64,000 nucleotides of DNA, from assembly GCA_964586255.1 (NCBI GenBank), contig CAZPGE010000005.1, positions 12,775-76,774 of the forward strand, in the 5' to 3' direction. Within the stretch, counting starts at the first letter, position 1. Every line of letters starts with the position of its first letter. The notes below the pieces were generated by a model. It ran no database searches. It saw nothing but the letters and a program-made list of their open reading frames with translations, and had not been told where the DNA came from. Both the position numbers and the translations under genes were made by a program. The DNA is from an uncultured Candidatus Saccharibacteria bacterium (lineage in GTDB: Bacteria > Patescibacteriota > Minisyncoccia > Phycocordibacterales > UBA2100). This document shows positions 1 to 64,000 of this stretch, piece after piece.

Positions 1-716
1 TTCACCTCGTTTTGATACAACGTTATCTTCGCGTCTTTGAGCGCGACACCTGCTGCGCGCTTGCCCCACGATTCGACGGTGCGGATAGGGACCAGTGCAC
101 CGCCTTCCTCTACTACTTTGTGGCCGAGTTCGCGAAGCCATGCGTATCCGTCGCCGGTCGAACCTGTCTCCGGATGAGACTTGCCACCCGTCGCAAGAAT
201 GTAGGAGCGCGCTCGAATGGTGCGAGAGCCCTTGAGCTCCAGCTGGTCTATACGACCGTCCTTGATGATGACTTTTTTTACCGGTGCATTGAGCATTACT
301 TCGACACCACTCTCTCGCATGTAATCTACAAGCACGTCCCATACTGCATGCGCCGTGTTTGCGAGAGGAAAAACGCGCTGTCCGGCTTCCTCTTTGGTCG
401 GCATGCCGCGTGTGTGGAAAAAGTCGAGTGTGTCTTTGACCGCAAACTCCGAGAAAGGGGAGAAGAGGAATTTACCGCTCTCTTTAAATTTCGCGAGCAA
501 CATCCGGGTGTCGAGCTCCGCATTTGTTACGTTGCATCGGCCGCCACCGGTGATGAGGAGCTTGCGGCCGAGCGATGCGTTCTTCTCGAGCAGGATGACA
601 CGAGCGCCACGCTCTGCCGCGCGTCCAGCGGCCATCATACCGGCGGGGCCGCCGCCTATGACCACCACGTCCCATTCGCCGGCCGGCGAATCCTCTGGCT
701 GAGCGCTTTTTCTCAT
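1..716 (-). CDS. NAD(P)/FAD-dependent oxidoreductase, HI0933/BaiN-like flavoprotein (5'-truncated by window; start codon at 714-716)
   Basis: Minus-strand translation reads MRKSAQPEDSPAGEWDVVVIGGGPAGMMAAGRAAERGARVILLEKNASLGRKLLITGGGRCNVTN..., with a GxGxxG FAD-binding motif and the HI0933 signature TGGGRCNVTN. The listed + strand ORF 12..737 is its antisense shadow. Confidence 0.7.
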   Translation of the reverse strand, partial: MRKSAQPEDSPAGEWDVVVIGGGPAGMMAAGRAAERGARVILLEKNASLGRKLLITGGGRCNVTNAELDTRMLLAKFKESGKFLFSPFSEFAVKDTLDFFHTRGMPTKEEAGQRVFPLANTAHAVWDVLVDYMRESGVEVMLNAPVKKVIIKDGRIDQLELKGSRTIRARSYILATGGKSHPETGSTGDGYAWLRELGHKVVEEGGALVPIRTVESWGKRAAGVALKDAKITLYQNEV

Positions 717-834
717 GCGGCCATCCTAGCAGTTTGACAGGCTAATAGCTATATGCTACTATCTCTCCACCAACGTTCTCACCCGTTTTTGTCTTGAGGC
801 TTCTCAGGACCGTCCCGAAAAGTCGAAAGAAGGG

Positions 835-2157
835 ATGATGAAAGCTTCGAGACCGCTGGATTACTTAGCCCCTCTGGGGCACCAGCATATAGTCATGAAT
901 CATAGAAAGTTTAGCCCCCGTCAGGGGAGCAGGCCGTCTTCGTACGGCTCACGTCCAAGTCGCTCGGGCAGTGCGAGCGGTTATCAGTCACGCGGTAGTT
1001 CGTTTAGGCCATCCGGTCGCTCCGGCGGACGCGGAGGCCGCCCGGCACACGCCGGTCAGCGCATTGATGTGTCGCGCTTTATCAACAAAGCGGTCGTCAC
1101 CGAAGTCGAGCAGAAGTTTGTCCCGCAGCACCGCTTTGCGGACTTCCTCATCGATGAGACTCTCAAGACCAACATCATAGCGAAGGGCTATGAGACACCG
1201 ACACCGATACAAGACCGTGCGATACCGCACGCGCTTTTGGGGCAGGATGTCGTAGGCATCGCCAACACCGGTACCGGCAAGACCGCCGCATTCCTCATCC
1301 CGCTCATCAACAAGGTTTTGAACGACCGTAGTGAGCGCATACTCATCATGGTCCCGACGCGAGAACTCGCCGTACAGATTGAAGATGAGTACTGGGGCTT
1401 TGCATCGCATATGCGCATGGGCGCGGTGACATGCGTCGGTGGTGCGAACATCAATCGTCAGATTGCGACACTTCGTCGCAATCCAAACTTCGTCATCGGT
1501 ACGCCGGGGCGTCTCAAGGATCTCATGGAGCGCCGCGCGCTCGACCTCTCGAAATTCTCGACGGTCGTGCTCGACGAGGCTGACCGCATGCTCGACATGG
1601 GTTTCATCGCCGACATGCGTTTCATCTTGAGCCAGATGCGGGATGAAAAGCAAACACTCTTTTTCTCTGCGACCATGTCGCGCGACATCGAGAAGCTTAT
1701 CGGCGATTTCCTGAAAAATCCTGTGTCCATCTCGGTCAAGACAGGTGACACGGCAAAGAGTGTCGATCAGGACATTGTGCGCACTGCGGGCAAGAACAAG
1801 ATAGATGTCTTGCATGAATTGCTCACACAGCCCGATTTCTCCAAGGTTATCGTCTTCGGGCGCACCAAGCACGGCGTCGAGAAGCTCTCGAAGCTGCTCT
1901 CAGACCGCGGATTCAAAGCAGAATCTATTCACGGCAACAAGACGCAAGGGAAGCGCGAGCGTGCACTCGGTGCATTCAAGAAAAATCAGATACAAGTACT
2001 CGTCGCGACAGATGTCGCTGCGCGCGGTATAGACGTCGATGACGTATCACATGTCATCAACTACGACATCCCGATGACGTACGACGATTACGTGCACCGC
2101 ATTGGTCGTACTGGCCGCGCAGGGAAGGGAGGCAAAGCACTCACCTTCATCGACTAA
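835..2157 (+). CDS. DEAD-box ATP-dependent RNA helicase with an N-terminal RG/S-rich low-complexity region
   Basis: Q-motif and motif I (PTPIQ, ANTGTGKT), motif II VLDEADRML, SAT, and HRIGRTGRAG motif VI. Confidence 0.9.
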   Translation: MMKASRPLDYLAPLGHQHIVMNHRKFSPRQGSRPSSYGSRPSRSGSASGYQSRGSSFRPSGRSGGRGGRPAHAGQRIDVSRFINKAVVTEVEQKFVPQHRFADFLIDETLKTNIIAKGYETPTPIQDRAIPHALLGQDVVGIANTGTGKTAAFLIPLINKVLNDRSERILIMVPTRELAVQIEDEYWGFASHMRMGAVTCVGGANINRQIATLRRNPNFVIGTPGRLKDLMERRALDLSKFSTVVLDEADRMLDMGFIADMRFILSQMRDEKQTLFFSATMSRDIEKLIGDFLKNPVSISVKTGDTAKSVDQDIVRTAGKNKIDVLHELLTQPDFSKVIVFGRTKHGVEKLSKLLSDRGFKAESIHGNKTQGKRERALGAFKKNQIQVLVATDVAARGIDVDDVSHVINYDIPMTYDDYVHRIGRTGRAGKGGKALTFID

Positions 2158-2159
2158 GC

Positions 2160-2187
2160 AAAAAAGGCACCGAAAGGTGCCTTTTTG
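2160..2187. terminator. Rho-independent terminator (bidirectional-looking)
   Basis: aaaaa GGCACC gaaa GGTGCC ttttt directly after the helicase stop. Confidence 0.6.
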
Positions 2188-2300
2188 ACGGGGCTTGCGC
2201 TTTCCTGAAAGAAAGTGCATAGTATCGCCATATTAGCCCAGAGATATCGCTTGAGGTCAAGCCAAAAGCTATATTTTAAGCCGTTATTTAGCCCGATTAT

Positions 2301-3989
2301 ATGAAAAAGCTCATCGTTTCCGCAGTCGCACTCGTAAGTCTTCTCGGTGCCTCAGTCGCATCAGCACAGACGTATTACTCTACCGGTACATATGGTGCAT
2401 CCTACGGATATGCCAACTGTGCGGGACTCACGCGAGATCTCTCCGTGGGCATGCGCGGAAGCGATGTATCTTCTCTCCAGAGCTTTCTCATCAGCCGTAA
2501 CTATCCGGGCGGTGGTAACTGGATGCTCACGGGCTACTTCGGCCGCGCGACGCAAGCTGCGGTGCAGAATTTCCAGCAGGAAAGGGGATTGCCACGAACA
2601 GGAATTGCTGACGCTGCGACCCGCGCTGCGATCTGTGGCGGTTCAGTCGTGAATCCATTCCCGACCTACCCGACCTATCCTACGCCGACATATCCCACAT
2701 ACCCGACATATCCGACCTACCCTACGTATCCTACGTACCCATCGGCCGTGACCATCACGTCGCTCTCGACGAATTCTGCAGCGCAGAATTCACCGGTCAC
2801 CATCTACGGTACGGGATTCGATTACAACACCAATACGGTGTACGTCGGCTCTATACCTCTTACAAATATTTCTTCGAGCAACGGAACGTCACTGAGCTTT
2901 ACGGTACCTTCGTACCTCACGGGCTCGGTACAGGTCTACGTGTCTAACTCGCGCGGGCAGAGCAATGCAGTCGCGCTCTCGGTAGTCCCATATGCCACTC
3001 CGTGCGGCACCTACCCATATTCGACCAACTGCAACACGTGCACGTACCCATACACGAACTGCCCAAGCGGTCAGCTCTCGATTCAGTACCTTTCGCCGAC
3101 GAGCGGTGCGGTAGGTACCTCGGTGACCATCTATGGCACGGGCTTCAGCTCGACGGGCAACACCGTGCGCTTCGGCCAAGGCATTATCTCGGGTATCAGC
3201 TCATTCGATGGTCGCTCACTCTCGTTCACCGTTCCGTCGCAACTTACCGGATTTGGTACGCAGAGCATCATGCTTGCAACCTACAATGTTTCGGTCCAAA
3301 ACAGCGCAGGGTATACGAGCAATGCACTGCCGTTTACGGTGACATCGCTTGGCTCTGTCGGCGCGCCGACAATCTCGAGCGTCTCAGGTCCCTCGACACT
3401 GGGTACGGGCGTAACGGGCTCATGGACGGTCCAGATCTACAACACACCGCAGAGTTACACCAACAATGTCACCGTCTCGGTCATATGGGGCGATGAGAAT
3501 CTGTACGGCGCACAAATCTCTCCGGTCCAGACTTCATACGCGCAGGGTAGCCAGACATTCACCTTCACTCATGCGTACGTACAGTCGGGTACGTATACAG
3601 TAAGATTTACGGTCACCAATGCCTCGGGCCAGACCAACAGCACGACAGCGACCGTCGTCGTGTCCGGCTCTAGCTCGGGCTCGCTCTCGCTCTCTTCCGC
3701 GACACCGTCTTCGGGTCGCGTAGGGACTCAGATTGTCCTCACGGGAAACGGCTTCAATGCCACCGACAACACCGTGTACTTCGGTGTCGGCGGTACGCAA
3801 CACCTTCCGTCGGTAAATGGCAACGTCATCTACTACACGATTCCGCAGTATGTTTCTCCGTGCGACGTCGTCACTTCTGGTCAGGTCTGCGCACAGTACT
3901 TCCAGCAGGTCACGCCAGGTGCGTATCAGCTGTACGTAAAGAACGGCACTGGTACAACCAACGCACTCACGTTTACGGTCACCCAATAA
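2301..3989 (+). CDS. Secreted cell-surface protein: signal peptide, PG_binding_1-like domain, TYP nonapeptide repeats, multiple IPT/TIG-like domains
   Basis: MKKLIVSAVALVSLLGASVASA signal peptide; peptidoglycan-binding-like LQSFLISRNYPGG...GYFGRATQAAVQNFQ; (P)TYPTYP x9; repeated VTIYGTGF...NTV(Y/R)FG blocks typical of IPT/TIG domains. Confidence 0.75.
   Translation: MKKLIVSAVALVSLLGASVASAQTYYSTGTYGASYGYANCAGLTRDLSVGMRGSDVSSLQSFLISRNYPGGGNWMLTGYFGRATQAAVQNFQQERGLPRTGIADAATRAAICGGSVVNPFPTYPTYPTPTYPTYPTYPTYPTYPTYPSAVTITSLSTNSAAQNSPVTIYGTGFDYNTNTVYVGSIPLTNISSSNGTSLSFTVPSYLTGSVQVYVSNSRGQSNAVALSVVPYATPCGTYPYSTNCNTCTYPYTNCPSGQLSIQYLSPTSGAVGTSVTIYGTGFSSTGNTVRFGQGIISGISSFDGRSLSFTVPSQLTGFGTQSIMLATYNVSVQNSAGYTSNALPFTVTSLGSVGAPTISSVSGPSTLGTGVTGSWTVQIYNTPQSYTNNVTVSVIWGDENLYGAQISPVQTSYAQGSQTFTFTHAYVQSGTYTVRFTVTNASGQTNSTTATVVVSGSSSGSLSLSSATPSSGRVGTQIVLTGNGFNATDNTVYFGVGGTQHLPSVNGNVIYYTIPQYVSPCDVVTSGQVCAQYFQQVTPGAYQLYVKNGTGTTNALTFTVTQ
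2651..2740 (+). repeat. Tandem 9-nt coding repeat (ACNTAYCCN)n encoding (TYP)n
   Basis: Sequence read: ttcccgacctacccgacctatcctacgccgacatatcccacatacccgacatatccgacctaccctacgtatcctacgtacccatcg. Confidence 0.6.
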
Positions 3990-4005
3990 GGTTTCGCTCG
4001 GTACT

Positions 4006-4030
4006 CAGAAGAAGCCGCCCACAGGGGCGG
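4006..4030 (+). terminator. Rho-independent terminator
   Basis: GCCGCCC acag GGGCGGC ttttt after the TIG protein stop. Confidence 0.6.
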
Positions 4031-4037
4031 CTTTTTC

Positions 4038-4706
4038 ATGGTGCATACTGGTGTCATGTGGCAACGTCATGCATACATACGGTACGCAGTCATATTGGCG
4101 CTCGCAGGCATCGCGGTCGTGATTTGTATCCCTGTAAGCATTCGATTCGCCATGGAGCCGTATCTTTTTGCTTCATCGAATGATGTGCCGTACACCGAAG
4201 TAGCGGTAGTCCTCGGAGCTTCTGTGTATCGAGGGAAGCCGTCGCCCGTACTCGAGCGGCGAGCCGCAAAAGCAGTAGAGCTCTACCTCGCGGGCAAAGT
4301 GGGGAAGATACTCGTGACAGGGGACAATGGTGCGCTCACATACGACGAAGTGACACCCGTGAGGAAATACTTACTTGAGGCCGGGATTCCTGCGGGGGAT
4401 ATATTTCTCGATCATGCGGGATTCGATACGTATAGCAGCATGTACCGTGCGCGCGATGTATTTCTCGCGGACTCCATCACGGTGGTCACCCAAGATTTTC
4501 ATCTACCGCGTTCGGTTTACATCGCGCGTCACTTAGGAGTCGAAGCGTATGGCATTGTCGCCGGGGGAGACGGCTCGGAAAAAGACTACGTGCGAGAGAT
4601 TCCCGCATCGGGAAAGGCGGTGCTCGACCTGGCTCTACGCAGGGTGCCGAAATATCTCGGCGAGACCATTCCGCTCAGTGGCGATGGCTCGACTACGTGG
4701 TACTGA
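4038..4706 (+). CDS. SanA/YdcF (DUF218) family membrane-anchored protein
   Basis: N-terminal TM helix, then YdcF/SanA-like AVVLGASV...PVLERRAAKAVELYLAGKVGKILVTGDNG...DTYSSMYRA. Start may instead be 4056. Confidence 0.65.
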   Translation: MVHTGVMWQRHAYIRYAVILALAGIAVVICIPVSIRFAMEPYLFASSNDVPYTEVAVVLGASVYRGKPSPVLERRAAKAVELYLAGKVGKILVTGDNGALTYDEVTPVRKYLLEAGIPAGDIFLDHAGFDTYSSMYRARDVFLADSITVVTQDFHLPRSVYIARHLGVEAYGIVAGGDGSEKDYVREIPASGKAVLDLALRRVPKYLGETIPLSGDGSTTWY

Positions 4707-4730
4707 GGGGCTCATGGTATTCTTCTCGCC

Positions 4731-5024
4731 ATGCAATTCAAACTTCCGTTCAAGGGCTCACAAGACGAGGGTATCGCGCGCATCAAGCAGCTGCTCAAAG
4801 AGCATCGTGCGCAAATCACTGAGAAAGCCGCCGTCTCAAAGGAGGAGTGGAATGACAATGTCCTTTCCTTTGCCTTCGACCTCGAGGGCAAGCACATCGA
4901 AGGCACGGTCACAGTGCGCGATAACGAGTTTGATGTGTACGCCAAGCTTCCGCTCGCGCTGCGCCTCTTTGAAGGTACGATAGAGCGCATGATAGAGGCG
5001 GAGGCAAAGAAAATGGTCCTCTAG
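4731..5024 (+). CDS. Polyhydroxyalkanoic-acid-system family protein (TIGR02610-like), 97 aa
   Basis: C-terminal block GKHIEGTVTVRDNEFDVYAKLPLALRLFEGTIERMIE matches the family pattern G..G.V.V.D..V...LKLPLLA..F.GTIE. Confidence 0.5.
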   Translation: MQFKLPFKGSQDEGIARIKQLLKEHRAQITEKAAVSKEEWNDNVLSFAFDLEGKHIEGTVTVRDNEFDVYAKLPLALRLFEGTIERMIEAEAKKMVL

Positions 5025-5044
5025 ATACGGTATACTTTCTCCAT

Positions 5045-5215
5045 ATGAAGCAGGTGCTCATATTTGTCCCCGCACTTTTTCTTCTCGCGCTGATCTTCCT
5101 TGGCGTCATGTTGTATAGGGGTACCGAATCGAGCACCCCATGCATCGGTGAAGAATGCGCCGGCCTTTCAGACGACGAACTTGCCGACAGGGTCATCGAA
5201 GCGCGTACACGATAA
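5045..5215 (+). CDS. Small membrane protein (56 aa), hypothetical
   Basis: Translation MKQVLIFVPALFLLALIFLGVMLYRGTESSTPCIGEECAGLSDDELADRVIEARTR is one TM helix plus a C..C motif. A -10-like TATACT (5031-5036) lies 8 nt upstream of the ATG. It is below the ORF-track size cutoff. Confidence 0.3.
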   Translation: MKQVLIFVPALFLLALIFLGVMLYRGTESSTPCIGEECAGLSDDELADRVIEARTR

Positions 5216-5222
5216 GCTGCGT

Positions 5223-5864
5223 ATGCGGAAGTTTGTTCTCTTTGATTTTGATGGAGTCATCGTCGATTCCTTGTGGCTCGCGTTTGGCACGGCACAAAAA
5301 GTCCACCCGCATTTCACGCTCGAAAAATGGCTCCCCATGTTTGAGGGCAACATCTATGCGAACTACGACCACTCAGAATGCACAGAGGCATGTAAGCCCG
5401 GTCAAGAGGATTATTTTTCAATATTTTCTTCACGAATAGGAGAGCTCGTCGCTTTTCCGGGTATGCCGGAGGTTGTCGCACAGCTGAGTGCGACATATGG
5501 TCTCGCAATAGTGTCGTCCTCGGTCTCGATGGATATCATGTCTACGCTGAAGCGTCTCGGACTCGATGCTCATTTTGCGGACGTGCTTGGTAAAGATGTG
5601 CATACGAGCAAGGTGGAAAAGATTAACTCTTTACTTGCGCGGTATGAGGCGAGAGCAGATGACTGTGTTTTTGTGACCGATACCTTAGGCGACATGCTCG
5701 AAGCGGAAGAAGCAGGGCTCGTAGCGATAGGAGTGTCATGGGGATTCCTTCCGAAAGAAAAGCTTATTTTGGGAAAACCGTTTCGCATCGTTGATACACC
5801 GCAAGAGCTGCCCTTGGCTATCGATGAATATTTCACATCCACAGAGGCGCAGTACAGCTCTTGA
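5223..5864 (+). CDS. HAD-superfamily hydrolase (phosphatase)
   Basis: Motif I FVLFDFDGVIVDS sits at the N-terminus when starting at 5223, and a later DTLGD is motif IV. The 5100 start of the ORF track is an upstream extension. Confidence 0.8.
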   Translation: MRKFVLFDFDGVIVDSLWLAFGTAQKVHPHFTLEKWLPMFEGNIYANYDHSECTEACKPGQEDYFSIFSSRIGELVAFPGMPEVVAQLSATYGLAIVSSSVSMDIMSTLKRLGLDAHFADVLGKDVHTSKVEKINSLLARYEARADDCVFVTDTLGDMLEAEEAGLVAIGVSWGFLPKEKLILGKPFRIVDTPQELPLAIDEYFTSTEAQYSS

Positions 5865-5928
5865 TGTATCGAATATTCCACAACATTTCTTCATACAGGA
5901 TGTAAGAAGTGGTTGGTATACTCCGTCT

Positions 5929-7437
5929 ATGCTCTTGATGAAGTCCCTCCGCTTTTTTCTGCTCGCACTCGTCTTTGTACTCCCTACGAGTGCCTCTGCA
6001 GCTCCGCCAGCCGGCGGATTTGAGGTGACAGGCTGGATACCATACTGGCGGACTGCTACGGGTACTGCCGATGTACTTCCGCATCTCGATTCACTCACCG
6101 AAATCAACCCGTTTGTCTACACGCTGAAGCAAGACGGCACCATCGTCGACAATGGCACTCTAGACGCTGAGCCGTGGCTCACGCTCGTCGCCGAGGCAAA
6201 AAAGAAGGGCGTGCGTGTGATACCGACTATCATGTCGAGCGACCGCGAATTCCTGCACCGAATCTTGAGTGACCAGAAGTCGCGTATCGCGCTCGAAGAC
6301 GATATCGCTGCGCTTGTAAAAGAAAAAGGCTTTGATGGCATCGACATCGATTTTGAAAATAAAAGCGCTGATACGAGAGAGTACTTCTCGACGTTTCTCA
6401 AGGGGCTCTATCAAAGGATGGGGAAGAAGTGGGTGATGTGCACGATTGAGACTCGCATCCCCAACGAAGATAGATACTACGGTACCGACATCCCGGCTGA
6501 TGCCAATATCTATTCCAACGACCTCAAGGAGATAAATAAATACTGCGACCGCGTCCGCCTCATGGCCTACGACCAGCAGGGTATCGATTTAAAATTGCAG
6601 GCAGATGCGGGTACGCGACTCTATGCGCCAGTCGGCGACCCTGCGTGGGTAGAGAAAGTGGTGAAGCATATGTCGAAAGACATAGCGAAGAGCAAAATCC
6701 TCATCGGTGTGCCGACCTACGGATATGAGTATGCCGTCACGGCATATGCCAACAATCAGTATGTGTACGACATTCTCTGGACCTTCAATCCTGGCTACGC
6801 GTATCCCATAGCGGCGCAATACGGCATTACGCCGGAGCGAGCATTTTGGGGGGAGATGGCGTTTAGCTATGTACCCGTCGCTGGCTCAAGCACGCCACCG
6901 GCAGCTGGCTCCGTGCCAGCGCTCGCCGCTGCCGCCGCTGCATCGCAGATTGCGACCGCGCAAAACACTAACCTCACGTTCCGGTATCTCGTGTGGCCAG
7001 ACGCAACCTCTGTGCAGCAGCGTATCGACCTCGCCAAGAAGCTCGGCGTGCGCGGTATCTCTGTCTTTAAGTTCGATGGAGGACAGGATCCTGGCATATG
7101 GGGTGTCATCGCGGGCGCGAAGGGCGCAACTACGGCACCGTCTACGCCGACGGGCACACCGACCGCAGGTGAACTCAAGCGCGGACTGGACCTGGGCATG
7201 ACGGGCGAGGACGTGCGTACGCTCCAGAGGATACTCAACGCGGATTCCGACACGCGTGTCGCGGCAAGCGGTGTGGGCTCAAAGGGTAAGGAGTCGACAT
7301 ACTTTGGCGCAGCGACGAGTGCGGCAGTGAAGAAATTCCAGATACAATACGGCCTCGCAAAAGCGGGAGACTCGGGCTATGGATTCGTAGGTCCGAAGAC
7401 GCGCGCCAAGCTCAATCAGATACTCTCCTCGCTCTAG
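5929..7437 (+). CDS. Secreted GH18-family glycosyl hydrolase (chitinase/peptidoglycan-hydrolase-like) with C-terminal PG_binding_1 domain
   Basis: Signal peptide MKSLRFFLLALVFVLPTSASA; GH18 catalytic motif FDGIDIDFE; C-terminal LQRILNADSD...GAATSAAVKKFQIQYGL peptidoglycan-binding repeat. TGGTATACT lies 6 nt upstream of the ATG. Confidence 0.8.
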   Translation: MLLMKSLRFFLLALVFVLPTSASAAPPAGGFEVTGWIPYWRTATGTADVLPHLDSLTEINPFVYTLKQDGTIVDNGTLDAEPWLTLVAEAKKKGVRVIPTIMSSDREFLHRILSDQKSRIALEDDIAALVKEKGFDGIDIDFENKSADTREYFSTFLKGLYQRMGKKWVMCTIETRIPNEDRYYGTDIPADANIYSNDLKEINKYCDRVRLMAYDQQGIDLKLQADAGTRLYAPVGDPAWVEKVVKHMSKDIAKSKILIGVPTYGYEYAVTAYANNQYVYDILWTFNPGYAYPIAAQYGITPERAFWGEMAFSYVPVAGSSTPPAAGSVPALAAAAAASQIATAQNTNLTFRYLVWPDATSVQQRIDLAKKLGVRGISVFKFDGGQDPGIWGVIAGAKGATTAPSTPTGTPTAGELKRGLDLGMTGEDVRTLQRILNADSDTRVAASGVGSKGKESTYFGAATSAAVKKFQIQYGLAKAGDSGYGFVGPKTRAKLNQILSSL

Positions 7438-7485
7438 GAGAGTATCCACTTGCCTCCGTGATGGATAGTGTAGAATGGGCACACT

Positions 7486-8205
7486 ATGACAGAACACACA
7501 CAGAAAGATTTTAGTAATCTCTACACACCCATAGCAATCGTGCTTGCTGGCGTCATTATCGGAGCGTTTGCAATGGTGGGAATTTCAAAGACGGGCAGCG
7601 TATCATCAGGCGGAGAGCAGGCTGCGAAAGTCGATATCGCTGACGTGAATATCGAGAACGACCCGTACATCGGCGACAAGGATGCACCGGTCGTCTTGGC
7701 GTACTGGTCCGACTATCAGTGCCCATACTGTAAAGCTGTGGAGATGGGTCACCCGCAAATCCCGACGGAGCCTGCACTCCCAGTGCTCATCAAAGAATAC
7801 GTAGACACAGGCAAGCTCAGAATTGTGTTCAAAGATTACGCATTTCTCAGTGAAGATTCTACGACCGCAGCAATCTGGGGAAGGGCAGTATGGGATCTCT
7901 ATCCGACCAAGTACTTTGCATGGAGAGAAGCTATGTACACTGCGCAAGACGAAGAACATGGTGGCTTCGGCGATGAAGCATCCATATTCGCACTCACCAA
8001 GACAATCACTGGCATCGACGCAAACGCGGTGAAGACGCGCGTGGGCACGAATGCGGAGGCGTACCTCGCGCTCATCGAAGCTGACAAAGCTGAAGGCACG
8101 GGCTTTGGTGTACAGGGCACGCCCGGCTTTATCACCGGCAATACACTTATCCCTGGCGCCGTATCGCCGGAAGAGTTTAAGGCGGTGATAGAGGCACAGC
8201 TGTAA
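7486..8205 (+). CDS. DsbA-family thiol:disulfide oxidoreductase, membrane-anchored
   Basis: N-terminal TM helix; thioredoxin-fold CPYC active site (YQCPYCKA). Confidence 0.8.
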   Translation: MTEHTQKDFSNLYTPIAIVLAGVIIGAFAMVGISKTGSVSSGGEQAAKVDIADVNIENDPYIGDKDAPVVLAYWSDYQCPYCKAVEMGHPQIPTEPALPVLIKEYVDTGKLRIVFKDYAFLSEDSTTAAIWGRAVWDLYPTKYFAWREAMYTAQDEEHGGFGDEASIFALTKTITGIDANAVKTRVGTNAEAYLALIEADKAEGTGFGVQGTPGFITGNTLIPGAVSPEEFKAVIEAQL

Positions 8206-8220
8206 GGAGAAGCTTGGTAG

Positions 8221-8316
8221 TCCTAGTGTTTTCCGTCGCTGTCTGGCCTTGCTAGGCCAGCGCTCGGTCTCGCCGCCGTCGCGGCTGCGAAGACGGAAAA
8301 CACTAGGACTACACGC
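8221..8316 (+). repeat. Structured palindromic repeat element, copy 1 (21-bp outer stem enclosing two hairpins)
   Basis: gtagtcctagtgttttCCGTC-GCTGTCT-GGCCTTGCTAGGCC-AGCGCTCGGTCTC-GCCGCCGTCGCGGC-TGCGAA-GACGGaaaacactaggactac. It is homologous to copy 2 at 51510-51594, and the differences between copies fall so that stem pairing is kept. Confidence 0.7.
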
Positions 8317-8373
8317 GCGGGGGCGCGGGAAATTTGACAATTGGTCCGAAATACGCAAGAATTGAGCCACGGG

Positions 8374-8398
8374 GTGCCCGCACGGGCACTTTTCTTTT
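8374..8398 (+). terminator. Terminator-like hairpin plus U-tract ending 7 nt before the typA start codon (attenuator, or 3' end of an sRNA containing the structured repeat)
   Basis: GTGCCCG cac GGGCAC ttttctttt, then aaacct ATG. Confidence 0.45.
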
Positions 8399-8404
8399 AA
8401 ACCT

Positions 8405-10189
8405 ATGGAAATCAGAAACATCGCCATTATTGCTCACGTCGACCACGGGAAGACCACCCTTACCGACGCTATTTTGCGTCAGACCGGTGTGGCGGAAGAG
8501 GGAGTATCGATGGACAGCAACGCGCTCGAGCAGGAGCGCGGCATCACCATCTACTCAAAGAATGCGGCCGTTTTCTATAAAGACACCAAGATAAACATCG
8601 TCGATACGCCGGGTCACGCCGACTTCGGCTCTGAAGTCGAGCGCGTCCTGCGCTCTATCGATTCCGTGCTCCTCGTCGTCGATGCGCAAGAAGGTCCTAT
8701 GCCGCAGACACGCTTCGTCCTCAAGAAGTCACTCGAGCTCGGAATCCACCCGATTGTCGTCATCAACAAAATCGACAAGCCCGCTGCCGACCCAGCCCGC
8801 TGCGAAGAGCAGGTGCTGGAGCTCTTCCTCGAGCTCGGTGCGTCCGACTCTCAGGCGGATTTCCCAATAGTGTACGCAATCGGTAAGCAGGGCATCGCCA
8901 AGCGCAAACTGACCGACGAGTCGACAGACATGAATCCGCTGCTCGACTGCGTACTCGAGCACGTAAAGCCGGCAAATGCATCAGCAAGCTCGACTGCTGC
9001 ATTTCGCGCACAGCCGTTCAATCTAGGCTACGACAACTTCCTCGGTCGACTTGCTGTCGCGCGTGTCTACGAGGGTACGCTCAAAATTGGCGACACTGTC
9101 TTTGTGAAGAAACCGACGGGTGAGACACGACCAGGCAAAATCACCAAGATGTCGACCTTCAAAGGCTTGCAGAAAATCGACGCTGCCGAAATCATCGCAG
9201 GAGACATCGCGCTTATCGCGGGTCTGCCCGATATATTTATCGGTGAGACGATAACCAACGACTCTTCTGTAGAGCCGCTCCCCGCTATCGCCATCGACGA
9301 ACCAACTATCACGCTGAACTTCCTCGTGAACAATTCTCCGTTTGCCGGTCGAGAAGGCAAATATGTGACGACACGCCAAATCCGCGACCGGCTTGAGAAA
9401 GAACTCGAGATCAACGTCGGTCTTCGTGTAGATTTCTCTGGTGGCGATACCTTTAAAGTTTCGGGTCGCGGCGAACTCCACATCGCCATCTTGCTGGAAA
9501 ACATGCGACGCGAAGGCTACGAAATGCAGGTCTCTCAGCCGCAGGTCATCATCCGCGAAGAAGAAGGGAAGAAACTCGAACCGTTTGAAGAGGTCATCGT
9601 CGACACCCCGAGCGAATACCAGGGTCCCATCATCGAGCGCTTGGGTACGCGCAAATTTGTGATGAAGGACTTGAAAGTACATGAAAACAGCGTGCGCCTG
9701 ACGTTTGACGGGCCTACACGCGGACTCCTCGGCTACAAGAACCAGTTTGTCCTCGACACCAAGGGGGAAGGTATTCTCTCGAGCCGCGTCGTTGGATTCC
9801 AGCCATACGCAGGCGAAATCAAGAAGAAGCAGGTGGGCTCGATGATTTCGATGGCCGCCGGCAAAGCACTCGGATTCTCTCTGTGGAATCTTCAGGAACG
9901 CGGCGTTATCTATATCGGACCAGCCGTAGAAGTGTACGAAGGTCAGGTCATCGGCAATACTTCAAAGGGTGAGGAGATGACCGTCAATCCTACCAAGGGC
10001 AAGCAGCTCACCAACATGCGCTCCAAGGGTACCGACGAGGCGCTCAATCTCGTGCCGCCCTTTGAACTCACCATCGAACGCGGTCTCGAAGTCATGGCTG
10101 AAGATGAGTATCTCGAAATCACACCGCAATCTGTCCGCTTGCGAAAGCAGGCACTCACGGAGAACGACCGCACCAAGTCACGCCGCTAA
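8405..10189 (+). CDS. typA: Translational GTPase TypA/BipA
   Basis: NIAIIAHVDHGKTTL, DTPGHADF and NKID G-domain motifs; about 600 aa with the BipA-type C-terminus. Confidence 0.9.
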   Translation: MEIRNIAIIAHVDHGKTTLTDAILRQTGVAEEGVSMDSNALEQERGITIYSKNAAVFYKDTKINIVDTPGHADFGSEVERVLRSIDSVLLVVDAQEGPMPQTRFVLKKSLELGIHPIVVINKIDKPAADPARCEEQVLELFLELGASDSQADFPIVYAIGKQGIAKRKLTDESTDMNPLLDCVLEHVKPANASASSTAAFRAQPFNLGYDNFLGRLAVARVYEGTLKIGDTVFVKKPTGETRPGKITKMSTFKGLQKIDAAEIIAGDIALIAGLPDIFIGETITNDSSVEPLPAIAIDEPTITLNFLVNNSPFAGREGKYVTTRQIRDRLEKELEINVGLRVDFSGGDTFKVSGRGELHIAILLENMRREGYEMQVSQPQVIIREEEGKKLEPFEEVIVDTPSEYQGPIIERLGTRKFVMKDLKVHENSVRLTFDGPTRGLLGYKNQFVLDTKGEGILSSRVVGFQPYAGEIKKKQVGSMISMAAGKALGFSLWNLQERGVIYIGPAVEVYEGQVIGNTSKGEEMTVNPTKGKQLTNMRSKGTDEALNLVPPFELTIERGLEVMAEDEYLEITPQSVRLRKQALTENDRTKSRR

Positions 10190-10209
10190 CGATTCGGTAT
10201 ACTGCGGCG

Positions 10210-10857
10210 ATGAAGTTCGCGGACAGAAGTGAAGCAGGAAAGCGCCTCGGAGAGGCGCTTCTTTCGCATGCGTATCCGCATCCGCTTGTGTTCGCGATCC
10301 CTCGGGGAGGCGTCCCGGTCGGGATAGAGGCAGCACGCGCTCTGGAGGCGCCGCTCGATACACTCGTCGTCCGCAAGATAGGCGCGCCGCTCAATCCTGA
10401 GTGGGCGGTCGGTGCGCTTGCGCCACACGGCGTGCTCATCATCGACGACGATGCGCTCAAAAGCGCATCGATATCGCGCGCGTCTGTCGACGGCGTGCTT
10501 GCCAAAGAGCGCGCGGAGCTCGACCGCAGAGTTGATGCGTACAAAAGCGGCACGTACTCCGCAGGGTATATGCCGGAGACACTTGTCATCGTCGACGATG
10601 GGGTGGCTACTGGCTACACCGCGCGCGCGGCGATTATGTCTGCACGCAAGAAATATCCGAAAACCCGCATTGTCTTTGCATCTCCCGTGTGTCTCTTGGG
10701 CTCGTTTGACCTTTTGAGCGCTGACGCGGATGAGGTGGTATGCCTCGACCTTCCAGAAGGTCTGTACGCGGTGGGACAAGCGTATGAAGAGTTTGATCAG
10801 GTGAGTGATGAGGAGGTGCGGGCACTTTTACAGGGCGCTTCAGGCTCTCGTCGTTGA
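10210..10857 (+). CDS. Phosphoribosyltransferase-domain protein (type I PRTase fold)
   Basis: PRPP-binding loop VIVDDGVATGYT; TATACT 6 nt upstream of the ATG. Confidence 0.7.
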   Translation: MKFADRSEAGKRLGEALLSHAYPHPLVFAIPRGGVPVGIEAARALEAPLDTLVVRKIGAPLNPEWAVGALAPHGVLIIDDDALKSASISRASVDGVLAKERAELDRRVDAYKSGTYSAGYMPETLVIVDDGVATGYTARAAIMSARKKYPKTRIVFASPVCLLGSFDLLSADADEVVCLDLPEGLYAVGQAYEEFDQVSDEEVRALLQGASGSRR

Positions 10858-10869
10858 TATACTTTGCCT

Positions 10870-11265
10870 ATGACGAAGCGAAACATGCCAGAGAGCGATG
10901 AAGAGTGGAAGAAGATGCTCACAAGCGAGCAGTATGCGGTCTTGCGAGAGAAGGGGACGGAGGCGCCCTTTACCGGTGAGTACGTGCATGAAAAAGCTGA
11001 TGGTACCTACGGCTGCGCGGCGTGCGGCAACCCCCTTTTCGATTCCGCGGCGAAATTTGATTCGGGGACGGGTTGGCCGTCTTTTGACCAGGCATTGGAG
11101 GGTGCAATCGAGACGCACCGCGACGCTTCACACGGGATGCATCGCACCGAGATTACGTGTGCGCGCTGCGGCTCTCACCTCGGCCATGTCTTCGACGATG
11201 GCCCCACTCCTACGGGCAAGAGATATTGTATAAACTCGGTGTGCTTGGATTTGGAAGAGAAGTAG
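10870..11265 (+). CDS. msrB: Peptide-methionine (R)-S-oxide reductase MsrB
   Basis: [13 protein letters not shown]...GWPSF...[16 protein letters not shown], the SelR signature with the Zn Cys pairs. True start is ATG 10870 (the track's 10864 is a TTG); TATACT lies 6 nt upstream. Confidence 0.9.
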
Positions 11266-11339
11266 CGGTGCGACCGGCAGAGACTTGTGAAAACGGGGGA
11301 ATGCCGCTAGCATATCCACATACTAAGTAGCGGTCTTCT

Positions 11340-11834
11340 ATGAGCAAAACACTCAGCATTGGTTTGGCACTCATTATCATCGCGGGGGCGGCGTACTACT
11401 TTGGCGTCGTGAAGCCCAAAGCCTCGTCGGAGGTAGGCGAAGTCAGCTCGGCTATGCCGGCGCCAGGCTCAAATAATGTGGACGAGATGGTGGTAAGCGG
11501 AGAATACACCGAAGTAGATCCGGTGCTTGTAGGCACGTGGAAGTCAAAAGATGATGCGAAGTTTACGCGCGAGTTTAAGGCCGACGGCACGATGACCGAC
11601 CGCTACCAAGGCGATGCATCAGCCACCGAGACCGCGTCGTTTGTCACCATAAATCCAAGTGTCGTCGAAGTGCCGGGCGTACCTGCCGCAAACCTCGCAG
11701 GGATGACGGTCATCCGTGTCGACTTCTCGAGCGGACCAATGTTTTTCTCTATCAACAGCATGACGGACAAAGAGCTCTCTATGACCAACCTCTCAGGCAG
11801 GGGTAACATCCTGATGTTTACGAAGGCGAAGTAG
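11340..11834 (+). CDS. Hypothetical membrane-anchored protein
   Basis: N-terminal TM helix and no recognised domain; followed by a terminator. Confidence 0.55.
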   Translation: MSKTLSIGLALIIIAGAAYYFGVVKPKASSEVGEVSSAMPAPGSNNVDEMVVSGEYTEVDPVLVGTWKSKDDAKFTREFKADGTMTDRYQGDASATETASFVTINPSVVEVPGVPAANLAGMTVIRVDFSSGPMFFSINSMTDKELSMTNLSGRGNILMFTKAK

Positions 11835-11852
11835 ACACAGGAGCATACCGAT

Positions 11853-11882
11853 AAAAAACTCCCGAGCTCGCGGGAGTTTTTT
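11853..11882 (+). terminator. Rho-independent terminator
   Basis: aaaaaa CTCCCG agctcg CGGGAG tttttt. Confidence 0.65.
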
Positions 11883-11970
11883 GTGCCAGAGTTATCCCAA
11901 GGTCTTTCGGGACCGTGCGTTTACGCATGCAGAGCGTGATACATTGTGCGTATATCCATAAATTAGTCCT

Positions 11971-12348
11971 ATGCTCCTTGCACAACTCTTAGGCCTCTAC
12001 TTTATTATCGTCGGCGTGATAGTGCTCTATCGACGCAAGTCAATCATGCCTGCGCTTTCGCAGCTCGTCGCGAACCGCGCGCTCCTCCTCGTGATTGCAC
12101 TCGTCGAGATCCTTGCCGGTCTCTCGGTCATCCTCACGTATCCTACGATTGAGGCGAGCGTCGAAGGAGTGATTGCCGTCATCGGGTGGGTACTCGCCAT
12201 CGAAGGTGTGCTGTACCTCGCGATGCCTTTCCGTGTGGTGCAGCGTTTTGTACGCAAATTCAACAACGAGACATGGTACGGCACTGGGGGCGCGATAGCG
12301 GTGCTCCTCGGTGGGTACTTGGCCGGCATCGGTTTTGGCATTCTCTAG
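11971..12348 (+). CDS. Small integral membrane protein (3-4 TM helices), hypothetical
   Basis: Hydrophobic throughout; nested-hairpin terminator downstream. Confidence 0.55.
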   Translation: MLLAQLLGLYFIIVGVIVLYRRKSIMPALSQLVANRALLLVIALVEILAGLSVILTYPTIEASVEGVIAVIGWVLAIEGVLYLAMPFRVVQRFVRKFNNETWYGTGGAIAVLLGGYLAGIGFGIL

Positions 12349-12358
12349 GCCGTTTCCC

Positions 12359-12405
12359 CTGCAAAGCCGCGACTCCGCCTGCCGGCGGACCGGGGCTTTG
12401 CGTTT
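12359..12405 (+). terminator. Rho-independent terminator with nested hairpin
   Basis: GCAAAGCC gcgact CCGCC tgcc GGCGG accgg GGCTTTGC gtttt. Confidence 0.55.
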
Positions 12406-12431
12406 TATGAAATAGTGGCACTATAGAGGCC

Positions 12432-13295
12432 ATGATACAGAAAATAGTGATAGGTGTTATTGGCCTGGTCCTCGTGGGGGCCGCAGCGGGGTACTACTTC
12501 TATGGCGACTCCTTGCCATCGGTAGGAGAGAAGCCACTCAACTCCGCAACTTTTATTTGCGACCAGGAAAAGACTATCAAGGCCGATTTCTTCGAGAAGA
12601 AAGCCGCCCTCACACTGAGTGATGGTCGTACCCTAACGCTTCCTCAGACGATTTCCGCATCTGGCGCTCGGTATGCGACAGAAAACGAAAGCCTCGTCTT
12701 CTGGAATAAAGGCGACACCGCATTCATCACCGAGGGTTCACAGGGCGAGACGTATTCAAACTGCGAAGTAGAAGTGCCGGGCCAGGAACCTCGTTCGAGC
12801 TATGCATCCTCGACGATGGGCATCTCGATAAAATATCCAAAGAGCTATACGCTGAGTGCCGACTACCAGTACTTGGGCTTCCCGAAAAAGCCGATCAGCG
12901 GCGTGAAAGTGCTCATCCCCGCGACGATGGCCACCGGTACCAATCTCTCGAGTTTTGACACCGGCATCTCGGTGGAGCAGCTTCCCCGCGCGCAGAGCTG
13001 CACGGGCGACATCTTTATCGTGGACAACGTGAAAGCGACGAGTGTCACTGAAAACGGCGTCTCGTACTCGGTAGCGACTACGAGCGGAGCGGGTGCGGGC
13101 AATCTGTACGAAGAGATGGTCTACGCACTCTCCGGCTCGAAGCCGTGCACCGCCGTGCGCTACTTTATTCACAGTGCAAACATCGGCAACTTTGGGCCGG
13201 ATGTCGTACGCGAGTTTGACCGTACAGCACTCCTCGCTGCGTTCGACAAAATCCGCGCATCGCTCGTCCTCACCTCTACTTCGACCACTCAGTAG
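12432..13295 (+). CDS. MliC-domain protein (membrane-bound lysozyme inhibitor of C-type lysozyme family) with additional C-terminal domain
   Basis: N-terminal TM helix; FICDQEKTIKADFFEKKAALTLSDGRTLTLPQTISASGARYATENESLVFWNKGDTAFI fits the MliC pattern (conserved C, SASGARY, W.KGD). Confidence 0.6.
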   Translation: MIQKIVIGVIGLVLVGAAAGYYFYGDSLPSVGEKPLNSATFICDQEKTIKADFFEKKAALTLSDGRTLTLPQTISASGARYATENESLVFWNKGDTAFITEGSQGETYSNCEVEVPGQEPRSSYASSTMGISIKYPKSYTLSADYQYLGFPKKPISGVKVLIPATMATGTNLSSFDTGISVEQLPRAQSCTGDIFIVDNVKATSVTENGVSYSVATTSGAGAGNLYEEMVYALSGSKPCTAVRYFIHSANIGNFGPDVVREFDRTALLAAFDKIRASLVLTSTSTTQ

Positions 13296-13296
13296 T

Positions 13297-13599
13297 GTGG
13301 CTCGGGGCTACTTGTGCACAGGCAAGGTATGGCTGTGGCCCGGTGAAAGCGCTGCCTGGCATTTTGTACATATCGACAAAAAGACTTCGGAGACTCTCAA
13401 GGAGAAGTACGGGAAAGTGAAAAGGGGGTTCGGCTCGATACCGGTCGTTGCAAAGATAGGGAAGACAGAGTGGAAGACGTCTATCTTTCCTGACAAACGC
13501 TCAGGCGCATACCTCCTCCCGCTCAAGGCGATGGTGCGCCGCGCAGAAGGGATTGATAGCGGCGACGCTCTCATATTTACACTGAAGCCCTTGGTATAG
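13297..13599 (+). CDS. DUF1905-family protein (GTG start overlapping the upstream stop)
   Basis: VWLWPGESAAWHFVHID...GSIPVVAKIGKTEWKTSIFPDKRSGAYLLPLKAMVRRAEGIDSGDALIFTL fits DUF1905; the in-frame ATG at 13093 would add an implausible N-terminus. Confidence 0.55.
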   Translation: MARGYLCTGKVWLWPGESAAWHFVHIDKKTSETLKEKYGKVKRGFGSIPVVAKIGKTEWKTSIFPDKRSGAYLLPLKAMVRRAEGIDSGDALIFTLKPLV

Positions 13600-13701
13600 G
13601 CATAGGGCCCGGGCGCTTGACGACGTGGCCTATTTATTACATATTCTTGTAAGTCCATACCGGACACGCGCATCTGTGCGCTCATACGACAGGAGGGTCC
13701 C

Positions 13702-14754
13702 ATGGCCGACGCGGCCGCACGAAAGCTCTACGACATCATTGTGGTCGGTGGCGGATTCGCAGGCCTCAGTGCCGCGATGAACGCGGCCTCCGAGAACAGG
13801 ACGGTCCTCCTGCTCGAGGGGGGTGAGAGCCTGGGAGGCCAGGGCGGGAGCACCAATCGAATCCTGAACCTCTTCGGGTTCCCCGATGGCATTTCGGGCG
13901 CTGAGCTCACAAACCGCGCCATCAAGCATCTCGACAATCGCGGCGCGGACTACCGTGTGCACAAACAAGCCATCCGGCTCGAGAAGCATCCTGAAGGTCC
14001 CTTCACTGTGTTTTGCGACGACAACTCGCAGTTCCACGGACGTACGGTCATCGCGGCATGCGGTCTCAAGTACCGCGAGCTCGAGGTGCCGGGCGAGCAG
14101 CGCTACAAGGGTCGCGGCATCAGCTACGGTTTCCCGGAGATCAACAACGAGCTCTGGCGTGACCGACGAGTCGTGGTGGTCGGTGGCGGCAACAGTGGGG
14201 CGCAGGCGTGCCTGTTCCTCACGGATTGCAACAACTGCCACGTCACCTTTGTCGTGCGTGGCGGCAATCTCGCCAAGAGCATGTCGGGGATGTACCTGCC
14301 GCACTTCACTCCCGGCAAGATCCCGAACCTCGACATTCTGCTCGGCGCATCCGTCCAGGAAATCCGCGGCGACGATTCGCGGGTCTCGGAGATTCTGCTC
14401 AAACTGCCGAACGGATCGCAGTCGATCAAGATGGATCACGCGTGCGTGATGGTGGGCGGCTCGCCGCACACCGGATGGCTCAGCGAGATCGCTTCGCTGG
14501 ATAAATTCAACTTCATCCTGACCGATCGCGATCTCGCCGAAGACACGTTGCCGCTCTTCGGTCGCAAGCCGCTTCACTGCGAAACGAACGTCCCCGGCCT
14601 CTTCGCCGTGGGCGACGTCCGTGCTGGCAACGACCGGCGTCGTGCGACCAGCGCGGCCAACGAGGGGATGCAGGGCGCCGCGAGCGCCGTGCAATACCTC
14701 GACGACCTCAATCTTCTTCTCAAGCTGAAGGATAAGGTCGCCAAGGTCGCGTGA
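13702..14754 (+). CDS. FAD-dependent pyridine-nucleotide-disulfide oxidoreductase (thioredoxin-reductase-like)
   Basis: Two Rossmann motifs, DIIVVGGGFAGLSAA and RVVVVGGGNSGAQA, plus C-terminal GLFAVGDV. The antisense ORF 13630..14694 is a shadow. This stretch looks GC-richer than its neighbours. Confidence 0.8.
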   Translation: MADAAARKLYDIIVVGGGFAGLSAAMNAASENRTVLLLEGGESLGGQGGSTNRILNLFGFPDGISGAELTNRAIKHLDNRGADYRVHKQAIRLEKHPEGPFTVFCDDNSQFHGRTVIAACGLKYRELEVPGEQRYKGRGISYGFPEINNELWRDRRVVVVGGGNSGAQACLFLTDCNNCHVTFVVRGGNLAKSMSGMYLPHFTPGKIPNLDILLGASVQEIRGDDSRVSEILLKLPNGSQSIKMDHACVMVGGSPHTGWLSEIASLDKFNFILTDRDLAEDTLPLFGRKPLHCETNVPGLFAVGDVRAGNDRRRATSAANEGMQGAASAVQYLDDLNLLLKLKDKVAKVA

Positions 14755-14776
14755 GCCTGTTCTACGTTCTTGCTAT

Positions 14777-14816
14777 CTGCGGCGCGGGGCCCTTGCCCCG
14801 CGCCGCATTCTTTTTA
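14777..14816 (+). terminator. Rho-independent terminator
   Basis: CTGCGGCGCGGGGCCCTTGCCCCGCGCCGCAT tcttttta. Confidence 0.65.
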
Positions 14817-14840
14817 TACGGAGTGCGGTACAGTGTGGCG

Positions 14841-15413
14841 ATGATGTACACGGAGAAGATGCAGCAGGCCATACGCTTCATGCTCAAGACGCATGAGGTC
14901 TACCAGAAGCAAAAGCGCAAAGGCAAAGACATCCCGTACCTCGCGCATCCGCTTACGGTGGGCCTCATCCTCGCGCGGGTCGGCGCATCGGAGGACCTCA
15001 TCATCGCGGGAATCCTACACGATACGATAGAAGACAGTACCGAAGAGAAAAAAGTGACCCGCGAGATGCTTGCAGAGCGCTTCGGCGAGCGTGTCGCTGA
15101 GCTGGTGCAGAGCGTGACCGAGGCGGATAGGAGTGTGCCGTGGGACGCGCGCAAGCAGGAGGCGCTCGAGCACATCGAGACTTTCTCGCACGATTCGGTC
15201 CTGCTCAAGAGTGCCGATGTGATAGCCAACAACGCCGAGCTTCTCGAAGACTATGCACTGCACGGCGACGCGACCTTCGAGCGATTTAGCGAGTCCAAAG
15301 AAAAGACGCTCGCCCACACACAGCGCGTCCTCGCCGCGCTCCAGGCTAAGTGGCAGGGGAGCCCTCTGACGGCCGACCTGGCCAACATGAGCACCTTGCT
15401 CTCCAAAATCTAA
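14841..15413 (+). CDS. HD-domain phosphohydrolase, small (p)ppGpp-hydrolase/Mesh1-like
   Basis: YLAHPLTVGLIL...IAGILHDTIED, the H..HD metal-binding motif of the RelA/SpoT HD family. Confidence 0.7.
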   Translation: MMYTEKMQQAIRFMLKTHEVYQKQKRKGKDIPYLAHPLTVGLILARVGASEDLIIAGILHDTIEDSTEEKKVTREMLAERFGERVAELVQSVTEADRSVPWDARKQEALEHIETFSHDSVLLKSADVIANNAELLEDYALHGDATFERFSESKEKTLAHTQRVLAALQAKWQGSPLTADLANMSTLLSKI

Positions 15414-15486
15414 GTAAACAGGGCGCAACATACGGCGCAGGCCTGTTCTAAGCCGTTTCCGTTTCCACGATTTCTCTATATGTGAG

Positions 15487-15894
15487 ATGATTTCCTCTAT
15501 GGATGAAGCCGGTTGGTACTCGACACTGCTTAAGCCCGTATGGGCGCCGCCCGCGTGGCTCTTTTCGCCGGTCTGGACGGTGCTCTATGCCATTATCGCC
15601 GCCACCTTCGGATACGTCTTTTACAAAACGTATAAAAGGGAATTGCCACTTCGTGTCGCGCTTCCGTTTGCGTTCAACCTGGTATGCAATGCGGCATTTA
15701 CCCCAATCCAGTTCGGACTGCAGAACAATCTCCTGGCCGCCCTCGACATCACTCTCGTGCTCATCACACTCGTGTGGGCGCTCCTTGTCATCTATCCGCG
15801 ATACCGATGGGTCGCGCTCGCAAATATCCCGTACCTGCTCTGGGTGTCTTTTGCGACCGTTCTGCAGTTTACCGTCACGTATTTGAACTTCTAG
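15487..15894 (+). CDS. tspO: TspO/MBR (tryptophan-rich sensory protein) family membrane protein
   Basis: W..L..P.W.PP...F..VW..LY, Trp-rich with 5 TM helices. Confidence 0.8.
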   Translation: MISSMDEAGWYSTLLKPVWAPPAWLFSPVWTVLYAIIAATFGYVFYKTYKRELPLRVALPFAFNLVCNAAFTPIQFGLQNNLLAALDITLVLITLVWALLVIYPRYRWVALANIPYLLWVSFATVLQFTVTYLNF

Positions 15895-15951
15895 CTACCA
15901 CTCCGATTTTTCACAAAGAAATCGTACGCAATTAGACACAGGGAATCTGTT

Positions 15952-15977
15952 CTAGTGTTTTGCAAAAGACTGCAATA
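15952..15977 (+). repeat. 26-nt near-palindromic repeat, copy A (candidate operator; overlaps the -35-like TTGCAA of the arsR-like gene)
   Basis: ctagtgttttgcaaaagactgcaata, with core AGTGTTTTG|CAAAAGACT (8 of 9 positions palindromic). Exact copies lie at 16242-16267 and 44438-44463. Confidence 0.8.
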
Positions 15978-15992
15978 GATTAAAATATATGC

Positions 15993-16268
15993 ATGGCGGA
16001 GGTTTCGTACAGGAAACTTGAGCGCATCATCAAAGGGTTCGCCAATCACCGGCGTCTGCAAATTTTGGACTTGCTCAAGCGCGAGCCGGAGTTATCCGTG
16101 GAAGATGTCTCGGAGAGGCTGCGCATAGGATATGAGAATGCGTCTGACCACTTGCGCAAGCTGGCGGTCGCGGGGCTCGTCCTCAAGCGCAATGAGGGGA
16201 GTAGTGTACGGCACAAGCTGACCACTCGCGCCGAGTCTATACTAGTGTTTTGCAAAAGACTGCAATAA
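15993..16268 (+). CDS. ArsR/SmtB-family HTH transcriptional regulator (91 aa), possible controller of the downstream RM gene
   Basis: HRRLQILDLLKREPELSVEDVSERLRIGYENASDHLRKLAVAGLVLKRNEGSSVRHKLT is a winged-HTH ArsR pattern. Its last 9 codons and stop are encoded by repeat copy B. Confidence 0.7.
   Translation: MAEVSYRKLERIIKGFANHRRLQILDLLKREPELSVEDVSERLRIGYENASDHLRKLAVAGLVLKRNEGSSVRHKLTTRAESILVFCKRLQ
16242..16267 (+). repeat. 26-nt near-palindromic repeat, copy B (3' end of the arsR-like gene, upstream of the RM leader)
   Basis: Identical 26-mer ctagtgttttgcaaaagactgcaata. Confidence 0.8.
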
Positions 16269-16274
16269 GAAATG

Positions 16275-16309
16275 GGGGGGGGAAGTGAGAAAAAAAGACA
16301 GGGGGGGGT
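16275..16309 (+). promoter_or_regulatory. Homopolymeric G9 (16275-16283) and G8 (16302-16309) tracts separated by an A7 run, about 215 nt upstream of the RM gene; candidate slipped-strand (phase-variable) or G-quadruplex-forming region
   Basis: aaatGGGGGGGGGaagtgagAAAAAAAgacaGGGGGGGGtggtgagggtagagggaggggtagg. Confidence 0.4.
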
Positions 16310-16521
16310 GGTGAGGGTAGAGGGAGGGGTAGGAAAATGGGGGATGTGTGGGATGATTTTGCATATGATGATTATCCTCGGTATAGCCGTATTCCTCATC
16401 TTCGCCATCGGCCTGGCCTTCGTCATCTCCTGAGAGGGGAAGGATGGCAGCGACAAAAAGGAATAATCCCACCCTGGGCCCCGTTTCCCCAAAGTGAAGA
16501 TTTGTGGGATGATTTCGCCTA

Positions 16522-19347
16522 ATGGCCGTCAATTGGAAAGATATACAAGATAGGTCCGAAAAGTTCGTTGTCGACTATCGTGACGCTAGGGATGAAGACA
16601 GGGACGCGAAACCATTCTGGAAGGACCTCATGACGCTCTACGGCGTTGAAGCGCGCTCCGTTGGAGCGTTTGAAGAGCGCGTGCGTGTCCACGGCAGACC
16701 AGGTGTCGGAAAAATAGACTATTTCGCGCCGCGGCAATTCCTCATCGAGCACAAATCGCGAGGCGAAGATCTCGATAAAGCATACAAGCAAGCGCTCGAA
16801 TATTTCGACTCGCTCGCGAGTGAGCTCCGCCCGCGCTACATCGTTGTCTCCGACTTCGCGCGTATCCGCGTGCACGACCTGGAAAAAGAAGAATCAGACC
16901 GCATCTCCGAGTTTGCGTTGGAAGAACTACCCTCGCGCGTGCGCGAGCTCGCATTTTTTGCGGAAGAAGACGTGCGTATCTACAAGCCAGAAGAGCATAT
17001 AGATGTAAAAGCAGTCCGTGTGGTGGGCAAGCTGCACAAAGCTCTCAAGACCTCCAATTATCCACAAGAAGATCTGCCGCGACTCCTTACGCGACTCGTT
17101 TTCTGTTTCTTTGCCGACGACATCGGGATATTCGAGAAAAATGCGATGCGACACTATCTCGAAGAGAACACCCGCGAAGACGGCGCTGATGTGGGTGAGA
17201 AACTTCACAATATCTTCGAAGTGCTCGACACACCCGACGGCACGGCAGGTTCACGCGATGAGCGCCAAGCGGGGACGCTCGATACGCTTCGTGACCTCCC
17301 GTGGGTCAACGGCGGCATGTTCAAAGGCCCCGTACGGCTTCTCCAGGGAGATAGGGAGATACGCGACATGCTCATCGAATGCATGTCTTTTGATTGGTCG
17401 CAGGTGTCGCCCGCAATATTCGGCTCTATGTTCCAGAGCATAATGAATGAGAAAGAAAGGCATGACCTCGGTGCGCACTACACGAGCGAGACCAACATCA
17501 AGAAAGTCATCAACGGACTTTTCCTCGAAGAATTGCAGAAAGAGCTCGACGTGGCTGCGACCAACAAAGACCGACTCAATGCATTGTGGGATAAAATTGC
17601 GAGAATCACGCTGCTCGATCCTGCCTGCGGTTGCGGCAACTTCCTCGTGATTTCGTACCGCGAACTCCGCACCATAGAGAACGAAATCATCCGCCGTATT
17701 CACGGGAGGGAAGACAAGCGCAGCGCTGCACATGCGCAGAGTCATGCCCGCCTCGGCCTCGCCAATGCTGATCTCGATACCATGTCGAAGCTCTCGATAG
17801 AGAGAATGTATGGAATAGAAATAGACCAGTTTGCGGCGGAGGTAGCTAAGCTTTCGCTCTGGCTCGTGGATCACAAGATGAACATCGAACTCGGTCGCAT
17901 TTTCGACCAGACGTTTAGAAAGTTGCCGCTCAAAGAGCAGCCGCACATCGTTCAGGACAACGCGCTGCGAATAGACTGGGAGAGCGTAGTCCAAAAAGAC
18001 AAGCTCACCCACATCCTCGGCAACCCACCATTCCTCGGTAAACATATGCAAACGCTCGAACAGAAGTCGGAACTACTAGAGGTGTTCGGTGGGGTACAGA
18101 ACGCCTCTGACCTTGACTACGTTGCCGCCTGGTATCGCAAAGCGACCGAATACATCCAGGGCACGAAAATCAATTGCGCATTCGTTTCGACAAACTCGAT
18201 CACTCAAGGGGAACAGGTGAGCATTTTATGGCCGGATGTGTTGTCTCGAGGGGTTCGGATTCAGTTCGCGCACAGAACGTTTAAATGGACAAATGAGGCC
18301 ACTGGAAAAGCGGCCGTGTACTGTGTAATCATTGGCTTCGGACTAACAGATGCTAAGCAGCCAAAACTGTTCGAGTATGACGATATCAGGGGCGAGCCGC
18401 GGATGGTCTTGGTCACACACATTAATCCTTATCTCGTAGATGCATCAAATGTTGTCGTAGAGAAGCGCCAGAGACCTTTGTGCGAAGTGCCGATAATGCG
18501 ATACGGCAATAAACCAAGTGATTCAGGCGCTCTCATTCTCAGTACAATGGAAAAAGATCGCCTAATCGTCGCAGAGCCGGTCGCTAAAAAATGGCTTAGG
18601 CCATATGTTGGTGCCGAAGAATTTTTGAATGGAGGTACCCGTTGGTGCCTATGGCTTGTTGGGATAACGCCTGATGAGTTGCGCGCAATGCCCGAGGTGG
18701 TGCGTCGAGTACAAGTAGTGAAAGACTTTCGCGAACTGAGTACTGCGAAACCCACCCGCGAGGCTGCCAAGACACCGTGGCTCTTCTTCTATGTCTCACA
18801 GCCCACAACCGATTACATTCTCATTCCTGAAACATCGTCGGAAAATCGGGAATGGATTCCCTTTGGTTTTGTATCTAAAGACGTGATATCGAGCAACGCA
18901 ACGTACCACATCCCCGAGCCTAATCTCTATGTTTTTGGTGTATTGCAGTCAACCATGCATATGGCTTGGGTTCGCACTGTGGCCGGTCGGCTAAAATCGG
19001 ACTATCGATACACAGGTAGCCTCGTCTACAACACTTATCCGTGGCCGGAAAAAGTGGGCGATGCGCAGAAAAAAGCCGTCGAAGACGCAGCGCAGAATGT
19101 TCTTGATGTGCGTGCAAAGTACCCCACCTCGACTCTCGCCGACCTGTACGACCCTCTCACCATGCCGCAAGATCTCCTCGTCGCACACAAGGCTCTCGAT
19201 AAAGCCGTCGACGCCTGTTACGGAGTGAAAGGTTTCAAATCCGAACCCGAACGTCTCGAATTCCTCTTTGAGCTATACAAGAAGCTCACTGCATCCGAAT
19301 CAAAGGAAGCGCCCGCCAAGAAATTCCACAAGAAAACCCTCTCTTGA
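16522..19347 (+). CDS. Type IIL restriction-modification enzyme, MmeI family (single-chain endonuclease + N6-adenine methyltransferase + TRD)
   Basis: Collinear with MmeI along its length: N-terminal AKPFW...IDYF...LIEHKSRGEDLDKAY (PD-ExK residues D..E.K), motif I LLDPACGCGNFLVISYRELR, motif IV ILGNPPFLGK, then FVSTNSITQGEQVSILWP and the C-terminal SLVYNTYPW...LYDPLTMPQDLLVAHKALDKAVD block. Confidence 0.9.
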   Translation: MAVNWKDIQDRSEKFVVDYRDARDEDRDAKPFWKDLMTLYGVEARSVGAFEERVRVHGRPGVGKIDYFAPRQFLIEHKSRGEDLDKAYKQALEYFDSLASELRPRYIVVSDFARIRVHDLEKEESDRISEFALEELPSRVRELAFFAEEDVRIYKPEEHIDVKAVRVVGKLHKALKTSNYPQEDLPRLLTRLVFCFFADDIGIFEKNAMRHYLEENTREDGADVGEKLHNIFEVLDTPDGTAGSRDERQAGTLDTLRDLPWVNGGMFKGPVRLLQGDREIRDMLIECMSFDWSQVSPAIFGSMFQSIMNEKERHDLGAHYTSETNIKKVINGLFLEELQKELDVAATNKDRLNALWDKIARITLLDPACGCGNFLVISYRELRTIENEIIRRIHGREDKRSAAHAQSHARLGLANADLDTMSKLSIERMYGIEIDQFAAEVAKLSLWLVDHKMNIELGRIFDQTFRKLPLKEQPHIVQDNALRIDWESVVQKDKLTHILGNPPFLGKHMQTLEQKSELLEVFGGVQNASDLDYVAAWYRKATEYIQGTKINCAFVSTNSITQGEQVSILWPDVLSRGVRIQFAHRTFKWTNEATGKAAVYCVIIGFGLTDAKQPKLFEYDDIRGEPRMVLVTHINPYLVDASNVVVEKRQRPLCEVPIMRYGNKPSDSGALILSTMEKDRLIVAEPVAKKWLRPYVGAEEFLNGGTRWCLWLVGITPDELRAMPEVVRRVQVVKDFRELSTAKPTREAAKTPWLFFYVSQPTTDYILIPETSSENREWIPFGFVSKDVISSNATYHIPEPNLYVFGVLQSTMHMAWVRTVAGRLKSDYRYTGSLVYNTYPWPEKVGDAQKKAVEDAAQNVLDVRAKYPTSTLADLYDPLTMPQDLLVAHKALDKAVDACYGVKGFKSEPERLEFLFELYKKLTASESKEAPAKKFHKKTLS

Positions 19348-19400
19348 GACCCCTTCGTTATAAGAACGCATTCTATGCAATAATATCTGTACCTGGACTT

Positions 19401-19751
19401 ATGCTTTTAGTCAGAACTAAAATTGCGAAGAGTTCCATACATGGGAATGGACTTTTTGCGGACGAAGACATTGCAAAGGGAACAATTGTTTGGTCGTTCA
19501 ATCCGCTTATCGATAAGATCTTGACAGATGAACAGATTCAGAGTCTCCCCGCGCATATTCGCGAGCATATTGATACCTATAGTTTCATTGATGACGGAAT
19601 GCATATACTGTGCGGCGACTTCGGGATCTTTGTTAACCATTCGGATACTCCGAACCTTGGATCAGCTGGGGACGACAGTGTTGCAATTCGCGACATCAAA
19701 AGGGGCGAGGAAATCACTGATGATTATGATTCCTATGGTGAAGAGATTTAG
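19401..19751 (+). CDS. SET-domain protein (putative protein-lysine N-methyltransferase), 116 aa
   Basis: SSIHGNGLFA...IAKGTIV...FVNHSDTPN...AIRDIKRGEEITDDY fits the SET pattern G.G.FA / NHSC.PN / RDI..GEE.T.DY. It starts 54 nt after the RM stop; the track's TTG at 19344 overlaps that stop. Confidence 0.7.
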   Translation: MLLVRTKIAKSSIHGNGLFADEDIAKGTIVWSFNPLIDKILTDEQIQSLPAHIREHIDTYSFIDDGMHILCGDFGIFVNHSDTPNLGSAGDDSVAIRDIKRGEEITDDYDSYGEEI

Positions 19752-19754
19752 CTT

Positions 19755-20297
19755 ATGGTGAGAACGCTCTACAACCTCTTAATACCAATTCTTATTGCTG
19801 CTATGGGAATGTTCCTGGGCTCCTGGTTGCTACTTCAGTATTCGCAGGCGCAATTAGTGATGTATACGGACGGGTATTATCAAAATATGGATGAGGTGGC
19901 CATCGGCGAGTTCTATATAGTGAACGAGGGTAGAGAGGTTGATGAGAACGTGACCGTGGCAATAAACAAAGAAATTGAGAAGGACGAATTGACCATCAAT
20001 TATACTCGCTCGAATTGGAATGTTGAAACGAAAGACGGCCTGACCTATATCAATTTTGAGCAGATCAATCCCGCGGAAGGGATAGAAGTGCTATTTAAAC
20101 TTGCCGCGGGTGATGCAAGCTTTAAAGTCGAGGACTTTACCAGCAAGTCTGGAAACACCTATATCAGACCGTGGATTGAGCCTTGGTGGTATTTCACAAG
20201 ATTACAGCTGGCGCTCATTTTCTTTTTCCTTACGATTGCGTTCGGCTTCGGATTTGTCATAGGACTATGGAAGAATGACGTACTTAGAATTCGCTGA
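19755..20297 (+). CDS. Hypothetical membrane protein (N- and C-terminal TM helices, central soluble domain)
   Basis: Hydrophobic termini; 3-nt gap after the SET gene. Confidence 0.5.
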   Translation: MVRTLYNLLIPILIAAMGMFLGSWLLLQYSQAQLVMYTDGYYQNMDEVAIGEFYIVNEGREVDENVTVAINKEIEKDELTINYTRSNWNVETKDGLTYINFEQINPAEGIEVLFKLAAGDASFKVEDFTSKSGNTYIRPWIEPWWYFTRLQLALIFFFLTIAFGFGFVIGLWKNDVLRIR

Positions 20298-21490
20298 TGC
20301 AAACGGACTTTCTGATTCTGGGAGCCGATGGAATGCAGGGCTCGACCATCAGTCGCTTTCTCTGCAAGAGAGGATACAGGGTATCATGTGCAGATCTTGT
20401 CGATACCCGTTTGGCTACGCTAGATTTCAAATATGTCTTCCATAAATTGGATGTTGCTGACCCAGCGGCCCTGGCGCAACGAATCCGTTTTGATAACCCA
20501 AGGATCGTCATCAATTGCGTCGAGGGAGATTTAAATCTGGACGTATATCGAGTCTGTTTACGCGAAAGAGTGAATGTCATCGACCTAGGTTCCAGCATCC
20601 TTCTTACTAAGAAACAACTTGCCCTGAATCGGCAATTCAAAGAATCAGCGATAATTGGTATCACTGGTTGTGGATCGACTCCGGGTATTAATAACGTAAT
20701 GTTCCGGCATGCGTTAGAAGATTTTGATGAAATTACTGACCTTGATCTGGGCTTTGCTTGGGATTCGAATCTCAAGGAATTCGTTGCTCCTTTTTCTATG
20801 GGTAGCGTCCTATATGAATTGTCCGAACCTGCACACTTCATAGAAGGAAAGGAGCTAAAGAAGACATCTCCACTCAAATCTGGGCGGAGTAGATGGATCG
20901 ATCCCATCGGAAAACAAGAACTGTTTCTAGTCCATCATCCAGAAATCTATTCTTTTAACAGATTTTGCAAGAAAAAAGGAAAGCAACCGCAGAATGTTTA
21001 TTTTTATGCAGGTTTTCCGGAGCACAGTCTTGCTACTCTTAAATCCCTTGTCCAGTTGGGATTTTCTCATTCCGAAAAGCCTGTCACTCTCGACGAGGTT
21101 GCCATATACCCAACAGATTTCCTGACAATGATGTTAAAGAACATTGATCTGCCTGATTCTTATGTCGAGACAGAGGTATTGTGGGTAAGTATTAAGGGAC
21201 TGAGGGCGGGAAAGCCAAAAGTAGTAAAAATGGTATGCATCGTAGATTCGTTACCAGATTGGCGGATGGCAGGGTGTAATATCGATACTGCATTCCCGGC
21301 GGCATTAATTGCTGAAATGATTTACCGGGGTGAAATCAGTTCAAAGGGGAGTTTTTCTCCAGAGGAAGTTGTGCCTGAACAGCGATTCTTCAACGAGATC
21401 GCTAAATTTGGGATGCGAATATACAAAAACGGAGAGCTTATCAATGGGCTTGATCTGGTGGTCCGCAATGCGGCGGTGCGAAGCGGATAA
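20297..21490 (+). CDS. Saccharopine-dehydrogenase-like NAD(P)-binding protein (SDH / carboxynorspermidine-dehydrogenase superfamily)
   Basis: N-terminal Rossmann FLILGADGMQGSTISRFL; about 400 aa, the size and architecture of Sacchrp_dh proteins; ATGA overlap with the upstream gene. Confidence 0.6.
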   Translation: MQTDFLILGADGMQGSTISRFLCKRGYRVSCADLVDTRLATLDFKYVFHKLDVADPAALAQRIRFDNPRIVINCVEGDLNLDVYRVCLRERVNVIDLGSSILLTKKQLALNRQFKESAIIGITGCGSTPGINNVMFRHALEDFDEITDLDLGFAWDSNLKEFVAPFSMGSVLYELSEPAHFIEGKELKKTSPLKSGRSRWIDPIGKQELFLVHHPEIYSFNRFCKKKGKQPQNVYFYAGFPEHSLATLKSLVQLGFSHSEKPVTLDEVAIYPTDFLTMMLKNIDLPDSYVETEVLWVSIKGLRAGKPKVVKMVCIVDSLPDWRMAGCNIDTAFPAALIAEMIYRGEISSKGSFSPEEVVPEQRFFNEIAKFGMRIYKNGELINGLDLVVRNAAVRSG

Positions 21491-21511
21491 ATTTTTGAAT
21501 CCACATGATCT

Positions 21512-22342
21512 CTATAGGAACCTGTCGGATGACGTCCCTGACTTAATGAGCGAGCGATAGAGGAAGGGGAATCGAAGTCGGTCGAGCTCAAGAAAATATA
21601 CTTCCGCAGGTTTTTCGGGTGAGCCACCGACACCGAAAGCGACGTAGACAGGGATACCTGTTTGTTTCTGGTAGTCCTCGTAGCGCATTTGCTGTCCCAT
21701 ATTCCACCAAATACCCTGGCCACCGTTTGGCTGCCACGCCCATTTCCCGCGCCACTTACATTCAATGGCAAATACCTTACCGCTTTGCACGGAACGAAAT
21801 ACAAAATCAGGATGGCCGTCCGATTCCACTCGGCGCTTGATATGCTTCCCCGTGTCGCGCGTTCGGTCCTGTATGGTGAAATCTGATTCAGGAAATAGCG
21901 TCACGATATAATCCTCAAACCGAGTGCCTTTTTTGTATGAATCTGTCGCCCAGTATGTCGCATAAACAACGCCCGCGATGGTCAGAATATCCAATATCAC
22001 CCAAATCTCACGAGGGAGTGAAAAATAGGCAAAAGGATTAAACAGCGCAGCCGTGAGTGCGCTCGCGAGCGCGATTTTCTTGTTGCCAAGTTGTAGAAAG
22101 AGAATCGATAGAGCGCCAAAGATGCCGAAGGCGGCTAATCGGAGAGCGTAGAAGTTCTCGCTTATACCAGTAGCGGCAATGAAGAGAACGATCGCAACGC
22201 AGCCTGCGCCTATACGCACGCTATAGATTAGATTTTGCGTCGCAAACATGAAGAAATCATACCACCGGCAAATAGACCAAAATAGGAGAGAAAGGTCATT
22301 TGTGCTAGGATGGTCCGGAAGGTCGTTCCCCTTAGTAGCCAC
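21512..22342 (-). CDS. Membrane protein with C-terminal PD-(D/E)xK nuclease-like motif (NERD/restriction-endonuclease-like fold), GTG start
   Basis: Three or four N-terminal TM helices; C-terminal GHPDFVFRSVQSGKVFAIECKWRG (PD...E.K). Confidence 0.5.
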   Translation of the reverse strand: MATKGNDLPDHPSTNDLSLLFWSICRWYDFFMFATQNLIYSVRIGAGCVAIVLFIAATGISENFYALRLAAFGIFGALSILFLQLGNKKIALASALTAALFNPFAYFSLPREIWVILDILTIAGVVYATYWATDSYKKGTRFEDYIVTLFPESDFTIQDRTRDTGKHIKRRVESDGHPDFVFRSVQSGKVFAIECKWRGKWAWQPNGGQGIWWNMGQQMRYEDYQKQTGIPVYVAFGVGGSPEKPAEVYFLELDRLRFPFLYRSLIKSGTSSDRFL

Positions 22343-22356
22343 CTAGAACTCTTCCC

Positions 22357-22473
22357 ATGTCCGACGAAACGAACCCGGTAACCCCGGAAACTGCCCCTGA
22401 GACTCCAGTGACGCCAGAGGAAGTTGCGACTCCCGCAGCTCCTGAGGCTCCTGAAGCGACACCTGCAGCATAG
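22357..22473 (+). CDS. Small acidic Pro/Glu/Thr-rich protein (38 aa), hypothetical
   Basis: MSDETNPVTPETAPETPVTPEEVATPAAPEAPEATPAA, followed immediately by a terminator. Below the ORF-track cutoff. Confidence 0.3.
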   Translation: MSDETNPVTPETAPETPVTPEEVATPAAPEAPEATPAA

Positions 22474-22500
22474 ATTGCGCCGGCCTTGTGCCGGCGTTTT
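22474..22500 (+). terminator. Rho-independent terminator
   Basis: GCGCCGGC cttgt GCCGGCG tttt. Confidence 0.55.
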
Positions 22501-22513
22501 CAATACCAAACCT

Positions 22514-22663
22514 ATGGCAAAAACATTTTTCAAAGACGGCAAATGGACCGACTCCACCAAGGAAGTGGTGGTCGTCGTGTGCACGTGCGGCAATAAATAT
22601 ATTAAGACGAGGGAAGGGCAGAGCGAATGCCTCTCGTGCGTGGGGGTGAGACTGCGCGGCTAA
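22514..22663 (+). CDS. Small zinc-ribbon-like protein (49 aa), hypothetical
   Basis: MAKTFFKDGKWTDSTKEVVVVVCTCGNKYIKTREGQSECLSCVGVRLRG with a C.C...C..C pattern; its TAA stop overlaps the next gene's ATG (TAATG). Confidence 0.4.
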   Translation: MAKTFFKDGKWTDSTKEVVVVVCTCGNKYIKTREGQSECLSCVGVRLRG

Positions 22664-22944
22664 TGGCTTCGGAAAAAACAAAGCGAAAGAAGTTTGATTA
22701 CGCGCGACTCAAATCGATTGCGACAAGCTCAAACCGTGAAGAGAGAAAGACGATTTTCGTCGAGTACTTCGAGGACTTCCACGAGTTTCCCTCGTACCTC
22801 TTCGACAACGAGCGAGAGATAGACCTCGCGCTCTTTGAGACCATGCAAGACCTCCTCAAAGACCCGACGACGGGCAAGGACATGCGCAAAGGAGTGGAGG
22901 AGCTTCTCAATCGACTTCCGTCGAGGCAAGACGCCCGCATGTAA
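22663..22944 (+). CDS. Hypothetical protein (93 aa)
   Basis: Translationally coupled to the upstream small ORF; no domain recognised. Confidence 0.45.
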   Translation: MASEKTKRKKFDYARLKSIATSSNREERKTIFVEYFEDFHEFPSYLFDNEREIDLALFETMQDLLKDPTTGKDMRKGVEELLNRLPSRQDARM

Positions 22945-22953
22945 CGAGGTAGA

Positions 22954-23472
22954 ATGACCGGCATGCAAACCGGTGGATTTGTGCGCACAGATATCTGGCG
23001 CGAAGGGAAGTGGCTCGACCTCTGGAGTGTCGTGCACCTTCTTTCTGGCACCTGTCTGGCACTTGTCATATACCTGCTGAGATTCGAAGCCTCGGCGGCG
23101 CTCATCATCGCGACACTTCTTCTCGTCGCGTACGAACTATGGGAGGCGATGGTGAAGATAGAGGAGGCGCGTACCAATCGTGTGATGGACGTGGTCGTGG
23201 GCTTGGTAAGCTTTGTGCCGACCTACTTTGTGCTCGCCCCCATACTCTCTGCCGAACAAATCTATGCAGTGTTTGCGCTCGTCCTGACAGTCAATATCGT
23301 CATGAGCACCTTTGGATGGATGGCGTCGCGCAAGGCGGCTGTCTTCGAAGAGAATATGCGCCTCGAGTACCGAAAGGAGCGCGAGCGGGTACAGCGTGGC
23401 ATCAAGCGCCTCAAGGAGCGTCGTGCGAAGAGGCGCGCCCGCTCACTTACCCCAGACGGGGTCGGCCGCTGA
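22954..23472 (+). CDS. Hypothetical membrane protein (4 TM helices, basic C-terminal tail)
   Basis: Hydrophobic profile; alternative start at 22963. Confidence 0.5.
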   Translation: MTGMQTGGFVRTDIWREGKWLDLWSVVHLLSGTCLALVIYLLRFEASAALIIATLLLVAYELWEAMVKIEEARTNRVMDVVVGLVSFVPTYFVLAPILSAEQIYAVFALVLTVNIVMSTFGWMASRKAAVFEENMRLEYRKERERVQRGIKRLKERRAKRRARSLTPDGVGR

Positions 23473-23487
23473 GGTATACTTTCCTCT

Positions 23488-24021
23488 ATGAACACGAAAA
23501 TAGTAGTAGGGCTCTTAGCAGCTGTCGCCCTCGTAGGCGGCGGATATTATTACATGCAAAATTCGGAGGGAGCATCAAGCGGGGACTCTATGGAGGCCGA
23601 CTCTGCGAAGATGGAGGGGGGCGCATTTGCAGGCTCGTTCAGCGATCTCTCGAAACGCGGCGGGAATTGGAAGTGCACCATAGACGCAGAGGCGAGTACG
23701 GGCGCAGGAAGTGTCGTGTCGAGCGGGACTGTGTATGTCGGGGGCAATAAGGTCCGCGCCGACTATACGAGCAATGTGCCGAGCGTCGGCTCCGTCGAGA
23801 CGCACATGATTGCCGACGGCACCGATGTGTATTCGTGGAGCTCTATGATGCCAAGCGGATTTAAAATGAAGCAGACAGAGGGTGGGATGGGGGCAGGATC
23901 AGGAGCGACCTCCGGTGAGGGAGCGGATGCCAATCAGAGTTACTCATACGATTGCGACCCGTGGACGGGAGACCAGTCAGTCTTTACACCGCCTTCGGAT
24001 ATCTCGTTTACGACAATCTAG
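23488..24021 (+). CDS. Hypothetical secreted/membrane-anchored protein
   Basis: N-terminal TM or signal anchor, then a Gly/Ser-rich region; AGGTATACT lies 7 nt upstream of the ATG. Confidence 0.55.
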   Translation: MNTKIVVGLLAAVALVGGGYYYMQNSEGASSGDSMEADSAKMEGGAFAGSFSDLSKRGGNWKCTIDAEASTGAGSVVSSGTVYVGGNKVRADYTSNVPSVGSVETHMIADGTDVYSWSSMMPSGFKMKQTEGGMGAGSGATSGEGADANQSYSYDCDPWTGDQSVFTPPSDISFTTI

Positions 24022-24083
24022 CGCCAGAGACAGGACGCGCAAAAGGATGACGCCGGCCGCATGGAGCGACCGGCGTCTTGTTG

Positions 24084-24680
24084 TCAGGGGACATGTCGCA
24101 GTCCAAACGTGGTACGGCGTGTCCGCACGTCGTCGACGAAGTGCATCGGCTGGATGTCCTCGCCGCGAAAACCTGCCGCCCGCATCAGCACGAGATCGCC
24201 TGCCGACATTTGAAGAATCCGTGCGTTGACGGGCTTCTTTGCTTTCGTCCTGCCATCGCAGAGCCCAAAGCGTCCGCCGCCTTCGAGGACATAGAGGGCG
24301 ATAATTTGCCTGTAGCACAGCCCATCTCGGTGCGGTGTGATGCCGCGAGAATCTGCGTCGTACCGTTGGAGCCGCATCTCGTTGTACCGCAGCCATGACC
24401 AGCCGGTAGTGAGGCTGCCCCAGCTGTTGACCCACTCGGCCGTCTTCTCGGCGAGTAGGTGGAAGAGGCTCTCGCGATGGAATGCCTCCACGACGGTGTA
24501 GTCCTGCTCGACCTGGCTCGTGCCGACGACGCTCTCGGCCCTTTTCCACCTTTCAAGCTCGGCCAAAGCGAGAAGCTCATTCACCGTACTCGAAGAGAGG
24601 GCGCCGGGTAGTACCACCGCACCCTCCGCAGCGATACGCGACGCTAGGTCTGTCGTGTCGATTGGCTCTATGAAGCGCAT
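24084..24680 (-). CDS. 2OG-Fe(II)-oxygenase-superfamily protein (putative)
   Basis: HRD (H.D) ...QPMHFVDDV (second His) ...R..FGLR is the His-x-Asp...His / Arg arrangement of 2OG dioxygenases. Confidence 0.45.
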   Translation of the reverse strand: MRFIEPIDTTDLASRIAAEGAVVLPGALSSSTVNELLALAELERWKRAESVVGTSQVEQDYTVVEAFHRESLFHLLAEKTAEWVNSWGSLTTGWSWLRYNEMRLQRYDADSRGITPHRDGLCYRQIIALYVLEGGGRFGLCDGRTKAKKPVNARILQMSAGDLVLMRAAGFRGEDIQPMHFVDDVRTRRTTFGLRHVP

Positions 24681-24762
24681 GTCATTCCTCCCATTGCTGG
24701 CGGTACTCTAGCCTCGGGGGCTCGCTCCGTCAATCGATATGCGTCTGGTATACTCGCCGCAT

Positions 24763-25239
24763 ATGAACGCAACAATGCATACAAATAAGGGAGATATAGA
24801 AATAGAATTGATGGAGCATGATGCGCCGAATACGGTCGCCAATTTCGTGAAGCTCGCGAAGAGCGGCTTTTACGACGGGACCAAATTCCATCGCGTCATC
24901 CGCGACTTCATGATTCAGGGCGGCGACCCGCAGACCAAGGATGATTCACTTCAATCTCGCTGGGGCATGGGCGGGCCGGGCTACCAGTTTGAAGATGAGA
25001 TACACCTCAACAACATGAACATCATCGGTACGATATCGATGGCGAATGCAGGACCGGACACCAACGGAAGCCAATTTTTCATCAACACCGCTGACAACAG
25101 CTTCCTCGACGACAAGCACACGGTCTTCGGCAAAGTGGTGAAGGGGATAGAAGTCGTGCACGATATCGAACATACCGAGACAGGTCCGCAGGACCGTCCT
25201 CTGAGCCCTGTCATCATCCAAAGCGTGAGCGTCGCATAA
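24763..25239 (+). CDS. ppiB: Peptidyl-prolyl cis-trans isomerase, cyclophilin type
   Basis: FHRVIRDFMIQGGDP...SMANAGPDTNGSQFFI...HTVFGKV; TGGTATACT 8 nt upstream of ATG 24763. Confidence 0.9.
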   Translation: MNATMHTNKGDIEIELMEHDAPNTVANFVKLAKSGFYDGTKFHRVIRDFMIQGGDPQTKDDSLQSRWGMGGPGYQFEDEIHLNNMNIIGTISMANAGPDTNGSQFFINTADNSFLDDKHTVFGKVVKGIEVVHDIEHTETGPQDRPLSPVIIQSVSVA

Positions 25240-25766
25240 TGCACTACGAAGTCAGAAAGAGCGCGCGAGCGCGGTACATGCGTCTCTCGGTGCATGCCGA
25301 TGGTGCGGTCGTCGTGACCGTGCCCCGTATCTTTCGCGGAGGGAATATCGATCACTTCGTAGCGATGCACGACGCGTGGATACAGCGTGCGCTCGCTCGT
25401 GTGCGAGGGAAGCGCGTCATACGTATCGCGCGCGCCGATATCGCGCGCTTGAAGCGCGAAGCGCACACGCTCACTGAGAGGCTCAGTGCAGAGTATGCGG
25501 CGCGCTATGGACTCACGCATGCCGCCATTTCTGTGCGTGCACAAAAGTCACGATGGGGGAGCTGCTCTAAGAAAGGGAACCTGAGTTTCAACTACAAAAT
25601 AGCAGCACTCCCACGCCATCTTGCGGAGTATGTAGTGGTCCACGAAGTGTGCCACCTTTCGGCGTTTGACCATTCAAAAAGATTCTGGGACCTTGTCGCG
25701 CGCGAAGTGCCCGACCACAAAGCGCGCAGAAAAGAGTTGCGTGCTCTTACCTTCGCTTTTTATTGA
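25239..25766 (+). CDS. YgjP-like metal-dependent hydrolase (DUF45/M48-like)
   Basis: HEVCH metal-binding motif (VVHEVCHLSAFDHS) and a YgjP-like N-terminus; TAATG overlap with ppiB. Confidence 0.7.
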   Translation: MHYEVRKSARARYMRLSVHADGAVVVTVPRIFRGGNIDHFVAMHDAWIQRALARVRGKRVIRIARADIARLKREAHTLTERLSAEYAARYGLTHAAISVRAQKSRWGSCSKKGNLSFNYKIAALPRHLAEYVVVHEVCHLSAFDHSKRFWDLVAREVPDHKARRKELRALTFAFY

Positions 25767-26371
25767 AGCGCTTCGAGCCACTCTCGCGCACGCTCGATAT
25801 CTTCGCTCACGAGGCTGTGCCCAGCGGGGCTCACGCGCATTTCCACCCAGGCGCCGGCCGCGCGCAGTACCGATTCAAGCTGCTTCGCTTCGCGCAGCGG
25901 CACCATCTCGTCTTCCTCTCCTGCCGCGATAAACGCGGGGAATCCTGCAAGGTCCGCTGTCGCATCAGGGAGCGCCGCTGACATCGGCCGAAAGAGGATT
26001 GCGCCGCGCAAAAGCGATGGATTGGTCGCGATGAGGTGTACCAAGATGTTGGCGCCGTTGGAGAATCCCACGCCCACGATTTCACTGAGGCCGTGCTTCT
26101 CGCGAATGGCTTCGATGAAGAGCGCGAGCTCACCGCTGCGCTTCTTGAGATCCGCGCGGTCGAGGACACCTTCAGCATGGCGCTTGAAAAAGCGCAGCAT
26201 TCCGCTTTCATTTACATTGCCACGGAGCGCCACGAGGGGAGCTGCACCATCGAGCTTCTCCGCGAGTGGGAGCATCTGCGTCTCGTCGCCGCCGGTGCCA
26301 TGCAAGAGGATGAGCGCGCGCGACCCTGCGCCCTCTTTAAATTCGTATTCGTATTCGTGAAGTTTATGCAT
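25760..26371 (-). CDS. Alpha/beta-hydrolase, phospholipase/carboxylesterase family
   Basis: HGTGGDE...GFSNGA (GxSxG nucleophile elbow)...DEMVP...AGH; start ATG at 26369-26371 overlaps the end of the upstream minus-strand gene. Confidence 0.75.
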   Translation of the reverse strand: MHKLHEYEYEFKEGAGSRALILLHGTGGDETQMLPLAEKLDGAAPLVALRGNVNESGMLRFFKRHAEGVLDRADLKKRSGELALFIEAIREKHGLSEIVGVGFSNGANILVHLIATNPSLLRGAILFRPMSAALPDATADLAGFPAFIAAGEEDEMVPLREAKQLESVLRAAGAWVEMRVSPAGHSLVSEDIERAREWLEALQ

Positions 26372-27317
26372 GAGGAAGTGTGAGGGGTGGGAGCGCGCGG
26401 AGGATCTCCTCGCGGTGCGGCTCATATTGTGGAGGGAGCTTGAGGCTCGTGCCAAGCGATTCGAGCGGTTCGTCTACTGTGAAGCCCGGGCTATCGGTCG
26501 CAATCTCAAAGAGGGCTCCGCCCGGCTCGCGGAAATAGACCGAGCGAAAATACATGCGCTCGATGACCGGTGTCGCATCCATGCCCACCGTGAGCATCTC
26601 CTCGCGCATGGCGGCTTCATCGGCGTCGCTCGCAGCGCGAAACGCGACATGGTGCATCGTGCCAGCGCCCATCTGGCCTCCCTGGAGGTCGGGGACCACG
26701 CGTGTGTAGAGGTATCTGCCGGCCGCATCGCCCTCAGTCTTGAAGCGCGTGAGTGCGCCGTCTTCGCCGTCTTGGGCATACCCAAAACTTTTCGTGAGAA
26801 AGTCGCGCGTACGTGCGAAGCCATCTTCGCTCATTGTGATCGCATGAAATCCGCGTATCGCGCTCTCCTCCGGTACGCCGCCTTTGCCCCAGGGCGCGAG
26901 CGGTGTCTCGTCCGGCACGAGCTCAAGCTCGAGTCCGTCGGGATCTCGCAATGAGAGGAGGGGAGAGCCGAAGCGTACGACTTCCGTATAGGGCGTCGCT
27001 TTCTCAGCGAAGTGTTGTTTCCAGAAATCGAGTGAAGAGGCCGGCACGGCAAACGCAATCGATGTGATCTCTCCGGTCCCAACAAGGCCCGGGCGGACCT
27101 GCGGCCACGCAAAGAAGGTGAGTGCGGTGCCGGGCTCGCCTGACTCATTGCCGAAGTAGAGATGGTACGCGCGTGGATCATCGAAATTGACTGTGAGTTT
27201 TACAAAACGAAGACCAAGAACCTGGGTATAAAAGTCGATGCATTTTTGCGCGTCGCCCGTGATGCCCGTGATGTGGTGGATACCGCGTGTATGCATCGGG
27301 ATAGTATACCTACTCAT
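26364..27317 (-). CDS. VOC-family ring-cleaving dioxygenase / glyoxalase-like (two VOC modules)
   Basis: IHHITGITGDAQKCIDFYTQVLGLRFV and a second GTMHHVAFRA module. Confidence 0.7.
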   Translation of the reverse strand: MSRYTIPMHTRGIHHITGITGDAQKCIDFYTQVLGLRFVKLTVNFDDPRAYHLYFGNESGEPGTALTFFAWPQVRPGLVGTGEITSIAFAVPASSLDFWKQHFAEKATPYTEVVRFGSPLLSLRDPDGLELELVPDETPLAPWGKGGVPEESAIRGFHAITMSEDGFARTRDFLTKSFGYAQDGEDGALTRFKTEGDAAGRYLYTRVVPDLQGGQMGAGTMHHVAFRAASDADEAAMREEMLTVGMDATPVIERMYFRSVYFREPGGALFEIATDSPGFTVDEPLESLGTSLKLPPQYEPHREEILRALPPLTLPHA

Positions 27318-27918
27318 GAGTGAAATAGCGCGTGAAGAACTTTGCTATGATTCGCTCATGACCGCACGCGCATGGCTTTCCCTCGGCGCCCTCTTCATCG
27401 TGGCGCAGGCGGGCATCCTGTACCTCTTAGGGCAACCGACCATCTGTGAATGCGGCATAGTGAAGGTGTGGGAGAGTGCGGTGCTCTCCGTGGGCAACTC
27501 ACAGCATCTTTCTGACTGGTATTCCTTTTCCCACATCATTCACGGCGTCATTTTCTATGCGCTGCTCACGTATTTCTTCCCGCGTATGCCGCTTTTTGCG
27601 CGCTTTGCATTTGCGGTAGGTATCGAAGTGGCGTGGGAGATACTCGAAAATACCCCGATGGTCATAGAGCACTATCGTCAGCAGGCGCTCGCGCAGGGGT
27701 ATGTAGGCGACTCAATACTCAATTCTGTATCCGACACGCTCATGATGGTGGGCGGTTTCTTCCTTGCGTGGCGACTCCCGACGTGGACGAGTGTGGCGCT
27801 CTGCATCCTTCTGGAAGTGTTTGTGATGTACATGATTCGAGATGGCCTCGCGCTCAATATACTGGGATTCGTGTACACACCGGAATTCATCGCATCGTGG
27901 CAGAATAGTGCGCAGTGA
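27316..27918 (+). CDS. Hypothetical integral membrane protein
   Basis: Five or six TM helices; TATACC 5 nt upstream of the ATG. Confidence 0.5.
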   Translation: MSEIAREELCYDSLMTARAWLSLGALFIVAQAGILYLLGQPTICECGIVKVWESAVLSVGNSQHLSDWYSFSHIIHGVIFYALLTYFFPRMPLFARFAFAVGIEVAWEILENTPMVIEHYRQQALAQGYVGDSILNSVSDTLMMVGGFFLAWRLPTWTSVALCILLEVFVMYMIRDGLALNILGFVYTPEFIASWQNSAQ

Positions 27919-27919
27919 C

Positions 27920-28612
27920 ATGGAAAATACCTCTGCACGAGAAATCATCTTTAAGCTGCTGGCGCTTGCAGGCGTACTCGCCGCGCTCTACTTTTTCTTT
28001 CGCGTCGTCGATATAGGGGAGATACAGTCGCACATCAAAGAGGCCGGTGTCTGGGCGCCGCTTCTCCTCATCGCAGCAAAAGCATCCACCATCGTCATCG
28101 CACCACTTACGGGCTCGCCGCTCTATCCGATTGCGGGCGCGCTCTTTGGCTTTTGGAAGGGTTTTTTCCTGCTCATCGTGGGTGACATGGTGGGTGGAAG
28201 CATCGCCTTCTGGCTGAGCCGCTTTTTTGGGCGGGGGCTTGCTGAGCGCCTCCTCGGAAGCGGCAACGAAGGCCTCATGTCAAAAGCGCTTGAGATGACG
28301 GGCTCAGTGCGAGGCTTTTTCCTCGCACGCCTCGGCTTTATCACCTTTCCGGAGGTACCAGCGTATGCGGCGGGGCTCTCCCGCATCCCATTCATTCCGT
28401 TTCTCCTCATCTATACCGTGGTAGGTGCACTCCCGACTGCGGTGACGACCGGCATCGGCGCGTTCCTCACCCAAGACAATAATTCACTGGTATTTACCGG
28501 CGTGCTTATCTTCGGCGCCGTCGTGAGCGGGGTTTCCATCCTGACCTTTATGAACCATGTGCAAAAAGAAGTGGATAAGTCGGCTACAAAAGAGCCCGGG
28601 GCGATAGACTAA
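27920..28612 (+). CDS. TVP38/TMEM64 (DedA/SNARE-associated) family membrane protein
   Basis: IAPLTGSPLYPIAGALFGFWKGFFLLIVGDMVGGSIAFWLSRFFGR. Confidence 0.75.
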   Translation: MENTSAREIIFKLLALAGVLAALYFFFRVVDIGEIQSHIKEAGVWAPLLLIAAKASTIVIAPLTGSPLYPIAGALFGFWKGFFLLIVGDMVGGSIAFWLSRFFGRGLAERLLGSGNEGLMSKALEMTGSVRGFFLARLGFITFPEVPAYAAGLSRIPFIPFLLIYTVVGALPTAVTTGIGAFLTQDNNSLVFTGVLIFGAVVSGVSILTFMNHVQKEVDKSATKEPGAID

Positions 28613-28618
28613 GCCTAT

Positions 28619-28789
28619 ATGGCGAAGAACGGTGTAAAGGGCAAGGGCCGGACAGGTACGGTCAAGGGTCGCACGCAAGTCCTCTCGTCGCGCAATAAGC
28701 GCTGGACGAAAGTGGATGCTGCATCGGGGCGCTTCACCGACCAGATGAAGAAGAAGGGTCGAGCCTTCAAGGGCGTCAAGATGAAGTAG
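28619..28789 (+). CDS. Small Lys/Arg-rich basic protein (56 aa), hypothetical
   Basis: MAKNGVKGKGRTGTVKGRTQVLSSRNKRWTKVDAASGRFTDQMKKKGRAFKGVKMK; a 6-nt gap after the upstream stop. Below the ORF-track cutoff. Confidence 0.35.
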   Translation: MAKNGVKGKGRTGTVKGRTQVLSSRNKRWTKVDAASGRFTDQMKKKGRAFKGVKMK

Positions 28790-28843
28790 CTCCCTCGGGG
28801 CATAGGAAAGCACGCCGCAATCGTGTATTCTGTACGCGACGGT

Positions 28844-29125
28844 ATGGATGACTTCTTGAAGATGGATATATTCTTTGTGGTCGCCACGATAGCGGTCACT
28901 GTCGTGGGAGTGCTCATCGCGTACGCATTGGTGCGTATCTTGCGTATCTTGCGCAACGTCGAGAAGCTCTCCGAGACAGTCTCGACCGAGGCTCAGTTTA
29001 TCCGGGCGGACATCGATGATATGCGCACGAACATTCGTGCCGAGGGTTTCAAGTGGGCTCATCTTGCGCGTTTTGCACGTGCAAGTGCGAAGCGGTTTAT
29101 GGGCGGTGACGTTAATAAAAAGTAA
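28844..29125 (+). CDS. Hypothetical membrane protein (TM helix plus coiled-coil, DUF948-like architecture)
   Basis: MDDFLKMDIFFVVATIAVTVVGVLIAYALVRIL followed by a charged helix. Confidence 0.45.
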   Translation: MDDFLKMDIFFVVATIAVTVVGVLIAYALVRILRILRNVEKLSETVSTEAQFIRADIDDMRTNIRAEGFKWAHLARFARASAKRFMGGDVNKK

Positions 29126-29138
29126 TCGAATATATAGT

Positions 29139-29549
29139 ATGGCAACAAAAAAAACGCAGAAGAAGGGAGGAAAGGGTCTCGCGATAGGGGCACTCGCCGC
29201 GGGAGCAGCCGCTGCAGCGGCGGCGGGATACTTCTTCTACGCAAGTCCTGACGCAAAGAAGAATCGCAAAATAGCCGCGAAGTGGGCGGGTGATATGAAG
29301 AAGGATGTGGTGCGCGAGGCAAAGAAGCTCAAGAATATCGACAAGGCACAGCTCGCGGGCATCGTCGATGAAGCCGCCGCTGCATACGCCTCAGTAAAGA
29401 ATGTCGACAAGAAAGACATCATAAAGGCGGCCAAAGAACTCAAGGCCAACTGGAAGATGCTTGCCGCGGAGCTTCCGCGGGTCTCGGTAAAGAAGGCGGT
29501 CAAATCGGCAGCAAAGAAGTCGACTAAGAAGACTGCGCGCAAGAGCTAG
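29139..29549 (+). CDS. Hypothetical Lys/Ala-rich membrane-anchored protein
   Basis: MATKKTQKKGGKGLAIGALAAGAAAAAAAGYFFY followed by a K-rich helical region. Confidence 0.45.
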   Translation: MATKKTQKKGGKGLAIGALAAGAAAAAAAGYFFYASPDAKKNRKIAAKWAGDMKKDVVREAKKLKNIDKAQLAGIVDEAAAAYASVKNVDKKDIIKAAKELKANWKMLAAELPRVSVKKAVKSAAKKSTKKTARKS

Positions 29550-29615
29550 CGAAGAGTGCGTTGTCCCGGTGTAGGCGCCCCTTGATTTTCTATCTCAAGG
29601 GGTATACTTGCCTCT

Positions 29616-29894
29616 ATGACATCAAACACATCACTTATCACGGCTGCGATACTGCTCGTCGTGCTCCTTGCGGCATATGGCTACGTATCCGTGAGTCGCT
29701 TTGAAGTACCCGCAGCAAAGACGGTACAGCTCGCAAATCCTGCGTCGACGCACTGCGCAGATATAGGTGGCACACTCGAGATTCGCGAAGACGCAGTCGG
29801 TGCGCAGACAGGATATTGCGTACTTCAAGATGGTCGCGTCTGTGAAGAGTGGACGCTTTTCCGAGACAACACCTGTACGCAGCCGCAGCAATAA
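29616..29894 (+). CDS. DUF333-domain protein (putative hemolysin-like, Cys-rich)
   Basis: HCADIGGTLEIREDAVGAQTGYCVLQDGRVCEEWTLFRDNTC; GGTATACT 6 nt upstream. Confidence 0.6.
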   Translation: MTSNTSLITAAILLVVLLAAYGYVSVSRFEVPAAKTVQLANPASTHCADIGGTLEIREDAVGAQTGYCVLQDGRVCEEWTLFRDNTCTQPQQ

Positions 29895-29901
29895 CACGCA
29901 T

Positions 29902-30534
29902 ATGAGCGAATCGACAAAAATACTCGTAGGCCTCGTAGCACTTTTTCTCCTATGCGGTGCCACCTATTTCCTCGTGCGGAACAACGAGCTGAAAGCGGCT
30001 CCCCAGAGCCCGGCTGCTACCACGTACACAAATACAGAGTACGGCTACTCCTTCTCACATGATCCGGCACTCACACTCATCGAATTCACTCCGGAGTACG
30101 TGACACTCGAGGACCAAGGGGCTGCGGAGCCCAACGAGGTCGTTCAGGTCGCCGTAGAGAATGCCGACATCTCCGAATCGTTTGAAAGCGCAGAGGAATA
30201 CGCGAGGACGCGCGCACTTGTTTTCTGTGCGGCCGATGGTCCCACCGCATCGATGAGGTGCACACGCACGACTCGTACGGAACCTTTCACCACCGCGACA
30301 GGTATCACGGGGGAGGTTTTCTATCTTGAGTTTGTCGAGACGCGCGGAGAGGAGGTGGCCACGCGCGAGGCGGGACCTTTCTTTGCATTCAATGTGTCAA
30401 TGGATACGCCGGGGAGCGGATACAGTGCGCTCATATTCCGACCCGCGCGTTTTCATGAGGAGAGTGCAGCGTACGACAGGGGAGCACAGGCGACGCTCGA
30501 TGTCGTCAACACACTGAAGATTTTCGCACGATAG
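29902..30534 (+). CDS. Hypothetical secreted protein
   Basis: TM or signal anchor KILVGLVALFLLCGATYFLV; no domain recognised. Confidence 0.5.
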   Translation: MSESTKILVGLVALFLLCGATYFLVRNNELKAAPQSPAATTYTNTEYGYSFSHDPALTLIEFTPEYVTLEDQGAAEPNEVVQVAVENADISESFESAEEYARTRALVFCAADGPTASMRCTRTTRTEPFTTATGITGEVFYLEFVETRGEEVATREAGPFFAFNVSMDTPGSGYSALIFRPARFHEESAAYDRGAQATLDVVNTLKIFAR

Positions 30535-30589
30535 TGTTCACGAGGTGTTCATCATCTCCGTGGTGTAATGGGCATGCGTCCGTACTCCC

Positions 30590-31183
30590 ATGAAACGAAA
30601 ACTTGTCTTTCTCATAACACTCGTCGCGCTTGTCGCTTTTGGCGGTACGCTCGTGAGTGCGACATGGTATGCGCCCGAGAGCGAGGTGCTGGTGCCTCTT
30701 TTTGAAGAGGGAACGTCGATCGATCGTGTATCGACGACAAGTCAACCGGCGCGACTCATTGTGCCGTCGCTTGAAGTCGACGCGGATATCCAGTACGTCG
30801 GGGTTACCAAAGATGGAAACATGGGCGTACCGTCCAACTTTGCCGACGTGGGCTGGTACAAATATGGCACAATACCCGGCCGGCAAGGGAGCGCGGTCAT
30901 TGATGGGCATGTCGACAACGCGATTGGTCTCGCGGGTGTGTTTAAGAACTTGAGCACGATGAAAGTCGGAGAGAGCGTCTATGTGCAGACAAAGGGCGGC
31001 GAGAAGCTCCGCTTCATCGTCACCGACGTGGTGACATACGGGTACAAAGATGTGCCGGTGGAGACTCTCTTCAACCGCAAAGATGCGCGGAGGCTCAACC
31101 TTGTCACGTGCGGAGGCTCCTGGATTCAGACCGAAAAGACCTACGACGAGCGTACGGTGGTCTATACCGTCCTTGCACCCTGA
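30590..31183 (+). CDS. Sortase-family transpeptidase (class E/F-like)
   Basis: N-terminal TM anchor; catalytic His (AVIDGHVD), TLxTC motif (NLVTCGG) and conserved Arg (ERTVVY). Confidence 0.8.
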   Translation: MKRKLVFLITLVALVAFGGTLVSATWYAPESEVLVPLFEEGTSIDRVSTTSQPARLIVPSLEVDADIQYVGVTKDGNMGVPSNFADVGWYKYGTIPGRQGSAVIDGHVDNAIGLAGVFKNLSTMKVGESVYVQTKGGEKLRFIVTDVVTYGYKDVPVETLFNRKDARRLNLVTCGGSWIQTEKTYDERTVVYTVLAP

Positions 31184-31199
31184 TGCTATGATATGAGCC

Positions 31200-32288
31200 A
31201 TGCTTAAAGCGCCATTTTTTGACCCGAATAAGACGTATACAGAGAATTGGGAGCAGGGACCTTTTAATGATTTTGCCGACGGTGTCGTCGTAGAGAGCCC
31301 CCCAGAGAGCGGAAGCGAGCCACGATTTACATTTCTCGGACAGAAACTCAACTACCCACTCGGTATTCCCGCAGGACCTCTGCTCAACGGTGCGTACGTA
31401 AAGGCCGCGCTCGATAAGGGTTTTGATGTGCCCGTGCACAAGACGGTTCGTTCGAGAGTGCGCGAATCGAATCTCTGGCCCAATGTGCTCGGCGCGGATA
31501 TCCCGGGTGACCTCACGCTTGAGATGGCGCAGAAACCTATCGTGGTGCGCAATGAATACACAGAGCCGCTCTCTATCACCAATTCCTTTGGCAATCCATC
31601 GTACGAGCCTGCGGTGTGGCAAAAGGATTTGCGCGAGTGCATCGCTCACGCGAAGCCGGGTCAACTGGTCATGTGCAGCTTCGAAGGCACGAAGTGGGAA
31701 GAAAGCTTTACACCGGAGGATTACATACAAGACTGGGCCGACGGCATGCAGCTCCTTAAAGACGCGGGAGTGAAAGTCGTGGAGGCAAATTTCTCGTGTC
31801 CCAACGAGGGAGCGGCACAACTGCTCTGCTTTGACATACCGAAAGTGAAGAAAGTGTCACAAGCTATAAAAGACAAAATAGGCGACACGCCGCTCGTCAT
31901 AAAAATCGCGTACTTCGGCGAGGCGGAATTGCGCGAGCTTGTGAAAGAAGTCGGTAGTGTCGTCGATGGATTTTCGGCAATCAATACCATCCCAGCTCCT
32001 GTCGTACATCCCGATGGTTCTCAGGCACTCCCGGGTGCGCATCGCGTGAAGAGTGGCATCTGCGGGCATGCGGTCAAATGGGCTGGACTCGATATGGTGC
32101 GCCGCCTCAAATCGCTTCGTGAAGAGTACGGCATGCACTATGGAATTATCGGATGTGGCGGGGTCACCGTACCTGCCGATTTCAAAGAATACCGCGATGC
32201 CGGAGCCGATGTGGTCATGACAGCGACGGGCGCCATGTGGAACGGGTACCTCGCAAAAGATATTCGAGCCGCATACCCTGATGCGTGA
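31200..32288 (+). CDS. Dihydroorotate-dehydrogenase-family flavoprotein (PyrD/PreA-like)
   Basis: NYPLGIPAGP..., active-site NFSCPN and IIGCGGV FMN-binding motifs. Confidence 0.6.
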   Translation: MLKAPFFDPNKTYTENWEQGPFNDFADGVVVESPPESGSEPRFTFLGQKLNYPLGIPAGPLLNGAYVKAALDKGFDVPVHKTVRSRVRESNLWPNVLGADIPGDLTLEMAQKPIVVRNEYTEPLSITNSFGNPSYEPAVWQKDLRECIAHAKPGQLVMCSFEGTKWEESFTPEDYIQDWADGMQLLKDAGVKVVEANFSCPNEGAAQLLCFDIPKVKKVSQAIKDKIGDTPLVIKIAYFGEAELRELVKEVGSVVDGFSAINTIPAPVVHPDGSQALPGAHRVKSGICGHAVKWAGLDMVRRLKSLREEYGMHYGIIGCGGVTVPADFKEYRDAGADVVMTATGAMWNGYLAKDIRAAYPDA

Positions 32289-33270
32289 GGCAATCCGTGC
32301 GTGCGCGGAGGCGGCTCTCAGCGCGCACGTCTTTCCTGGTTGCGCGGTGGGTATCGTGACGCAAGATGGCGCGACCGAGGTGGTGTCAGTGGGCACACAT
32401 ACGTATGAAGTGAATGCTCGTGCGGTGAACGCGGCAACGCTCTACGATGTCGCATCGATTACGAAGTCTATTCCCACTGCATCTCTCGCACTTGTTCTCG
32501 TCGAAGAGGGAGTCCTGTCGCTCGACGAATTGGTAAAGACCTCTCTACCAGAATTGCAGAACGACTTCGGAGCAAGGATACGCGACCTGCTCACCTACAC
32601 GGTAGCCGGCCCACGACTCTCCGAACTCAAAGAGCTTCCCGCAGAGAAGATGCTCGCTACAATTTTTGAGCGCGGTTTCGAAGGGCCGCCAGCCGAATCG
32701 AAATACACCAATCTTCCGGCACTTCTCTTGGGAATAATCCTCGAGCGTCGCATGAATACCACACTCGATATTCTTGCGAGACGCTATTTCTTTGACCCGC
32801 TAAAAATGCACGATACGGCTTTTTATGCCGGCGCGGCCTTTGTGCGCGCAGCACCGACGGAGTTGGAGGACTGGCGCGGCATGGTCTCCGGAGTCACGCA
32901 CGACGAAAGTGCATATACCCTCGCCAAGGCCGGACGCGCAGCAGGTCATGCGGGGCTTTTCTCCACAACAAACGATATCCTCGTATATCTGCACGCTCTT
33001 TTAGAAGAAAAAGACGCGCGTATGCGTGCGATTGTCCGCGGCGCTGAACAGGGTCTGGGTTGGCAGGTAGGGCAGGCCGCATGGATGGGCAACCTCGCGA
33101 GCCCCACGACTTTTGGGAAGACCGGCTTTACGGGTACGAGCGTCGTGGTCGACAGAGAACGTGGTGTCGCATTCTCCATCCTTTCCAACAGGACGTACCC
33201 GAAGCGACCGCCTATTGATGATGCGATTTACGCTTTCCGAGAAGACATTGCCAACATCATCCTTACCTGA
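32281..33270 (+). CDS. Serine hydrolase, beta-lactamase/PBP4*-like family
   Basis: SxxK active site (ASITKS) and a later YAL/GHAGLF region. Confidence 0.7.
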   Translation: MREAIRACAEAALSAHVFPGCAVGIVTQDGATEVVSVGTHTYEVNARAVNAATLYDVASITKSIPTASLALVLVEEGVLSLDELVKTSLPELQNDFGARIRDLLTYTVAGPRLSELKELPAEKMLATIFERGFEGPPAESKYTNLPALLLGIILERRMNTTLDILARRYFFDPLKMHDTAFYAGAAFVRAAPTELEDWRGMVSGVTHDESAYTLAKAGRAAGHAGLFSTTNDILVYLHALLEEKDARMRAIVRGAEQGLGWQVGQAAWMGNLASPTTFGKTGFTGTSVVVDRERGVAFSILSNRTYPKRPPIDDAIYAFREDIANIILT

Positions 33271-35029
33271 CAGTGACACTCTTCGCGATATTTCGCGGTT
33301 TGTCGACGTTGTGCTTTAGGGTGACCGCCATGAAATACGCGAGGAGCTGGAGGGGGATTACGTTCACGATTGCGGTCGTCTCTCCGCTGTCGGGCACCGG
33401 TAGGTAGTGACTGAAACTCTTCTCTGACTCAGGCGCGATACCAAATACACTGGCGCCGCGCGCATGTACCTCGTGTACGGCATTGAGTGTGTCGTTCTTT
33501 ACGGCGTCGTTGGATACGGTAACTATCACATTCACGCCCGGCTCCATAAGCGTAATGGCGTAGTGCTTGAGATCGCCCGCAGCGATTGCGTGCGCGTGCA
33601 CATACGCACCTTCAATCATCTTGACCATGCCTTCCTTGATGATTTGGAGATTTTGACCTTTTCCAAGGAGGAATATGTCTTTGCTTTTTGAGAGTCGCTT
33701 TGCATGTTCCTCTATACGTGACATGTACTTCTTGTCGCGAAGCATGTTCTCGATCGTGAGGGCTGTACGCTTGAGATTCCGTTTGCCCGCGGGAAGCGTG
33801 CCCTCTACAGCCTTCGCAAGGAGATACCCCCACGCAATCTGGGAGACAAATATCTTTGTCGACATGACGCAAATTTCGGGACCGGCGTGTGCCATGAATG
33901 CATAGTCGGAGAGGCGCGTCATCATGCTGCCCGGCATGTTTACAAACGACGCTATCTTTGCGCCGCGCTTCTTTGCTATCTCGAGTACCTCGAGCACGTC
34001 GGCTGTCTCGCCGCTTTGCGACGGCGCTATGAGCAGGTCCTTTGGACCTATGAGATCCCGATAGTCAGATGCTTCAGCGCCGATAAGTGAAATCGCGGGG
34101 ATGCCGCCGTACACGCGGAGGTAGTACGCGATTTGTGCTGCTGCGGCGCCCGCCGTGCCGGAGCCGATGCAATACACGGCTCGCGCTTTTTTGATGGCGC
34201 GGGCAAGAGCCATGTAGGTGTCCTCGGATTCGTGGGTCACCTGTCGCAATACGAAAGGTGCTTCGTGGATCTCTTTGAGCATGAAGTGCGGATACGTACC
34301 CTTGTCGACCGCGACGTCTTTGAGCAGATTCTTCTCGCGCTTTGCGCGGATCGCCTTGCCGGAAGCTATGTCGTACACGGCAAATGTGCCCGCCTGGTAC
34401 ACGGCCATCTGGCCGTTGTCGAGTACGAGTGTCTCTTTGACGTGGGGCGCAAATGAGAATATGTCGGAAGAGAAGTACACTTCCGAATCTTTTGCTCCGA
34501 ACCCGACGACAAGGGGGGAGCCGTTGCGTGCGGCGATAATGTCGCCGTTTTTCGCAAGCACGATGATGGTGTTGCGACCCGTGAGTTCTTTAAACGCAGC
34601 ACGCACGGCGTCTTTCAGCGGGAGTCGTTTGGAGAGCTTCTTCTCGACGAGGCGCACAATCGACTCGGTGTCGGTCTCCGTGATGAATCGGTAGCCTTCT
34701 TTGATGAGCGCACTTTTTATCACATCGGCATTCTCAGCGATGCCGTTGTGCGCCAGGATAAATGATTTGTCAGAAGAGAAATGCGGATGCGCGTTGATTT
34801 CTGTGACTGCGCCGTGCGTCGCCCAGCGGGTATGTCCGATACCAACCGAGCTCTGGGGGAGTGACTGCGTCTTTCCGACGATGCCGACTTTCTTCCCGAC
34901 ATGGAGACCGTCGTGCACCACGCCGATACCCCAACTGTCGTACCCGCGGTAATCAAGCCTTTGCAGTCCTTCCAAGACCGCACCCGCGGCGTCTCGCTTT
35001 ACGCCGGTATACCCAAATATTCCACACAT
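33263..35029 (-). CDS. glmS: Glutamine--fructose-6-phosphate aminotransferase
   Basis: MCGIFGYTG N-terminal nucleophile, SIS domains, C-terminal ...KSVTV(E/R). The true start is the Met of MCGIF at 35027-35029; the upstream MRAIALIR extension in the ORF track is spurious. Confidence 0.9.
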   Translation of the reverse strand: MCGIFGYTGVKRDAAGAVLEGLQRLDYRGYDSWGIGVVHDGLHVGKKVGIVGKTQSLPQSSVGIGHTRWATHGAVTEINAHPHFSSDKSFILAHNGIAENADVIKSALIKEGYRFITETDTESIVRLVEKKLSKRLPLKDAVRAAFKELTGRNTIIVLAKNGDIIAARNGSPLVVGFGAKDSEVYFSSDIFSFAPHVKETLVLDNGQMAVYQAGTFAVYDIASGKAIRAKREKNLLKDVAVDKGTYPHFMLKEIHEAPFVLRQVTHESEDTYMALARAIKKARAVYCIGSGTAGAAAAQIAYYLRVYGGIPAISLIGAEASDYRDLIGPKDLLIAPSQSGETADVLEVLEIAKKRGAKIASFVNMPGSMMTRLSDYAFMAHAGPEICVMSTKIFVSQIAWGYLLAKAVEGTLPAGKRNLKRTALTIENMLRDKKYMSRIEEHAKRLSKSKDIFLLGKGQNLQIIKEGMVKMIEGAYVHAHAIAAGDLKHYAITLMEPGVNVIVTVSNDAVKNDTLNAVHEVHARGASVFGIAPESEKSFSHYLPVPDSGETTAIVNVIPLQLLAYFMAVTLKHNVDKPRNIAKSVTVR

Positions 35030-35483
35030 ACGTATGAGTGCGATTGCTCGCAATTATGGAAAAGCGACTCCCGTCATTTTTTCTTTGTGCCCGCCGTTAC
35101 CGACGGGATTTCAAAAAAATGTTTCGGTAGGGAGACTACCGGAGGGTTTCCGCAGATACTATGCGCCGCTTCGCATGTCCGATTGTCGTCCGCCATTCGC
35201 CATCCGGCGAAGGCGGACCGACCCCTCTCCTCGTATCCCCAAATATGGGGCCACACGCTCTAAGAAACACATTCGCTTTCCGTTTTCTAATCACCGTCCC
35301 TGGGACGGCTCTCCACACAATACATCCGGTACGGAGGTGTGCAATGCACCCTTGCGCGATTCTCATGGTGTGCTAATTTCGAGATATGGCCCAGCGACGT
35401 CATATGATGAAGCGTCCTACGACCTCCCCTGAGGCGGCTGTTGCCATGCACGAGTAAACACATCATCCCGAGCAAGACAATCA

Positions 35484-35512
35484 AGACCCCGCCTCCTCAG
35501 GCGGGGTCTTTT
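35484..35512 (+). terminator. Terminator-like hairpin on the + strand inside the long ORF-free region upstream of glmS and upstream of gene 35610
   Basis: CCCCGCCTCCTCAGGCGGGG tcttttg. Confidence 0.35.
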
Positions 35513-35609
35513 GCGTAAAGCGGAAGCATGCGGTCGTCATGCCGGTGGGGTCTAGAAACCGCCGGCATGGTGCCCACAGAGGCACTGTGATCCTTGAAAG
35601 GAGAATGCA

Positions 35610-36866
35610 ATGAGACTGTTCTTTACCGCGCATGCGCACGATAGTGTCGCTTTACGCGCGCTCAAGCTGCTCGGAGGCGATGGGCACGATATCTCCGTGC
35701 TTCAGCCAGGAGCAATGGCTACGAAGAGCTCTATCGCGCTCTTCAGTGTCGAGCAGGAGGTTCGCAACAGATTTTTGCGACTCTCCCCGTACCGTATGGC
35801 GCAAGAGGGCGTCGCGGTGCCACCGTGGGCGAGCGAGACTCCGTTTGTCGTCGCCATCAGCTCGGTCAGTGCCGTGCGGTATCCCGATGGTTTTCGTAGC
35901 GCGCTGCGAGACATGGCAAAAGTCTATGGCACTTGGGAGCCGTGGATGAAACGGCCGGTCGCGCCGTGGAATCCGGCGTGGCACACAAGTGCGCACGATG
36001 GATTCGCGCAGTGGATTGGGAGGGCACGGGACGCCTTCCCGAATGAATCCTGCGCGAAGAGGCTGGGATACCGACTTGCGCCCATCTTCCCAGTCAAGGA
36101 AGAGCGGGAGATACGGAAACTTGTCGTGACCGGCTGCGCGCTCTTCAACAAGCCGCACACCGACGTCGTGGATACCATGAGCCCGGAAAAAAGGCTTGAA
36201 GTGGTGCGGGGCCTCGAATCGATTGTGTCCGACTCCGGCGTGAACGACGTACGGTTTGTTGTGCCGCGTAGCGACTTGCTCCGGAGTGAGTTCAGAGAGC
36301 ACTTTCACCCGTTCATCTTCATGGACGTCGCGGACGTGTCGGCTCATCTCGGGAGCGGTCTCGTGGGTACCGCGCGGCTGCTTGGTGCTTCACACTTTCA
36401 CGCACGCAGTGATGCGGAAGTGGCACTCGCACTCAATCGATCGGGCGATGCACTCGTGCGCGATGTCGTCGTACCGCTCGCCGAGAGCACCGGTGTCCCA
36501 ATCGTACCGGTATCGTGGTCGGATTACATCGGGAAATACGTCGTTGATGCGATGGGGATAGTCTCCAAACATCGTGCGGTAGCAGAGGAAATCTACCTCG
36601 AACGGGTAAGGACGAGGCCATCGTACGCCTCGTTGCACAGCCTGGATCCCGAGCGGGGCCTCAAGCGAACTCTATCCAACAACGTGTTCTACGTCGCAGA
36701 GGCAATGTTCCTGAGGGACAATCCTGATGTCGCCGTAGTGAACTGCGAATTCGCAGACACATTCTGGAAAGGGCTCGAAGATGTCCTCAGTCGTGAAGTC
36801 TGGGGTGACTTCAGGCCGTATATCGGAATGGTCCCGGAACCGGTGAGGCAGCCCTGGGGCTACTGA
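35610..36866 (+). CDS. Hypothetical protein (418 aa), no family recognised
   Basis: Strong RBS (gaaAGGAGAatgcaATG); followed by a bidirectional terminator. Confidence 0.55.
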   Translation: MRLFFTAHAHDSVALRALKLLGGDGHDISVLQPGAMATKSSIALFSVEQEVRNRFLRLSPYRMAQEGVAVPPWASETPFVVAISSVSAVRYPDGFRSALRDMAKVYGTWEPWMKRPVAPWNPAWHTSAHDGFAQWIGRARDAFPNESCAKRLGYRLAPIFPVKEEREIRKLVVTGCALFNKPHTDVVDTMSPEKRLEVVRGLESIVSDSGVNDVRFVVPRSDLLRSEFREHFHPFIFMDVADVSAHLGSGLVGTARLLGASHFHARSDAEVALALNRSGDALVRDVVVPLAESTGVPIVPVSWSDYIGKYVVDAMGIVSKHRAVAEEIYLERVRTRPSYASLHSLDPERGLKRTLSNNVFYVAEAMFLRDNPDVAVVNCEFADTFWKGLEDVLSREVWGDFRPYIGMVPEPVRQPWGY

Positions 36867-36867
36867 T

Positions 36868-36910
36868 CAAAAAAGCCGCGCGGAGTTATCCGCGCGGCTC
36901 AATCTTTTTG
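36868..36910. terminator. Bidirectional rho-independent terminator between convergent genes
   Basis: aaaaa AGCCGCGCGG agttat CCGCGCGGCT caatcttttt. Confidence 0.6.
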
Positions 36911-36923
36911 AGTATTCGGTGGC

Positions 36924-37979
36924 TTAGATTTTTACAGTCTCTTCCCATGGGCGACCTGCGACGCCGAAGTGACCGTACGCTGCAGTCTCCTGGAAGATGG
37001 GGCGAGTGAGCCCGAGACGCTCGATGATGGCGCGAGGACGAAAGTCGAAGTTTTTGGTGACGAGCTCGGTGAGATTTTTACCTTCACCATCGAATGCTTC
37101 TATCATCACCGGCTCGATGCGCCCGATAGCGTAGGCTACCGATACGAGTGCCTTTTTGGCATGACCGTTTGCGACGAGGCTCTTTGCGGCAAAGCGGCAC
37201 ATGTACGCTGCCGAGCGGTCTACTTTGGTCGCATCTTTGCCGGAGAATGCACCGCCGCCATGCGGCATGAGTCCGCCGTACGTGTCGACCATGATTTTGC
37301 GGCCGGTGAGCCCGGCATCTGCAGTGAATCCGCCGAGGACGAATTTGCCGGTCGGGTTGACCAAGATTTCTATGTTGGAGACATCACCAAGAATTGGTGT
37401 GAAGAGGTGTTCGATAAGTGCTGCGCGGATGTCTTCCTGCGAGACCTCTTCGGCGTGCTGAGTAGAGGTAAGTGCCGTGACTACGGTGCCGCCGTTGGTG
37501 ATGGTGACCTGTGTCTTGCCGTCGGGCTTTACCCACGGAAGCGTGCCGTCGCGTCGAAGCTTCTCGAGCCTACGTGCGAGCGCGTGCGCGAGCACCACAC
37601 CTTTGGGGAGCATCTCCGGTGTCTCGTCGGTCGCGTAGCCGTACATGATGCCCTGGTCGCCGGCGCCGCCGGTGTCGACTCCCTGCGCGATGTCAGGTGA
37701 TTGTGCCTGGATAGTGTTGAGAATCTTGAGCTCGTCGGTGTAGCCGATCTGTGTGTATACATCTCGAGCAATCTTCTCAGCATCAATCTTGGCAGCAGTC
37801 TTTATTTCGCCGCCGAGCATTAAGGTGCCGTGGCTTCCGAAGCTCTCGACGGCGACGCGCGAGGCAGGGTCCTGCGTGAGGCACGCATCGAGTATTGCAT
37901 CGGATATCTGGTCGCATACTTTGTCGGGATGACCCGATGTGACGCTCTCTGTGGTGTACCTCTCAAGTAAATGGAACAT
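36924..37979 (-). CDS. metK: S-adenosylmethionine synthetase (short form, 351 aa)
   Basis: SESVTSGHPDKVCDQISDAILDA, GAGDQG and DTYGG motifs. Confidence 0.9.
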   Translation of the reverse strand: MFHLLERYTTESVTSGHPDKVCDQISDAILDACLTQDPASRVAVESFGSHGTLMLGGEIKTAAKIDAEKIARDVYTQIGYTDELKILNTIQAQSPDIAQGVDTGGAGDQGIMYGYATDETPEMLPKGVVLAHALARRLEKLRRDGTLPWVKPDGKTQVTITNGGTVVTALTSTQHAEEVSQEDIRAALIEHLFTPILGDVSNIEILVNPTGKFVLGGFTADAGLTGRKIMVDTYGGLMPHGGGAFSGKDATKVDRSAAYMCRFAAKSLVANGHAKKALVSVAYAIGRIEPVMIEAFDGEGKNLTELVTKNFDFRPRAIIERLGLTRPIFQETAAYGHFGVAGRPWEETVKI

Positions 37980-37990
37980 GTTATATCTCT

Positions 37991-38125
37991 AAACGATTAA
38001 TCTCCCCGTAAGGGAGATTCCGCGAATGAGGCATCTTCCCGTAAGGGCTGGATGGGGCACCACGTTTTTTAGGACAGGTTGCCGGCGGGTCGTAGAGCCA
38101 GAACTCTTACCGCACTCTTGATGTA
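37991..38125 (-). promoter_or_regulatory. Candidate SAM-I-type (S-box) riboswitch plus terminator in the metK 5' leader
   Basis: Minus-strand leader ACAUCAAGAG-UGCGGUAAGAGUUCUGGCUCUACGACCCGC-CGGCAACC-...-GGUGCCCCAUCCAGCCCUUACGGGAAGAUG reproduces the SAM-I blocks AUCAAGAG / CGGCAACC / GGUGC..AUCCAGC / GAAGAUG with a CAUC/GAUG P1. It is followed by the hairpin AAUCUCCC uuac GGGGAGAUU aaucguuu, 20 nt before the ATG. Confidence 0.55.
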
Positions 38126-38218
38126 TGGGGGGAGTCACGCAATCCTAACAGTGAATATGTTTCGCGCAAGTGCAAAGCTTTCGCATCACGACGCCCTGGT
38201 GTACGCTAAGTCGGAATT

Positions 38219-39163
38219 ATGAAAAAAGTGGTCACCATAGGGGGAGGGTCCGGAAGCTATACGATCCTGCAGGGTCTCAAGGAATTCCCGCTCGATATCA
38301 CGGCGGTCGTGACCATGTTCGACTCGGGTGGCTCGTCGGGAATCTTGCGCGACGAGATGGGTATCTTGCCGCCGGGAGATGTGCGCCGTTGTCTTGTGGC
38401 GCTCTCCGACGAGACACAACAGAAAATTCTCCGTGACCTTTTCAACTTTCGTTTCGAGGAAAACGGCTCGATGAGCGGGCATAGTTTTGGCAATCTTTTT
38501 CTCGCGGCGCTCTCGTCTATTTATGGTAGTGACATCGCCGCGATACAACGTGCGTCCGAACTCCTCGATCTCAAAGGCAGGGTACTCCCGGTCTCAGTCG
38601 ACAAATCGCATCTGCACGCCGAACTCGAGGATGGCACGAAGATTGTCGGTGAGACTAACATCGACATCCCTCAGCACGACGGCAATTTACGCATAAAGAA
38701 TGTTTTCCTGGAGCCGCCAGCGCATATCTACGAGGAGACAGACGCTGCTATCCGCGAAGCCGACCTAATCGTTATCGGCCCAGGGGATTTGTATACGTCG
38801 CTCGTCCCGAACCTCCTCGTCGATGGGATGTCTGAGGCGCTCAAATCGAGGAAAGGAAAAGTCGTAGTGGTGTGCAACCTCATGACAAAGTGGGGAGAGA
38901 CCGCAGGATTCGCAGCGTCAGACTTTGTGCGGGAGCTTCTGAAATACAGTGGTCTTCCAAAATTCGACTACGTGCTCTGCAATACGGCACCGATGGATGA
39001 GAGCCTCGTAAAGGCGTATGAAGCAGAGAAAAAGCAGCCACTCATGTACGACGCTGCGCTGAGTGCGCTCGCCGATAAAGTGATTACAGGAGGGTACTTT
39101 TCGGAAGCAGACATAGCGCGCCATGATTCAGAGAAAGTGGCACGTACGATTTCGGAGCTCTAA
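38219..39163 (+). CDS. yvcK: Gluconeogenesis factor / UPF0052 (YvcK, CofD-like) family protein
   Basis: TIGGGSGSYT...MFDSGGSSG and the 2-phospho-L-lactate-transferase-like fold signature. Confidence 0.85.
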   Translation: MKKVVTIGGGSGSYTILQGLKEFPLDITAVVTMFDSGGSSGILRDEMGILPPGDVRRCLVALSDETQQKILRDLFNFRFEENGSMSGHSFGNLFLAALSSIYGSDIAAIQRASELLDLKGRVLPVSVDKSHLHAELEDGTKIVGETNIDIPQHDGNLRIKNVFLEPPAHIYEETDAAIREADLIVIGPGDLYTSLVPNLLVDGMSEALKSRKGKVVVVCNLMTKWGETAGFAASDFVRELLKYSGLPKFDYVLCNTAPMDESLVKAYEAEKKQPLMYDAALSALADKVITGGYFSEADIARHDSEKVARTISEL

Positions 39164-39216
39164 GTAAGATTTAGGTGCACCTTTCGTCTTGGGTGTATAC
39201 GACGTAGAATGCACAT

Positions 39217-39696
39217 ATGAAATCTAATGCTTTTTGGGGCATCGCTTTACTCATCCTTATTATTGCAGGTGTGGCGGTATGGGCGTTTGTGGGTGAGCCG
39301 GTACTCGCTCCTACAGTCGCGACCTCGACTCCGCAGCAAAACGGTGGAGATACTTCGCAGTCGACTGTCGATCAGCTCAAGGCTCGTGTCGTCATCGATG
39401 CGCCGAAATCAGGCGCACAGGTGCCGAAGACCTTTACGGTGACGGGCAAGGCGCCAGGACCTTGGTACTTTGAGGCATCTTTCGGAATAGAGGTACGCGG
39501 TGCCGGCGACGAGCTCCTCGTGCAGACTTATGCATCGGCGCTCAGTGATTGGATGACGATAGACGACGTCCCATTTAAGGCTGATATAACAGTGCCAAAT
39601 TATTCAGGACCGGCGACGCTCGTCCTTAAGCGCGACAATCCATCGGGCCTCCCGGAAAATGATGCGTCGGTCTCGATACCGATAGTGATTCAATAG
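39217..39696 (+). CDS. Secreted Ig-like (Gmad2/GerMN-like) domain protein
   Basis: Signal anchor, then a beta-rich domain; TAGAAT 6 nt upstream. Confidence 0.5.
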   Translation: MKSNAFWGIALLILIIAGVAVWAFVGEPVLAPTVATSTPQQNGGDTSQSTVDQLKARVVIDAPKSGAQVPKTFTVTGKAPGPWYFEASFGIEVRGAGDELLVQTYASALSDWMTIDDVPFKADITVPNYSGPATLVLKRDNPSGLPENDASVSIPIVIQ

Positions 39697-39711
39697 CAAT
39701 CTAAAAAATGT

Positions 39712-39752
39712 GCGACCCGCGCCCCTCTTGTGGGGCGCGGGTCCTTTGTGCG
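39712..39752. terminator. Bidirectional rho-independent terminator
   Basis: aaaaaa...GACCCGCGCCCC tcttgt GGGGCGCGGGTC ctttgtg. Confidence 0.6.
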
Positions 39753-39761
39753 CACATGGCG

Positions 39762-39938
39762 CTACTTGTTCTGCCAGTCGTGGTCGTGCGTGTTGATGCC
39801 TGCGTGACCGACCGTGTCCGACCTCAACGGCTTACCGGTGTGATCGATGATGATCACCTGCTGCTCACACCGCGGACGTTCGTCCGTGGGCTTCGTGCCG
39901 ACCTGCTGAGGCGGCACATGCTTGCGTTCCGTGTCCAT
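39762..39938 (-). CDS. Small hypothetical protein (58 aa) with strong RBS
   Basis: Minus strand: GGGAGGAAGucaucAUG...MDTERKHVPPQQVGTKPTDERPRCEQQVIIIDHTGKPLRSDTVGHAGINTHDHDWQNK; it ends at the bidirectional terminator. The overlapping + strand ORF 39708..40082 looks spurious. Confidence 0.45.
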   Translation of the reverse strand: MDTERKHVPPQQVGTKPTDERPRCEQQVIIIDHTGKPLRSDTVGHAGINTHDHDWQNK

Positions 39939-39999
39939 GATGACTTCCTCCCTGCTGCAAAGTTTATAACCATTTGGTGCTGCGTGCTAGCATGCCACC

Positions 40000-40677
40000 A
40001 TGGTGAAAACGACAGAGAGAAAAGCGCGCGCGAAGCGCATGGTGGCGTACCTCAAAAAGGCCTACCCCAAACCAGAAACTGAGCTTCACTACAAAACGCC
40101 TTTCCAGCTGGTCGTGGCGGTGATGCTCTCCGCACAGTGCACAGACAAGGCCGTCAACAAAGTGACGGATGTGATTTTCAAGAAGTACAAAGGCCCCAAA
40201 GATTTTGCAGGAGCCAATCTCAAGACTCTGACCAAGGAAATTTCTTCACTCTCGTTTTTTCGCAACAAAGCAAAAGCAGTGATTGCAGCAGCAAAGATTA
40301 TAGAGAAGAGTCCGCCGGCCGGCGGATTCGGTGGGAAGGTGCCGCGCACCGTGGGAGAGCTTACGCGACTCCCCGGCGTCGCATATAAGACGGCCAATGT
40401 GGTGCTCGGTGAGCTCTATGAGATATGGGAGGGGATACCGACGGATACACACGTGAAGCGTTTTGCACATCGCTTCGACCTAGTCGACAGTACCGACCTC
40501 ACCAAGATTTCTAAGGAGCTCGAAGCGCTCGTACCAAAGAAAGATTGGATGTATGTAAACAACGGACTCGTCTTGTATGGCAGGTATGTGTGCACCGCTC
40601 GCCCGCATGCATGCGAGGAGCATCCGCTGACGAAGCTGTGGCCCGAAGCCGCAGGTAAGTGGCCAAAAGCGAAATAG
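40000..40677 (+). CDS. nth: Endonuclease-III-family HhH-GPD DNA glycosylase lacking the 4Fe-4S cysteine cluster
   Basis: HhH-GPD core ...LTRLPGVAYKTANVVL... and a Lys/Asp catalytic region; the C-terminus has only C-x6-C (CTARPHAC) instead of C-x6-C-x2-C-x5-C. Confidence 0.75.
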   Translation: MVKTTERKARAKRMVAYLKKAYPKPETELHYKTPFQLVVAVMLSAQCTDKAVNKVTDVIFKKYKGPKDFAGANLKTLTKEISSLSFFRNKAKAVIAAAKIIEKSPPAGGFGGKVPRTVGELTRLPGVAYKTANVVLGELYEIWEGIPTDTHVKRFAHRFDLVDSTDLTKISKELEALVPKKDWMYVNNGLVLYGRYVCTARPHACEEHPLTKLWPEAAGKWPKAK

Positions 40678-41586
40678 CTATCGGTTGAGTGACGCGTCTT
40701 CAATCATCCAGGTCACAAGCTGAGAAAATGAGAGTCCCGCATGCGCCGCGAGTTCAGGGACGAGGGAAGTCGGTGTCATGCCCGGCTGCGTATTGGTCTC
40801 AAGACACACGAGCTCGCCGGTCGCATCGTCATATCGGAAATCGCTCCGGCTCACGCCGCGGCAACCGAGTGCTTGGTGGGCTTTGAGAGCAAGCTCTTGT
40901 ACGCGTGCGTATACATCTTTAGGCAAAGGAGCGGGGAGCAGATGCTTTGAACCGCCAGGTGCGTACTTTGCGGTGTAGTCATAAAAAGGGAGGTCGGAGG
41001 TGATTTCAATAACGTCGAGTGCGCGGTCTCCCATGACGGCGCATGTGAGCTCTTTGCCTGCCACGTATTTTTCCACGAGCACATGTTCGCCGAAAGCCCA
41101 GTCGTCTGCGGCGAGCTCCTTGAGCGGAGACTGTGCATCGTCTCGTACAATATAGACACCGACACTCGAGCCGTTGGCTATCGGTTTGACGACGTACGGA
41201 GGCTTCATGGGATGTGCGGACGCTGCGTCTTTCCTATCGACAGAGCGACCGTCCGCTACAGGTATGCCGGCCCGCTGAAAGATGTCTCGTGCCTTCTCTT
41301 TGTTCATGGCGAGTGCTGAGGTAAGAACGCCGGAGTGAGAATAGGGGATTTGCATGATTTCCAAAAGACCCTGTACGCACCCGTCCTCCCCATACGGGCC
41401 ATGCAGCATATTGAGTGCCACATCAGGCTGTATCTCCACAAGTTTTTGAGCGAGCGCACGATCGACATCGATGCCGGTCACTTTGTAGTCGGAATCTCTC
41501 AGCGCATCGATGCTCGCCGCACCAGAACGAAGACTCACTTCGCGTTCCGCAGACCATCCGCCCATCAACACCGCTACATGCTTCAT
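40678..41586 (-). CDS. ddl: D-alanine--D-alanine ligase
   Basis: VLMGGWSAEREVSLRSG...HGPYGEDG...ATP-grasp motifs...ETNTQPGMT. Confidence 0.9.
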   Translation of the reverse strand: MKHVAVLMGGWSAEREVSLRSGAASIDALRDSDYKVTGIDVDRALAQKLVEIQPDVALNMLHGPYGEDGCVQGLLEIMQIPYSHSGVLTSALAMNKEKARDIFQRAGIPVADGRSVDRKDAASAHPMKPPYVVKPIANGSSVGVYIVRDDAQSPLKELAADDWAFGEHVLVEKYVAGKELTCAVMGDRALDVIEITSDLPFYDYTAKYAPGGSKHLLPAPLPKDVYARVQELALKAHQALGCRGVSRSDFRYDDATGELVCLETNTQPGMTPTSLVPELAAHAGLSFSQLVTWMIEDASLNR

Positions 41587-41607
41587 GACTCCAGAATACC
41601 ACCAAAT

Positions 41608-41640
41608 GAAAAGGGCGGCTCGATGGCCGCCCCCTTGAAC
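41608..41640 (-). terminator. Rho-independent terminator (minus strand)
   Basis: Minus strand: GGGGGCGGCC aucga GCCGCCC uuuucauuugg. Confidence 0.5.
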
Positions 41641-41653
41641 TTTTCTTGCTGAC

Positions 41654-41818
41654 CTACGACTGCTGCGCTTTCGGCCGCATTTCGTTGGCGTGTCCAGGCT
41701 CGTTCGAGTACTGCCTCGCGTTCTTCTCGGCTTCGCACTTGAGGCAGACGTCGAGCTGACCTCGCTTGATGCAGTGACAATTGTGCCTGGGACAGATGAC
41801 CTCGGACTTCTGCGTCAT
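41654..41818 (-). CDS. Small Cys-rich (zinc-ribbon-like) protein, 54 aa, translationally coupled (ATGA) to the upstream gene
   Basis: MTQKSEVICPRHNCHCIKRGQLDVCLKCEAEKNARQYSNEPGHANEMRPKAQQS; a terminator follows directly. Confidence 0.35.
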   Translation of the reverse strand: MTQKSEVICPRHNCHCIKRGQLDVCLKCEAEKNARQYSNEPGHANEMRPKAQQS

Positions 41819-42192
41819 GCCGCTTTCCAGATCTCGTCAGCAGCCGACGGCGTCGAGATGATTTCGCGCGCCACGTCGTGCACGGACTTCTTGCAGGACG
41901 AGGCACGATGTCCGAGCAGGTAGAACATGAACAGCTCGACCATTCCGGGATCGGCCGGACCGGGTTTCGGTGTGGCGTCCGGCGGCGAGCACTTCCGCTT
42001 GACCCAATCGAAGAACTCGTTCCGCCGATGTCCAGGAATCACCTTCAGCACCTCGCGGCTCAGCCGGGCGCGCTCTGCCCCGTGGATGTCGCCGTACGCG
42101 GCTTCGAGCTCCCTTGGGGAGCATGTGCCCCCTTTGGGGAGCTTGAGTGCCGCACGATGTTCAGTCCTGATGTTCTCGATTCTTCCGCACAT
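41815..42192 (-). CDS. Hypothetical protein (125 aa)
   Basis: Good RBS (ACGGAGGcgauacgcAUG); no family recognised. Confidence 0.45.
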   Translation of the reverse strand: MCGRIENIRTEHRAALKLPKGGTCSPRELEAAYGDIHGAERARLSREVLKVIPGHRRNEFFDWVKRKCSPPDATPKPGPADPGMVELFMFYLLGHRASSCKKSVHDVAREIISTPSAADEIWKAA

Positions 42193-42311
42193 GCGTATCG
42201 CCTCCGTTGTTTCCTCAGTCCGGTTTGCCCATCTGGTGCACCTTGACTCTGTCCACTCTAATGGTCTGGAGGCATTCTCGCAAGTCCGCCGCTTTGGGGT
42301 AGGATGGGGAT

Positions 42312-43001
42312 ATGAAAGAGCGGCGTGTAGCGGTGTTTGATGTAGATGGGACTATCTTCCGCTCGAGCCTCCTTATACAGCTTGTCGAGAAGCTCATAGC
42401 GCGCGGGGCATTCCCCGAGGACGCTCAAAAAGTGTACGAGAAGGAGCAGCTTAAGTGGCTCGACAGGGAAGGTGATTATCAGGAGTATATCGAAGCCGTT
42501 GTGAGAGCATTTCGCACGCACCTCAAGGGTGTGCACTATGGAGACTTGGCCGACGCGGCAAAAGAAATGGTCGATACGCAATGGAAACGCACGTATCGGT
42601 ACACACGCGACCTCATAAAGGAGTTGAAGGAAAAAGATTACTTTCTCCTCGCAGTGTCGCACTCTCCAAAGACGGTGCTCGATAAGTTCTGCCCGAAAAT
42701 TGGATTCGATAAATCCTACGGTATCGTCTACGAGATTGGGCCTCAGGATCTTTTTACGGGCGTTATTCTGGATGAACACTTGATATACAACAAGGCCAAT
42801 GTGCTGAAGCGCGCGATAGAAAAAGAGGGTCTTACACTCACACACTCCATCGGTGTGGGGGATACCGAATCCGACATCTCTTTCCTCGAAATGGTCGCGA
42901 AGCCGATATGTTTCAATCCGAATGCCAAGCTTCTTCGAGAGGCAAAGCGACAGAAATGGGATGTGGTGGTAGAGAGGAAAGACGTCGTTTACAAGCTGTA
43001 G
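42312..43001 (+). CDS. HAD-IB family hydrolase (phosphoserine-phosphatase-like)
   Basis: AVFDVDGTI motif I, ...SHSP..., GDTESD motif IV. Confidence 0.75.
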   Translation: MKERRVAVFDVDGTIFRSSLLIQLVEKLIARGAFPEDAQKVYEKEQLKWLDREGDYQEYIEAVVRAFRTHLKGVHYGDLADAAKEMVDTQWKRTYRYTRDLIKELKEKDYFLLAVSHSPKTVLDKFCPKIGFDKSYGIVYEIGPQDLFTGVILDEHLIYNKANVLKRAIEKEGLTLTHSIGVGDTESDISFLEMVAKPICFNPNAKLLREAKRQKWDVVVERKDVVYKL

Positions 43002-43031
43002 TCAAGCGGTCACTCTTGGTATACTTCGTAC

Positions 43032-43259
43032 ATGAAAACACTCAAACGCATCCCGCAAAAAGGTATTGTCGCCGGCGTGATTGCCGGATTTGCCGAGTAC
43101 TTCCTTATCGACGTGACTGTGCTCCGCGTGCTCTTTGTCTTCTTTGTACTCTGCACGGGACTTTTCCCGGGTGTCATCGGGTACTTCATAGCGATACTCA
43201 TCATGCCAGTGGAGGCACCGGTCGTTCACGAGCATAAAGAGGCCGCTCCAAGCGCGTAG
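43032..43259 (+). CDS. PspC-domain membrane protein
   Basis: LKRIPQKGIVAGVIAGFAEYFLIDVTVLRVLFV; TGGTATACT 6 nt upstream. Confidence 0.7.
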   Translation: MKTLKRIPQKGIVAGVIAGFAEYFLIDVTVLRVLFVFFVLCTGLFPGVIGYFIAILIMPVEAPVVHEHKEAAPSA

Positions 43260-43262
43260 AAA

Positions 43263-43991
43263 TTGACCATGAAATACATGGCCGTCGCGGTCGCGCTCGT
43301 TCTTGCAGCGTACGCGGTGTACGAGTACGCCCGCATATCTAGACTCATAGAGACGAGTCGTCAGCTCGTCAAAGAGGCGAGACCATTCTCTCGTGAAGAG
43401 GGAAAGATTCATATTCTGGTTGTCGGTGATAGCACGGCCGTCGGAGTGGGTTCGAATGCTGAAAGCACTGTCGCAGGAAGGCTCTCCAGAGCTCTGGATG
43501 CCTCCGTTGAAAACTATGCGGTGAGCGGTGCGAGGACGCGAGATATAGGTACGCAATTTGCGCTCAAGCAGCGCACAGAGTACGACATGGTGCTCATACA
43601 TATAGGTGCCAATGACATCATTCGCTTCTCCGCTCTTGAGAAGCTCCGTGATGATATATCTCTTGTGCTCAAAGATGCGAAAGGCGTTTCGGATAGAGTG
43701 GTGCTTCTCACCGCGGGAAGAGTAGGGGACGCGCCATTCTTTCCGCGTGCGCTCGGATGGCTGTGGAATTACCGCTCATCTCAGGTCCGAAGTCACTTCA
43801 AGGCATCCGCGGAAAAGTATGAGATAGCGTATGTCGACTTGTATGAAGCAAAAGACCCCTTTAGCTCGAATCCGACTCGTTTTTATGCACCGGACGGTCT
43901 CCATCTCACCGATGATGGATATGAATTTTGGTACGAGGAGGTGGCGAAGGTCATAGAGACGACGTGGCCGGGCAATCTCTATGACCAGTAA
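43263..43991 (+). CDS. SGNH/GDSL-family hydrolase, membrane-anchored
   Basis: GDSTAVG (block I) and DGLHLT (block V, DxxH). Confidence 0.75.
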   Translation: MTMKYMAVAVALVLAAYAVYEYARISRLIETSRQLVKEARPFSREEGKIHILVVGDSTAVGVGSNAESTVAGRLSRALDASVENYAVSGARTRDIGTQFALKQRTEYDMVLIHIGANDIIRFSALEKLRDDISLVLKDAKGVSDRVVLLTAGRVGDAPFFPRALGWLWNYRSSQVRSHFKASAEKYEIAYVDLYEAKDPFSSNPTRFYAPDGLHLTDDGYEFWYEEVAKVIETTWPGNLYDQ

Positions 43992-44784
43992 AAAGACACG
44001 CGCATTTCGAATCACGGTTTGGGAATACTATAAGAAACACGCGCGACATGAGTTGCCGTGGCGCAAGACACGCGACCCATACAAGATACTTGTCTCAGAA
44101 GTTATGCTGCAGCAGACGCAGGTTCCACGCGTTGTGGATAAGTACAAAGAATTTCTCATAGCATTTCCGACTATCTATGTACTTGCACAAGCGTCGCTCG
44201 CCGATGTGCTCAGGGTCTGGAGCGGGCTTGGGTATAATCGGCGGGCAAAGTATCTCCACGACGCGGCAAAGGTGATTGCCAATGAGTACAGAGGCGACAT
44301 AGAGGCCGCCACAAAGGCTAAGAAGCTTCCCGGCGTGGGACCATACACGAAATCTGCGGTACGTGTCTTTGCATTCAATGAGCCCCATGTACTGATTGAG
44401 ACCAATGTCCGCGCCGCATTTATCCATCACTTCTATTCTAGTGTTTTGCAAAAGACTGCAATAACGGATAAGGAGCTTATGCCGATTATAGAAAAAGCTG
44501 CGGAAAGCCAAGACCCGAGGGAATGGCACTGGGCACTTATGGACTATGGCTCGCATGTAAAGAAGGCGCATAGTAATCCGGCGCGACGCAGTGCTTCCCA
44601 CATCCGTCAGTCGAAATTTGAGGGGAGTCTTCGCCAAGTGCGCGGCGCGATACTGCGTGCATTGCACGAAGGCGTGTCGTTGAAGACATTGCCGTACGAA
44701 CAGGCGCGACTAAAAATCGCCCTCGCATTACTGCAAAAGGACGGTCTGTTGGCAAAAGAGGGGAAGACCTGGCGTATCGCCTAG
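43981..44784 (+). CDS. MutY/EndoIII-like HhH-GPD DNA glycosylase lacking Fe-S cysteines; contains a copy of the 26-nt repeat in frame
   Basis: LPWRKTRDPYKILVSEVMLQQTQV...VLIETNVRA... is MutY-like; there are no Cys in the usual cluster region. Repeat copy C encodes SSVLQKTAIT. Confidence 0.7.
   Translation: MTSKKTRAFRITVWEYYKKHARHELPWRKTRDPYKILVSEVMLQQTQVPRVVDKYKEFLIAFPTIYVLAQASLADVLRVWSGLGYNRRAKYLHDAAKVIANEYRGDIEAATKAKKLPGVGPYTKSAVRVFAFNEPHVLIETNVRAAFIHHFYSSVLQKTAITDKELMPIIEKAAESQDPREWHWALMDYGSHVKKAHSNPARRSASHIRQSKFEGSLRQVRGAILRALHEGVSLKTLPYEQARLKIALALLQKDGLLAKEGKTWRIA
44438..44463 (+). repeat. 26-nt near-palindromic repeat, copy C (inside the mutY-like CDS)
   Basis: Identical 26-mer ctagtgttttgcaaaagactgcaata; the flanks ttctattCTAG resemble copy A's tctgttCTAG. 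Confidence 0.8.
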
Positions 44785-44835
44785 AATTATCAAGGGGAAC
44801 CCTTGATAGTGGCGCCCCGTGATAATCTAGGTTGC

Positions 44836-45285
44836 ATGACCAAGTACCGCAGTATTGACCCTGAATACGTACCGCAGATTATCAAGGAATACCGGTATTG
44901 GACGCTCTCGATACACGATGACCAGAGGTACCTCGGTCGCGCCTACGTATGGCTCGTGCGAGAGGGCGGCATGCAGCGGTTTTCAGAGATAACTGACGAA
45001 GAAATGGCGGAGCTGCGAATTATCCTGAAGGAGTACGAAGCGGCGGCGGCAATGCTCTGGCGACCGGATTTTATGAACTACGCCTGGCTGGCCAATCTCT
45101 TTTCAGAGCATGGCGGTCATGGGCATATGCATCTCATTCCGCGATACAAAGAAGCGCGCCAATTTGCCGACACTGAATTCGTTGATGGTCGATGGGGTAA
45201 GAACTTTTCTCCGAGCGAGCCATTTGAAGTCGAAGAAGAAATTCTTGTGCAGATTCGTGACGCGCTGAAATCAGAACTGGCGTAG
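44836..45285 (+). CDS. HIT-family (histidine triad) protein
   Basis: HGGHGHMHLIPR histidine-triad motif. Confidence 0.65.
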   Translation: MTKYRSIDPEYVPQIIKEYRYWTLSIHDDQRYLGRAYVWLVREGGMQRFSEITDEEMAELRIILKEYEAAAAMLWRPDFMNYAWLANLFSEHGGHGHMHLIPRYKEARQFADTEFVDGRWGKNFSPSEPFEVEEEILVQIRDALKSELA

Positions 45286-45286
45286 C

Positions 45287-47239
45287 CTAGATAGAAACGA
45301 TAACGGGGATTACTATCGGGCGCTTCATCGTGCGCTGCAAGAGGAAGCGTGATACCGCTTCGGCGAGGTCTTCGCGGGCGTTGTCGAGGTCGGCCGCGCG
45401 CGGATTGCGAAGCGAACCTTCTACTGATTTGCGGATGATGAGACGTGTCTGGTCCATGAGGTCCTTGTTGTCGCGCAGATACACGAATCCGCGCGAGATG
45501 ATGTCGGGGGACTTGTGGAGCTTCCCGGTGCGCCTGTCCACGGTCGCGACGACGACACAGAAACCTTCCTGACCGAGTGCTTTACGGTCACGCATAAGGA
45601 CATCGGAGAGTTCACTGACTGTCTGACCTTCGACGACGCGCAATTCTGCAGGTGCTTTGATTGCATGTTTGTGCGCTTTTTCGCCACCGCGAATGTCGAT
45701 GACCGAGCTGTTGTCCGGGATTATCACGTTTTCTTTTTTAACGCCCATCTCAACTGCGAGGTCGCCGTGGACGCGGAGCATGTAGTGATAACCGTGTACG
45801 GGGACAAAGAATTTCGGGCGAATCTGCTTGTGAATCCAGACTGCTTCTTCGCGGTTGCCGTGGCCCGATGCATGCACATCGGATGCGTGGTATGTGATGA
45901 TGTGTGCGCCCTGGCGGGAAAGATTGTCTTTGAGCTTTTGCACCGCACGCTCGTTGCCCGGAATGACTGACGATGAGAGAACCACCGTGTCCTCCGGCGT
46001 GAGGCGGATGTATTTGTGTGTCTTGTTGCCGATGCGAGCGAGCGAAGCGAATTCGTCTCCCTGCGCGCCGGTCGCGAGGATGATGATTCTCTCCGGTGGA
46101 TACTGATTCATATTTTCTACCGGGATGACCGTATCGTCTTTGTATTTGATGAGACCAAGCTCGCGCGCAATCTCGATGTTGGTGCGCATAGAGCGGCCGT
46201 CGATGACGATCTTTTTTCCATACTGCTCGGCAAAGTGTACGATGCGGATGAGTCGCTCGAGGTGCGAAGCAAACATTGCGATGACGAGACGACTTTTTGA
46301 TGCTCTGATTATTTCCTCAAGCGTCTTGTAGACGACTGACTCGGGAATCGAGAAGCCGGGCTGCCAGACGTTGGTCGAGTCCATGAGGAGTGCGAGTACG
46401 TTGCGGTCTTTGAAGATGCCAAACTCACGCTTTTCTTCATCGGACGGGTCGCCGTTTTCGTGGTTGAGCTTGATGTCTCCCGTGAAGACGACGTCGCCCC
46501 ACTGAGTCTCAATGATGATGCCCATCGAATCCGGTACGGTGTGGGTCACGCCGAAGAAGCGGATAGTGTGCTTTCCGAGCTTCACCACTTCATCCTTCTC
46601 GACTTCTCGAATCACGACCGGTTGACCGGCAAATTCTTCCTGGCGCTTTTGAATCATCTTGCCCGTGAGTCTGCGTGTATAGATGGGCGGATTGCCGATG
46701 CGGTCCATGATGTAGGGGATACCGCCGATGTGATCGAGGTGACCGTGCGAAATGAGGAGTCCGCGTATTTTGTCGCGACGCTCTTCGAGATACCCCGTGT
46801 TGGGCAAGATGTAATCGATACCCGGCGTCTCTCCCTCTGAGAAAGAGAATCCGGCGTCGAGAATAAAGATATCGTCGCCGATTTCAATCACCGTCATGTT
46901 GCGGCCGATTTCTTCGACTCCACCGAGCGGGATTATGCGGACCGCATCTTTCTCCGGCGGCGGCACCTGTGTGTTCGGCTTTCTGTCGCGCGGAGATGGT
47001 GTCGCGTGTTCGACGCGCTGACGGCCTCGTGGGGGGCGTGCAGGTCTATTGTGAAAGCTGCCGCGACGCGTTCTTGCGGGTTTATCACCGGGGCGTCCAC
47101 GGCTCGGTCCTCCGGGTTGCGGAGGTCTTGCGTGTCGCCCTGGCTGCGCCGGCTGTGAGGGCGCTGCTTTATCGGTGCGAGGGCCGCTTGAGGGCACGTA
47201 CGCGCCGCCGACATTCGAGAATTCTGGTTTGGGTTCCAT
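45287..47239 (-). CDS. rnj: Ribonuclease J (beta-CASP metallo-beta-lactamase) with an N-terminal Pro/Arg-rich extension of about 90 aa
   Basis: HGHLDHIGG, beta-CASP motifs, ...GHASxxE... and an RNase J C-terminal domain; N-terminal MEPKPEFSNVGG...PPPEKD is low complexity. Confidence 0.85.
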   Translation of the reverse strand: MEPKPEFSNVGGAYVPSSGPRTDKAAPSQPAQPGRHARPPQPGGPSRGRPGDKPARTRRGSFHNRPARPPRGRQRVEHATPSPRDRKPNTQVPPPEKDAVRIIPLGGVEEIGRNMTVIEIGDDIFILDAGFSFSEGETPGIDYILPNTGYLEERRDKIRGLLISHGHLDHIGGIPYIMDRIGNPPIYTRRLTGKMIQKRQEEFAGQPVVIREVEKDEVVKLGKHTIRFFGVTHTVPDSMGIIIETQWGDVVFTGDIKLNHENGDPSDEEKREFGIFKDRNVLALLMDSTNVWQPGFSIPESVVYKTLEEIIRASKSRLVIAMFASHLERLIRIVHFAEQYGKKIVIDGRSMRTNIEIARELGLIKYKDDTVIPVENMNQYPPERIIILATGAQGDEFASLARIGNKTHKYIRLTPEDTVVLSSSVIPGNERAVQKLKDNLSRQGAHIITYHASDVHASGHGNREEAVWIHKQIRPKFFVPVHGYHYMLRVHGDLAVEMGVKKENVIIPDNSSVIDIRGGEKAHKHAIKAPAELRVVEGQTVSELSDVLMRDRKALGQEGFCVVVATVDRRTGKLHKSPDIISRGFVYLRDNKDLMDQTRLIIRKSVEGSLRNPRAADLDNAREDLAEAVSRFLLQRTMKRPIVIPVIVSI

Positions 47240-47257
47240 ACGGTAGTTCTGTGTTTG

Positions 47258-49069
47258 TTAAATGTTTTCCTGACTTTGGTTTGTAAATATGCTCCAGACT
47301 TTTTCAGTGTCGGTGTACCACGCGTGCGCAGAGAGAAATCTTTCTGCGGGCGTTGTGAGTGCTCCAAGCCTCACTCCCTCAAGCTCATCGGGGACTGCGT
47401 AGATGAATTCCGGAGAATACAGGAATACCGCCGGGACATCGTCTTTCACGAGTTCGGCGAATTCCAGGTAGAGACTTTCGCGATCCTCCGGCTTCGTCGT
47501 CGCGCGCGCTTGTGAGAGGAGTGTATCAGCACGAGAGCTTGTGTACAAGGAGAGGTTGAGTCCGGGGTCGTTGCGCTGCGAGCTGTGCCAGAAAGCGAAA
47601 AGATCGAGCTCGCGCCCCACGACCTCGCCAAAGAGGAGGGCATCGTACTCGCGCGGTCGGATGACCGCTGTATTGAGCTCGGATATGGGGTACACCTGCA
47701 CCTGTATGCGCACGCCGAGCTCTTGCCATGCAGCCGCAACGGCGTTCGCCGTAGCGACGAGTTCGGGTGCGTCGGCAGTGGCGAGCGTAAAGCCGAGCTC
47801 CTGTTTTTTGGCGTTGGTCCACGTGGCACTCGCTTCGTCGTACGACCATCCGCCTTTCTCGAGTATGGCGCGTGCAGACGCGAGAGAGTCATCAGTGAAT
47901 GCGGTATGTACCACGGCAAGCTCGGGTCTCGCGCGGGCTCCTTCAAGAGAGAGTATGTGTGGAGGGACGGGACTATCAATCGATACGCCGTATCCGCGGA
48001 GGACCATCTGCACCACACGCTCTTTCACGACTGCTTCGTTGAGCGCCTTGCGCACGCCCGCGTCTGCGAGTACAGGCGACCTCCCCTGATTGAAGAAGAC
48101 GCCGAAAATACGGGGCAGAGGGACCGTGAGAACATCGATGTCGGTGCGTTCGATGGAGCCAAGCTGTTCGGGTGATATGCCAGCCACTGAGTCGATATCG
48201 CCTTTGTTGAACGCGCGCAAAAGCGCTTCTTCGTTGGCAAAGAACACAAACGAGATGCTACGAAGATACGGCATACCGAGCGCAAAATTCTTAAATGGCT
48301 CGAGTTCAAAGCGTGTCACGCTTCCGGTCGATGAAGTCTCAACATGTGCGACCTTGTATGGGCCGCTGCCTATCGGATGCATGTTGATTGGGCTGAAAGG
48401 GAACTCCTCAGGAGTGACCGATGCCCAGAGGTGCTTGGGCAAGATGCCCATCGTCGTGTTCTGGATGAATGGTGCGTACGCTCTTGGAAGTTTGAATATG
48501 ACGGTCCTCTCGTCGGGCGTTGAGACGGAGACCCCCTCCCAGTCAGCACGATGGATACTTTTTATATCGGGATTCTGTGCCTGCTGTACCGTGAAGAGAA
48601 CATCGGCAGATGTGACCGGTGTGCCATCGTGGAATGTAGAACCCTCGCGGATGGTAAACGTGTACGAGGTGCCATCGTCGGATATCTCATAGCTCGACGC
48701 GAGGTCAGCGATTATAGAGCCGTCGGGTAATGATCGTGTGAGCCCGGAGTACACGAGCGCAGCAATGTCGGAATCGGCCTGCGACATGGGGATAAGCGGG
48801 TTGATGAAACGAGCAGGGCCAAGCTCACCCTCGACAATCGCCCCGCCTTGAGAGGGGATGGTGACGGACACGGCGGAATTTGCGCCCGCGAGGAGTGCGA
48901 GCGTACTTGCACCAAGAAGCAATGTGAACACGTAGAGCGCGAGACGCTCAAAGGGAGAGAAGGAGCGCACCATCTTCTCGAGGGCTGAAAAGCGAGAAAG
49001 ACTGCGTGGTCGAATCATCGCCGTCCGCATTGACTCAATTTTTTGTGGGGAATCTGTATCTAAATCCAT
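47258..49069 (-). CDS. ABC transporter substrate-binding protein, family 5 (oligopeptide/dipeptide OppA/DppA-like), membrane-anchored
   Basis: SBP_bac_5-like LVYSGLTR...YTFTIREGSTFHDGTPVTSADVLFT; N-terminal TM helix. Confidence 0.75.
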   Translation of the reverse strand: MDLDTDSPQKIESMRTAMIRPRSLSRFSALEKMVRSFSPFERLALYVFTLLLGASTLALLAGANSAVSVTIPSQGGAIVEGELGPARFINPLIPMSQADSDIAALVYSGLTRSLPDGSIIADLASSYEISDDGTSYTFTIREGSTFHDGTPVTSADVLFTVQQAQNPDIKSIHRADWEGVSVSTPDERTVIFKLPRAYAPFIQNTTMGILPKHLWASVTPEEFPFSPINMHPIGSGPYKVAHVETSSTGSVTRFELEPFKNFALGMPYLRSISFVFFANEEALLRAFNKGDIDSVAGISPEQLGSIERTDIDVLTVPLPRIFGVFFNQGRSPVLADAGVRKALNEAVVKERVVQMVLRGYGVSIDSPVPPHILSLEGARARPELAVVHTAFTDDSLASARAILEKGGWSYDEASATWTNAKKQELGFTLATADAPELVATANAVAAAWQELGVRIQVQVYPISELNTAVIRPREYDALLFGEVVGRELDLFAFWHSSQRNDPGLNLSLYTSSRADTLLSQARATTKPEDRESLYLEFAELVKDDVPAVFLYSPEFIYAVPDELEGVRLGALTTPAERFLSAHAWYTDTEKVWSIFTNQSQENI

Positions 49070-49136
49070 GGCGCGTGAAGCGCGAGCCCAAACCGCGAAG
49101 CGTGCCTCTCGGCGTGCCGGGCGGAGGCGAGTGCTT

Positions 49137-49406
49137 TTAGCTAATGAGTAAGCTTATGAATGCCGAGAGCGCAAACAGGATGCCGAGCGTTATGGTCGCA
49201 TAGAAGAGGGTGCGCTCGAGTCCGCGGCGGGTGTGGAAACCCGACGAGAAGTTGTCCGCTCCGAAGGCGCCGCCAAGCGATGAGCCGGTGCGCTGCAAAA
49301 TCACTGCAACTATGAGCAGTGCGGAGAGCACCATCTGCACGTACGGCAGTATTCCTTGGAGGAAAACCATCGGCGCCATAGTAGCAAGGGCCGTCGGGGA
49401 TGTCAA
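49137..49406 (-). CDS. secG: Preprotein translocase subunit SecG
   Basis: LLIVAVILQRTGSSLGGAFGA...RRGLERTLFYATITLGILF; the start may be an internal Met (49379 or 49370). Confidence 0.7.
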   Translation of the reverse strand: MTSPTALATMAPMVFLQGILPYVQMVLSALLIVAVILQRTGSSLGGAFGADNFSSGFHTRRGLERTLFYATITLGILFALSAFISLLIS

Positions 49407-49421
49407 AGGCGTATCTCTGTC

Positions 49422-49449
49422 TTGACCCCCTACTTGGTATTCATATATA
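49422..49449 (+). promoter_or_regulatory. Sigma70-like promoter for groES-groEL (TTGACC-N16-TATATA)
   Basis: cTTGACCccctacttggtattcaTATATAg, then an inverted repeat AGTGTGCG...CGCACTCT downstream. Confidence 0.4.
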
Positions 49450-49514
49450 GTGTGCGCGTCGCGTCCCCTGATTGGCGGACCGCACTCTCAGTTATTAGAT
49501 AGAAATATCAGCGT

Positions 49515-49838
49515 ATGAAGAAACCGGTACAAAAATCTAATACATCCAAATTCACATTTAAGCCTGCGGGTGACCGTGTGCTCGTGAAGCCTGAATCGGT
49601 CGAGGAAAAGACTGCCTCCGGCATCATCATTCCCGACACAGCTCGCAAGGAAAAGCCGGAGACGGGAGTCGTAGTGGCCGTAGGCGAAGGTAAGCGCAAT
49701 GAGAAGGGCGATGTGCTCCCTATGCGTTACAAGGTTGGGGACAAGGTCATGTTCTCGAAATACGGATACGACGAAGTGACCATTGAAGACGAGGAGTACT
49801 ACGTCGTCTCTGAATCAAATATCCTCGGCACGTTTTAA
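49515..49838 (+). CDS. groES: Co-chaperonin GroES (with a 12-aa N-terminal extension)
   Basis: FKPAGDRVLVKP...ASGIIIPDTA...GVVVAVGEG...GDKVMFSKYG. Confidence 0.9.
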   Translation: MKKPVQKSNTSKFTFKPAGDRVLVKPESVEEKTASGIIIPDTARKEKPETGVVVAVGEGKRNEKGDVLPMRYKVGDKVMFSKYGYDEVTIEDEEYYVVSESNILGTF

Positions 49839-49856
49839 TCTTTAATTTCTAACACC

Positions 49857-51497
49857 ATGGCAAAACAGGTAATTTTCGACCAGGAAGTCAGGCAGCGCCT
49901 CAAGCGAGGTGTCGATATCGTCGCAGGGGCAGTAAAGGTAACGCTCGGTCCCAAGGGCCGAAATGTTGCGCTCTCAAAGTCGTGGGGCGGACCGACAATA
50001 ACCAACGACGGCGTGTCTATCGCCAAAGACATCACACTTGCCGACAAGTTTGAGGACATGGGCGCGTCTATCGTGAAAGAAGTTGCGACCAAGACCAACG
50101 ACAAAGCGGGCGATGGTACTACGACCGCTGTCATCCTCACGCAGGCAATCATCCACGAGGGTATGAAGAAGACCGCGATGGGCGCCAACGCGATGATGAT
50201 TCGCCGCGGCATCGAATCTGCTGCAAAAGATGCGGTGGAAGAGCTCAAGAAGATTGCCAAGCCGGTGAAGGGTAAGAGTGATATCCGCCAGGTAGCGACA
50301 ATCTCGGCCGAGAGCGATGAGCTTGGTAAGACGATTGCAGATATCGTGGAGAAAGTCGGAAAAGACGGTGTTGTCACCGTAGAGGAGTCGCAGTCTTTCG
50401 GCATCGAGAGTGATTTCGTCGAGGGCATGGAGTTCGACAAGGGATATGTCTCGGCATATATGATGACGAACCCTGAGCGCATGGAAGCCGAGGTGAAAGA
50501 CGCTGTGATACTCATCACCGACAAAAAGATTTCCGCGGTCAAAGATATTCTCCCGATTCTTGAGAAAGTAGCGCAGACCGGCAAGAAAGATCTCGTCATC
50601 ATCGCAGACGACGTTGATGGGGAAGCGCTCACCACATTTGTGCTCAACAAGCTCCGCGGCATATTCAACGTACTCGCAGTGAAGGCGCCCGGATACGGCG
50701 ACAGAAAGAAAGAGATTCTCAGCGACATTGCCATCACGGTCGGCGGTCAGGTCATCTCCGATGATCTCGGACTCTCTCTTGAAAAGGCCGAGCTCACGAT
50801 GCTTGGCCGCGCCAATCGCATCGTCGCCACGAAAGACTCGACGACCATCGTCGGGGGCAAGGGAAAGAAAAGCGATATCGAGAAGCGTGTCGCGCAATTG
50901 CAAGTGCAGCTCGAAAATACAGACTCAAAATTCGACAAAGAGAAGTTGCAGGAGAGAATCGCAAAACTCACGGGAGGCGTGGCGGTCATTCGCGTCGGTG
51001 CTGCCACTGAGACAGAGATGAAGTACCTCAAGGACAAAATAGAAGATGCAGTCAATGCGACGAAGGCGGCTATCTCGGAAGGTATCGTACCCGGCGGCGG
51101 AGCGACGCTCGCCAAAGTGTCGGCCAAACTTCAGAAGAATATGGAGAAGGTCTCCAAGGAAAGCGGCGATGAGTTTGCGGCAGGTTACAGCATTCTCGTC
51201 GGCGCACTCACGGCACCGTTTAAACAAATCGTGCGCAACGCGGGACGAGAAGACGAAATGGTCTTGCTCGCAGAAATCTCTGGCAACAACATGAAGGGAT
51301 TCAATGCGGCGACGGAAGAAGTGGTGGACATGATAGAAGCCGGCATCATCGACCCGGTGAAAGTGACCCGCAGTGGTGTGGAAAACGCCGCGTCTGCCGC
51401 AGCGGTACTTCTCACAACTGAGGCTGCGGTCGCAGATATTCCTGAAGAAAAGAAGGATGCAGGACAAGGTGGCATGTCGGGTGGCATGGATATGTAG
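49857..51497 (+). CDS. groEL: Chaperonin GroEL
   Basis: MAKQVIFDQEVR...AGDGTTTA...; C-terminal GGMSGGMDM. Confidence 0.95.
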   Translation: MAKQVIFDQEVRQRLKRGVDIVAGAVKVTLGPKGRNVALSKSWGGPTITNDGVSIAKDITLADKFEDMGASIVKEVATKTNDKAGDGTTTAVILTQAIIHEGMKKTAMGANAMMIRRGIESAAKDAVEELKKIAKPVKGKSDIRQVATISAESDELGKTIADIVEKVGKDGVVTVEESQSFGIESDFVEGMEFDKGYVSAYMMTNPERMEAEVKDAVILITDKKISAVKDILPILEKVAQTGKKDLVIIADDVDGEALTTFVLNKLRGIFNVLAVKAPGYGDRKKEILSDIAITVGGQVISDDLGLSLEKAELTMLGRANRIVATKDSTTIVGGKGKKSDIEKRVAQLQVQLENTDSKFDKEKLQERIAKLTGGVAVIRVGAATETEMKYLKDKIEDAVNATKAAISEGIVPGGGATLAKVSAKLQKNMEKVSKESGDEFAAGYSILVGALTAPFKQIVRNAGREDEMVLLAEISGNNMKGFNAATEEVVDMIEAGIIDPVKVTRSGVENAASAAAVLLTTEAAVADIPEEKKDAGQGGMSGGMDM

Positions 51498-51509
51498 CTC
51501 GCCGAGTGC

Positions 51510-51594
51510 TGATATTTTGCCGTCGCTATCTGGCGCTGCTGCGCCAGCGCTCAGTCTCGGGCCCGTCGGCCCTACGAAGACGGCAAAATATCAC
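51510..51594 (+). repeat. Structured palindromic repeat element, copy 2 (homolog of 8221-8316)
   Basis: tgatattttGCCGTC-GCTATCT-GGCGCTGCTGCGCC-AGCGCTCAGTCTC-GGGCCCGTCGGCCC-TACGAA-GACGGCaaaatatca. Against copy 1, the core CCGTCGCT.TCTGG...CCAGCGCTC.GTCTCG...CGAAGACGG is conserved while both inner hairpins change with pairing preserved. Confidence 0.7.
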
Positions 51595-51676
51595 ACTGCG
51601 GCTCGCAGTCGATAAAGGAGGAGGAAATCAACAGGCGGCGCCCTCATGGGGCGCCGCCTTGGTACAATAGATACAC

Positions 51677-52702
51677 ATGAAGAGGCGCAGGAACATACAG
51701 TCTCCTCTTTCGCGTCCCGGTGTCCCTGTAGTGCTCGCTGTCGCGGCGTTTATGCTACTCGTTGGCACAGCGAGTGTATACGGCGTGCAGTCGCGCGGCT
51801 CCATGCTTGCTGCAGCGGCGGGCGGTGGTCAGTGCGAACCAAAATTTAAACAGTGCATGCAGCAGGATGTGCCGAAGAAAAAAAAGACTGCAGCGCAGTG
51901 CGAACAAGAATTCCAAAAGTGTGTTCTTGTCGACAATAAATGTAAAGACAAGACGGGGATTTCTGGAGGGCAGACCTGCAACAAAGCGCCGGACTGCCAG
52001 ACGCATTGCACTGAATCGGCGACCGGCAAGGGTGCAATACTTGATTGTTGCAAGGGAGGCGCAAAGCATGTGAATTCATGCCCGGATGAAGTAGATGGAA
52101 AGTGTAATCCGCAAAAAAAGGAACTGGGCAAGGAAGGTGAACAGAAAGGAGGGATGCCGGAACTTCCCAAGCCACCTGAATCAAAAGATGGGGGAGGAGG
52201 TCAGCCGCAACAGCAGCCGTGCGGCACAGACTCAAAGACTCCTGGAGTAGCCCCCGCTGAGGGTGGCGAGAAGAGAAAGGATTGCCCACCGGAGACAAAA
52301 TCGGGAGTCTCGGGTTTGTTCGACATGTTTTCTCCGAGCGGAGAGGGGGGCGCATCTTCGCCGAGAGATACGGTATCCTCGGCACTGAGCAAAATTAGCT
52401 CCTTTTTTGGCGGCTCGCAGTCCAGTTCTGAATCCGCTACCAGCAATGAAAACACATCGTCCTCTGGGACCGCAAACACGGGAGGTACAACTGACAATAG
52501 CAGTGTAGTTTCAAGATTGAGTGCACAAGAATCGACGCAAGGCCAGTCTGGGTCGGGCACGGGAGGAAGTACTCAGCAAAACTCTCTTACGACAGGATTT
52601 ACCAATGCGGGGGCAGGGCAGAGCTCGCCACAGTCTACGACGATTCTCAGCTCGGTTGTCACTCGATTGAAATCGGCCCTCTCGTGGCTCAGCGGGCTCT
52701 AA
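51677..52702 (+). CDS. Secreted cysteine-rich protein with Ser/Thr/Gly-rich C-terminal half, hypothetical
   Basis: Signal anchor; about 16 Cys in CEPKFKQCMQQ...CKDK...CNKAPDCQTHC...CCKGG...; TACAAT 8 nt upstream; AT-richer than its surroundings. Confidence 0.55.
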   Translation: MKRRRNIQSPLSRPGVPVVLAVAAFMLLVGTASVYGVQSRGSMLAAAAGGGQCEPKFKQCMQQDVPKKKKTAAQCEQEFQKCVLVDNKCKDKTGISGGQTCNKAPDCQTHCTESATGKGAILDCCKGGAKHVNSCPDEVDGKCNPQKKELGKEGEQKGGMPELPKPPESKDGGGGQPQQQPCGTDSKTPGVAPAEGGEKRKDCPPETKSGVSGLFDMFSPSGEGGASSPRDTVSSALSKISSFFGGSQSSSESATSNENTSSSGTANTGGTTDNSSVVSRLSAQESTQGQSGSGTGGSTQQNSLTTGFTNAGAGQSSPQSTTILSSVVTRLKSALSWLSGL

Positions 52703-52765
52703 GTTTTTCTAAAGCATTCCACATGCGGCGCCACGAATGTGGCGCCGCGCTGGTATGATTGGGCT

Positions 52766-55700
52766 ATGTCGAGCCTCGCAAGGCTATTCTTTCTTGTACT
52801 CATCAGTACATCTTTTTCGCTCCCGGGAAATGTGGCTGCGCTTTCGGCTGAGGCGAATGCGATGTGCAAGCCATACATCGCGGAGTGCCCGTGCAATCAG
52901 GTGCTGAATAAATGGAGGTTCATGCCCGGTCAGCCGAAGTGTAAGGCGGGTGGAGAGAAAAACGGCGCGGGATATAGCAATACACATGCGTGCAAGGTGG
53001 GTGTATGTAAAGACGTCACAAACGAACACGTGACACAGGGAGTGTGCATTGCGGCCGGGAAATGTGAGGGGAAGCTTGCAGACGACAAACCGGTACAAAA
53101 GACTGACGTGCCGGTGAAAGACGGCGATAAGCCGGTGACCGCTGAGCCGCCGCCTCCGCCATCGGTATCAGACACGGGTGATGTGACAGGTGGCATGCCG
53201 CAGAAACCGGAGGTGCCTGAGACGACTGTGCAAGACCCGACAAAGGACCTCCAGGAGACACCTGACACCGAAACCCCCATCCCGTCCGGCTCTGCGAAGA
53301 GTGTCGAAGATCAGTTGAAGGAAGCGGCAGGCGAGCCGAGTCTCTGGGAAAGGTGGTTTGGAGGTGAAACTACGCCGAAGCCGGAGACTCCTGCACAACC
53401 GGATGCTCCAGTGGGGCTCGACGGGCAGCCAGTGCAGACACTCCAGCCCGACGCAGTAGCCGACCCGCAATTGTCAGACACGGGAGTCGTTCAGACTCAG
53501 CCGGGAGAATCTACTCACACATTTGGTCAGCCTGAGGAGACCAAAACTGTCCCCGCGGAAGATGCTACGTGGTGGGGTGCGGTAAAAGATACTGCTTCTA
53601 ATGTTTGGGAGGGGGCGAAAGATATTGCGGCGAACGTGCGCGACACAGTGGCGGGCGCGTTTACATCGGATACACCATCGACTCCAAGTATCGGTGAGAT
53701 AGAGATGCCACCGCCGCCGGCGGAAGTGCCGACGTTAGCAGACACGACAACCGGTGGAACACCAGAGCCGGTACCCGCAGGCGCCAGCGCGGAGCCATCC
53801 GCGACGCAACTCAATACACCGGGAAATGTGGGACCAGTGCCGTATGCAGAAGAGCTTTCGAAACTTGGCTTCGGCAATGACTTGCTGGGAAGCAGGCTCA
53901 AAGAATTGAATGGACTTATTCAAAATGGCAATGATCGGATTGAAGCGGGAAATGCGGACCTCACAACGCGAAAAGAGTCGCTCGATGCGCAGTATGCGCA
54001 GCTGAAGAGCGCGTGTGCTGCGAATACGTGCACACAGTCACAAATAGACACATACAAAGAACGAGCAGCTGCGTACGACCGAGATGCAGCAACGCATAAA
54101 AAACTCGCAGAACAAACGAGGGAATACGTCGACTCCGCGAAAGCGATAGCCTCTGCATTGAACAAGCCAACAGACCTCTCTGCGTATACGGGACGCGTGC
54201 CTGATACACCGGAAAATAAGTTTGTGAGCGATGTATCGCGCGCGGCGCTCGGAGAAATATCGAGGCAAGAGGTGAATGCATTCTGGAACGATACGCCCGC
54301 AAGTGACCTGGTGACAGAGAGATCTCGAATCGCGGGGAATGCTTTTGAGGCGGCGACACACAATGTCACTCCATCACAAGTTGCCGACGCGTTTGGAGAT
54401 TCTGCGCGGCTCTCGGATATTCGGAATCAGACTGCAATTACAGCGGCACAGGAGCAGCTTCGACAAATAGAAACGATTCGTTCGGATACGCCGATTAGCC
54501 AGCTCACACCCGAGCAAGCGGACCTCCTCTATAGAGAGCCGCTCATACGCGAGGAGCTCACTCGACTCGAAAGTGAGTCGCAGTCTCGTGCAGAGAGGAC
54601 TGAGAATATCCAACACGCTCTCCGCAACAGTCAGTATGGAGAGCAGCTGGCGCGCGCGCTGACTACCGAACCAAAAACGCCAGTTGAGCGACTTATACAA
54701 GAGCAGCTCTATTTGAAAGCGGCGGAATTATCGCGCAACAACTTCGCCGCCGAATTGCTTAGGAATACGGAGCAAGCACCGACGGGGCTTACGCCGGAAG
54801 ATTATTACATCCCGGTGGATACCGGGAAAAATGTGTACACGGATGGGGCAGCACAAGCGGATAGGCATATCGGAGAATTGACGGGTGCTCTCAAGCCGTC
54901 ACCGGAAACACAGAGTCTCTTAGACCGCGTAAATGGCAACGAATCATTCGGCCGATATGCTCCGCGAGCGCTCGCTGATGCGACAAATTTCATCGCGGAC
55001 TTGCCCGCAAAAGGATTGGAAGCATTGGGTGTGAACAGCACGGTAGCACATGTGGCCAACGGCATTCTCAACCCGGTCAAATGGGGAGCGGCTGCCTATG
55101 ATGCGTACCTCACGCTTTCGGGCAACCCAAGTACAGAGAGAATGCTCAGCGAGTATGGCATGTCGTCTGGAGAGAGGACATTCGCGCGAGTGATGGATTA
55201 CGCGTCGATAGCTGGTGCGGTCGCCCCATCGCGTGCCCTCATGGGTCTTGGGTCGACCAATGAAATCGGTGTTGTGGCCGAATCGTCGCGCGCATTTACA
55301 TTGAGTGATTCGGTCGCGACGAATGCAGCACGTGTAGAATTGCCGGCGCGAGATTTCGGAGCGGGCGCGTATAAGCATGTCGGCGATACGCCGCTTGGTC
55401 CTGTCTATGCGGCCGACACGCTCCCGTCTGTAGCATCGAGGGTTTCAAACACGGAACGGCAAGCCATCGAAGCGCTTAGCGGCAGGTCGCTCACATCTGC
55501 CGACCGCACGATACTCTCGCAAGTGGGACTTGAAGCGCGGCCATACGGAACCGTACAGGCGGAAATAACGAGAGGTGCGGGCGTGGCGCAGATTACCGAA
55601 AGTGTAAACATCCAGCGAACGGCGCTGGTTAACGGCAATGGGGAAGTAGTGGCTGTCCAAAGCCGCGTCCTCGGCTCTGGCGCGGCAAATTTCGATGCAA

Positions 55701-58700
55701 TGGAAAGATTTGCAATCGTTGCAACTCCGGAAAACACAGGAGTATTCGCATCGCTGCGCCAGCAATTCGACAATTGGTTTGGCCGTTCGGAGCCGACTCC
55801 GAGCGCGCGGCCAACGACGGCAGATGCGACACCGTCTTCCGCTGGTGATACGACACCTTCGGCACGCCCCGCCGATACTCCGGCGCTCCTAGAGTCTCCT
55901 CGAGGCACGACTCCATCTCGTACCGCAGACGTGCCTGATGGTGCGGTGCCGACAACTCCTCGAACAGCTGCAACAGACGGGCAAATCAGCGAAATCGGTC
56001 GTCCACAAAATCTCCCAGATGCACCCGCTGCTCCTCGTGATGTCACGCCAGCGAATACGCCTGATGTCCCTGTGGTCCAGACACCCGACGCGCCTCTTGT
56101 ACCCGACGGAGCGCCAGGAGTGATTCCTGCAGAACCTCTTGCCTCTACTTTGCCGACTACTGGATGGAACCCGAGTGAGTCGCTTGCGAGATTCGCGAAA
56201 GCGAGTGTCGTAGCATTTGGTCTTCTTCACAGCCCAGTGTCTCCGCTTGTCGATACGGCCGTAGCCAGAGGTGTATCAGGCGTGCCGGGCACCGTCTCAG
56301 TAAAAGCCTGTCTTTCAGACTGGACGTGTCTTACGCCGGAGACGGGACTCGGTAAGCGATACGAATTGAACAACGTAGGGTCCAATGGCGGGAACAGGAC
56401 CGCATCTGGCTACCAGCCAGGGCCAAAGGACATGCTCATCGCTTCGCAGACATATCCACTCGGCACATATGGAGAGCTATGCAACGGCGGCAGATGCACG
56501 AAGGTATTTGTAGGCGACACAGGCAATTTCAATCAGGCAAAATATCGCTACGCCAAATTTGACCTGCTCCCACAAGTGTCTTCGGTCGTAGGTCCGACGG
56601 CTGCACAGGGGAGGACGACGATGACGTTTACGCCGTATGGAATAGCAAAGGTAGAAGATGCCGCGGCAATTACGCGAGCAATGAACGCGGGGACTGCATA
56701 CCCCGATGCGGTCGCGCAGATACAGAACAAAGTAATTGCATACGCGCCGGGGAAGAGCGTCGAGCCGACAGCTGTAGCACAGGCTGCGCCGCCCGTCCCG
56801 CAAACACCGACGAGAGTCGCAGATATATCGCCCGCAGTACCCGCAAGCCAGCCAGCGGCAGCGGGGGAGCCGCGGTCTGCTGGGCCTCGTACAGCACTTC
56901 CGGCAGAGCTCGACACTTCGACTTGGACCACGAGGCGCATAGTCGATTCTTTTGTGCCGACGAAGACACCGGTACAGGTCGTCGCTGCAGAGCTCGCGAA
57001 TCCTACGGCAGAAATAAATGCGCTTTCATCGGCGCTCGTCGCAGACGGAATCATCCCTCGAGGCTCGACGGTCACTGCGGCCGCGGATGGGACGACGAAT
57101 GTACGAATTCCGAGCGGGGAGGTGCAGACACTCAAGGTAGTGGTTCCCGAAGCACCTGCCAATCTCAATATCACAGCACCGCGTGTCAGTGTCGGCGAGC
57201 TCAGAAAAGTGTACGCGCAGACAAAGAGTCCCGACATAGGCCGGGTGCTCAGGGCAATTGATGAGCGCGGATTCAATACCGTCCCTGACCGCGCATTTTT
57301 GAACAACGACACTCTCAAACAGCTCGTCGGAGTCTTGCGCGACTACGACAGAATGTTCCCCGGTCAGGTGCCTATCATCAATGAATTGAGCGACACTATC
57401 GGGCGCCCCTTCTCTAGCACTCACACATTTGGTCAAGCTATCGACTTCCGTGCGCGCGAGTGGAGCCCGCAAGTGAAAGCGTTGCAGAATATCTTGCTCT
57501 CACATGGGATGGCGACCCCATATTCGCTCTTCCACGGTACCGGCCCGCACTTGCATGCGGACGGGGGAGAAGTGAAAGCCGCGGATGCCTCGAATCTCAA
57601 CATCTCATACAAGACCGCACCGCAATACGCGCTGCACGATGCAGAGGGTGCGCAGGTGGGGAAACAATTCGCGCTCGGTGGACCGAAAGCTGCGCCAGTA
57701 CCGCCGACAAAGGTGGCAACCGCCCCGCTCCCGAAGCCGTCTCCAGCCCAAGTCGCAATCGGTACATTTGAACCACCGGCGCCGACAAGACCCGGCCCCG
57801 CATTTACTGCGGACAATGTGCCGGCCGAATGGAAGCAGTCGCCAATCACTGTGGCGGAAGCGAAGCCTCCCGTTACAGCCCCTGAGCCTGCGGCAGTGAC
57901 CGTGCCTCCTGCGCCAAAGGCGCCTATCGCTAAACCCGCGCCGATTCAGGCTGCGGAGATTGTTCCTGTCCCGAAGCCACGACCAACTGTATCCTCGACG
58001 AAAGTACCTACAGTCACAAAAGCTGCGACTCGCAATGTTCAGCCGAAAGCAAAGAATCAGGTTGCAGTCACGAAGCAGTTGCCCCCTGTAGATACGCGGT
58101 CAGCCGATGAAATCGCAGCGCAGATGCTCGCACTCAACAACAAAGTAGCTGCACAACTGAAGGTTCCGCCCGCCGAAGCGATGCCGAAGCTTCTAGAGAG
58201 AAATACTAAAATTGGCCAGTCTCTGAAGTCCGTGCAGGCTATAAAGAGCGAGCTCGATGAGCTGGCTAATAAAGTAGTGAGTACGTCTTTGAAGTCTCAG
58301 ACACTCTATGACCAGGGCAACACCGCCGCTTCTAAGGTTGAAGGAAACAAAGTCCAACCTCTTTTCCAGCAACTCGTGGCGCATACAAAGCAACTTTCCA
58401 CGGAAGCTCTTACTGAGGCTGATATTAAAGCGGTGCAAGCAGCGGCCGGTCGTGCTAACTCGGCAGCAAATGTACTCGAGGACACCATTCATCCAGACAA
58501 GGTTGTGGGTATCTATATGAACTCGAAAAATCCCGACGGCACGGCAAAGTTTGCGGACCAAGCTGCATTCGTGAAGTACGTAAAGGGGCTGGCGGGGAAT
58601 TTCCGTGGCAGTGTGGCGCAAGTTTCGTCACCTTTGTCTACCAAGATCAAGTCGTATCAAGTGGAGATTGCTTCCAATGACGCTCTCCTCAATCAATCAA

Positions 58701-61700
58701 AGCAGTTGATGGCCGCAAAACTCAATGCGGATAGCTTGGGTGCCAAGTACGCGCTCGAGCAACTTGAAGGACAGAAAGCGACCGACGAGGCGAATGCGAG
58801 AATAGCGGCCCTCCCTCCTATTGCGGGCCTCGAGGACCTCCTCCAGTCGCCGATTGTTTCGCGAGAAGCTCGTGATGTACCGCTTTCAGAACTTTTTTCC
58901 GAGCTGAAGAATGACGTGTTGGCATTTGCACGGGAAGAGCTCGGCTTGTTTGGCGGTCCGGGTTCTGGGGGACGCACTGTCACCGTAGAGGTCGCGCCAT
59001 CGGTAAAAACTCCTGAAGTCGCCCCGGCGAAAGTTGCCGCGGTTGAAGTGCCCCCTGCTAAGAGTGCTCAAGTGCGGCCGGGGAGTGCCGCACCTACATC
59101 CGCCGTACCATCCTATGTGCCGCGCATCGCGCGATTTGGCACGGAACCTGGCACGGGACCAGTCGTGTATTCTACGCCGGCGAATATTCCTGTATTGCAG
59201 GCGCGCATGAATGTGGCGATTAGGCCTCGCAAGCCTGAAATACAAGCGGGAAGCGGAGGGCAAATATCCCCGACGCCGCGGCTCGAACCACTTCCACCGG
59301 TGCCGAGCGCAGAAGCTGCTGCGCTCGCGAGAGAGCAAGCCTTGCGTAACCCAATCGTAGGTACCGATGATTTTGCGAATTTCCCACGGCAAAAACTCGA
59401 GGGAGAGGATGCACTGCTGCAAGAGGCCGCGATTGCCAAATATGTATCAAACAAAGAGCAATTGCTCGATACGTATGAAGCCCATTTTGGTACGAAGGTC
59501 GTCAATCCCGACCTCGCGAGGCTGCTCTTCAGGGATATGGGCTATACGGGAGTCAATTCGGCCGCAGTACAAAAAGTTGTCGCCGACATGACCGACGAGC
59601 TATGGAAACGTGCGCTCGCAAACAACCCTGAAGATTATGTTGTCCTCTACACAGGTTCGGCTGGCTCGGGTAAATCAAGCTCGATAAACAACGTACTTCC
59701 TGAGATGGAGGCACGGGCCGCCGTGATTATGGATGGCACTCTCTCCAACAAGGTGCTCGCCGAGCAGAGAATTGCGGAAGCGCTCGCGGCAGGGAAGCAA
59801 GTTGAAGTCATTAATGTGTATCGCGATCCAGTAGACGCATGGAACAACGGCGTCATCGCTCGTATGAAAGATGCGCAGTCGATTGATGCTGGAAGAGTCG
59901 TACCCATATCGGTATTCGTAATGGGATATAAGCGTTCGATGGAAGTTGTGAATTCATTGCTTACCAATCCGCGTGAGGGTGTGCATGTGAGTTTGATAGA
60001 AAACGTGATTCCCGGCTCACCGAGTGAGATGAGTCCGGAGCGTTTCCAAAGCATCCGGTACTCATCGAGTATAGAGCGAACGATTCGCAACAACACCGCT
60101 GATCTTCTTGGGCGTGGAGAAATCACACCACGGCAGTACGAGGCAATCACGGGTGCGGAAGCGCCAGGCAAGCTCGCGCTCGTCGCCGACGAGCCGATCG
60201 TGCCGGTGGATAGAGAGATTCCATCTCTTACCGAGCCGGTAGCGACTGCTCCGGAGGGCCCTGTCGCGGCACTTTGGACAGGGGATGGTGTCGAGGAAAG
60301 GCTCGCATGGATACGCGGGGTGCCAGAGAGAGTCACATTAGGTCTGCAAAACTCAGTGAACAAAATTCGTGATCTAATTCCAAGCGTACAAGAGCAGACG
60401 TATCTTCCGCCTGCCGTGACACAAGCGGAGGCCGAGAGCCTTGCGCGGATAGAAGGGGCACTTCTCGATATAGACGCACGATTTCCACGGGAAGTACCCG
60501 ACGATGTGCTCGCCACACTTGAGAGAGAGCTGCAGCAGCAGGTGGCGGGGCTGAGACCATCTGAGATTGACACCATCGCGCAAAAAAGTCTCTGGCAGCG
60601 TACGAAAGAATTCTTCTCACCGAGTAAAGAATCGACCGGTGCCGCGGTGCGAGAGCCCGAGCAGCTCCAACTGCCGCTCGATGAGCCCGTACAATCGGGA
60701 CGACCGCAGGTCGATGCTACTCCCGAGCAGGTGCCAACCTCGCGCCAAGGGGAGCTCTTCCCCGAAGAGCAGCTAGAACTGCAATTCCCGACGACGGGGG
60801 ATTATGTTCAGGCGAATCTGCCGCTCGATGAGCCAGCGCAGCCGACTCGAATTCCTGACACACCAATCCAGCGTGAGCTTCCCCTCGAGTCGCCGCTTAC
60901 GGAGACGCAGCTCGAGCTCCCGCTCACTCAGAGACAGCCCGGTCTGATAGAAAGAATTCGCAATCGTATTGTAGGTACGTCGAAACCATCCGTCACCGAA
61001 CCCGTATCAGGTACAAACTATCGATACAATCCCGTCACCGACCGCTTGGAGCCAATCGCTGTCGCGCCATCGCCGGCATCGACACCGAGCCCGGCGCCAG
61101 CCGCGGAATCACGGTCGCTCACCGTGGGAAGTACCGAGGCATTCGGCGGGGCTCTACCGCCAGCAAGCGGGAAAACGCTCGCAGGGAAATTTGGCAGCGC
61201 TTCGTGGGGCACCGCAAAATTCCTGTGTGGTGGATGGAGGCGTGCAGCGTTTTGTGGCGCCGTGGGGACAGGAGTATATCTGACTGCTTCGGGGTCATCG
61301 GACCCAACATCGCCCGCAGCACCTACTGGGGGCAGTCAGCCAGGCACGGTGAGGCCGACGACTGCAGGTACTCAGACACCTACTGCGCCTTCCGCTCCAG
61401 GCACGACCCCTGCCGGCTCCGTATCGAGTCCAGTGACGCCTATACCAACACCGACTCCGACACCGACTCCGACTCCGACACCCGTCCCAACTCCTACGCC
61501 GACGCCGGCACCAGCTCCAAAACCAGGGAATCAACCAGCTCCTTCTCCTGCGCCGGTTCCGACGCCCGTGCCACTACCGAAGCCAAGACCGGACGGAGCA
61601 CCTGCGCCTGTGCCCGCACCGCAGCCTCAGCCGCAACCTGCTCCGGTCCCATCTCCTGCACCGGCACCGTCACCCGAACAGCCAACAAAGTCTGGCTCAG

Positions 61701-62095
61701 GAAGCTCGGCAGGCAGTATCGGGAGCCTGCTTGGCTCGCTCATGAACTATCTCGGTCTTGGAAACAATAGTCAGCCGAAGCCTGCGCAGCAGCCGACGAC
61801 GCCGACCCGAACTCCGACATCAACATCGACACCGACAACGGTAAAGCCGATTGTGTCGCTTGTGCCAAATCCTGCCCGTGTGAAAGCGGGATCGACCGCA
61901 GTGCTCTGGTGGGCAAGCATCGGTACGACAGAGTGCTCCGTATCGGATTCTGAAGGCACTGTGCTTGTGAAAGGTTCTTCGACTGGAAAGGCCACGACAG
62001 CAGCAATACAAGCAACATCAAAATTCACCGTGACCTGCAAAGCTCGTTCTGGCGAAGACGTCCGCGCGGAGACGACCGTCTCGCTCGCTGAGTAG
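52766..62095 (+). CDS. Giant secreted multidomain protein (about 3110 aa): Cys-rich N-domain, coiled coils, 3D domain, LAS-type Zn-metallopeptidase domain, zeta-toxin/CPT-like P-loop kinase domain, PT-repeat linker, C-terminal Ig-like domain
   Basis: One uninterrupted ORF. Signal peptide MSSLARLFFLVLISTSFSLPGNVAA starts at 52766, with TATGAT 6 nt upstream. The 3D-domain motif YGELCNGGRCTKVFVGDTGNF...FDLL is near 56.45 kb. The LAS motif STHTFGQAIDF (H-x6-D) ...HGTGPHLHADGG (H-x-H) is near 57.4-57.56 kb. Walker A VLYTGSAGSGKSS then AVIMDGTL is near 59.65 kb. (PT)n runs 61.44-61.52 kb. Confidence 0.8.
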   Translation: MSSLARLFFLVLISTSFSLPGNVAALSAEANAMCKPYIAECPCNQVLNKWRFMPGQPKCKAGGEKNGAGYSNTHACKVGVCKDVTNEHVTQGVCIAAGKCEGKLADDKPVQKTDVPVKDGDKPVTAEPPPPPSVSDTGDVTGGMPQKPEVPETTVQDPTKDLQETPDTETPIPSGSAKSVEDQLKEAAGEPSLWERWFGGETTPKPETPAQPDAPVGLDGQPVQTLQPDAVADPQLSDTGVVQTQPGESTHTFGQPEETKTVPAEDATWWGAVKDTASNVWEGAKDIAANVRDTVAGAFTSDTPSTPSIGEIEMPPPPAEVPTLADTTTGGTPEPVPAGASAEPSATQLNTPGNVGPVPYAEELSKLGFGNDLLGSRLKELNGLIQNGNDRIEAGNADLTTRKESLDAQYAQLKSACAANTCTQSQIDTYKERAAAYDRDAATHKKLAEQTREYVDSAKAIASALNKPTDLSAYTGRVPDTPENKFVSDVSRAALGEISRQEVNAFWNDTPASDLVTERSRIAGNAFEAATHNVTPSQVADAFGDSARLSDIRNQTAITAAQEQLRQIETIRSDTPISQLTPEQADLLYREPLIREELTRLESESQSRAERTENIQHALRNSQYGEQLARALTTEPKTPVERLIQEQLYLKAAELSRNNFAAELLRNTEQAPTGLTPEDYYIPVDTGKNVYTDGAAQADRHIGELTGALKPSPETQSLLDRVNGNESFGRYAPRALADATNFIADLPAKGLEALGVNSTVAHVANGILNPVKWGAAAYDAYLTLSGNPSTERMLSEYGMSSGERTFARVMDYASIAGAVAPSRALMGLGSTNEIGVVAESSRAFTLSDSVATNAARVELPARDFGAGAYKHVGDTPLGPVYAADTLPSVASRVSNTERQAIEALSGRSLTSADRTILSQVGLEARPYGTVQAEITRGAGVAQITESVNIQRTALVNGNGEVVAVQSRVLGSGAANFDAMERFAIVATPENTGVFASLRQQFDNWFGRSEPTPSARPTTADATPSSAGDTTPSARPADTPALLESPRGTTPSRTADVPDGAVPTTPRTAATDGQISEIGRPQNLPDAPAAPRDVTPANTPDVPVVQTPDAPLVPDGAPGVIPAEPLASTLPTTGWNPSESLARFAKASVVAFGLLHSPVSPLVDTAVARGVSGVPGTVSVKACLSDWTCLTPETGLGKRYELNNVGSNGGNRTASGYQPGPKDMLIASQTYPLGTYGELCNGGRCTKVFVGDTGNFNQAKYRYAKFDLLPQVSSVVGPTAAQGRTTMTFTPYGIAKVEDAAAITRAMNAGTAYPDAVAQIQNKVIAYAPGKSVEPTAVAQAAPPVPQTPTRVADISPAVPASQPAAAGEPRSAGPRTALPAELDTSTWTTRRIVDSFVPTKTPVQVVAAELANPTAEINALSSALVADGIIPRGSTVTAAADGTTNVRIPSGEVQTLKVVVPEAPANLNITAPRVSVGELRKVYAQTKSPDIGRVLRAIDERGFNTVPDRAFLNNDTLKQLVGVLRDYDRMFPGQVPIINELSDTIGRPFSSTHTFGQAIDFRAREWSPQVKALQNILLSHGMATPYSLFHGTGPHLHADGGEVKAADASNLNISYKTAPQYALHDAEGAQVGKQFALGGPKAAPVPPTKVATAPLPKPSPAQVAIGTFEPPAPTRPGPAFTADNVPAEWKQSPITVAEAKPPVTAPEPAAVTVPPAPKAPIAKPAPIQAAEIVPVPKPRPTVSSTKVPTVTKAATRNVQPKAKNQVAVTKQLPPVDTRSADEIAAQMLALNNKVAAQLKVPPAEAMPKLLERNTKIGQSLKSVQAIKSELDELANKVVSTSLKSQTLYDQGNTAASKVEGNKVQPLFQQLVAHTKQLSTEALTEADIKAVQAAAGRANSAANVLEDTIHPDKVVGIYMNSKNPDGTAKFADQAAFVKYVKGLAGNFRGSVAQVSSPLSTKIKSYQVEIASNDALLNQSKQLMAAKLNADSLGAKYALEQLEGQKATDEANARIAALPPIAGLEDLLQSPIVSREARDVPLSELFSELKNDVLAFAREELGLFGGPGSGGRTVTVEVAPSVKTPEVAPAKVAAVEVPPAKSAQVRPGSAAPTSAVPSYVPRIARFGTEPGTGPVVYSTPANIPVLQARMNVAIRPRKPEIQAGSGGQISPTPRLEPLPPVPSAEAAALAREQALRNPIVGTDDFANFPRQKLEGEDALLQEAAIAKYVSNKEQLLDTYEAHFGTKVVNPDLARLLFRDMGYTGVNSAAVQKVVADMTDELWKRALANNPEDYVVLYTGSAGSGKSSSINNVLPEMEARAAVIMDGTLSNKVLAEQRIAEALAAGKQVEVINVYRDPVDAWNNGVIARMKDAQSIDAGRVVPISVFVMGYKRSMEVVNSLLTNPREGVHVSLIENVIPGSPSEMSPERFQSIRYSSSIERTIRNNTADLLGRGEITPRQYEAITGAEAPGKLALVADEPIVPVDREIPSLTEPVATAPEGPVAALWTGDGVEERLAWIRGVPERVTLGLQNSVNKIRDLIPSVQEQTYLPPAVTQAEAESLARIEGALLDIDARFPREVPDDVLATLERELQQQVAGLRPSEIDTIAQKSLWQRTKEFFSPSKESTGAAVREPEQLQLPLDEPVQSGRPQVDATPEQVPTSRQGELFPEEQLELQFPTTGDYVQANLPLDEPAQPTRIPDTPIQRELPLESPLTETQLELPLTQRQPGLIERIRNRIVGTSKPSVTEPVSGTNYRYNPVTDRLEPIAVAPSPASTPSPAPAAESRSLTVGSTEAFGGALPPASGKTLAGKFGSASWGTAKFLCGGWRRAAFCGAVGTGVYLTASGSSDPTSPAAPTGGSQPGTVRPTTAGTQTPTAPSAPGTTPAGSVSSPVTPIPTPTPTPTPTPTPVPTPTPTPAPAPKPGNQPAPSPAPVPTPVPLPKPRPDGAPAPVPAPQPQPQPAPVPSPAPAPSPEQPTKSGSGSSAGSIGSLLGSLMNYLGLGNNSQPKPAQQPTTPTRTPTSTSTPTTVKPIVSLVPNPARVKAGSTAVLWWASIGTTECSVSDSEGTVLVKGSSTGKATTAAIQATSKFTVTCKARSGEDVRAETTVSLAE

Positions 62096-62124
62096 CGTAT
62101 GGGGAGAAATGATATAATCGCCAC

Positions 62125-62316
62125 ATGGATGGGTATATGAGAAAGTTTGGTGAGGGAGAACGTCGACACCCCAGAAGGAAGCCTCCAGAGGCGCCAAAGC
62201 CGCCCAATTTTGGGAATATGGCTATAGAGGGGCTCAGGAGGGAGGCAGAGAAGAAAAAGTCTGCCGAGGATGGCGAAGATACAGAGAAGAATCCAGACCA
62301 GGAAAAGGATTCGTAA
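62125..62316 (+). CDS. Small charged hypothetical protein (63 aa)
   Basis: TATAAT (62113-62118) 6 nt upstream; disordered composition. Confidence 0.25.
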   Translation: MDGYMRKFGEGERRHPRRKPPEAPKPPNFGNMAIEGLRREAEKKKSAEDGEDTEKNPDQEKDS

Positions 62317-62318
62317 AT

Positions 62319-62897
62319 GTGTTACTATTTTCGTATATGACAGGAATCTACATTCTTATAGGCGCAGTCGCAGTAGCGGCTCTGTTTCTCGTCTGGGCGT
62401 ACAACAGATTTGTACGGCTCACAAATCGTACCGAGGAGGCATGGTCGGACATTGATGTACAGCTCAAGCGCCGCTATGACCTCATTCCGAATCTCGTCGA
62501 GACGGTAAAGGGATACGCATCGCACGAAGCGGGCACACTGCAAAAGGTGACTGAAGCTCGCACAAAGGCAATGGGTGCACAGACAGTCGCTGAACACGCA
62601 GAGGCAGAGAATATGCTCACAGGAGCACTCAAGTCACTCTTCGCGGTGTCCGAAGCATACCCAGACCTCAAGGCCAATTCCAACTTCGTTGAGCTTCAGC
62701 GCGAACTTTCCGATACGGAGAACAAGATTCAGGCTGCGCGTCGCTTCTACAACAGTGTCGTCATCGAGCTTCAAAATGCACTTGAGTCATTCCCGACCAA
62801 TATTGTTGGCAAGATGTTTGGATTCACGACTCGTGAGTTCTTCGAGCTCGGAGAAGGTGAGCAGGAAGCTCGCAATCCTGTGAAGGTCAGCTTCTAA
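62319..62897 (+). CDS. lemA: LemA-family protein
   Basis: GIYILIGAVAVAALFLVWAYNRFVRLTNRTEEAWSDIDVQLKRRYDLIPNLVETVKGYASHE... Confidence 0.85.
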   Translation: MLLFSYMTGIYILIGAVAVAALFLVWAYNRFVRLTNRTEEAWSDIDVQLKRRYDLIPNLVETVKGYASHEAGTLQKVTEARTKAMGAQTVAEHAEAENMLTGALKSLFAVSEAYPDLKANSNFVELQRELSDTENKIQAARRFYNSVVIELQNALESFPTNIVGKMFGFTTREFFELGEGEQEARNPVKVSF

Positions 62898-62908
62898 CTC
62901 TTTACCCT

Positions 62909-63715
62909 GTGGGAGAAGTTCTCGGCAGATGGTTTGGTAAAAAGAGAGAGCGAGCGTCAGAAGCGCCGCAAGTCGGCCCAGAAGAAATATCTCGAGCTCC
63001 AATTGTTGCGTGTGTCGGTCCAGTAGAGATGTATTCTGCAGAGGACTTGGCTGCACTGCGTGAGCTCAAAAATCATGCCGAAAATGTTGACTACTCGGCG
63101 TATGAGACCGAACATAGAAGTCGAGGTCAGAAGAGTGAAGGGTATCAAACCTACGTCGTCTCTTCAGTCAATGAGTCGCCAAAATACTCTGAAAAGTACA
63201 AGAATTGCACGGGTGTACTCGGTGTTGGAATCGACATGACGACCGGGAGAAACATTTCTTTTCTTACTCACCAGGACCCGAGGCAGATTATGGCTTCGCA
63301 GAGAAGGTGGCTCGGATTCCTTGCCGACTTGCGGCATGCTCTCAGCGACCTACGGGATAGAGCAGATAAAACGAGCATTGATATCGTCGTATTTGCAGGG
63401 GACTTTGACTTTGATAGAACCAGTGTAGTAGATGCACGCTCGAATGATGGCAAGACAAGGACAGACGACTACCACGATGTCGTGGCGAGTGTAGGAGAGC
63501 TGGTGAGAGATGTCCTCGGTGTTGATCCACGAGTGGTCGTGGGCCCAAAGGAAGTATCCAACGAGGGGGTCAACGTAATTTTTGACACACAGAGGAGGCG
63601 CCTATTCATGACTCGCCCTGAGCAAGAGGGATTCGACAACAATACTGATTTTCGCTCCAAGGAGGTTGCAGCCCATCTGGATACCCTTCAGAATGGAAGA
63701 AACAGAGACGCGTAG
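62909..63715 (+). CDS. Hypothetical protein (GTG start; alternative ATG at 63029)
   Basis: Sits between lemA and htpX where a TPM/YgcG protein is often found; no TPM motifs seen. Confidence 0.45.
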   Translation: MGEVLGRWFGKKRERASEAPQVGPEEISRAPIVACVGPVEMYSAEDLAALRELKNHAENVDYSAYETEHRSRGQKSEGYQTYVVSSVNESPKYSEKYKNCTGVLGVGIDMTTGRNISFLTHQDPRQIMASQRRWLGFLADLRHALSDLRDRADKTSIDIVVFAGDFDFDRTSVVDARSNDGKTRTDDYHDVVASVGELVRDVLGVDPRVVVGPKEVSNEGVNVIFDTQRRRLFMTRPEQEGFDNNTDFRSKEVAAHLDTLQNGRNRDA

Positions 63716-63725
63716 TATAGTAGGA

Positions 63726-64000
63726 ATATGGCATCACTCTACACACATCAAAGCAGTAACGTCGCAAAGACATGGGCCCTCATGATTGGGTTTTTTGTGC
63801 TTGTCATGGCGGTGGGATGGTTTGTCTCGATGTACTTCGGCGAGCCGCTCTACCTTTATGTAGCAGTCGCGTTCTCTATAGTCATGAATGTCACGGCGTA
63901 TTGGTTCTCCGACAAGATTGCACTCTCTTCAGCGCACGCAAAGGAAGCCGACTCCGTGAAGTATCTCGAGCTGCACCGCATCGTGGAAAATCTTGCCATC
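63726..64000 (+). CDS. htpX: Protease HtpX (M48 zinc metalloprotease), 3'-truncated by the window end
   Basis: MASLYTHQSSNVAKTWALMIGFFVLVMAVGWFVSMYFGEP...AKEADSVKYLELHRIVENLAI matches the HtpX N-terminus; TATAGT 6 nt upstream. Confidence 0.75.

Follow-up and report, generated by a model that had tools for sequence, protein, structure and literature searches.

A conserved SET, membrane protein and CASDH-like gene triad: a possible amine-derivatisation operon, apparently of ultra-small bacteria

Carboxyspermidine dehydrogenases and their relatives (CASDH/CANSDH, e.g. 8DEB, 8H4Z, 4INA and 4RL6) share a full-length three-domain saccharopine-dehydrogenase fold with a catalytic His and two active-site Glu residues. 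Deoxyhypusine synthase (DHS) and the DHS-like homospermidine synthases carry out NAD-dependent aminoalkyl transfer to lysine or diamines, and in archaea and eukaryotes DHS alkylates a protein lysine. SET domains are protein-lysine methyltransferases; vSET of chlorovirus PBCV-1, a minimal SET-domain H3K27 methyltransferase, has only about 116-119 residues and no post-SET zinc cluster, and the PBCV-1 genome also encodes a homospermidine synthase and restriction endonucleases. A review names vSET as the smallest histone methyltransferase. In a preprint whose biochemistry is incomplete, the DUF3326 protein PavB, with a decarboxylase, was required for the triamine intermediate of pavettamine. Finally, MmeI-family type IIG/IIL restriction-modification (RM) enzymes and defence islands offer a comparison for the genomic setting. 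Each of these systems resembles in part the locus described here.

The window, i.e. the whole 64,000-nt stretch of DNA analysed, carries three plus-strand genes (Table 1) that encode a SET-domain protein, a membrane protein and a CASDH-like oxidoreductase. All three open reading frames lie where the initial annotation had placed them, in what it had rightly called an AT-rich island: GC content is 43.6%, 44.0% and 44.4% for the SET, membrane protein and oxidoreductase genes respectively (about 44% for the triad), compared with 51.9% for the MmeI gene, 52-63% for the flanking genes and 55% for the window and genome. The low-GC stretch ends at the convergent gene downstream (GC 49.8%), which had no PADLOC or PDB match and did not recur beside the triad in other species. 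The SET stop codon (19749-19751) is followed by the 3-nt spacer that had been reported and by the ATG of the membrane protein gene at 19755, whereas the stop of that gene and the start of the next share one base in a TGATG overlap, not the ATGA described earlier. The SET gene had also been taken as translationally coupled to the RM gene; it is not, since 53 nt separate the RM stop (19345-19347) from the SET ATG at 19401, a start that is common to the homologues and was also picked by independent gene callers.

The gap between the RM and SET genes aligns with an extended -10 element, TGGTATAAT, that three homologous loci (L104, L107 and L109) carry about 35 nt upstream of SET. A consensus scan of the gap gave no terminator and no promoter hit wholly inside it; the nearest promoter hit (19394-19423) begins in the gap and extends into the SET gene. 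From these alignments we infer a promoter role for the gap elements, and the triad probably has its own promoter. The promoter-like elements, the lack of an MmeI partner elsewhere (see below) and the GC content of 44% versus 52% for MmeI together support the autonomy of the operon. No tRNA genes were present in the window and no flanking direct repeats were found around 16.3-22.4 kb.

Table 1. Features of the locus, with motifs and key residues (positions in the window)
Feature	Position	Strand	Basis or remark
MmeI-family type IIG/IIL RM enzyme, 941 aa	16522..19347	+	Pfam, PADLOC; neighbour, outside the operon
Intergenic gap, RM stop to SET start, 53 nt	19348..19400	+	-10-like elements GTTATAAG, TGCAATAAT
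Minimal SET-domain methyltransferase (putative), 116 aa	19401..19751	+	Pfam SET
SET motif HGNGLFA (GxG), aa 14-20	19440-19460	+	
SET motif NHSDTPN (NHSxxPN), aa 79-85	19635-19655	+	
SET motif EEITDDY with catalytic-type Tyr, aa 103-109	19707-19727	+	
Two-TM membrane protein, 180 aa	19755..20297	+	AF2 model; no family match
Membrane protein Lys173	20271-20273	+	Invariant
CASDH-like saccharopine-dehydrogenase-fold oxidoreductase, 397 aa	20297..21490	+	Pfam, profile, AF2, Foldseek
Oxidoreductase G9xxG12xxG15	20321-20341	+	
Oxidoreductase Asp33	20393-20395	+	
Oxidoreductase Glu174	20816-20818	+	
Oxidoreductase His214-Pro215-Glu216	20936-20944	+	
Convergent gene: N-terminal DUF6804 membrane domain, C-terminal domain without assignment	21512..22342	-	Pfam DUF6804, E=1.3e-11

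The SET assignment and the motifs quoted for it were borne out: the protein matched Pfam SET (PF00856) at 47.4 bits (cut-off 22.4, E=2.8e-12) over model positions 1-104 of 105, and all three motifs are present. Across 27 SETs G17 and N79 were invariant and H80 and S81 nearly so; in some SETs from ATP-grasp operons DC replaces DY. The family match and the intact motifs make the window protein a putative methyltransferase of lysine epsilon-amines. It is a type A SET, which has no post-SET Cys/zinc cluster, whereas the type B SETs that adjoin or are fused to relatives of the oxidoreductase do carry one; such a cluster is found in many SET enzymes but not all, and is no universal requirement. By description the window SET resembles vSET, and relatives of it occur in 31 viral contigs, including phage and giant-virus contigs, just as vSET is carried on a viral genome. 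The target of vSET is however a eukaryotic histone, and no adjacency or fusion to a polyamine enzyme has been reported for it. The stand-alone relatives in the 31 viral contigs had no polyamine partners. The SET homologues in other triad loci are 59-78% identical to the window protein.

The membrane protein has the two hydrophobic helices that had been predicted, at residues ~2-29 and 149-179, and in the AF2 model (pLDDT 84) these lie either side of a beta-sandwich of about 115 residues with 10 strands. Structure comparison returned generic CBM-like beta-sandwich matches alone, and there was no family match in Pfam, NCBIfam or PADLOC. A first search found 10 homologues, with a mean column identity of 61%. 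The protein ends in a short tail, GLWKND, whose Lys173 is unchanged in both sub-clades of the family.

The third protein had been assigned to the saccharopine dehydrogenase family. This holds in that both Pfam domains are present (Sacchrp_dh_NADP, PF03435: 5.2e-9, 37.0 bits, cut-off 25.1; Sacchrp_dh_C, PF16653: 1.4e-15, 58.5 bits, cut-off 31), but carboxyspermidine dehydrogenase, not saccharopine dehydrogenase, is the closer match. CASDHs are its closest solved relatives: the family profile matched the structures 8deb, 4ina and 8h4z at E values of 1e-43 to 1e-40, the AF2 model (pLDDT 88.9) has the three-domain fold, and a Foldseek search with this model matched CASDH structures (TM 0.76-0.82, 20-23% identity) as well as LysDH and saccharopine reductase structures. 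The catalytic His228, Glu230 and Glu188 of BfCASDH correspond to His214, Glu216 and Glu174, which are invariant in the enzyme family. This conservation of fold and catalytic residues implies an imine-forming reductive amination chemistry.

There are nevertheless clear differences from CASDH/CANSDH. The NCBIfam model for carboxynorspermidine synthase (NF043000) gave 58.1 bits, far under its cut-off of 800; the dinucleotide motif reads GxxGxxG in place of GxGxxG; Pro215 stands where BfCASDH has Glu229, and Asn132 (Asn or Gly in the family) where it has Ser144; and Ser34-Arg35-Thr36, which with Lys39 bind the NADPH phosphate in BfCASDH, align to Asp33-Leu34-Val35. An Asp at this position of the Rossmann fold usually points to NAD(H), which, judged from the alignment, is the likely cofactor here. 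As a result of these residue swaps the substrates and the reaction direction may differ from those of CASDH. The partners differ too. In a Pfam census of 150 genes adjacent to the wider group of relatives (hereafter the enzyme clade) the recurrent neighbours were DAO oxidases, SETs, PurD-like ATP-grasp proteins and paralogues; carboxy(nor)spermidine decarboxylase was not among the 25 most frequent of the 132 Pfam families, and there was no carboxy-polyamine decarboxylase near the triad. We rejected identification of the protein as a true CASDH, saccharopine dehydrogenase or lysine 6-dehydrogenase because the NCBIfam cut-off was widely missed and active-site and cofactor residues differ; the automatic names 'saccharopine dehydrogenase' and 'lysine 6-dehydrogenase' that relatives bear in public records are without support. 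A BioU-like suicide enzyme that uses its own lysine was also rejected, since the family has no invariant Lys.

At least five further lineages have the order SET, membrane protein, oxidoreductase, again with the 1-nt overlap between the last two genes; in these the proteins are 46-78% identical and the flanks are unrelated. The retention of these tight junctions in homologous loci indicates that the arrangement did not arise by chance, and the triad, judged by the source names of its homologues, is apparently an operon of ultra-small (CPR/Patescibacteria-type) bacteria. The enzyme clade itself is large (hits in 211 GTDB species, more than 570 protein clusters) and is spread over CPR bacteria and DPANN archaea, with some members in a few phages; it is undescribed in the literature as far as we searched, and our searches found nothing on SET domains with saccharopine dehydrogenase, CPR or polyamines. 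Metabolism in CPR bacteria and in DPANN archaea is largely uncharted, hence the interest of such a clade. A phage origin of the triad was discarded because the membrane protein is absent from IMG/VR and the enzyme was found in three viral contigs only. A proposed synteny between the window and locus L095 that would extend through TspO was also dropped, as the TspO proteins are only 30% identical.

The association of SET with the enzyme clade does not depend on the RM gene. In loci from 79-80 GTDB species, SET genes occupied 10 of 150 slots directly adjacent to the enzyme gene, whereas they filled 4 of the 617 remaining slots (Fisher p=3e-5); the adjacent SETs were in four different orientations and of two subtypes. 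Three independent assemblies of one lineage encode a SET::SDH fusion, in which the SET is joined to a member of the enzyme clade. A full-library search with this fusion protein found no further SET::SDH fusions among the 50% representatives, and revealed a DHS::SET fusion (P0291) in which the same SET subtype, at 47% identity, is joined to deoxyhypusine synthase. SET-SDH pairs were also present on two phage contigs. Polyamine-type genes recur in this setting: DHS, DAO and amine-oxidase genes are found beside the enzyme clade (DHS in L073 and L083), and a sister clade of the membrane protein is always accompanied by AdoMet_dc and DUF3326, with or without SET. In this sister clade DUF3326, the PavB family of the PavA/PavB pavettamine cluster, and AdoMet_dc, of the pyruvoyl AdoMet decarboxylase family, fill the slot of the CASDH-like enzyme. 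DUF3326 is a family distinct from the window enzyme. DHS likewise has a fold unrelated to it. Sequence searches of the window detected no relatives of DHS, and none of DUF3326 or AdoMet_dc when the L099 proteins were used as queries. The earlier suggestion of a lysine or polyamine modification module is strengthened by the adjacency and fusion of SET and SDH, the DHS::SET fusion and the sister modules, with a chemistry that is predicted from sequence. The pairing of SET with polyamine-type enzymes, seen as adjacency, as two independent fusions and on phages, points to an unexplored amine chemistry, which could be the formation of N-methylated polyamines or of hypusine-like protein modifications.

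The reading that we tentatively favour, as quite possible if still short of probable, is that the SET protein, the membrane protein and the CASDH-like enzyme make up one self-contained, horizontally mobile operon for the derivatisation of polyamine- or lysine-type amines. The CASDH-like enzyme, with NAD(H) or perhaps NADPH as cofactor, would form or cleave a secondary amine. This would proceed by imine chemistry, in which an aldehyde or keto acid is paired with a primary amine, be it a diamine, a polyamine or a lysine-type side chain. The SET protein, with SAM as methyl donor, would N-methylate that molecule on an amino group; a polyamine would offer it an aminobutyl or aminopropyl arm that resembles its usual ligand, the side chain of lysine. 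Against this step, to our knowledge no small-molecule substrate is known for SET domains, and literature searches turned up none. At the cell envelope, the membrane protein would localise, export or receive what the enzymes make. The missing decarboxylase and the residue swaps noted above speak against this reading, as do the broad-clade loci that have no recurrent partner and the setting of the closest SET homologue, both described below. The operon would reside in variable, RM-rich regions of small genomes, with an MmeI-type gene filling the upstream slot by happenstance in this species, and on this reading the triad would have no share in the mechanism of the MmeI enzyme.

The upstream gene encodes a full-length MmeI: MmeI_N, MmeI_hel, MmeI_Mtase, MmeI_TRD and MmeI_C all matched one polypeptide (E 7e-31 to 1e-95), and the PADLOC model REase_MTase_IIG scored 1136 bits. 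The initial annotation had the triad riding with this defence gene and suggested a search for co-occurrence with MmeI-like genes elsewhere. When the MmeI protein was compared with all ORFs of the loci collected up to then, matches were confined to the window and to contigs of the same species (L090-L093), and there were none in more than 100 other loci; an MmeI-specific link was therefore rejected. What does persist is adjacency to other types of restriction gene. In 4-5 of 7-8 lineages, the window with its MmeI among them, a module with the membrane protein has a restriction gene as its immediate neighbour, and these genes are of four kinds; the tally is a small sample, of no more than 8 lineages whose contigs are mostly short, in CPR genomes that are rich in RM genes. 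An EcoRI-like methyltransferase with GmrSD_N/HNH lies about 75 nt upstream in L104 and L107/L109, an N6_N4 methyltransferase with a MutH-like gene lies 8 nt upstream in L101-L103 (DpnI being inserted in L103), and in L001 a His-Me/Endonuclease_7-like gene is found 75 nt downstream, together with a LexA::methyltransferase.

These neighbours raise the alternative of an anti-phage or restriction-accessory system that acts with or guards the neighbouring RM system, e.g. by modifying a host or phage component or by triggering a membrane effector. It would account for a module that travels with RM genes of a different type each time, of which a purely metabolic role gives no account. It is also favoured by the methyltransferase-GmrSD-SET order, which is retained between lineages in which GmrSD is merely 41-70% identical, by the closest SET homologue (74% identity; L095/L096), which keeps company not with the membrane protein and SDH but with a methyltransferase-GmrSD pair, a Panacea toxin-antitoxin and two nucleases, and by the viral SETs and phage-borne pairs described above. 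Among the 150 neighbours of the broad enzyme clade, PADLOC or RM matches were few, no more than a handful, so that the apparent enrichment of restriction genes would be specific to the sub-family of the window. However, we consider this alternative unlikely. SET and the membrane protein gave no match in PADLOC-DB 2.0 and the SDH-like protein only a noise-level match to BrxP (E=0.0028), so that no known defence system can be assigned; the triad in L094 sits amid housekeeping genes, and the genomic context of the broad clade is also housekeeping-like; the adjacency tally is subject to the limits given above; the triad has an apparent promoter of its own and a GC content unlike that of MmeI; and there is no sign of a mechanism for sensing or of an effector. 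If the restriction link is functional, the triad would be a new kind of bacterial immunity component, and if it is not, it would still be a clean operon of three genes through which the clade could be given a function.

A second alternative is a hypusine-like modification of protein lysine, in which the acceptor is Lys173 in the tail of the membrane protein, or another protein, and SET methylates and the CASDH-like enzyme alkylates it. The known activity of SET domains and the fusion of DHS, itself a protein-lysine alkylating enzyme, to the same SET subtype as the SDH clade fit such a role, as does the invariance of Lys173. The membrane protein is moreover the constant element while the enzymes vary, between CASDH-like, AdoMetDC with DUF3326 and, in L108, a LysRS-core-like paralogue, although this last match is marginal (E=0.004). 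We regard the proposal as doubtful, as most loci with the SET/SDH-like pair have no membrane protein, L102 and L103 keep the membrane protein and AdoMetDC-DUF3326 and have no SET, the cytoplasmic location of Lys173 is deduced only from the charged N-terminus, and we know of no CASDH-family enzyme that acts on proteins. It also seems improbable to us that the modules centred on the membrane protein (which has a polyamine-type enzyme beside it and in some cases SET) are an unrecognised class of restriction-associated, defence-island system in ultra-small bacteria, in which SET methylates a polyamine or else a lysine with a polyamine-like modification; if true, SET enzymes would have a class of substrate that has never been shown for them.

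Finally, the suggestion that the three genes are unrelated hitch-hiking cargo, with no functional link among themselves or to the genes nearby, is very improbable: 46 of 80 broad-clade loci have none of the recurrent partners SET, ATP-grasp and DAO, and the SET gene sometimes stands alone, but the order and overlapping junctions conserved across lineages, the enrichment of SET in the adjacent slot and the two independent fusions largely refute it.

The gene assignments of the initial annotation were confirmed for the SET-domain, two-helix membrane protein (TM) and saccharopine-dehydrogenase-fold (SDH) genes that follow the restriction-modification (RM) gene, with small corrections to the junctions. 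The SET domain scored 47.4 bits against a Pfam cut-off of 22.4 and the motifs quoted for it were found in the sequence; its 116-aa start is common to the homologues and is chosen by independent gene callers. The RM gene product matched all five MmeI Pfam domains and the PADLOC model REase_MTase_IIG (1136 bits). SET and TM are separated by a 3-nt spacer and TM and SDH overlap by 1 nt (TGATG), whereas 53 nt lie between the RM stop codon and the SET ATG, i.e. the triad is coupled internally but uncoupled from the RM gene, contrary to the translational coupling originally proposed. An extended -10 element (TGGTATAAT) lies ~35 nt upstream of SET in three other triad loci (L104, L107 and L109), weaker -10-like elements occupy the aligned place in the 53-nt gap of the window, and no terminator was detected downstream of MmeI by a consensus scan; transcription of the triad from its own promoter and by read-through are both possible.

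Features and gene neighbourhoods in the window and in the comparison loci (L-numbers)
Sequence	Feature	Position	Strand or source	Remarks
Window	23-nt repeat, weaker copy	15477-15499
Window	35-nt direct repeat, copy 1	15943-15977
Window	ArsR-type winged-helix gene	15993-16268		Pfam HTH_5
Window	35-nt direct repeat, copy 2	16233-16267
Window	23-nt repeat	16343-16365
Window	23-nt repeat	16499-16521
Window	MmeI-family type IIG/IIL RM enzyme, 941 aa	16522-19347	+	Upstream of triad
Window	SET-domain protein, 116 aa	19401-19751	+	Pfam SET
Window	Membrane protein (TM), 180 aa	19755-20297	+	Predicted TM helices
Window	Saccharopine-dehydrogenase-fold protein (SDH), 397 aa	20297-21490	+	Fold/profile
Window	DUF6804 gene	21512-22342		N-terminal membrane domain; on the - strand, convergent to triad; GC 49.8%, intermediate
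L001	LexA::N6_N4 methyltransferase	7778-9148	-
L070	LexA::N6_N4 methyltransferase	2736-4196
L108	261-aa protein	878-1663
L111	SET-SDH phage locus	2774-4882	IMG/VR 3300047160	Portal = DUF4055
L112	SET-SDH phage locus	7519-9161	IMG/VR 3300047160	Portal = DUF4055
L104-L106	EcoRI-like methylase + GmrSD_N/HNH nuclease			~75 nt upstream of SET
L107, L109	EcoRI-like methylase + GmrSD_N/HNH pair			As in L104-L106
L101-L103	N6_N4 methylase + MutH/Sau3AI-like endonuclease			8 nt upstream of TM; DpnI inserted in L103
L001-L003	His-Me/Endonuclease_7-like gene; convergent LexA::N6_N4 methylase			Former 75 nt downstream
L094	Housekeeping neighbours
L099, L108	Uninformative neighbours

Our preferred reading, plausible if somewhat short of probable, is that the triad is an autonomous, mobile operon derivatising a polyamine- or lysine-type amine, the chemistry being taken from family membership and gene context. 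In such an operon the third enzyme, which resembles carboxyspermidine dehydrogenase (CASDH), would act through an imine to build or break down a secondary amine, SET would methylate an amino group on its nitrogen, and the role of the membrane protein would be to localise the product, export it or receive it. We know of no SET enzyme acting on a small molecule, and a literature search for such enzymes found nothing. The triad enzymes come from known superfamilies; their combination appears to be undescribed. That the three genes are unrelated neighbours is highly improbable, as conserved synteny and gene fusions largely refute it.

A profile built from 16 members of the SDH family was run against solved structures, and gave full-length matches to the CASDH structures 8deb, 4ina and 8h4z (E 1e-43 to 1e-40), with lysine dehydrogenase (3abi) at 9e-11 and saccharopine reductase at 1e-4. 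The AlphaFold model of SDH (pLDDT 88.9) superposed on the CASDH structures with TM-scores of 0.76-0.82 at 20-23% identity, so that the SDH-family call is supported and can be sharpened to CASDH-like. The active site of BfCASDH consists of His228-Glu229-Glu230, Glu188 and Ser144 (PMC10413350). His214, Glu216 and Glu174, which are invariant in the window enzyme's family, align with His228, Glu230 and Glu188, whereas Pro215 stands at the position of Glu229, Asn or Gly at that of Ser144, and the NADPH-phosphate binders Ser34-Arg35-Thr36 correspond to Asp33-Leu34-Val35. With only 58 bits against the 800-bit cut-off of the NCBIfam carboxynorspermidine synthase model, and with Glu229, Ser144 and the NADPH-site residues altered, the window enzyme was rejected as a true CASDH; it has kept the machinery for CASDH imine chemistry without being a CASDH. 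Such an Asp-Leu-Val pattern combined with a GxxGxxG glycine motif, which the window enzyme has, points to NAD(H) over NADPH, suggesting that this enzyme uses NAD(H). The CASDH-like clade is strongly conserved (mean column identity 58%) and comprises >570 protein clusters and 211 GTDB species, with GTDB records from Patescibacteria, DPANN archaea and Nitrosopumilaceae and members on three phage contigs; this large CPR/DPANN clade appears to be undescribed so far. Two to three paralogues lie side by side in six loci (L033, L037, L053, L058, L077 and L084), several of which are DPANN archaeal contigs.

SET genes lie within one to two genes of a CASDH-like gene in 12 of 80 GTDB species loci, in four orientations. 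Among the neighbours of the CASDH-like gene in these ~80 loci, SET occupied 10 of 150 immediately adjacent slots and 4 of 617 other slots (odds ratio 11, Fisher p=3e-5), and this linkage is independent of any RM gene. It involves both a minimal SET like that of the window (type A) and a SET with a post-SET Cys cluster (type B), the latter fused to a CASDH-like enzyme in P0053 (550 aa, three independent assemblies). In a Pfam count over the 150 adjacent genes, DAO occurred 14 times, SET 10 times, GARS-type ATP-grasp 8 times, paralogues 5-6 times, flavin amine oxidase twice and deoxyhypusine synthase (DHS) once. In seven loci, genes for a PurD-like ATP-grasp, an SDH-like enzyme and SET together form an operon; at 109 bits the ATP-grasp falls below the 288-bit PurD cut-off and was therefore rejected as PurD. 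In 14 other loci the CASDH-like gene is divergent to that of a DAO-family FAD oxidase, for which L-pipecolate oxidase is the closest relative with a name. Downstream of ATP-grasp-SDH in L017, L018, L027, L028 and L041, the SET motif ELxxDY reads ELLCDC, i.e. Cys stands in place of the usual catalytic Tyr, which points to a change of chemistry or to a protein without catalytic function.

When P0053 was searched against the full library, no other SET::SDH protein turned up among the 50% representatives; the search did reveal a DHS::SET fusion (P0215; full-length member P0291, 503 aa), whose SET part is 47% identical to that of P0053. P0291 comes from a TARA marine metagenome and an ENA contig, and P0215 is a partial copy. 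DHS genes also adjoin the CASDH-like gene in L073 and L083. Homologues of TM are few and fall into two groups: those at 54-60% identity always belong to SET-TM-SDH triads (L001-L003/L100, L094, L104-L106, L107 and L109), and those at 40-43% are arranged TM-(SET)-AdoMet_dc-DUF3326 (AdoMet_dc, AdoMet decarboxylase), with SET in L099 and L101 and without it in L102 and L103. TM is thus the constant element, and the polyamine-type enzyme that adjoins it varies. DUF3326 is PavB, which together with a carboxynorspermidine-decarboxylase-like protein is needed for the triamine intermediate of the polyamine pavettamine (bioRxiv 10.64898/2026.06.12.731819). The polyamine theme therefore recurs via unrelated enzyme families, and SET adjacency, the fusions, DHS and the AdoMet_dc-DUF3326 modules both support and sharpen the earlier idea of a lysine or polyamine module. 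L101 and L102 are close relatives, with just a few residue differences between their MutH-like proteins; a convergent SET stands between TM and AdoMet_dc in L101 and is missing from L102, so SET behaves as an optional insert. The TM model (pLDDT 84) consists of a helix, a beta-sandwich with generic CBM-like fold matches only, and a second helix followed by a short C-terminal tail, GLWKND, in which Lys173 is invariant. A protein lysine, perhaps Lys173 itself, could be the target of a hypusine-like modification, although we regard this as unlikely. Directly upstream of the TM homologue in L108 is a 261-aa protein with a marginal match to a lysyl-tRNA synthetase catalytic core (PDB 5hgq, E=0.004; precomputed weak tRNA-synt_2), which may be an EpmA-like lysine-adding paralogue.

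The suggested link to MmeI did not hold, since MmeI lies beside the triad only in contigs of the window's own species (L090-L093) and was absent from every other locus searched. A generic association with restriction genes, varying in type by lineage, looks real in its place: within a small sample of short contigs (4-5 of 7-8 lineages), TM modules appear to adjoin restriction-type genes much more than expected. The methylase-GmrSD-SET order is kept across lineages at 41-70% (GmrSD) and 51-58% (methylase) identity, and also in L095/L096, where SET is 74% identical to that of the window and has DUF2779 and a Cas4-like nuclease after it in place of TM-SDH, with a Panacea toxin-antitoxin gene between. 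This recurrent RM adjacency would fit a defence or restriction-accessory system; we nevertheless consider that doubtful, because no triad protein had a PADLOC match and the wider CASDH-like clade occurs in housekeeping contexts. Of the 150 genes neighbouring that clade, just a few matched PADLOC models, and an N6_N4 methylase lay within 6 kb of the CASDH-like gene in 3 of 80 loci. A fusion of LexA (DNA-binding and S24 peptidase) to an N6_N4 DNA methyltransferase (456-486 aa) recurs in CPR loci near the clade.

Returning to the mobile amine-derivatising operon, the GC content of the triad genes (43.6-44.4%, against 51.9% for MmeI, 52-63% for the flanking genes and 55% for the window) suggests horizontal movement, as do the 74%-identical SET, found in a genome that otherwise shares no genes, and the viral relatives of SET. 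Two genuine phage contigs carry SET-SDH pairs alongside portal, Mu-F and terminase-like genes; in both, one or two SETs lie directly upstream of, and overlap, a 34%-identical CASDH-like gene, followed by ParB_N. The minimal SET also has relatives (27-46% identity) that stand alone, on 31 IMG/VR contigs (L113-L143; GC 24-72%), giant-virus MAGs among them; no neighbour recurred on these contigs, and none had a polyamine enzyme close by. As an analogy only, chlorovirus PBCV-1 packages into its virions a minimal SET methylase together with homospermidine synthase and with restriction endonucleases (PMC7019647).

At the island edges no tRNA gene or flanking repeat was found. By eye, the C-terminal ~140 aa of the DUF6804 gene product have a D...ECK pattern resembling PD-(D/E)XK nucleases; they gave no match in families, PADLOC or PDB. 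Just upstream of MmeI, the ArsR-type gene lies between two copies of a 35-nt direct repeat that share 91% identity and contain the palindrome TTTTGCAAAA; the repeat looks like an operator, and the regulator could be a C-protein-like controller of the RM gene. A 23-nt repeat, GAT(G/T)TGTGGGATGATTT..., occurs three times, with one copy reaching exactly to the start codon of MmeI and a second overlapping that of TspO (15487).

Follow-up and report, generated by a model that had tools for sequence, protein, structure and literature searches.

The metK gene in the 64-kb stretch of DNA analyzed here (the window) is preceded by a leader that raises two questions. Is the leader a SAM-I (S-box) riboswitch, and does the hairpin downstream of it end transcription before the gene is reached? 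A sequence-only reading had proposed both elements, while a whole-window Rfam scan at the gathering threshold called no SAM element. Our analysis favors SAM-off transcription attenuation of metK by a SAM-I riboswitch as the best reading of this locus, one that we consider likely and in which we infer the termination step. Features of the locus are collected in Table 1.

Table 1. Coordinates of the metK leader and its parts within the window, with the basis of each assignment.
Feature	Coordinates	Strand	Basis
metK (S-adenosylmethionine synthetase, 351 aa), regulated gene	36924..37979	-	Pfam domains
Interrupted U-rich tail (AAUCGUUUAGAG)	37987..37998	-	U counts; invariant in close relatives
Terminator-type hairpin AAUCUCCCU-UAC-GGGGAGAUU	37999..38019	-	folding; conservation
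SAM-I (S-box) aptamer, four-way junction	38028..38127	-	RF00162; own models R1/R2; pairing
Putative switching strand GGGAAGAUGCC (P4 3′ strand, J4/1, P1 3′ strand)	38030..38040	-	alternative pairing with 38012-38021
P4, CCC-UUAC-GGG, 3 bp	38038..38047	-	covariation
J3/4, CCAU	38052..38055	-	comparison with canonical SAM-I AAUU or AAAU
P3 with SAM pocket (C47 A48 A49 C50 ... G68 U69 G70 C71)	38056..38083	-	conservation
P2 (P2a 5 bp, kink-turn, P2b 3 bp, loop L2)	38084..38115	-	covariation
Pseudoknot 5′ strand CUGG in L2, with CCAG 38048-38051	38098..38101	-	covariation
P1 5′ strand CAUC, with GAUG 38032-38035	38120..38123	-	covariation
Candidate extended -10, TGT-TAGGAT	38142..38150	-	conserved pattern
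Candidate -35 hexamer TTGCGC, metK leader promoter	38164..38169	-	conservation; inferred

Gene setting and promoter of the metK leader

All three Pfam domains of MetK (S-AdoMet_synt_N, _M, and _C) were matched, with E-values of 6e-31 to 8e-52, and its closest homologs belong by name to Parcubacteria and Candidatus Kaiserbacteria, on which basis the genome is assigned to CPR/Patescibacteria and described as Kaiserbacteria-like. The AUG lies at 37979 on the minus strand, with the aptamer 3′ end 48 nt upstream of it. The opposite-strand neighbor (38219-39163) is a CofD-family gene divergent from metK, and the leader sits within the 239-nt intergenic region between them. metK is a classic S-box target gene. 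SAM-I riboswitches sit in 5′ leaders of genes for sulfur, methionine, or SAM metabolism, and the element is placed accordingly, with metK directly following; 51 related loci are alike in this respect.

A candidate promoter precedes the aptamer. Six leader lineages were aligned over the -35 region (the window, L161-L165, L166/L167, L168, L002, and L001), and the pattern TTGC[GA]N was kept in all six while the flanks diverged, L001 having the form TCGCCC. The candidate -35 hexamer is located 16 nt upstream of an extended -10 whose pattern, TGnTAnnAT, was invariant in 11 of 11 leaders of alignment A5 (columns 78-87). A generic sigma-70 consensus scan did not call the leader promoter, the -35 included. 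Promoter spacing alone would put the start of leader transcription near 38135, a little upstream of P1.

The leader also contains a 17-codon upstream ORF, with an AUG at 38034 in the P1 3′ strand and a UAA 1 nt before the metK AUG. We judged this ORF coincidental, because its stop is lost in relatives whose MetK is 96-97% identical and because most relatives have GAUA, not GAUG.

The Rfam cutoff divides a single set of metK leaders

Under a permissive E-value scan of 37900-38300 (401 nt), RF00162 (SAM-I/S-box) aligned over its full length, model positions 1-108, to 38127-38028 on the minus strand. The match scored 41.7 bits (E = 2.8e-8), 2.7 bits short of the gathering cutoff of 44.4 bits. The sequence-only reading had taken a covariance-model score below threshold as evidence against its claim, and the score does fall below; the E-value is nonetheless significant, and many relatives pass, as described below. 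This cutoff is an operational limit, not a structural feature. The sole match in the whole-window scan at the gathering threshold was a glmS ribozyme at 35065-35270 (-), with 65.5 bits.

To place the score in context, metK loci were retrieved by protein, which leaves the sample unbiased as to the leader. This yielded 160 loci, and we took 68 of them to be CPR-like (about 49-89% MetK identity). A covariance model was built from 31 leaders, with the structure projected from the Rfam alignment. This model placed the element upstream of metK in 51 of the 61 related loci with adequate upstream sequence (52 matches). RF00162 itself reached its cutoff in 22 of 44 scanned loci (45.4-69.8 bits, directly upstream of metK) and was significant but below the cutoff in another 11 (30.6-43.7 bits). 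In the remaining 11 scanned loci, RF00162 gave no match at E <= 0.01. Scores within the window's closest lineage ranged from 39.0 to 45.5 bits. As metK leaders of relatives score on both sides of the cutoff, the 41.7 bits of the window lie inside a continuum. The Rfam cutoff splits one set of position-sharing, mutually alignable metK leaders.

Two covariance models made from relatives, R1 and R2, scored the window element at 87.5 and 85.9 bits and found a single copy in the 64 kb, at 38027/38028-38127. Earlier coordinates for the element (37991-38125) had captured it with 2 nt clipped from the aptamer 5′ end. The relatives' model also detected metK leaders of Clostridia, Oscillospiraceae, and Ureibacillus (33-65 bits), which argues that the CPR element belongs to the same family as the Firmicutes S-box. 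In the literature searched, we found no paper specifically on SAM riboswitches in CPR/Patescibacteria.

The sequence blocks first recognized as SAM-I-like are all present on the minus strand: AUCAAGAG (38122-38115), CGGCAACC (38084-38077), GGUGC (38061-38057), AUCCAGC (38053-38047), and GAAGAUG (38038-38032). The element resembles known SAM-I/S-box aptamers (RF00162; Bacillus subtilis metK and yitJ; Thermoanaerobacter tengcongensis metF, PDB 2GIS) in having a four-way junction, a putative kink-turn in P2, and an L2:J3/4 pseudoknot. It also has the identical pocket core, AUC-AAGAG, GCAAC, GGUGC, and AGAU. These comparisons lend good support to assigning segment 38028-38127 (-) of the metK leader to the SAM-I (S-box) aptamers.

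Covariation of the helices and pseudoknot

Covariation was assessed by pair counting on 53 related sequences. In the following, aptamer positions are numbered so that position n lies at window coordinate 38128 - n. Paired cells made up 88.6% of the total, in an alignment that was fitted to the model and so favors structure, versus 78.2% in shuffles (0 of 500 reached the observed value) and at most 48% with slid 3′ partners. Compensatory changes were present in 24 of 33 pairs. Helices P1-P4 occurred in the consensus order of the four-way junction and were 74-100% paired over the 53 sequences.

The inner four pairs of P1 were at least 96% paired, and the fifth covaried (UA 27, GC 8, AU 7). For the window, these four pairs (C5-G96, A6-U95, U7-A94, and C8-G93) are the entire P1, as the fifth is an A.C mismatch. 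The CAUC/GAUG helix of the sequence-only reading is real and identical with them. That reading had also considered P2 short, which proved incorrect: the full consensus pairs (5+3) are present. P2a was 94-97% paired and P2b 100%, with compensatory changes at every P2 pair. Within P2b, the window has G22-C33 where L161-L165 have A-U, a compensatory change inside the lineage. P3 was 88.7% paired. P4 was about 96% paired (96.2%), with compensatory changes at 3 of 3 pairs. It is indeed short, as had been noted, at 3 bp versus 6+1 pairs in the Rfam consensus; median P4 length was 3 bp in CPR and 4 bp in non-CPR comparators.

A pseudoknot between the P2 loop and J3/4 had also been anticipated, with UGGC:GCC as partners. 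Its existence was upheld. The partners were not, since covariation gives CUGG (aptamer 27-30) with CCAG (77-80), the latter just before P4. These positions were paired in 95.6% of cells, and 4 of 4 pairs covaried. Variants in relatives include CCGG:CCGG, CUAG:CUAG, and CGAG:CUCG. An alternative register, through the CCA of J3/4, was rejected as it was not maintained in L082, L005, and L111. The pseudoknot covaries although it is absent from the model used for alignment.

At the family level, comparison of these sequences establishes the fold, the pseudoknot, and the intact ligand-pocket nucleotides described below. The central proposal of a SAM-I riboswitch and a terminator-type hairpin in the metK leader is supported by the significant RF00162 match and by clade-wide covariation, pseudoknot included.

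Purifying selection on the leader

Divergence within the lineage was measured between the window and L161-L165, whose MetK is 96-97% identical. Third codon positions of metK differed by 40-43%. Intergenic DNA upstream of the promoter differed at 10 of 49 positions, and the promoter segment, outside its conserved -10 pattern, at 9-13 of 28. The aptamer differed at 12-14 of 100 positions, plus a 9-nt indel in the distal P3 loop. In comparison, the 48-nt platform between aptamer and AUG had one substitution and one indel, both close to the AUG, among the final few bases of the platform. Linker, hairpin, and tail, 40 nt in all, were identical. Assuming neutral divergence like that of third positions, the probability of zero change over 40 sites is about 0.6^40 = 1e-9. 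Together with conservation across relatives, this sequence comparison demonstrates purifying selection in the window's lineage.

The terminator-type hairpin and its interrupted U-tract

The leader hairpin has 9 bp, including 4 G-C pairs, with a calculated dG of -12.3 kcal/mol, and 19 nt separate its end from the AUG. Of the 51 relatives with a scorable linker, 42 have a hairpin of this type. Like known intrinsic terminator/antiterminator attenuators, the leader has a G+C-containing hairpin directly before the ORF, and a putative alternative helix upstream would preclude its formation. The sequence-only reading had described a hairpin plus U-rich tract before the ATG. The hairpin stands; the tract is weak and interrupted.

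The tail of the window hairpin, AAUCGUUUAG, is only weakly U-rich. Counted from the last G-C pair of the stem (AUUAAUCGUUUA, which includes AUU at the stem base), it contains 6 U in 12 positions with a longest run of 3. The hairpin is of the intrinsic-terminator kind, and its tract falls short of 5 U in 8. Unlike in canonical intrinsic terminators, no U-run of the tail (UUAAUCGUUU) exceeds 3, and a consensus terminator scan did not call the window hairpin. The subclade as a whole shares this property: a U-run of at least 5 followed the hairpin in 0 of its 8 members, versus 27 of 34 relatives outside it. Corresponding hairpins in most relatives have U-runs of 5-8.

These observations are what one would expect if the SAM-I sensor were real but the hairpin of the subclade no longer worked as an intrinsic terminator. 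Regulation would then act through translation initiation, mRNA stability, or termination that is Rho-dependent or assisted by factors of the NusA/NusG type. The perfect conservation of tail and linker, which goes beyond the needs of a stem and U-run, is likewise in favor of this alternative. In some distant relatives (L098 and L027), the hairpin has a purine-rich 3′ arm (GGAGG) 7-13 nt from the AUG, which indicates that a dual role, as terminator and in sequestering the Shine-Dalgarno sequence, exists in the family.

For the window, sequestration of a Shine-Dalgarno was rejected. Subclade leaders have no Shine-Dalgarno before the metK AUG, which argues against a translational platform, and the hairpin ends too far upstream; the nearby GGGGAG, about 22 nt upstream of the AUG, is too distant to act as one. 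Loss of intrinsic termination is also countered by the genome itself. Its presumptive 3′-end terminators have similarly short or interrupted U-tracts, and the leader tail score (-2.0 to -3.3) mostly overlaps their range; their stems, at -15 to -29 kcal/mol, are more stable than the leader stem (-9 to -12 kcal/mol). Moreover, in the 92% relatives L166/L167, the stem is the same and AUAUUUUGUUUUUU, a good U-tract, comes after it. We regard a hairpin that has ceased to be an intrinsic terminator as unlikely, though not negligible. Given the L166/L167 tract, the similar terminators of the genome, and a hairpin too far from an AUG that has no Shine-Dalgarno, termination is favored. Within the overall reading of SAM-off attenuation, it is fairly likely that termination occurs at the imperfect U-tract, as judged by homology and conservation and not by a canonical terminator signature.

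Predicted alternative pairing of the aptamer 3′ strand

As in the known SAM-I leaders, the 5′ arm of the terminator hairpin is predicted to compete for the aptamer 3′ strand. The putative antiterminator helix has 3+4+2 bp with a dG of -10.2 kcal/mol; P1 and P4 alone come to +3.3 kcal/mol. An unconstrained minimum-energy fold of the nascent transcript includes the antiterminator, as do the nascent folds of 35 of 42 relatives. The pyrimidine-rich arm is the hairpin 5′ arm in 41 of 42 loci, and in 39 of 42 the 5′ arm is a better pairing partner for the aptamer 3′ strand than the 3′ arm is; these statistics ignore shared ancestry. Complementarity was no better than in composition-matched shuffles or with the reversed arm, under an arm definition that clipped some arms. 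The lack of significance in this control is explained by polypurine-polypyrimidine pairing, in which many registers are tolerated. Altogether, the modeled folds suggest that the antiterminator may form as an alternative to P1 and P4.

An intact pocket within a relaxed tertiary hub

In the SAM-I structure 2GIS, the conserved nucleotides of the SAM pocket are A6, U7, G11, A12, C44, A45, C47, U57, G58, C59, A87, and U88 (PMC3764141). All of these are present in the window (A6, U7, G11, A12, C47, A48, C50, U69, G70, C71, A94, and U95) and vary little or not at all among the 53 sequences. For example, aptamer C47, A48, C50, U69, G70, and C71, which correspond to 2GIS C44, A45, C47, U57, G58, and C59, were invariant in 53 of 53. 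As every pocket nucleotide is conserved, the aptamer would be expected by homology to bind SAM between P1 and P3.

The periphery is less conventional. In 2GIS, A61 of J3/4 is highly conserved and A62 takes part in a triple with P2b (PMC3764141). The window has neither these adenosines nor that of L2 at A24: its J3/4 is CCAU and its L2 is UUCUGG, in which A24 is replaced by U. J3/4 began with AA in 26 of 28 non-CPR members, and non-AA forms were common among the 53 CPR members, including CCAU in 8 and CCCU in 2. The J3/4 and L2 adenosines are peripheral tertiary contacts, not ligand contacts. J4/1 of the window has two nucleotides versus three, with one A fewer.

The kink-turn in P2 of SAM-I has tandem sheared G.A pairs (2GIS G19.A36 and A20.G35). 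The window retains the G.A at 1b.1n (A21.G37), while 2b.2n is A.A (A20.A38, with the A at 38108) and not A.G. Across the 53 CPR relatives, this position was G in 34, U in 10, and A in 7; the 96-97% relatives have the canonical G. Relative to known SAM-I aptamers, the window element differs in its 4-bp P1, 3-bp P4, A.A in the kink-turn, CCAU in J3/4, lack of the conserved L2 adenosine, J4/1 shorter by one nucleotide, and interrupted U-tract. Unlike the Firmicutes examples, it occurs in a CPR/Patescibacteria (Kaiserbacteria-like) genome. The relaxed tertiary hub of the clade (J3/4, J4/1, and a minimal P4 and P1) explains why Rfam narrowly misses such copies.

Could these departures mark decay? 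The leader would then hold a decaying or re-purposed S-box relic, without SAM binding or with another ligand, its tertiary hub having changed and its hairpin serving as a constitutive attenuator. The sub-threshold Rfam score, the 4-bp P1, the A.A of the kink-turn, the CC in place of AA in J3/4, the lost L2 adenosine, and the shortened J4/1 all fit this picture. However, the ligand-contact nucleotides are all intact, and the same variants are seen in many CPR leaders whose covariation is otherwise complete. Despite 40% synonymous divergence, the platform and the 3′ two-thirds of the aptamer have hardly changed, and this near-invariance, together with the compensatory P2b change within the lineage, points to ongoing selection for the fold. 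A relic is quite improbable on this evidence.

SAM-IV (RF00634) and SAM-I/IV (RF01725), of clan CL00012, have a SAM-I-like ligand-binding core in common but are not known to have the SAM-I P4 and use a different pseudoknot. Membership in one of these classes and not SAM-I proper is very improbable indeed: P4 is minimal and a lower-scoring overlapping match to another CL00012 family was suppressed in the scan, but RF00162 was the best-scoring match of the clan, P4 covaries at the SAM-I position, and the pseudoknot is of the SAM-I type (L2:J3/4).

Model for regulation of metK

Under SAM-off attenuation by a SAM-I riboswitch, transcription would start near 38135 from the conserved TTGCGC-N16-TGnTAGGAT promoter. 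The first 100 nt (38127-38028) would fold into the SAM-I four-way junction with the L2:CCAG pseudoknot. SAM bound between P1 and P3 would lock GGGAAGAUGCC (38040-38030) into P4 and P1. The hairpin at 38019-37999 would then be free to form, and RNA polymerase would stop within the tail (37998-37987), short of the AUG at 37979. If SAM is lacking, the weak P1 and P4 would give way, allowing the same strand to pair with 38021-38012, which holds the hairpin 5′ arm. The antiterminator so formed would let metK be transcribed. Plentiful S-adenosylmethionine would in this way turn metK transcription off. In this model, SAM as the ligand, the strand switch, and termination are our proposals from homology, conservation, and predicted folding.

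Implications

The family, target gene, and mechanism proposed here are textbook, and repression by SAM of its own synthetase is expected. The only mildly unusual aspect is the relaxed tertiary hub of the clade, with J3/4 changed to CC or deleted, a short J4/1, and a minimal P4 and P1. One could speculate further that CPR/Patescibacteria carry a structurally slimmed SAM-I subclass with a remodeled tertiary hub, and that the window's lineage has a terminator without a U-run, though we consider this rather improbable. In such a subclass, the J3/4 adenosines may have been replaced by CC or reduced to a single U and the L2 adenosine lost. J4/1 may have been shortened together with the CCAU form, with P4 at 3 bp and P1 at 4-5 bp. 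If true, these aptamers might fold and tune SAM sensing unlike the crystallized Firmicutes examples, and might terminate transcription by a non-canonical route.

With this analysis, a textbook regulator is added to the few recognizable ones of a lineage whose genomes are very small. Most of the sampled metK loci of Parcubacteria type have the metK S-box. At least a third of these copies fall under the Rfam cutoff and so go unannotated; a model specific to the clade would recover them. Natural variation in J3/4, J4/1, and the kink-turn offers ready-made "mutants" for studies of which parts of the SAM-I scaffold are dispensable.

Junction variation among CPR aptamers

The junctions of the SAM-I aptamers upstream of metK differ across the CPR relatives aligned (A4 alignment). 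The J3/4 junction begins with AA in 26 of the 28 non-CPR aptamers, and it reads CCAU in 8 of the 53 CPR aptamers. A 2-nt J4/1 (AA) was present in six of these eight, as compared to 2 of the remaining 45 CPR aptamers (counts uncorrected for phylogeny). This association may reflect tertiary co-variation.

Other relatives retain a single U as J3/4, having lost the adenosines which touch P2b in the crystal structure. One of these, the aptamer of L168, nonetheless scored 45.5 bits in Rfam.

Coordinates of the features discussed (window positions, or related metK loci where an L-number is given)
Feature	Position	Strand	Detail
J3/4 and J4/1 observation	38052-38055 and 38036-38037; L012, L082, L005, L111, L102, L016, L106		A4 alignment
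Single-U J3/4 (GGUGCC-U-CCA)	L166:1049-1144, L167, L168:1034-1128, L081, L026		
SAM-I-like matches, tandem pair	L091:1170-1273 and L091:1360-1439		
C-run CUCCCCCC	38128-38134	-	
17-codon ORF MPHSRNLPYGEINRLEI	38034-37981	-	
Terminator-like hairpin GCCGCGCGGA-loop-UCCGCGCGGC	36873-36900	both	about -22 kcal/mol
418-aa ORF	35610-36866		
glmS ribozyme (RF00234)	35065-35270	-	65.5 bits; 67-nt insertion vs model
GlmS-type ORF	33263-35053	-	GATase and SIS domains
Giant ORF	52739-62095	+	single ORF, about 3,100 aa

Enlarged and possibly duplicated aptamers

Six related aptamers (L083, L097, L102, L084, L081, and L087) carry insertions in the P2 region, such that the two P2b strands are separated by 42-76 nt rather than the usual 5-7 nt. 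These insertions apparently form extra hairpins. Several of the six had no Rfam match at E <= 0.01 but were found by the clade model, which was built from the metK leaders of CPR relatives. At locus L091, a single metK is preceded by two SAM-I-like matches in tandem, of which the second has no P2 and a low score of 31.6 bits; the pair could represent a tandem arrangement or a degenerate duplicate aptamer.

Genomic surroundings of metK

On its 3' side, metK is separated from a convergent 418-aa ORF, which had no Pfam match, by a strong, bidirectional terminator-like hairpin. Beyond this ORF, a glmS ribozyme lies upstream of a GlmS-type ORF. The synteny of metK and the glmS ribozyme is common to the window and its closest genome relative, L001, whose ribozyme scored 52.6 bits. 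Elsewhere, a single ORF of the window would encode a giant protein, of a kind common in CPR genomes.

Leader features outside the aptamer

A 17-codon ORF begins with an AUG within the 3' strand of P1 and stops 1 nt 5' of the metK AUG. It is probably coincidental, as its stop is lost in the relatives with 96-97% MetK identity. A C-run complementary to GGGGAG in the 3' arm of the terminator separates P1 from the inferred start of transcription. This run is conserved in the closest lineage of the window and in L002, and is not conserved in L166-L168. Some distant relatives (L098, L027, L096, and L026) have a spacing of just 7-15 nt between the metK AUG and the 3' arm of the terminator, which is rich in purines (GGAGG or GGGAG); in these leaders, the hairpin could serve both to terminate transcription and to mask a ribosome-binding site.

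Follow-up and report, generated by a model that had tools for sequence, protein, structure and literature searches.

A dispersed three-helix palindromic repeat of Patescibacteria that resembles Rickettsia palindromic elements

Palindromic repeats able to insert into protein-coding genes without lethal effect are known chiefly from Rickettsia, with a few REP-rich bacteria besides. The Rickettsia palindromic elements RPE-1 to RPE-10 (Ogata et al., 2000, 2002, as cited in PMC3184786 and PMC3733652) are ~105–146 bp long, and both REPs and RPEs are found inside genes, many of them for DNA repair, e.g. uvrB and uvrA (PMC3184786; PMC3733652). A REP unit is a single hairpin of 20–40 bp with an 8–9-bp stem, an unpaired terminal tag and a CCA tail (PMC3733652). 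REPs, CGTC- and GTAG-tagged repeats and their dimers included, lie mostly downstream of ORFs, between co-directional or convergent genes (Di Nocera et al., 2013, PMC3733652); intragenic examples occur in genes for replication and repair, and the CGTC families have no dedicated transposase (PMC3733652). MITEs such as Correia, RUP, Nezha and ERIC are small and non-autonomous, have inverted-repeat ends, form long RNA hairpins, leave filled and empty sites and occasionally fuse to ORFs (PMC3184786). Long near-perfect inverted repeats are also maintained inside translated genes, namely in the mitochondrial genes of Nematomorpha (PMC6649704). Here, we describe an element of ~108 bp (36 codons) that occurs twice in a 64-kb stretch of DNA (hereafter the window) and that is probably a dispersed, non-coding palindromic DNA repeat, RPE-like, specific to Patescibacteria (CPR), and selfish or neutral.

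A covariance model of the element, run over the window, found exactly two copies, copy 1 after a dsbA-like gene and copy 2 after groEL (Table 1). The two have a 56-nt core in common, and the segments 8229–8300 and 51516–51587 (72 nt, 79% identical) form the sole long repeat pair of such kind in the window. They are also the window's two longest clean inverted repeats, with arms of 21 bp (copy 1) and 15 bp (copy 2). In both, the arms of the outer stem P1 are 100% complementary with 54 nt in between, and the predicted fold is a long P1 stem with two hairpins on top, P2 (loop UGCU) and P3 (loop CGUC). The folding energy is -62.2 kcal/mol for copy 1 (z = -8.9) and -52.2 kcal/mol for copy 2 (z = -6.4), and for neither copy did any of 200 shuffles fold as well. 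The P3 hairpin of copy 2 can be extended by the flanking UCUCG and CGA(A)GA.

Table 1. Coordinates of the two element copies, their neighbouring genes and signals, and the solo half-elements. Positions are those of the window unless a locus is named.
Feature	Position	Strand	Remarks
DsbA-like ORF	7486–8205		Precedes copy 1; Pfam
Element copy 1, type A core	8211–8318	+	Covariance-model match, 110.8 bits, E = 4.5e-31
Copy 1 P1 5' arm	8217–8237	+	21 bp, perfect
Copy 1 P2 hairpin	8243–8260	+	Fold and alignment
Copy 1 P3 hairpin	8272–8285	+	Fold and alignment
Copy 1 P1 3' arm	8292–8312	+	Inverted-repeat search
typA	8405–10189		Follows copy 1 and typA's own promoter and leader; Pfam
groES	49515–49838		Upstream of groEL
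groEL	49857–51497	+	Pfam Cpn60_TCP1, E = 1.2e-70; stop codon TAG (51495–51497) directly abuts copy 2
Element copy 2, type A core	51498–51606	+	109 nt, from 5' flank CTCG to 3' flank CTCGC; alignment
Copy 2 covariance-model match	51498–51604		103.7 bits, E = 6e-29
Copy 2 P1 5' arm	51501–51524	+	51510–51524 perfect; 51501–51508 outer extension; C51509 bulged
Copy 2 P2 hairpin	51530–51547	+	CUGGCGC, loop UGCU, GCGCCAG; fold and covariation
Copy 2 P3 hairpin	51559–51572	+	GGGCC, loop CGUC, GGCCC; fold and covariation
Copy 2 P1 3' arm	51579–51603	+	51579–51593 perfect, then outer extension CAC..CGGC
Small hairpin CTGCGGCTCGCAG	51596–51608	+	Overlaps the outer stem of the element and the CTCGC flank motif
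GC hairpin	51633–51659	+	11-bp stem; terminator-like; conserved after groEL, outside the element
Extended -10 TGGTACAAT	51660–51668	+	Of the next gene, ATG at 51677; read from sequence
Solo 3' half, locus L128	~4824–4870
Solo 3' half, locus L063	~7090–7130	-
Solo 3' half, locus L227	just downstream of 1116–1223	-
Solo 3' half, locus L019	6255–6290

The initial annotation held that copy 2 shares its core with copy 1 while the hairpins change in concert, and alignment and folds agree with it: the P2 stem goes from GGCC(U)/(A)GGCC in copy 1 to GGCGC/GCGCC in copy 2, and the P3 stem from GCCGC/GCGGC to GGGCC/GGCCC. The outer stem was likewise said to be different yet fully complementary, and the P1 arms do differ between the copies, each being completely paired. 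A further GC hairpin placed 3' of copy 2 exists as CTGCGGCTCGCAG. In the light of the whole family, however, it is better read as two things, the outer extension of P1 (GCCG.GUG / CAC..CGGC) and, in the 3' flank, a conserved motif, CTCGC.

We next turn to the wider family. A genome scan with a junction-based pattern, covering one genome per species, gave at least 39 distinct copies with one common 56-nt spacing, all of which, among the matches listed, lie in Patescibacteria MAGs (Saccharibacteria, Kaiserbacteria, Parcubacteria and Paceibacterota). Some 75 other listed matches to the pattern came from GC-rich genomes of other phyla, at other spacings and without stems, and were put down to chance. 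The covariance model, built from 39 copies, found at least four more divergent ones in addition, and a metagenome scan combined with the model gave at least 112 matches. Altogether, more than 140 copies beyond the two in the window were found, among the matches listed all in Patescibacteria MAGs or metagenomes. Several MAGs or contigs have 2–4 copies each, and the window, taken with the additional copies of the loci examined, suggests a rough density of one copy per 30–70 kb. Core conservation is partly by construction, because the scan patterns fixed the junction sequences; variation of the junctions is visible in matches made by the model only. Viral contigs gave no sign of a phage origin, with only two chance matches in coding DNA in a pattern scan and none in a further scan. 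Our literature search, sequence strings included, returned no prior description in CPR; it was incomplete, and an earlier report is possible.

Two subtypes could be told apart by their junctions. Type A, to which the window's copies belong, reads GCGCUCRGUCUCGG ... CUGCGAAGNC, and type B reads GCGCUGCCUCUCGG or GCGCUCACUCUCGG ... CUGCGAGACAC or CUGCGAGAGAC. The junction strands UCUCG and CGAGA covary between the subtypes, and in type A their pairing competes with the top of P1, a possible alternative pairing. One type B copy (L214, 10551–10677, minus strand) has an extra 20-nt palindrome, CCTGCCTGCCGGCAGGCAGG, nested in its P3–P1 junction. At another locus (L055, ~4650–4760, minus strand), a tRNA-gene-like sequence, GGGCGTAGTTCAGTGGTAGAATG...GGTTCGATTCCCGCC, was seen by eye shortly downstream of the element.

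Pairing is retained throughout the family. In 39 genome copies, 85% of cells were paired, against 64% in shuffles and 36–46% when the partner was slid by 1–3 columns, and changes on both sides were found in 33 of 41 pairs. P2 (helix 3) was 98.9% paired, with five of its seven pairs covarying, and P3 (helix 4) was 97.9% paired. For 106 distinct metagenome copies, the figure was 91% against 65% in shuffles. The initial annotation had named random drift without structural constraint, as revealed by additional copies, as what would speak against compensatory change; the extra copies confirm the concerted changes of the stems, with pairing far above that in shuffles, and this would-be refutation therefore fails. 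Structures selected as RNA on one strand normally show G–U pairs in excess of A–C mismatches. Tracing of ~700 arm pairs gave 20 G–U, 18 A–C and 15 other mismatches, P2 and P3 together had a single G–U in 468 cells, and by these arm, P2 and P3 counts no G–U excess marks either strand as the RNA strand. An apparent A–C excess in ungapped counts, considered for strand assignment, vanished once the stems were properly traced, leaving no strand signal.

Each copy has two parts. A conserved, branched centre (P2, P3 and the junctions), nearly invariant across classes of the phylum, is flanked by two arms of 15–40 bp that differ from copy to copy and are, within a copy, almost perfectly Watson–Crick complementary. 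At orthologous loci with alignable flanks, the arms differ completely (the window versus L063, and the series at tgt site 1). Copies within one genome share inner arm sequence (the two copies of L046, and L022, L049 and L061). This sharing, together with arms that vary and stay paired, points to DNA-level copying of one arm from the other or to arms being re-made at insertion. Four solo 3' halves (CCTGCGAAGNCGGCAAAA-N8-CCGCACTCGCTTG) were noted 16–25 nt after the 3' end of another element (Table 1); no solo 5' halves were found.

The groEL locus offers filled and empty sites among close relatives. Logan/NCBI contigs encode an identical GroEL protein, and a Minisyncoccota MAG is the nearest relative with a name. 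By its GroEL relatives, the organism of the window belongs to Minisyncoccota/Patescibacteria and stands close to Kaiserbacteria. The element is present 3' of groEL in the window and in L125 (GroEL 91% identical), there with another core subtype and other arms, and absent in L126 (89%) and L127 (87%), where the GC hairpin and the promoter remain. Empty sites have the stop codon, ~35 nt, the GC hairpin and the promoter; in filled sites, the whole palindrome lies upstream of the hairpin. We considered insertion into the loops of pre-existing terminator hairpins, which would explain the variable arms, and rejected it for groEL on account of this upstream position. The strong GC hairpin that the initial annotation placed ahead of the -10 element of the next gene is there. 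An equivalent hairpin stands just 5' of the next -10 in L125, with the element, and in L126 and L127, without it; hence what is conserved and terminator-like at groEL is the GC hairpin and not the element. A terminator scan accepted a T-rich tail only in the minus-strand reading of this hairpin and reported no plus-strand terminator there. The extended -10 was missed by a simple promoter scan because it has no -35; its layout, TGnTAnnAT, recurs in L125–L127, L036, L038 and L116.

In L128, a Kaiserbacteria relative (GroEL 86% identical), a different centre sits in similar arms and adjoins the 3'-half remnant of a canonical copy. There, at ~4650–4810 after groEL, an arm/flank frame, GCTCGGCGG...CCGCACTCGCTTG, surrounds an unrelated centre of ~105 nt, a sequence arrangement which suggests that arms and centres may be modular. 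Two genes downstream of groEL, the window has a 3118-aa ORF (52739–62095, plus strand) with no Pfam match on record; huge ORFs occupy the equivalent position in L126 and L127.

Further features of the window were recorded. After copy 1, at 8334–8392 (plus strand), the typA promoter (TTGACA-17-AAGAAT) is followed by a leader hairpin with a U tract; the L063 ortholog has a conserved layout, and the hairpin may thus be an attenuator. The window's only Rfam match is a glmS ribozyme/riboswitch (35065–35270, minus strand; 65.5 bits against a gathering score of 37). A palindromic motif, TCTAGTGTTTTGCAAAAGACTGCAATA, occurs three times (15943–15977, 16233–16267 and 44429–44463) and looks like a candidate operator for a dimeric transcription factor. 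Short tandem 9-nt repeats with CATACCCGAC-like units lie at 2656–2735.

To place the copies relative to genes outside the window, we used our own ORF calls, scored by codon usage and approximate, with a Pfam check for eleven host genes. The genome copies listed fell into 17 with both flanking genes in sense (+E+), seven with both in antisense (-E-), six between convergent genes (+E-) and four between divergent genes (-E+), and the metagenome copies listed showed a similar mix. Among the intergenic copies listed, sense was favoured (~57 versus 16 antisense-only). Intergenic copies often begin 0–4 nt after a stop codon, and the upstream ORFs end before the element, never inside it. The genes that precede the element are many and unrelated, and it stands behind them both ways round. 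At the syntenic locus geneA-E-geneB, L036 and L038 carry it in sense, and L116 carries it inverted. A fixed orientation to a regulated gene, as expected of a cis-regulatory 3'-UTR RNA, was therefore not found. The idea that the 5' end of the element supplies a stop codon was dropped, since a stop triplet was seen by eye in only two or three of eight antisense copies, not above chance.

A second setting is the interior of genes. Long ORFs span 46 of the 96 distinct metagenomic copies listed, and ~40 of the copies lie in frame inside housekeeping genes. In 37 of the 46, reading is confined to two frames, one in sense and the other in antisense. The sense frame (16 copies) encodes GSLSPxAxGALPLGxSACETP and the antisense frame (21 copies) GVSQADGPRGSAPRARGDSDP; in short form the peptides are GSLSP..ACETP and GVSQADGPRGSA, also written GVSQADGPRGSAPR. 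Hosts confirmed by Pfam/NCBIfam are TGT (tRNA-guanine transglycosylase, tgt), with two copies in one gene, TsaD, RecG, UvrD (twice), UvrB, UvrC, AdoHcy hydrolase and two class I aminoacyl-tRNA synthetases, one with a LeuRS editing domain. At site 2 of tgt, L179 and L189 have the element whereas L195, L197 and L220 lack it, and the net insert is 36 codons, equal to the covariance-model length of 108 nt. In L129, a 7-residue insert, SRHGEAS, was noted at exactly the position of the 36-codon element of L179; it may be the footprint of a lost copy. In tsaD, and likewise in tgt, both orientations of the element occur at one and the same site. Flipping of the centre alone, in place, was considered and discarded: the asymmetries of the tsaD arms flip together with the centre, and therefore the whole element is inverted. 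That in-gene copies are always in frame favours their translation and disfavours their removal from the RNA. Neither copy of the window lies in frame within a gene; in-frame insertion is a property seen at the level of the family.

How should the element be interpreted? The initial annotation had taken it for a structured RNA in the 3' UTRs of highly expressed, stress-related genes, and a three-way junction acting in cis as a protein- or ligand-binding RNA or a ribozyme, controlling the stability or expression of the upstream gene, could account for the very strong covariation, for the nearly invariant junction and loop bases, for the junction strands that covary between subtypes with their possible alternative pairing in type A, and for the position of the window's copies and most intergenic copies just 3' of a co-oriented stop codon. 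We nevertheless regard such a role as unlikely and did not uphold the annotation on this point. Unrelated genes precede the element, it stands in both orientations, syntenic sites included, and after groEL it comes and goes among relatives whose GroEL is 86–91% identical to that of the window. Moreover, ~40% of the copies sampled are probably translated parts of ORFs, many of them housekeeping ORFs and again in both orientations, the stems are free of G–U enrichment on either strand, and in Rfam 15, scanned to E ≤ 10, the locus had no match that reached the gathering score, nor any with an E-value below 2.9. An orientation-independent terminator, or a REP-like stabiliser of mRNA 3' ends kept by the host, would fit the very stable hairpin and its location between a stop codon and the next promoter, often between convergent genes; REPs, too, lie mostly downstream of coding regions and are candidate RNA elements (PMC3733652). 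Yet the plus strand has no U tract 3' of the hairpin, and no plus-strand terminator-like site was found at either window copy, the sequence after the 3' arm being A-rich. The GC hairpin of groEL is conserved with or without the element, copies in essential ORFs cannot terminate efficiently, and some copies lie between divergent genes. This explanation, too, appears improbable.

Intervening sequences are known in CPR rRNA genes, and the long perfect stems around a conserved compact core resemble processing stems. The in-ORF copies might thus go untranslated, being removed at the RNA level through a processing stem (e.g. RNase III cutting and religation) or a self-cleaving centre. We consider this very unlikely, more so than either of the preceding explanations: all in-gene copies keep the frame, 37 of 46 in just two frames, the net insert at tgt site 2 is exactly 36 codons, and ORFs upstream of intergenic copies end before the element. 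None of these properties would be required of a spliced element. A different, so far undescribed route of movement or renewal was also weighed, with recognition limited to the branched centre and with fold-back, self-templated synthesis restoring the arms, possibly through an RNA or single-stranded DNA intermediate. It is hinted at by arms that are perfectly complementary yet unrelated between copies, orthologous sites included, by inversion of the whole element at identical sites, and by the restriction of solo halves to the 3' side, a hint, on our analysis of four such halves and no 5' half, of 5' truncation like that of target-primed reverse transcription. If true, the element would count as a mobile element of bacteria that is SINE-like or hairpin-templated; we give this little credence.

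In-frame and intergenic spread, filled and empty sites, and the hallmarks of RPEs and REPs together lead us to read the element as a new family of RPE-like palindromic DNA. It has a size of ~100–150 bp, several copies per genome, a palindromic, stable hairpin, in-frame insertions and filled and empty sites. Counting against a selfish repeat, the analysis linked no mobilising enzyme to the element, be it a transposase, RAYT, reverse transcriptase or recombinase, and found neither a convincing target-site duplication nor a parent element; the arms, although inverted repeats, are of variable sequence, direct repeats of CTCG or CTCC at some element ends are inconsistent and only suggestive, and 1.2 Mb of CPR loci contained no separated 5' and 3' halves flanking a gene. 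A near-invariant centre with unrelated arms at orthologous sites is also unlike a simple cut-and-paste MITE. Pairing kept in old orthologous copies could instead reflect selection for function, and the sense bias and the 0–4-nt spacing from stop codons are not obviously predicted by neutral insertion.

Copies survive where insertion is tolerated. One such place lies between a stop codon, which the element follows at once, and the gene's own terminator hairpin with the promoter behind it; the copies after groEL and the dsbA-like gene occupy this permissive slot. The other is the interior of proteins, where the element is kept in frame by way of its one sense and one antisense open frame. Complementarity of the arms is probably maintained by a DNA-level process, be it template switching within the palindrome, gene conversion or renewal upon every insertion, rather than by selection on the RNA. 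The conserved centre may be a recognition module for a putative mobilising or maintaining activity. When transcribed, the hairpin right after the stop codon (-52 to -62 kcal/mol) probably forms in the mRNA, with protection of the 3' end or cleavage by RNase III as conceivable side effects. We infer from this that stabilisation of 3' ends, or another effect of the hairpin on the mRNA, is plausible.

A phylum-wide family in Patescibacteria would show that gene-tolerated palindromic repeats recur in reduced, host-dependent genomes. It would explain puzzling 36-residue insertions in CPR housekeeping proteins as well as long intergenic hairpins of CPR genomes, and it cautions against annotating such hairpins as regulatory RNAs or terminators. 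With a conserved three-helix centre, free self-complementary arms and one frame per orientation, the element is a tractable case that bears on how perfect palindromes are kept up and on the means by which such DNA spreads when no transposase is evident. CPR annotation could make use of the covariance model, which could also provide a marker for population genomics.

An integron attC site would have R''/R' core sites (RYYYAAC ... GTTRRRY) where the palindrome ends; the flanks of the element (CTCGG... and ...CTCGCTTG) showed, on inspection, no GTTRRRY. Like the coding palindromes of Nematomorpha, it lets hairpin potential and coding coexist; those palindromes, however, belong to conserved protein sequence and are not dispersed repeats with a common core. 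The element is small like a MITE and has inverted-repeat ends, a long hairpin, filled and empty sites and copies within ORFs. MITEs usually come with target-site duplications and a parent IS, and their terminal inverted repeats are conserved because the transposase binds the ends; here, by contrast, the arms are the variable part, and neither a duplication nor a parent was found. In REP, RPE and MITE families alike, it is the ends that are conserved. As with REPs, most copies lie 3' of ORFs, in co-directional or convergent arrangements, with some inside repair genes, and the CGTC motif of one REP class recurs at the top of P1 and in the P3 loop. Unlike REPs, whose unit size as described does not fit, the element is a 108-bp three-helix unit, and Patescibacteria are not among the phyla reported in PMC3733652. 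Closest are the RPEs, which share the length of ~100–150 bp, the ability to fold into a stable hairpin, many copies in the small genome of a host-dependent bacterium, an intergenic and in-frame distribution that leaves housekeeping genes intact, DNA-repair genes included, and the lack of a known transposase. RPE copies are conserved along their whole length. In a peptide-level comparison, the encoded peptides and one host protein gave no RPE-type match in NCBIfam/Pfam at E ≤ 1, and the peptides matched none of the families there. The element differs from RPEs in its hosts, which are Patescibacteria and not members of the phylum of Rickettsia, in its conserved, branched centre with arms free to vary yet complementary, and in its ability to occupy one site in either orientation, with one dedicated frame for each.
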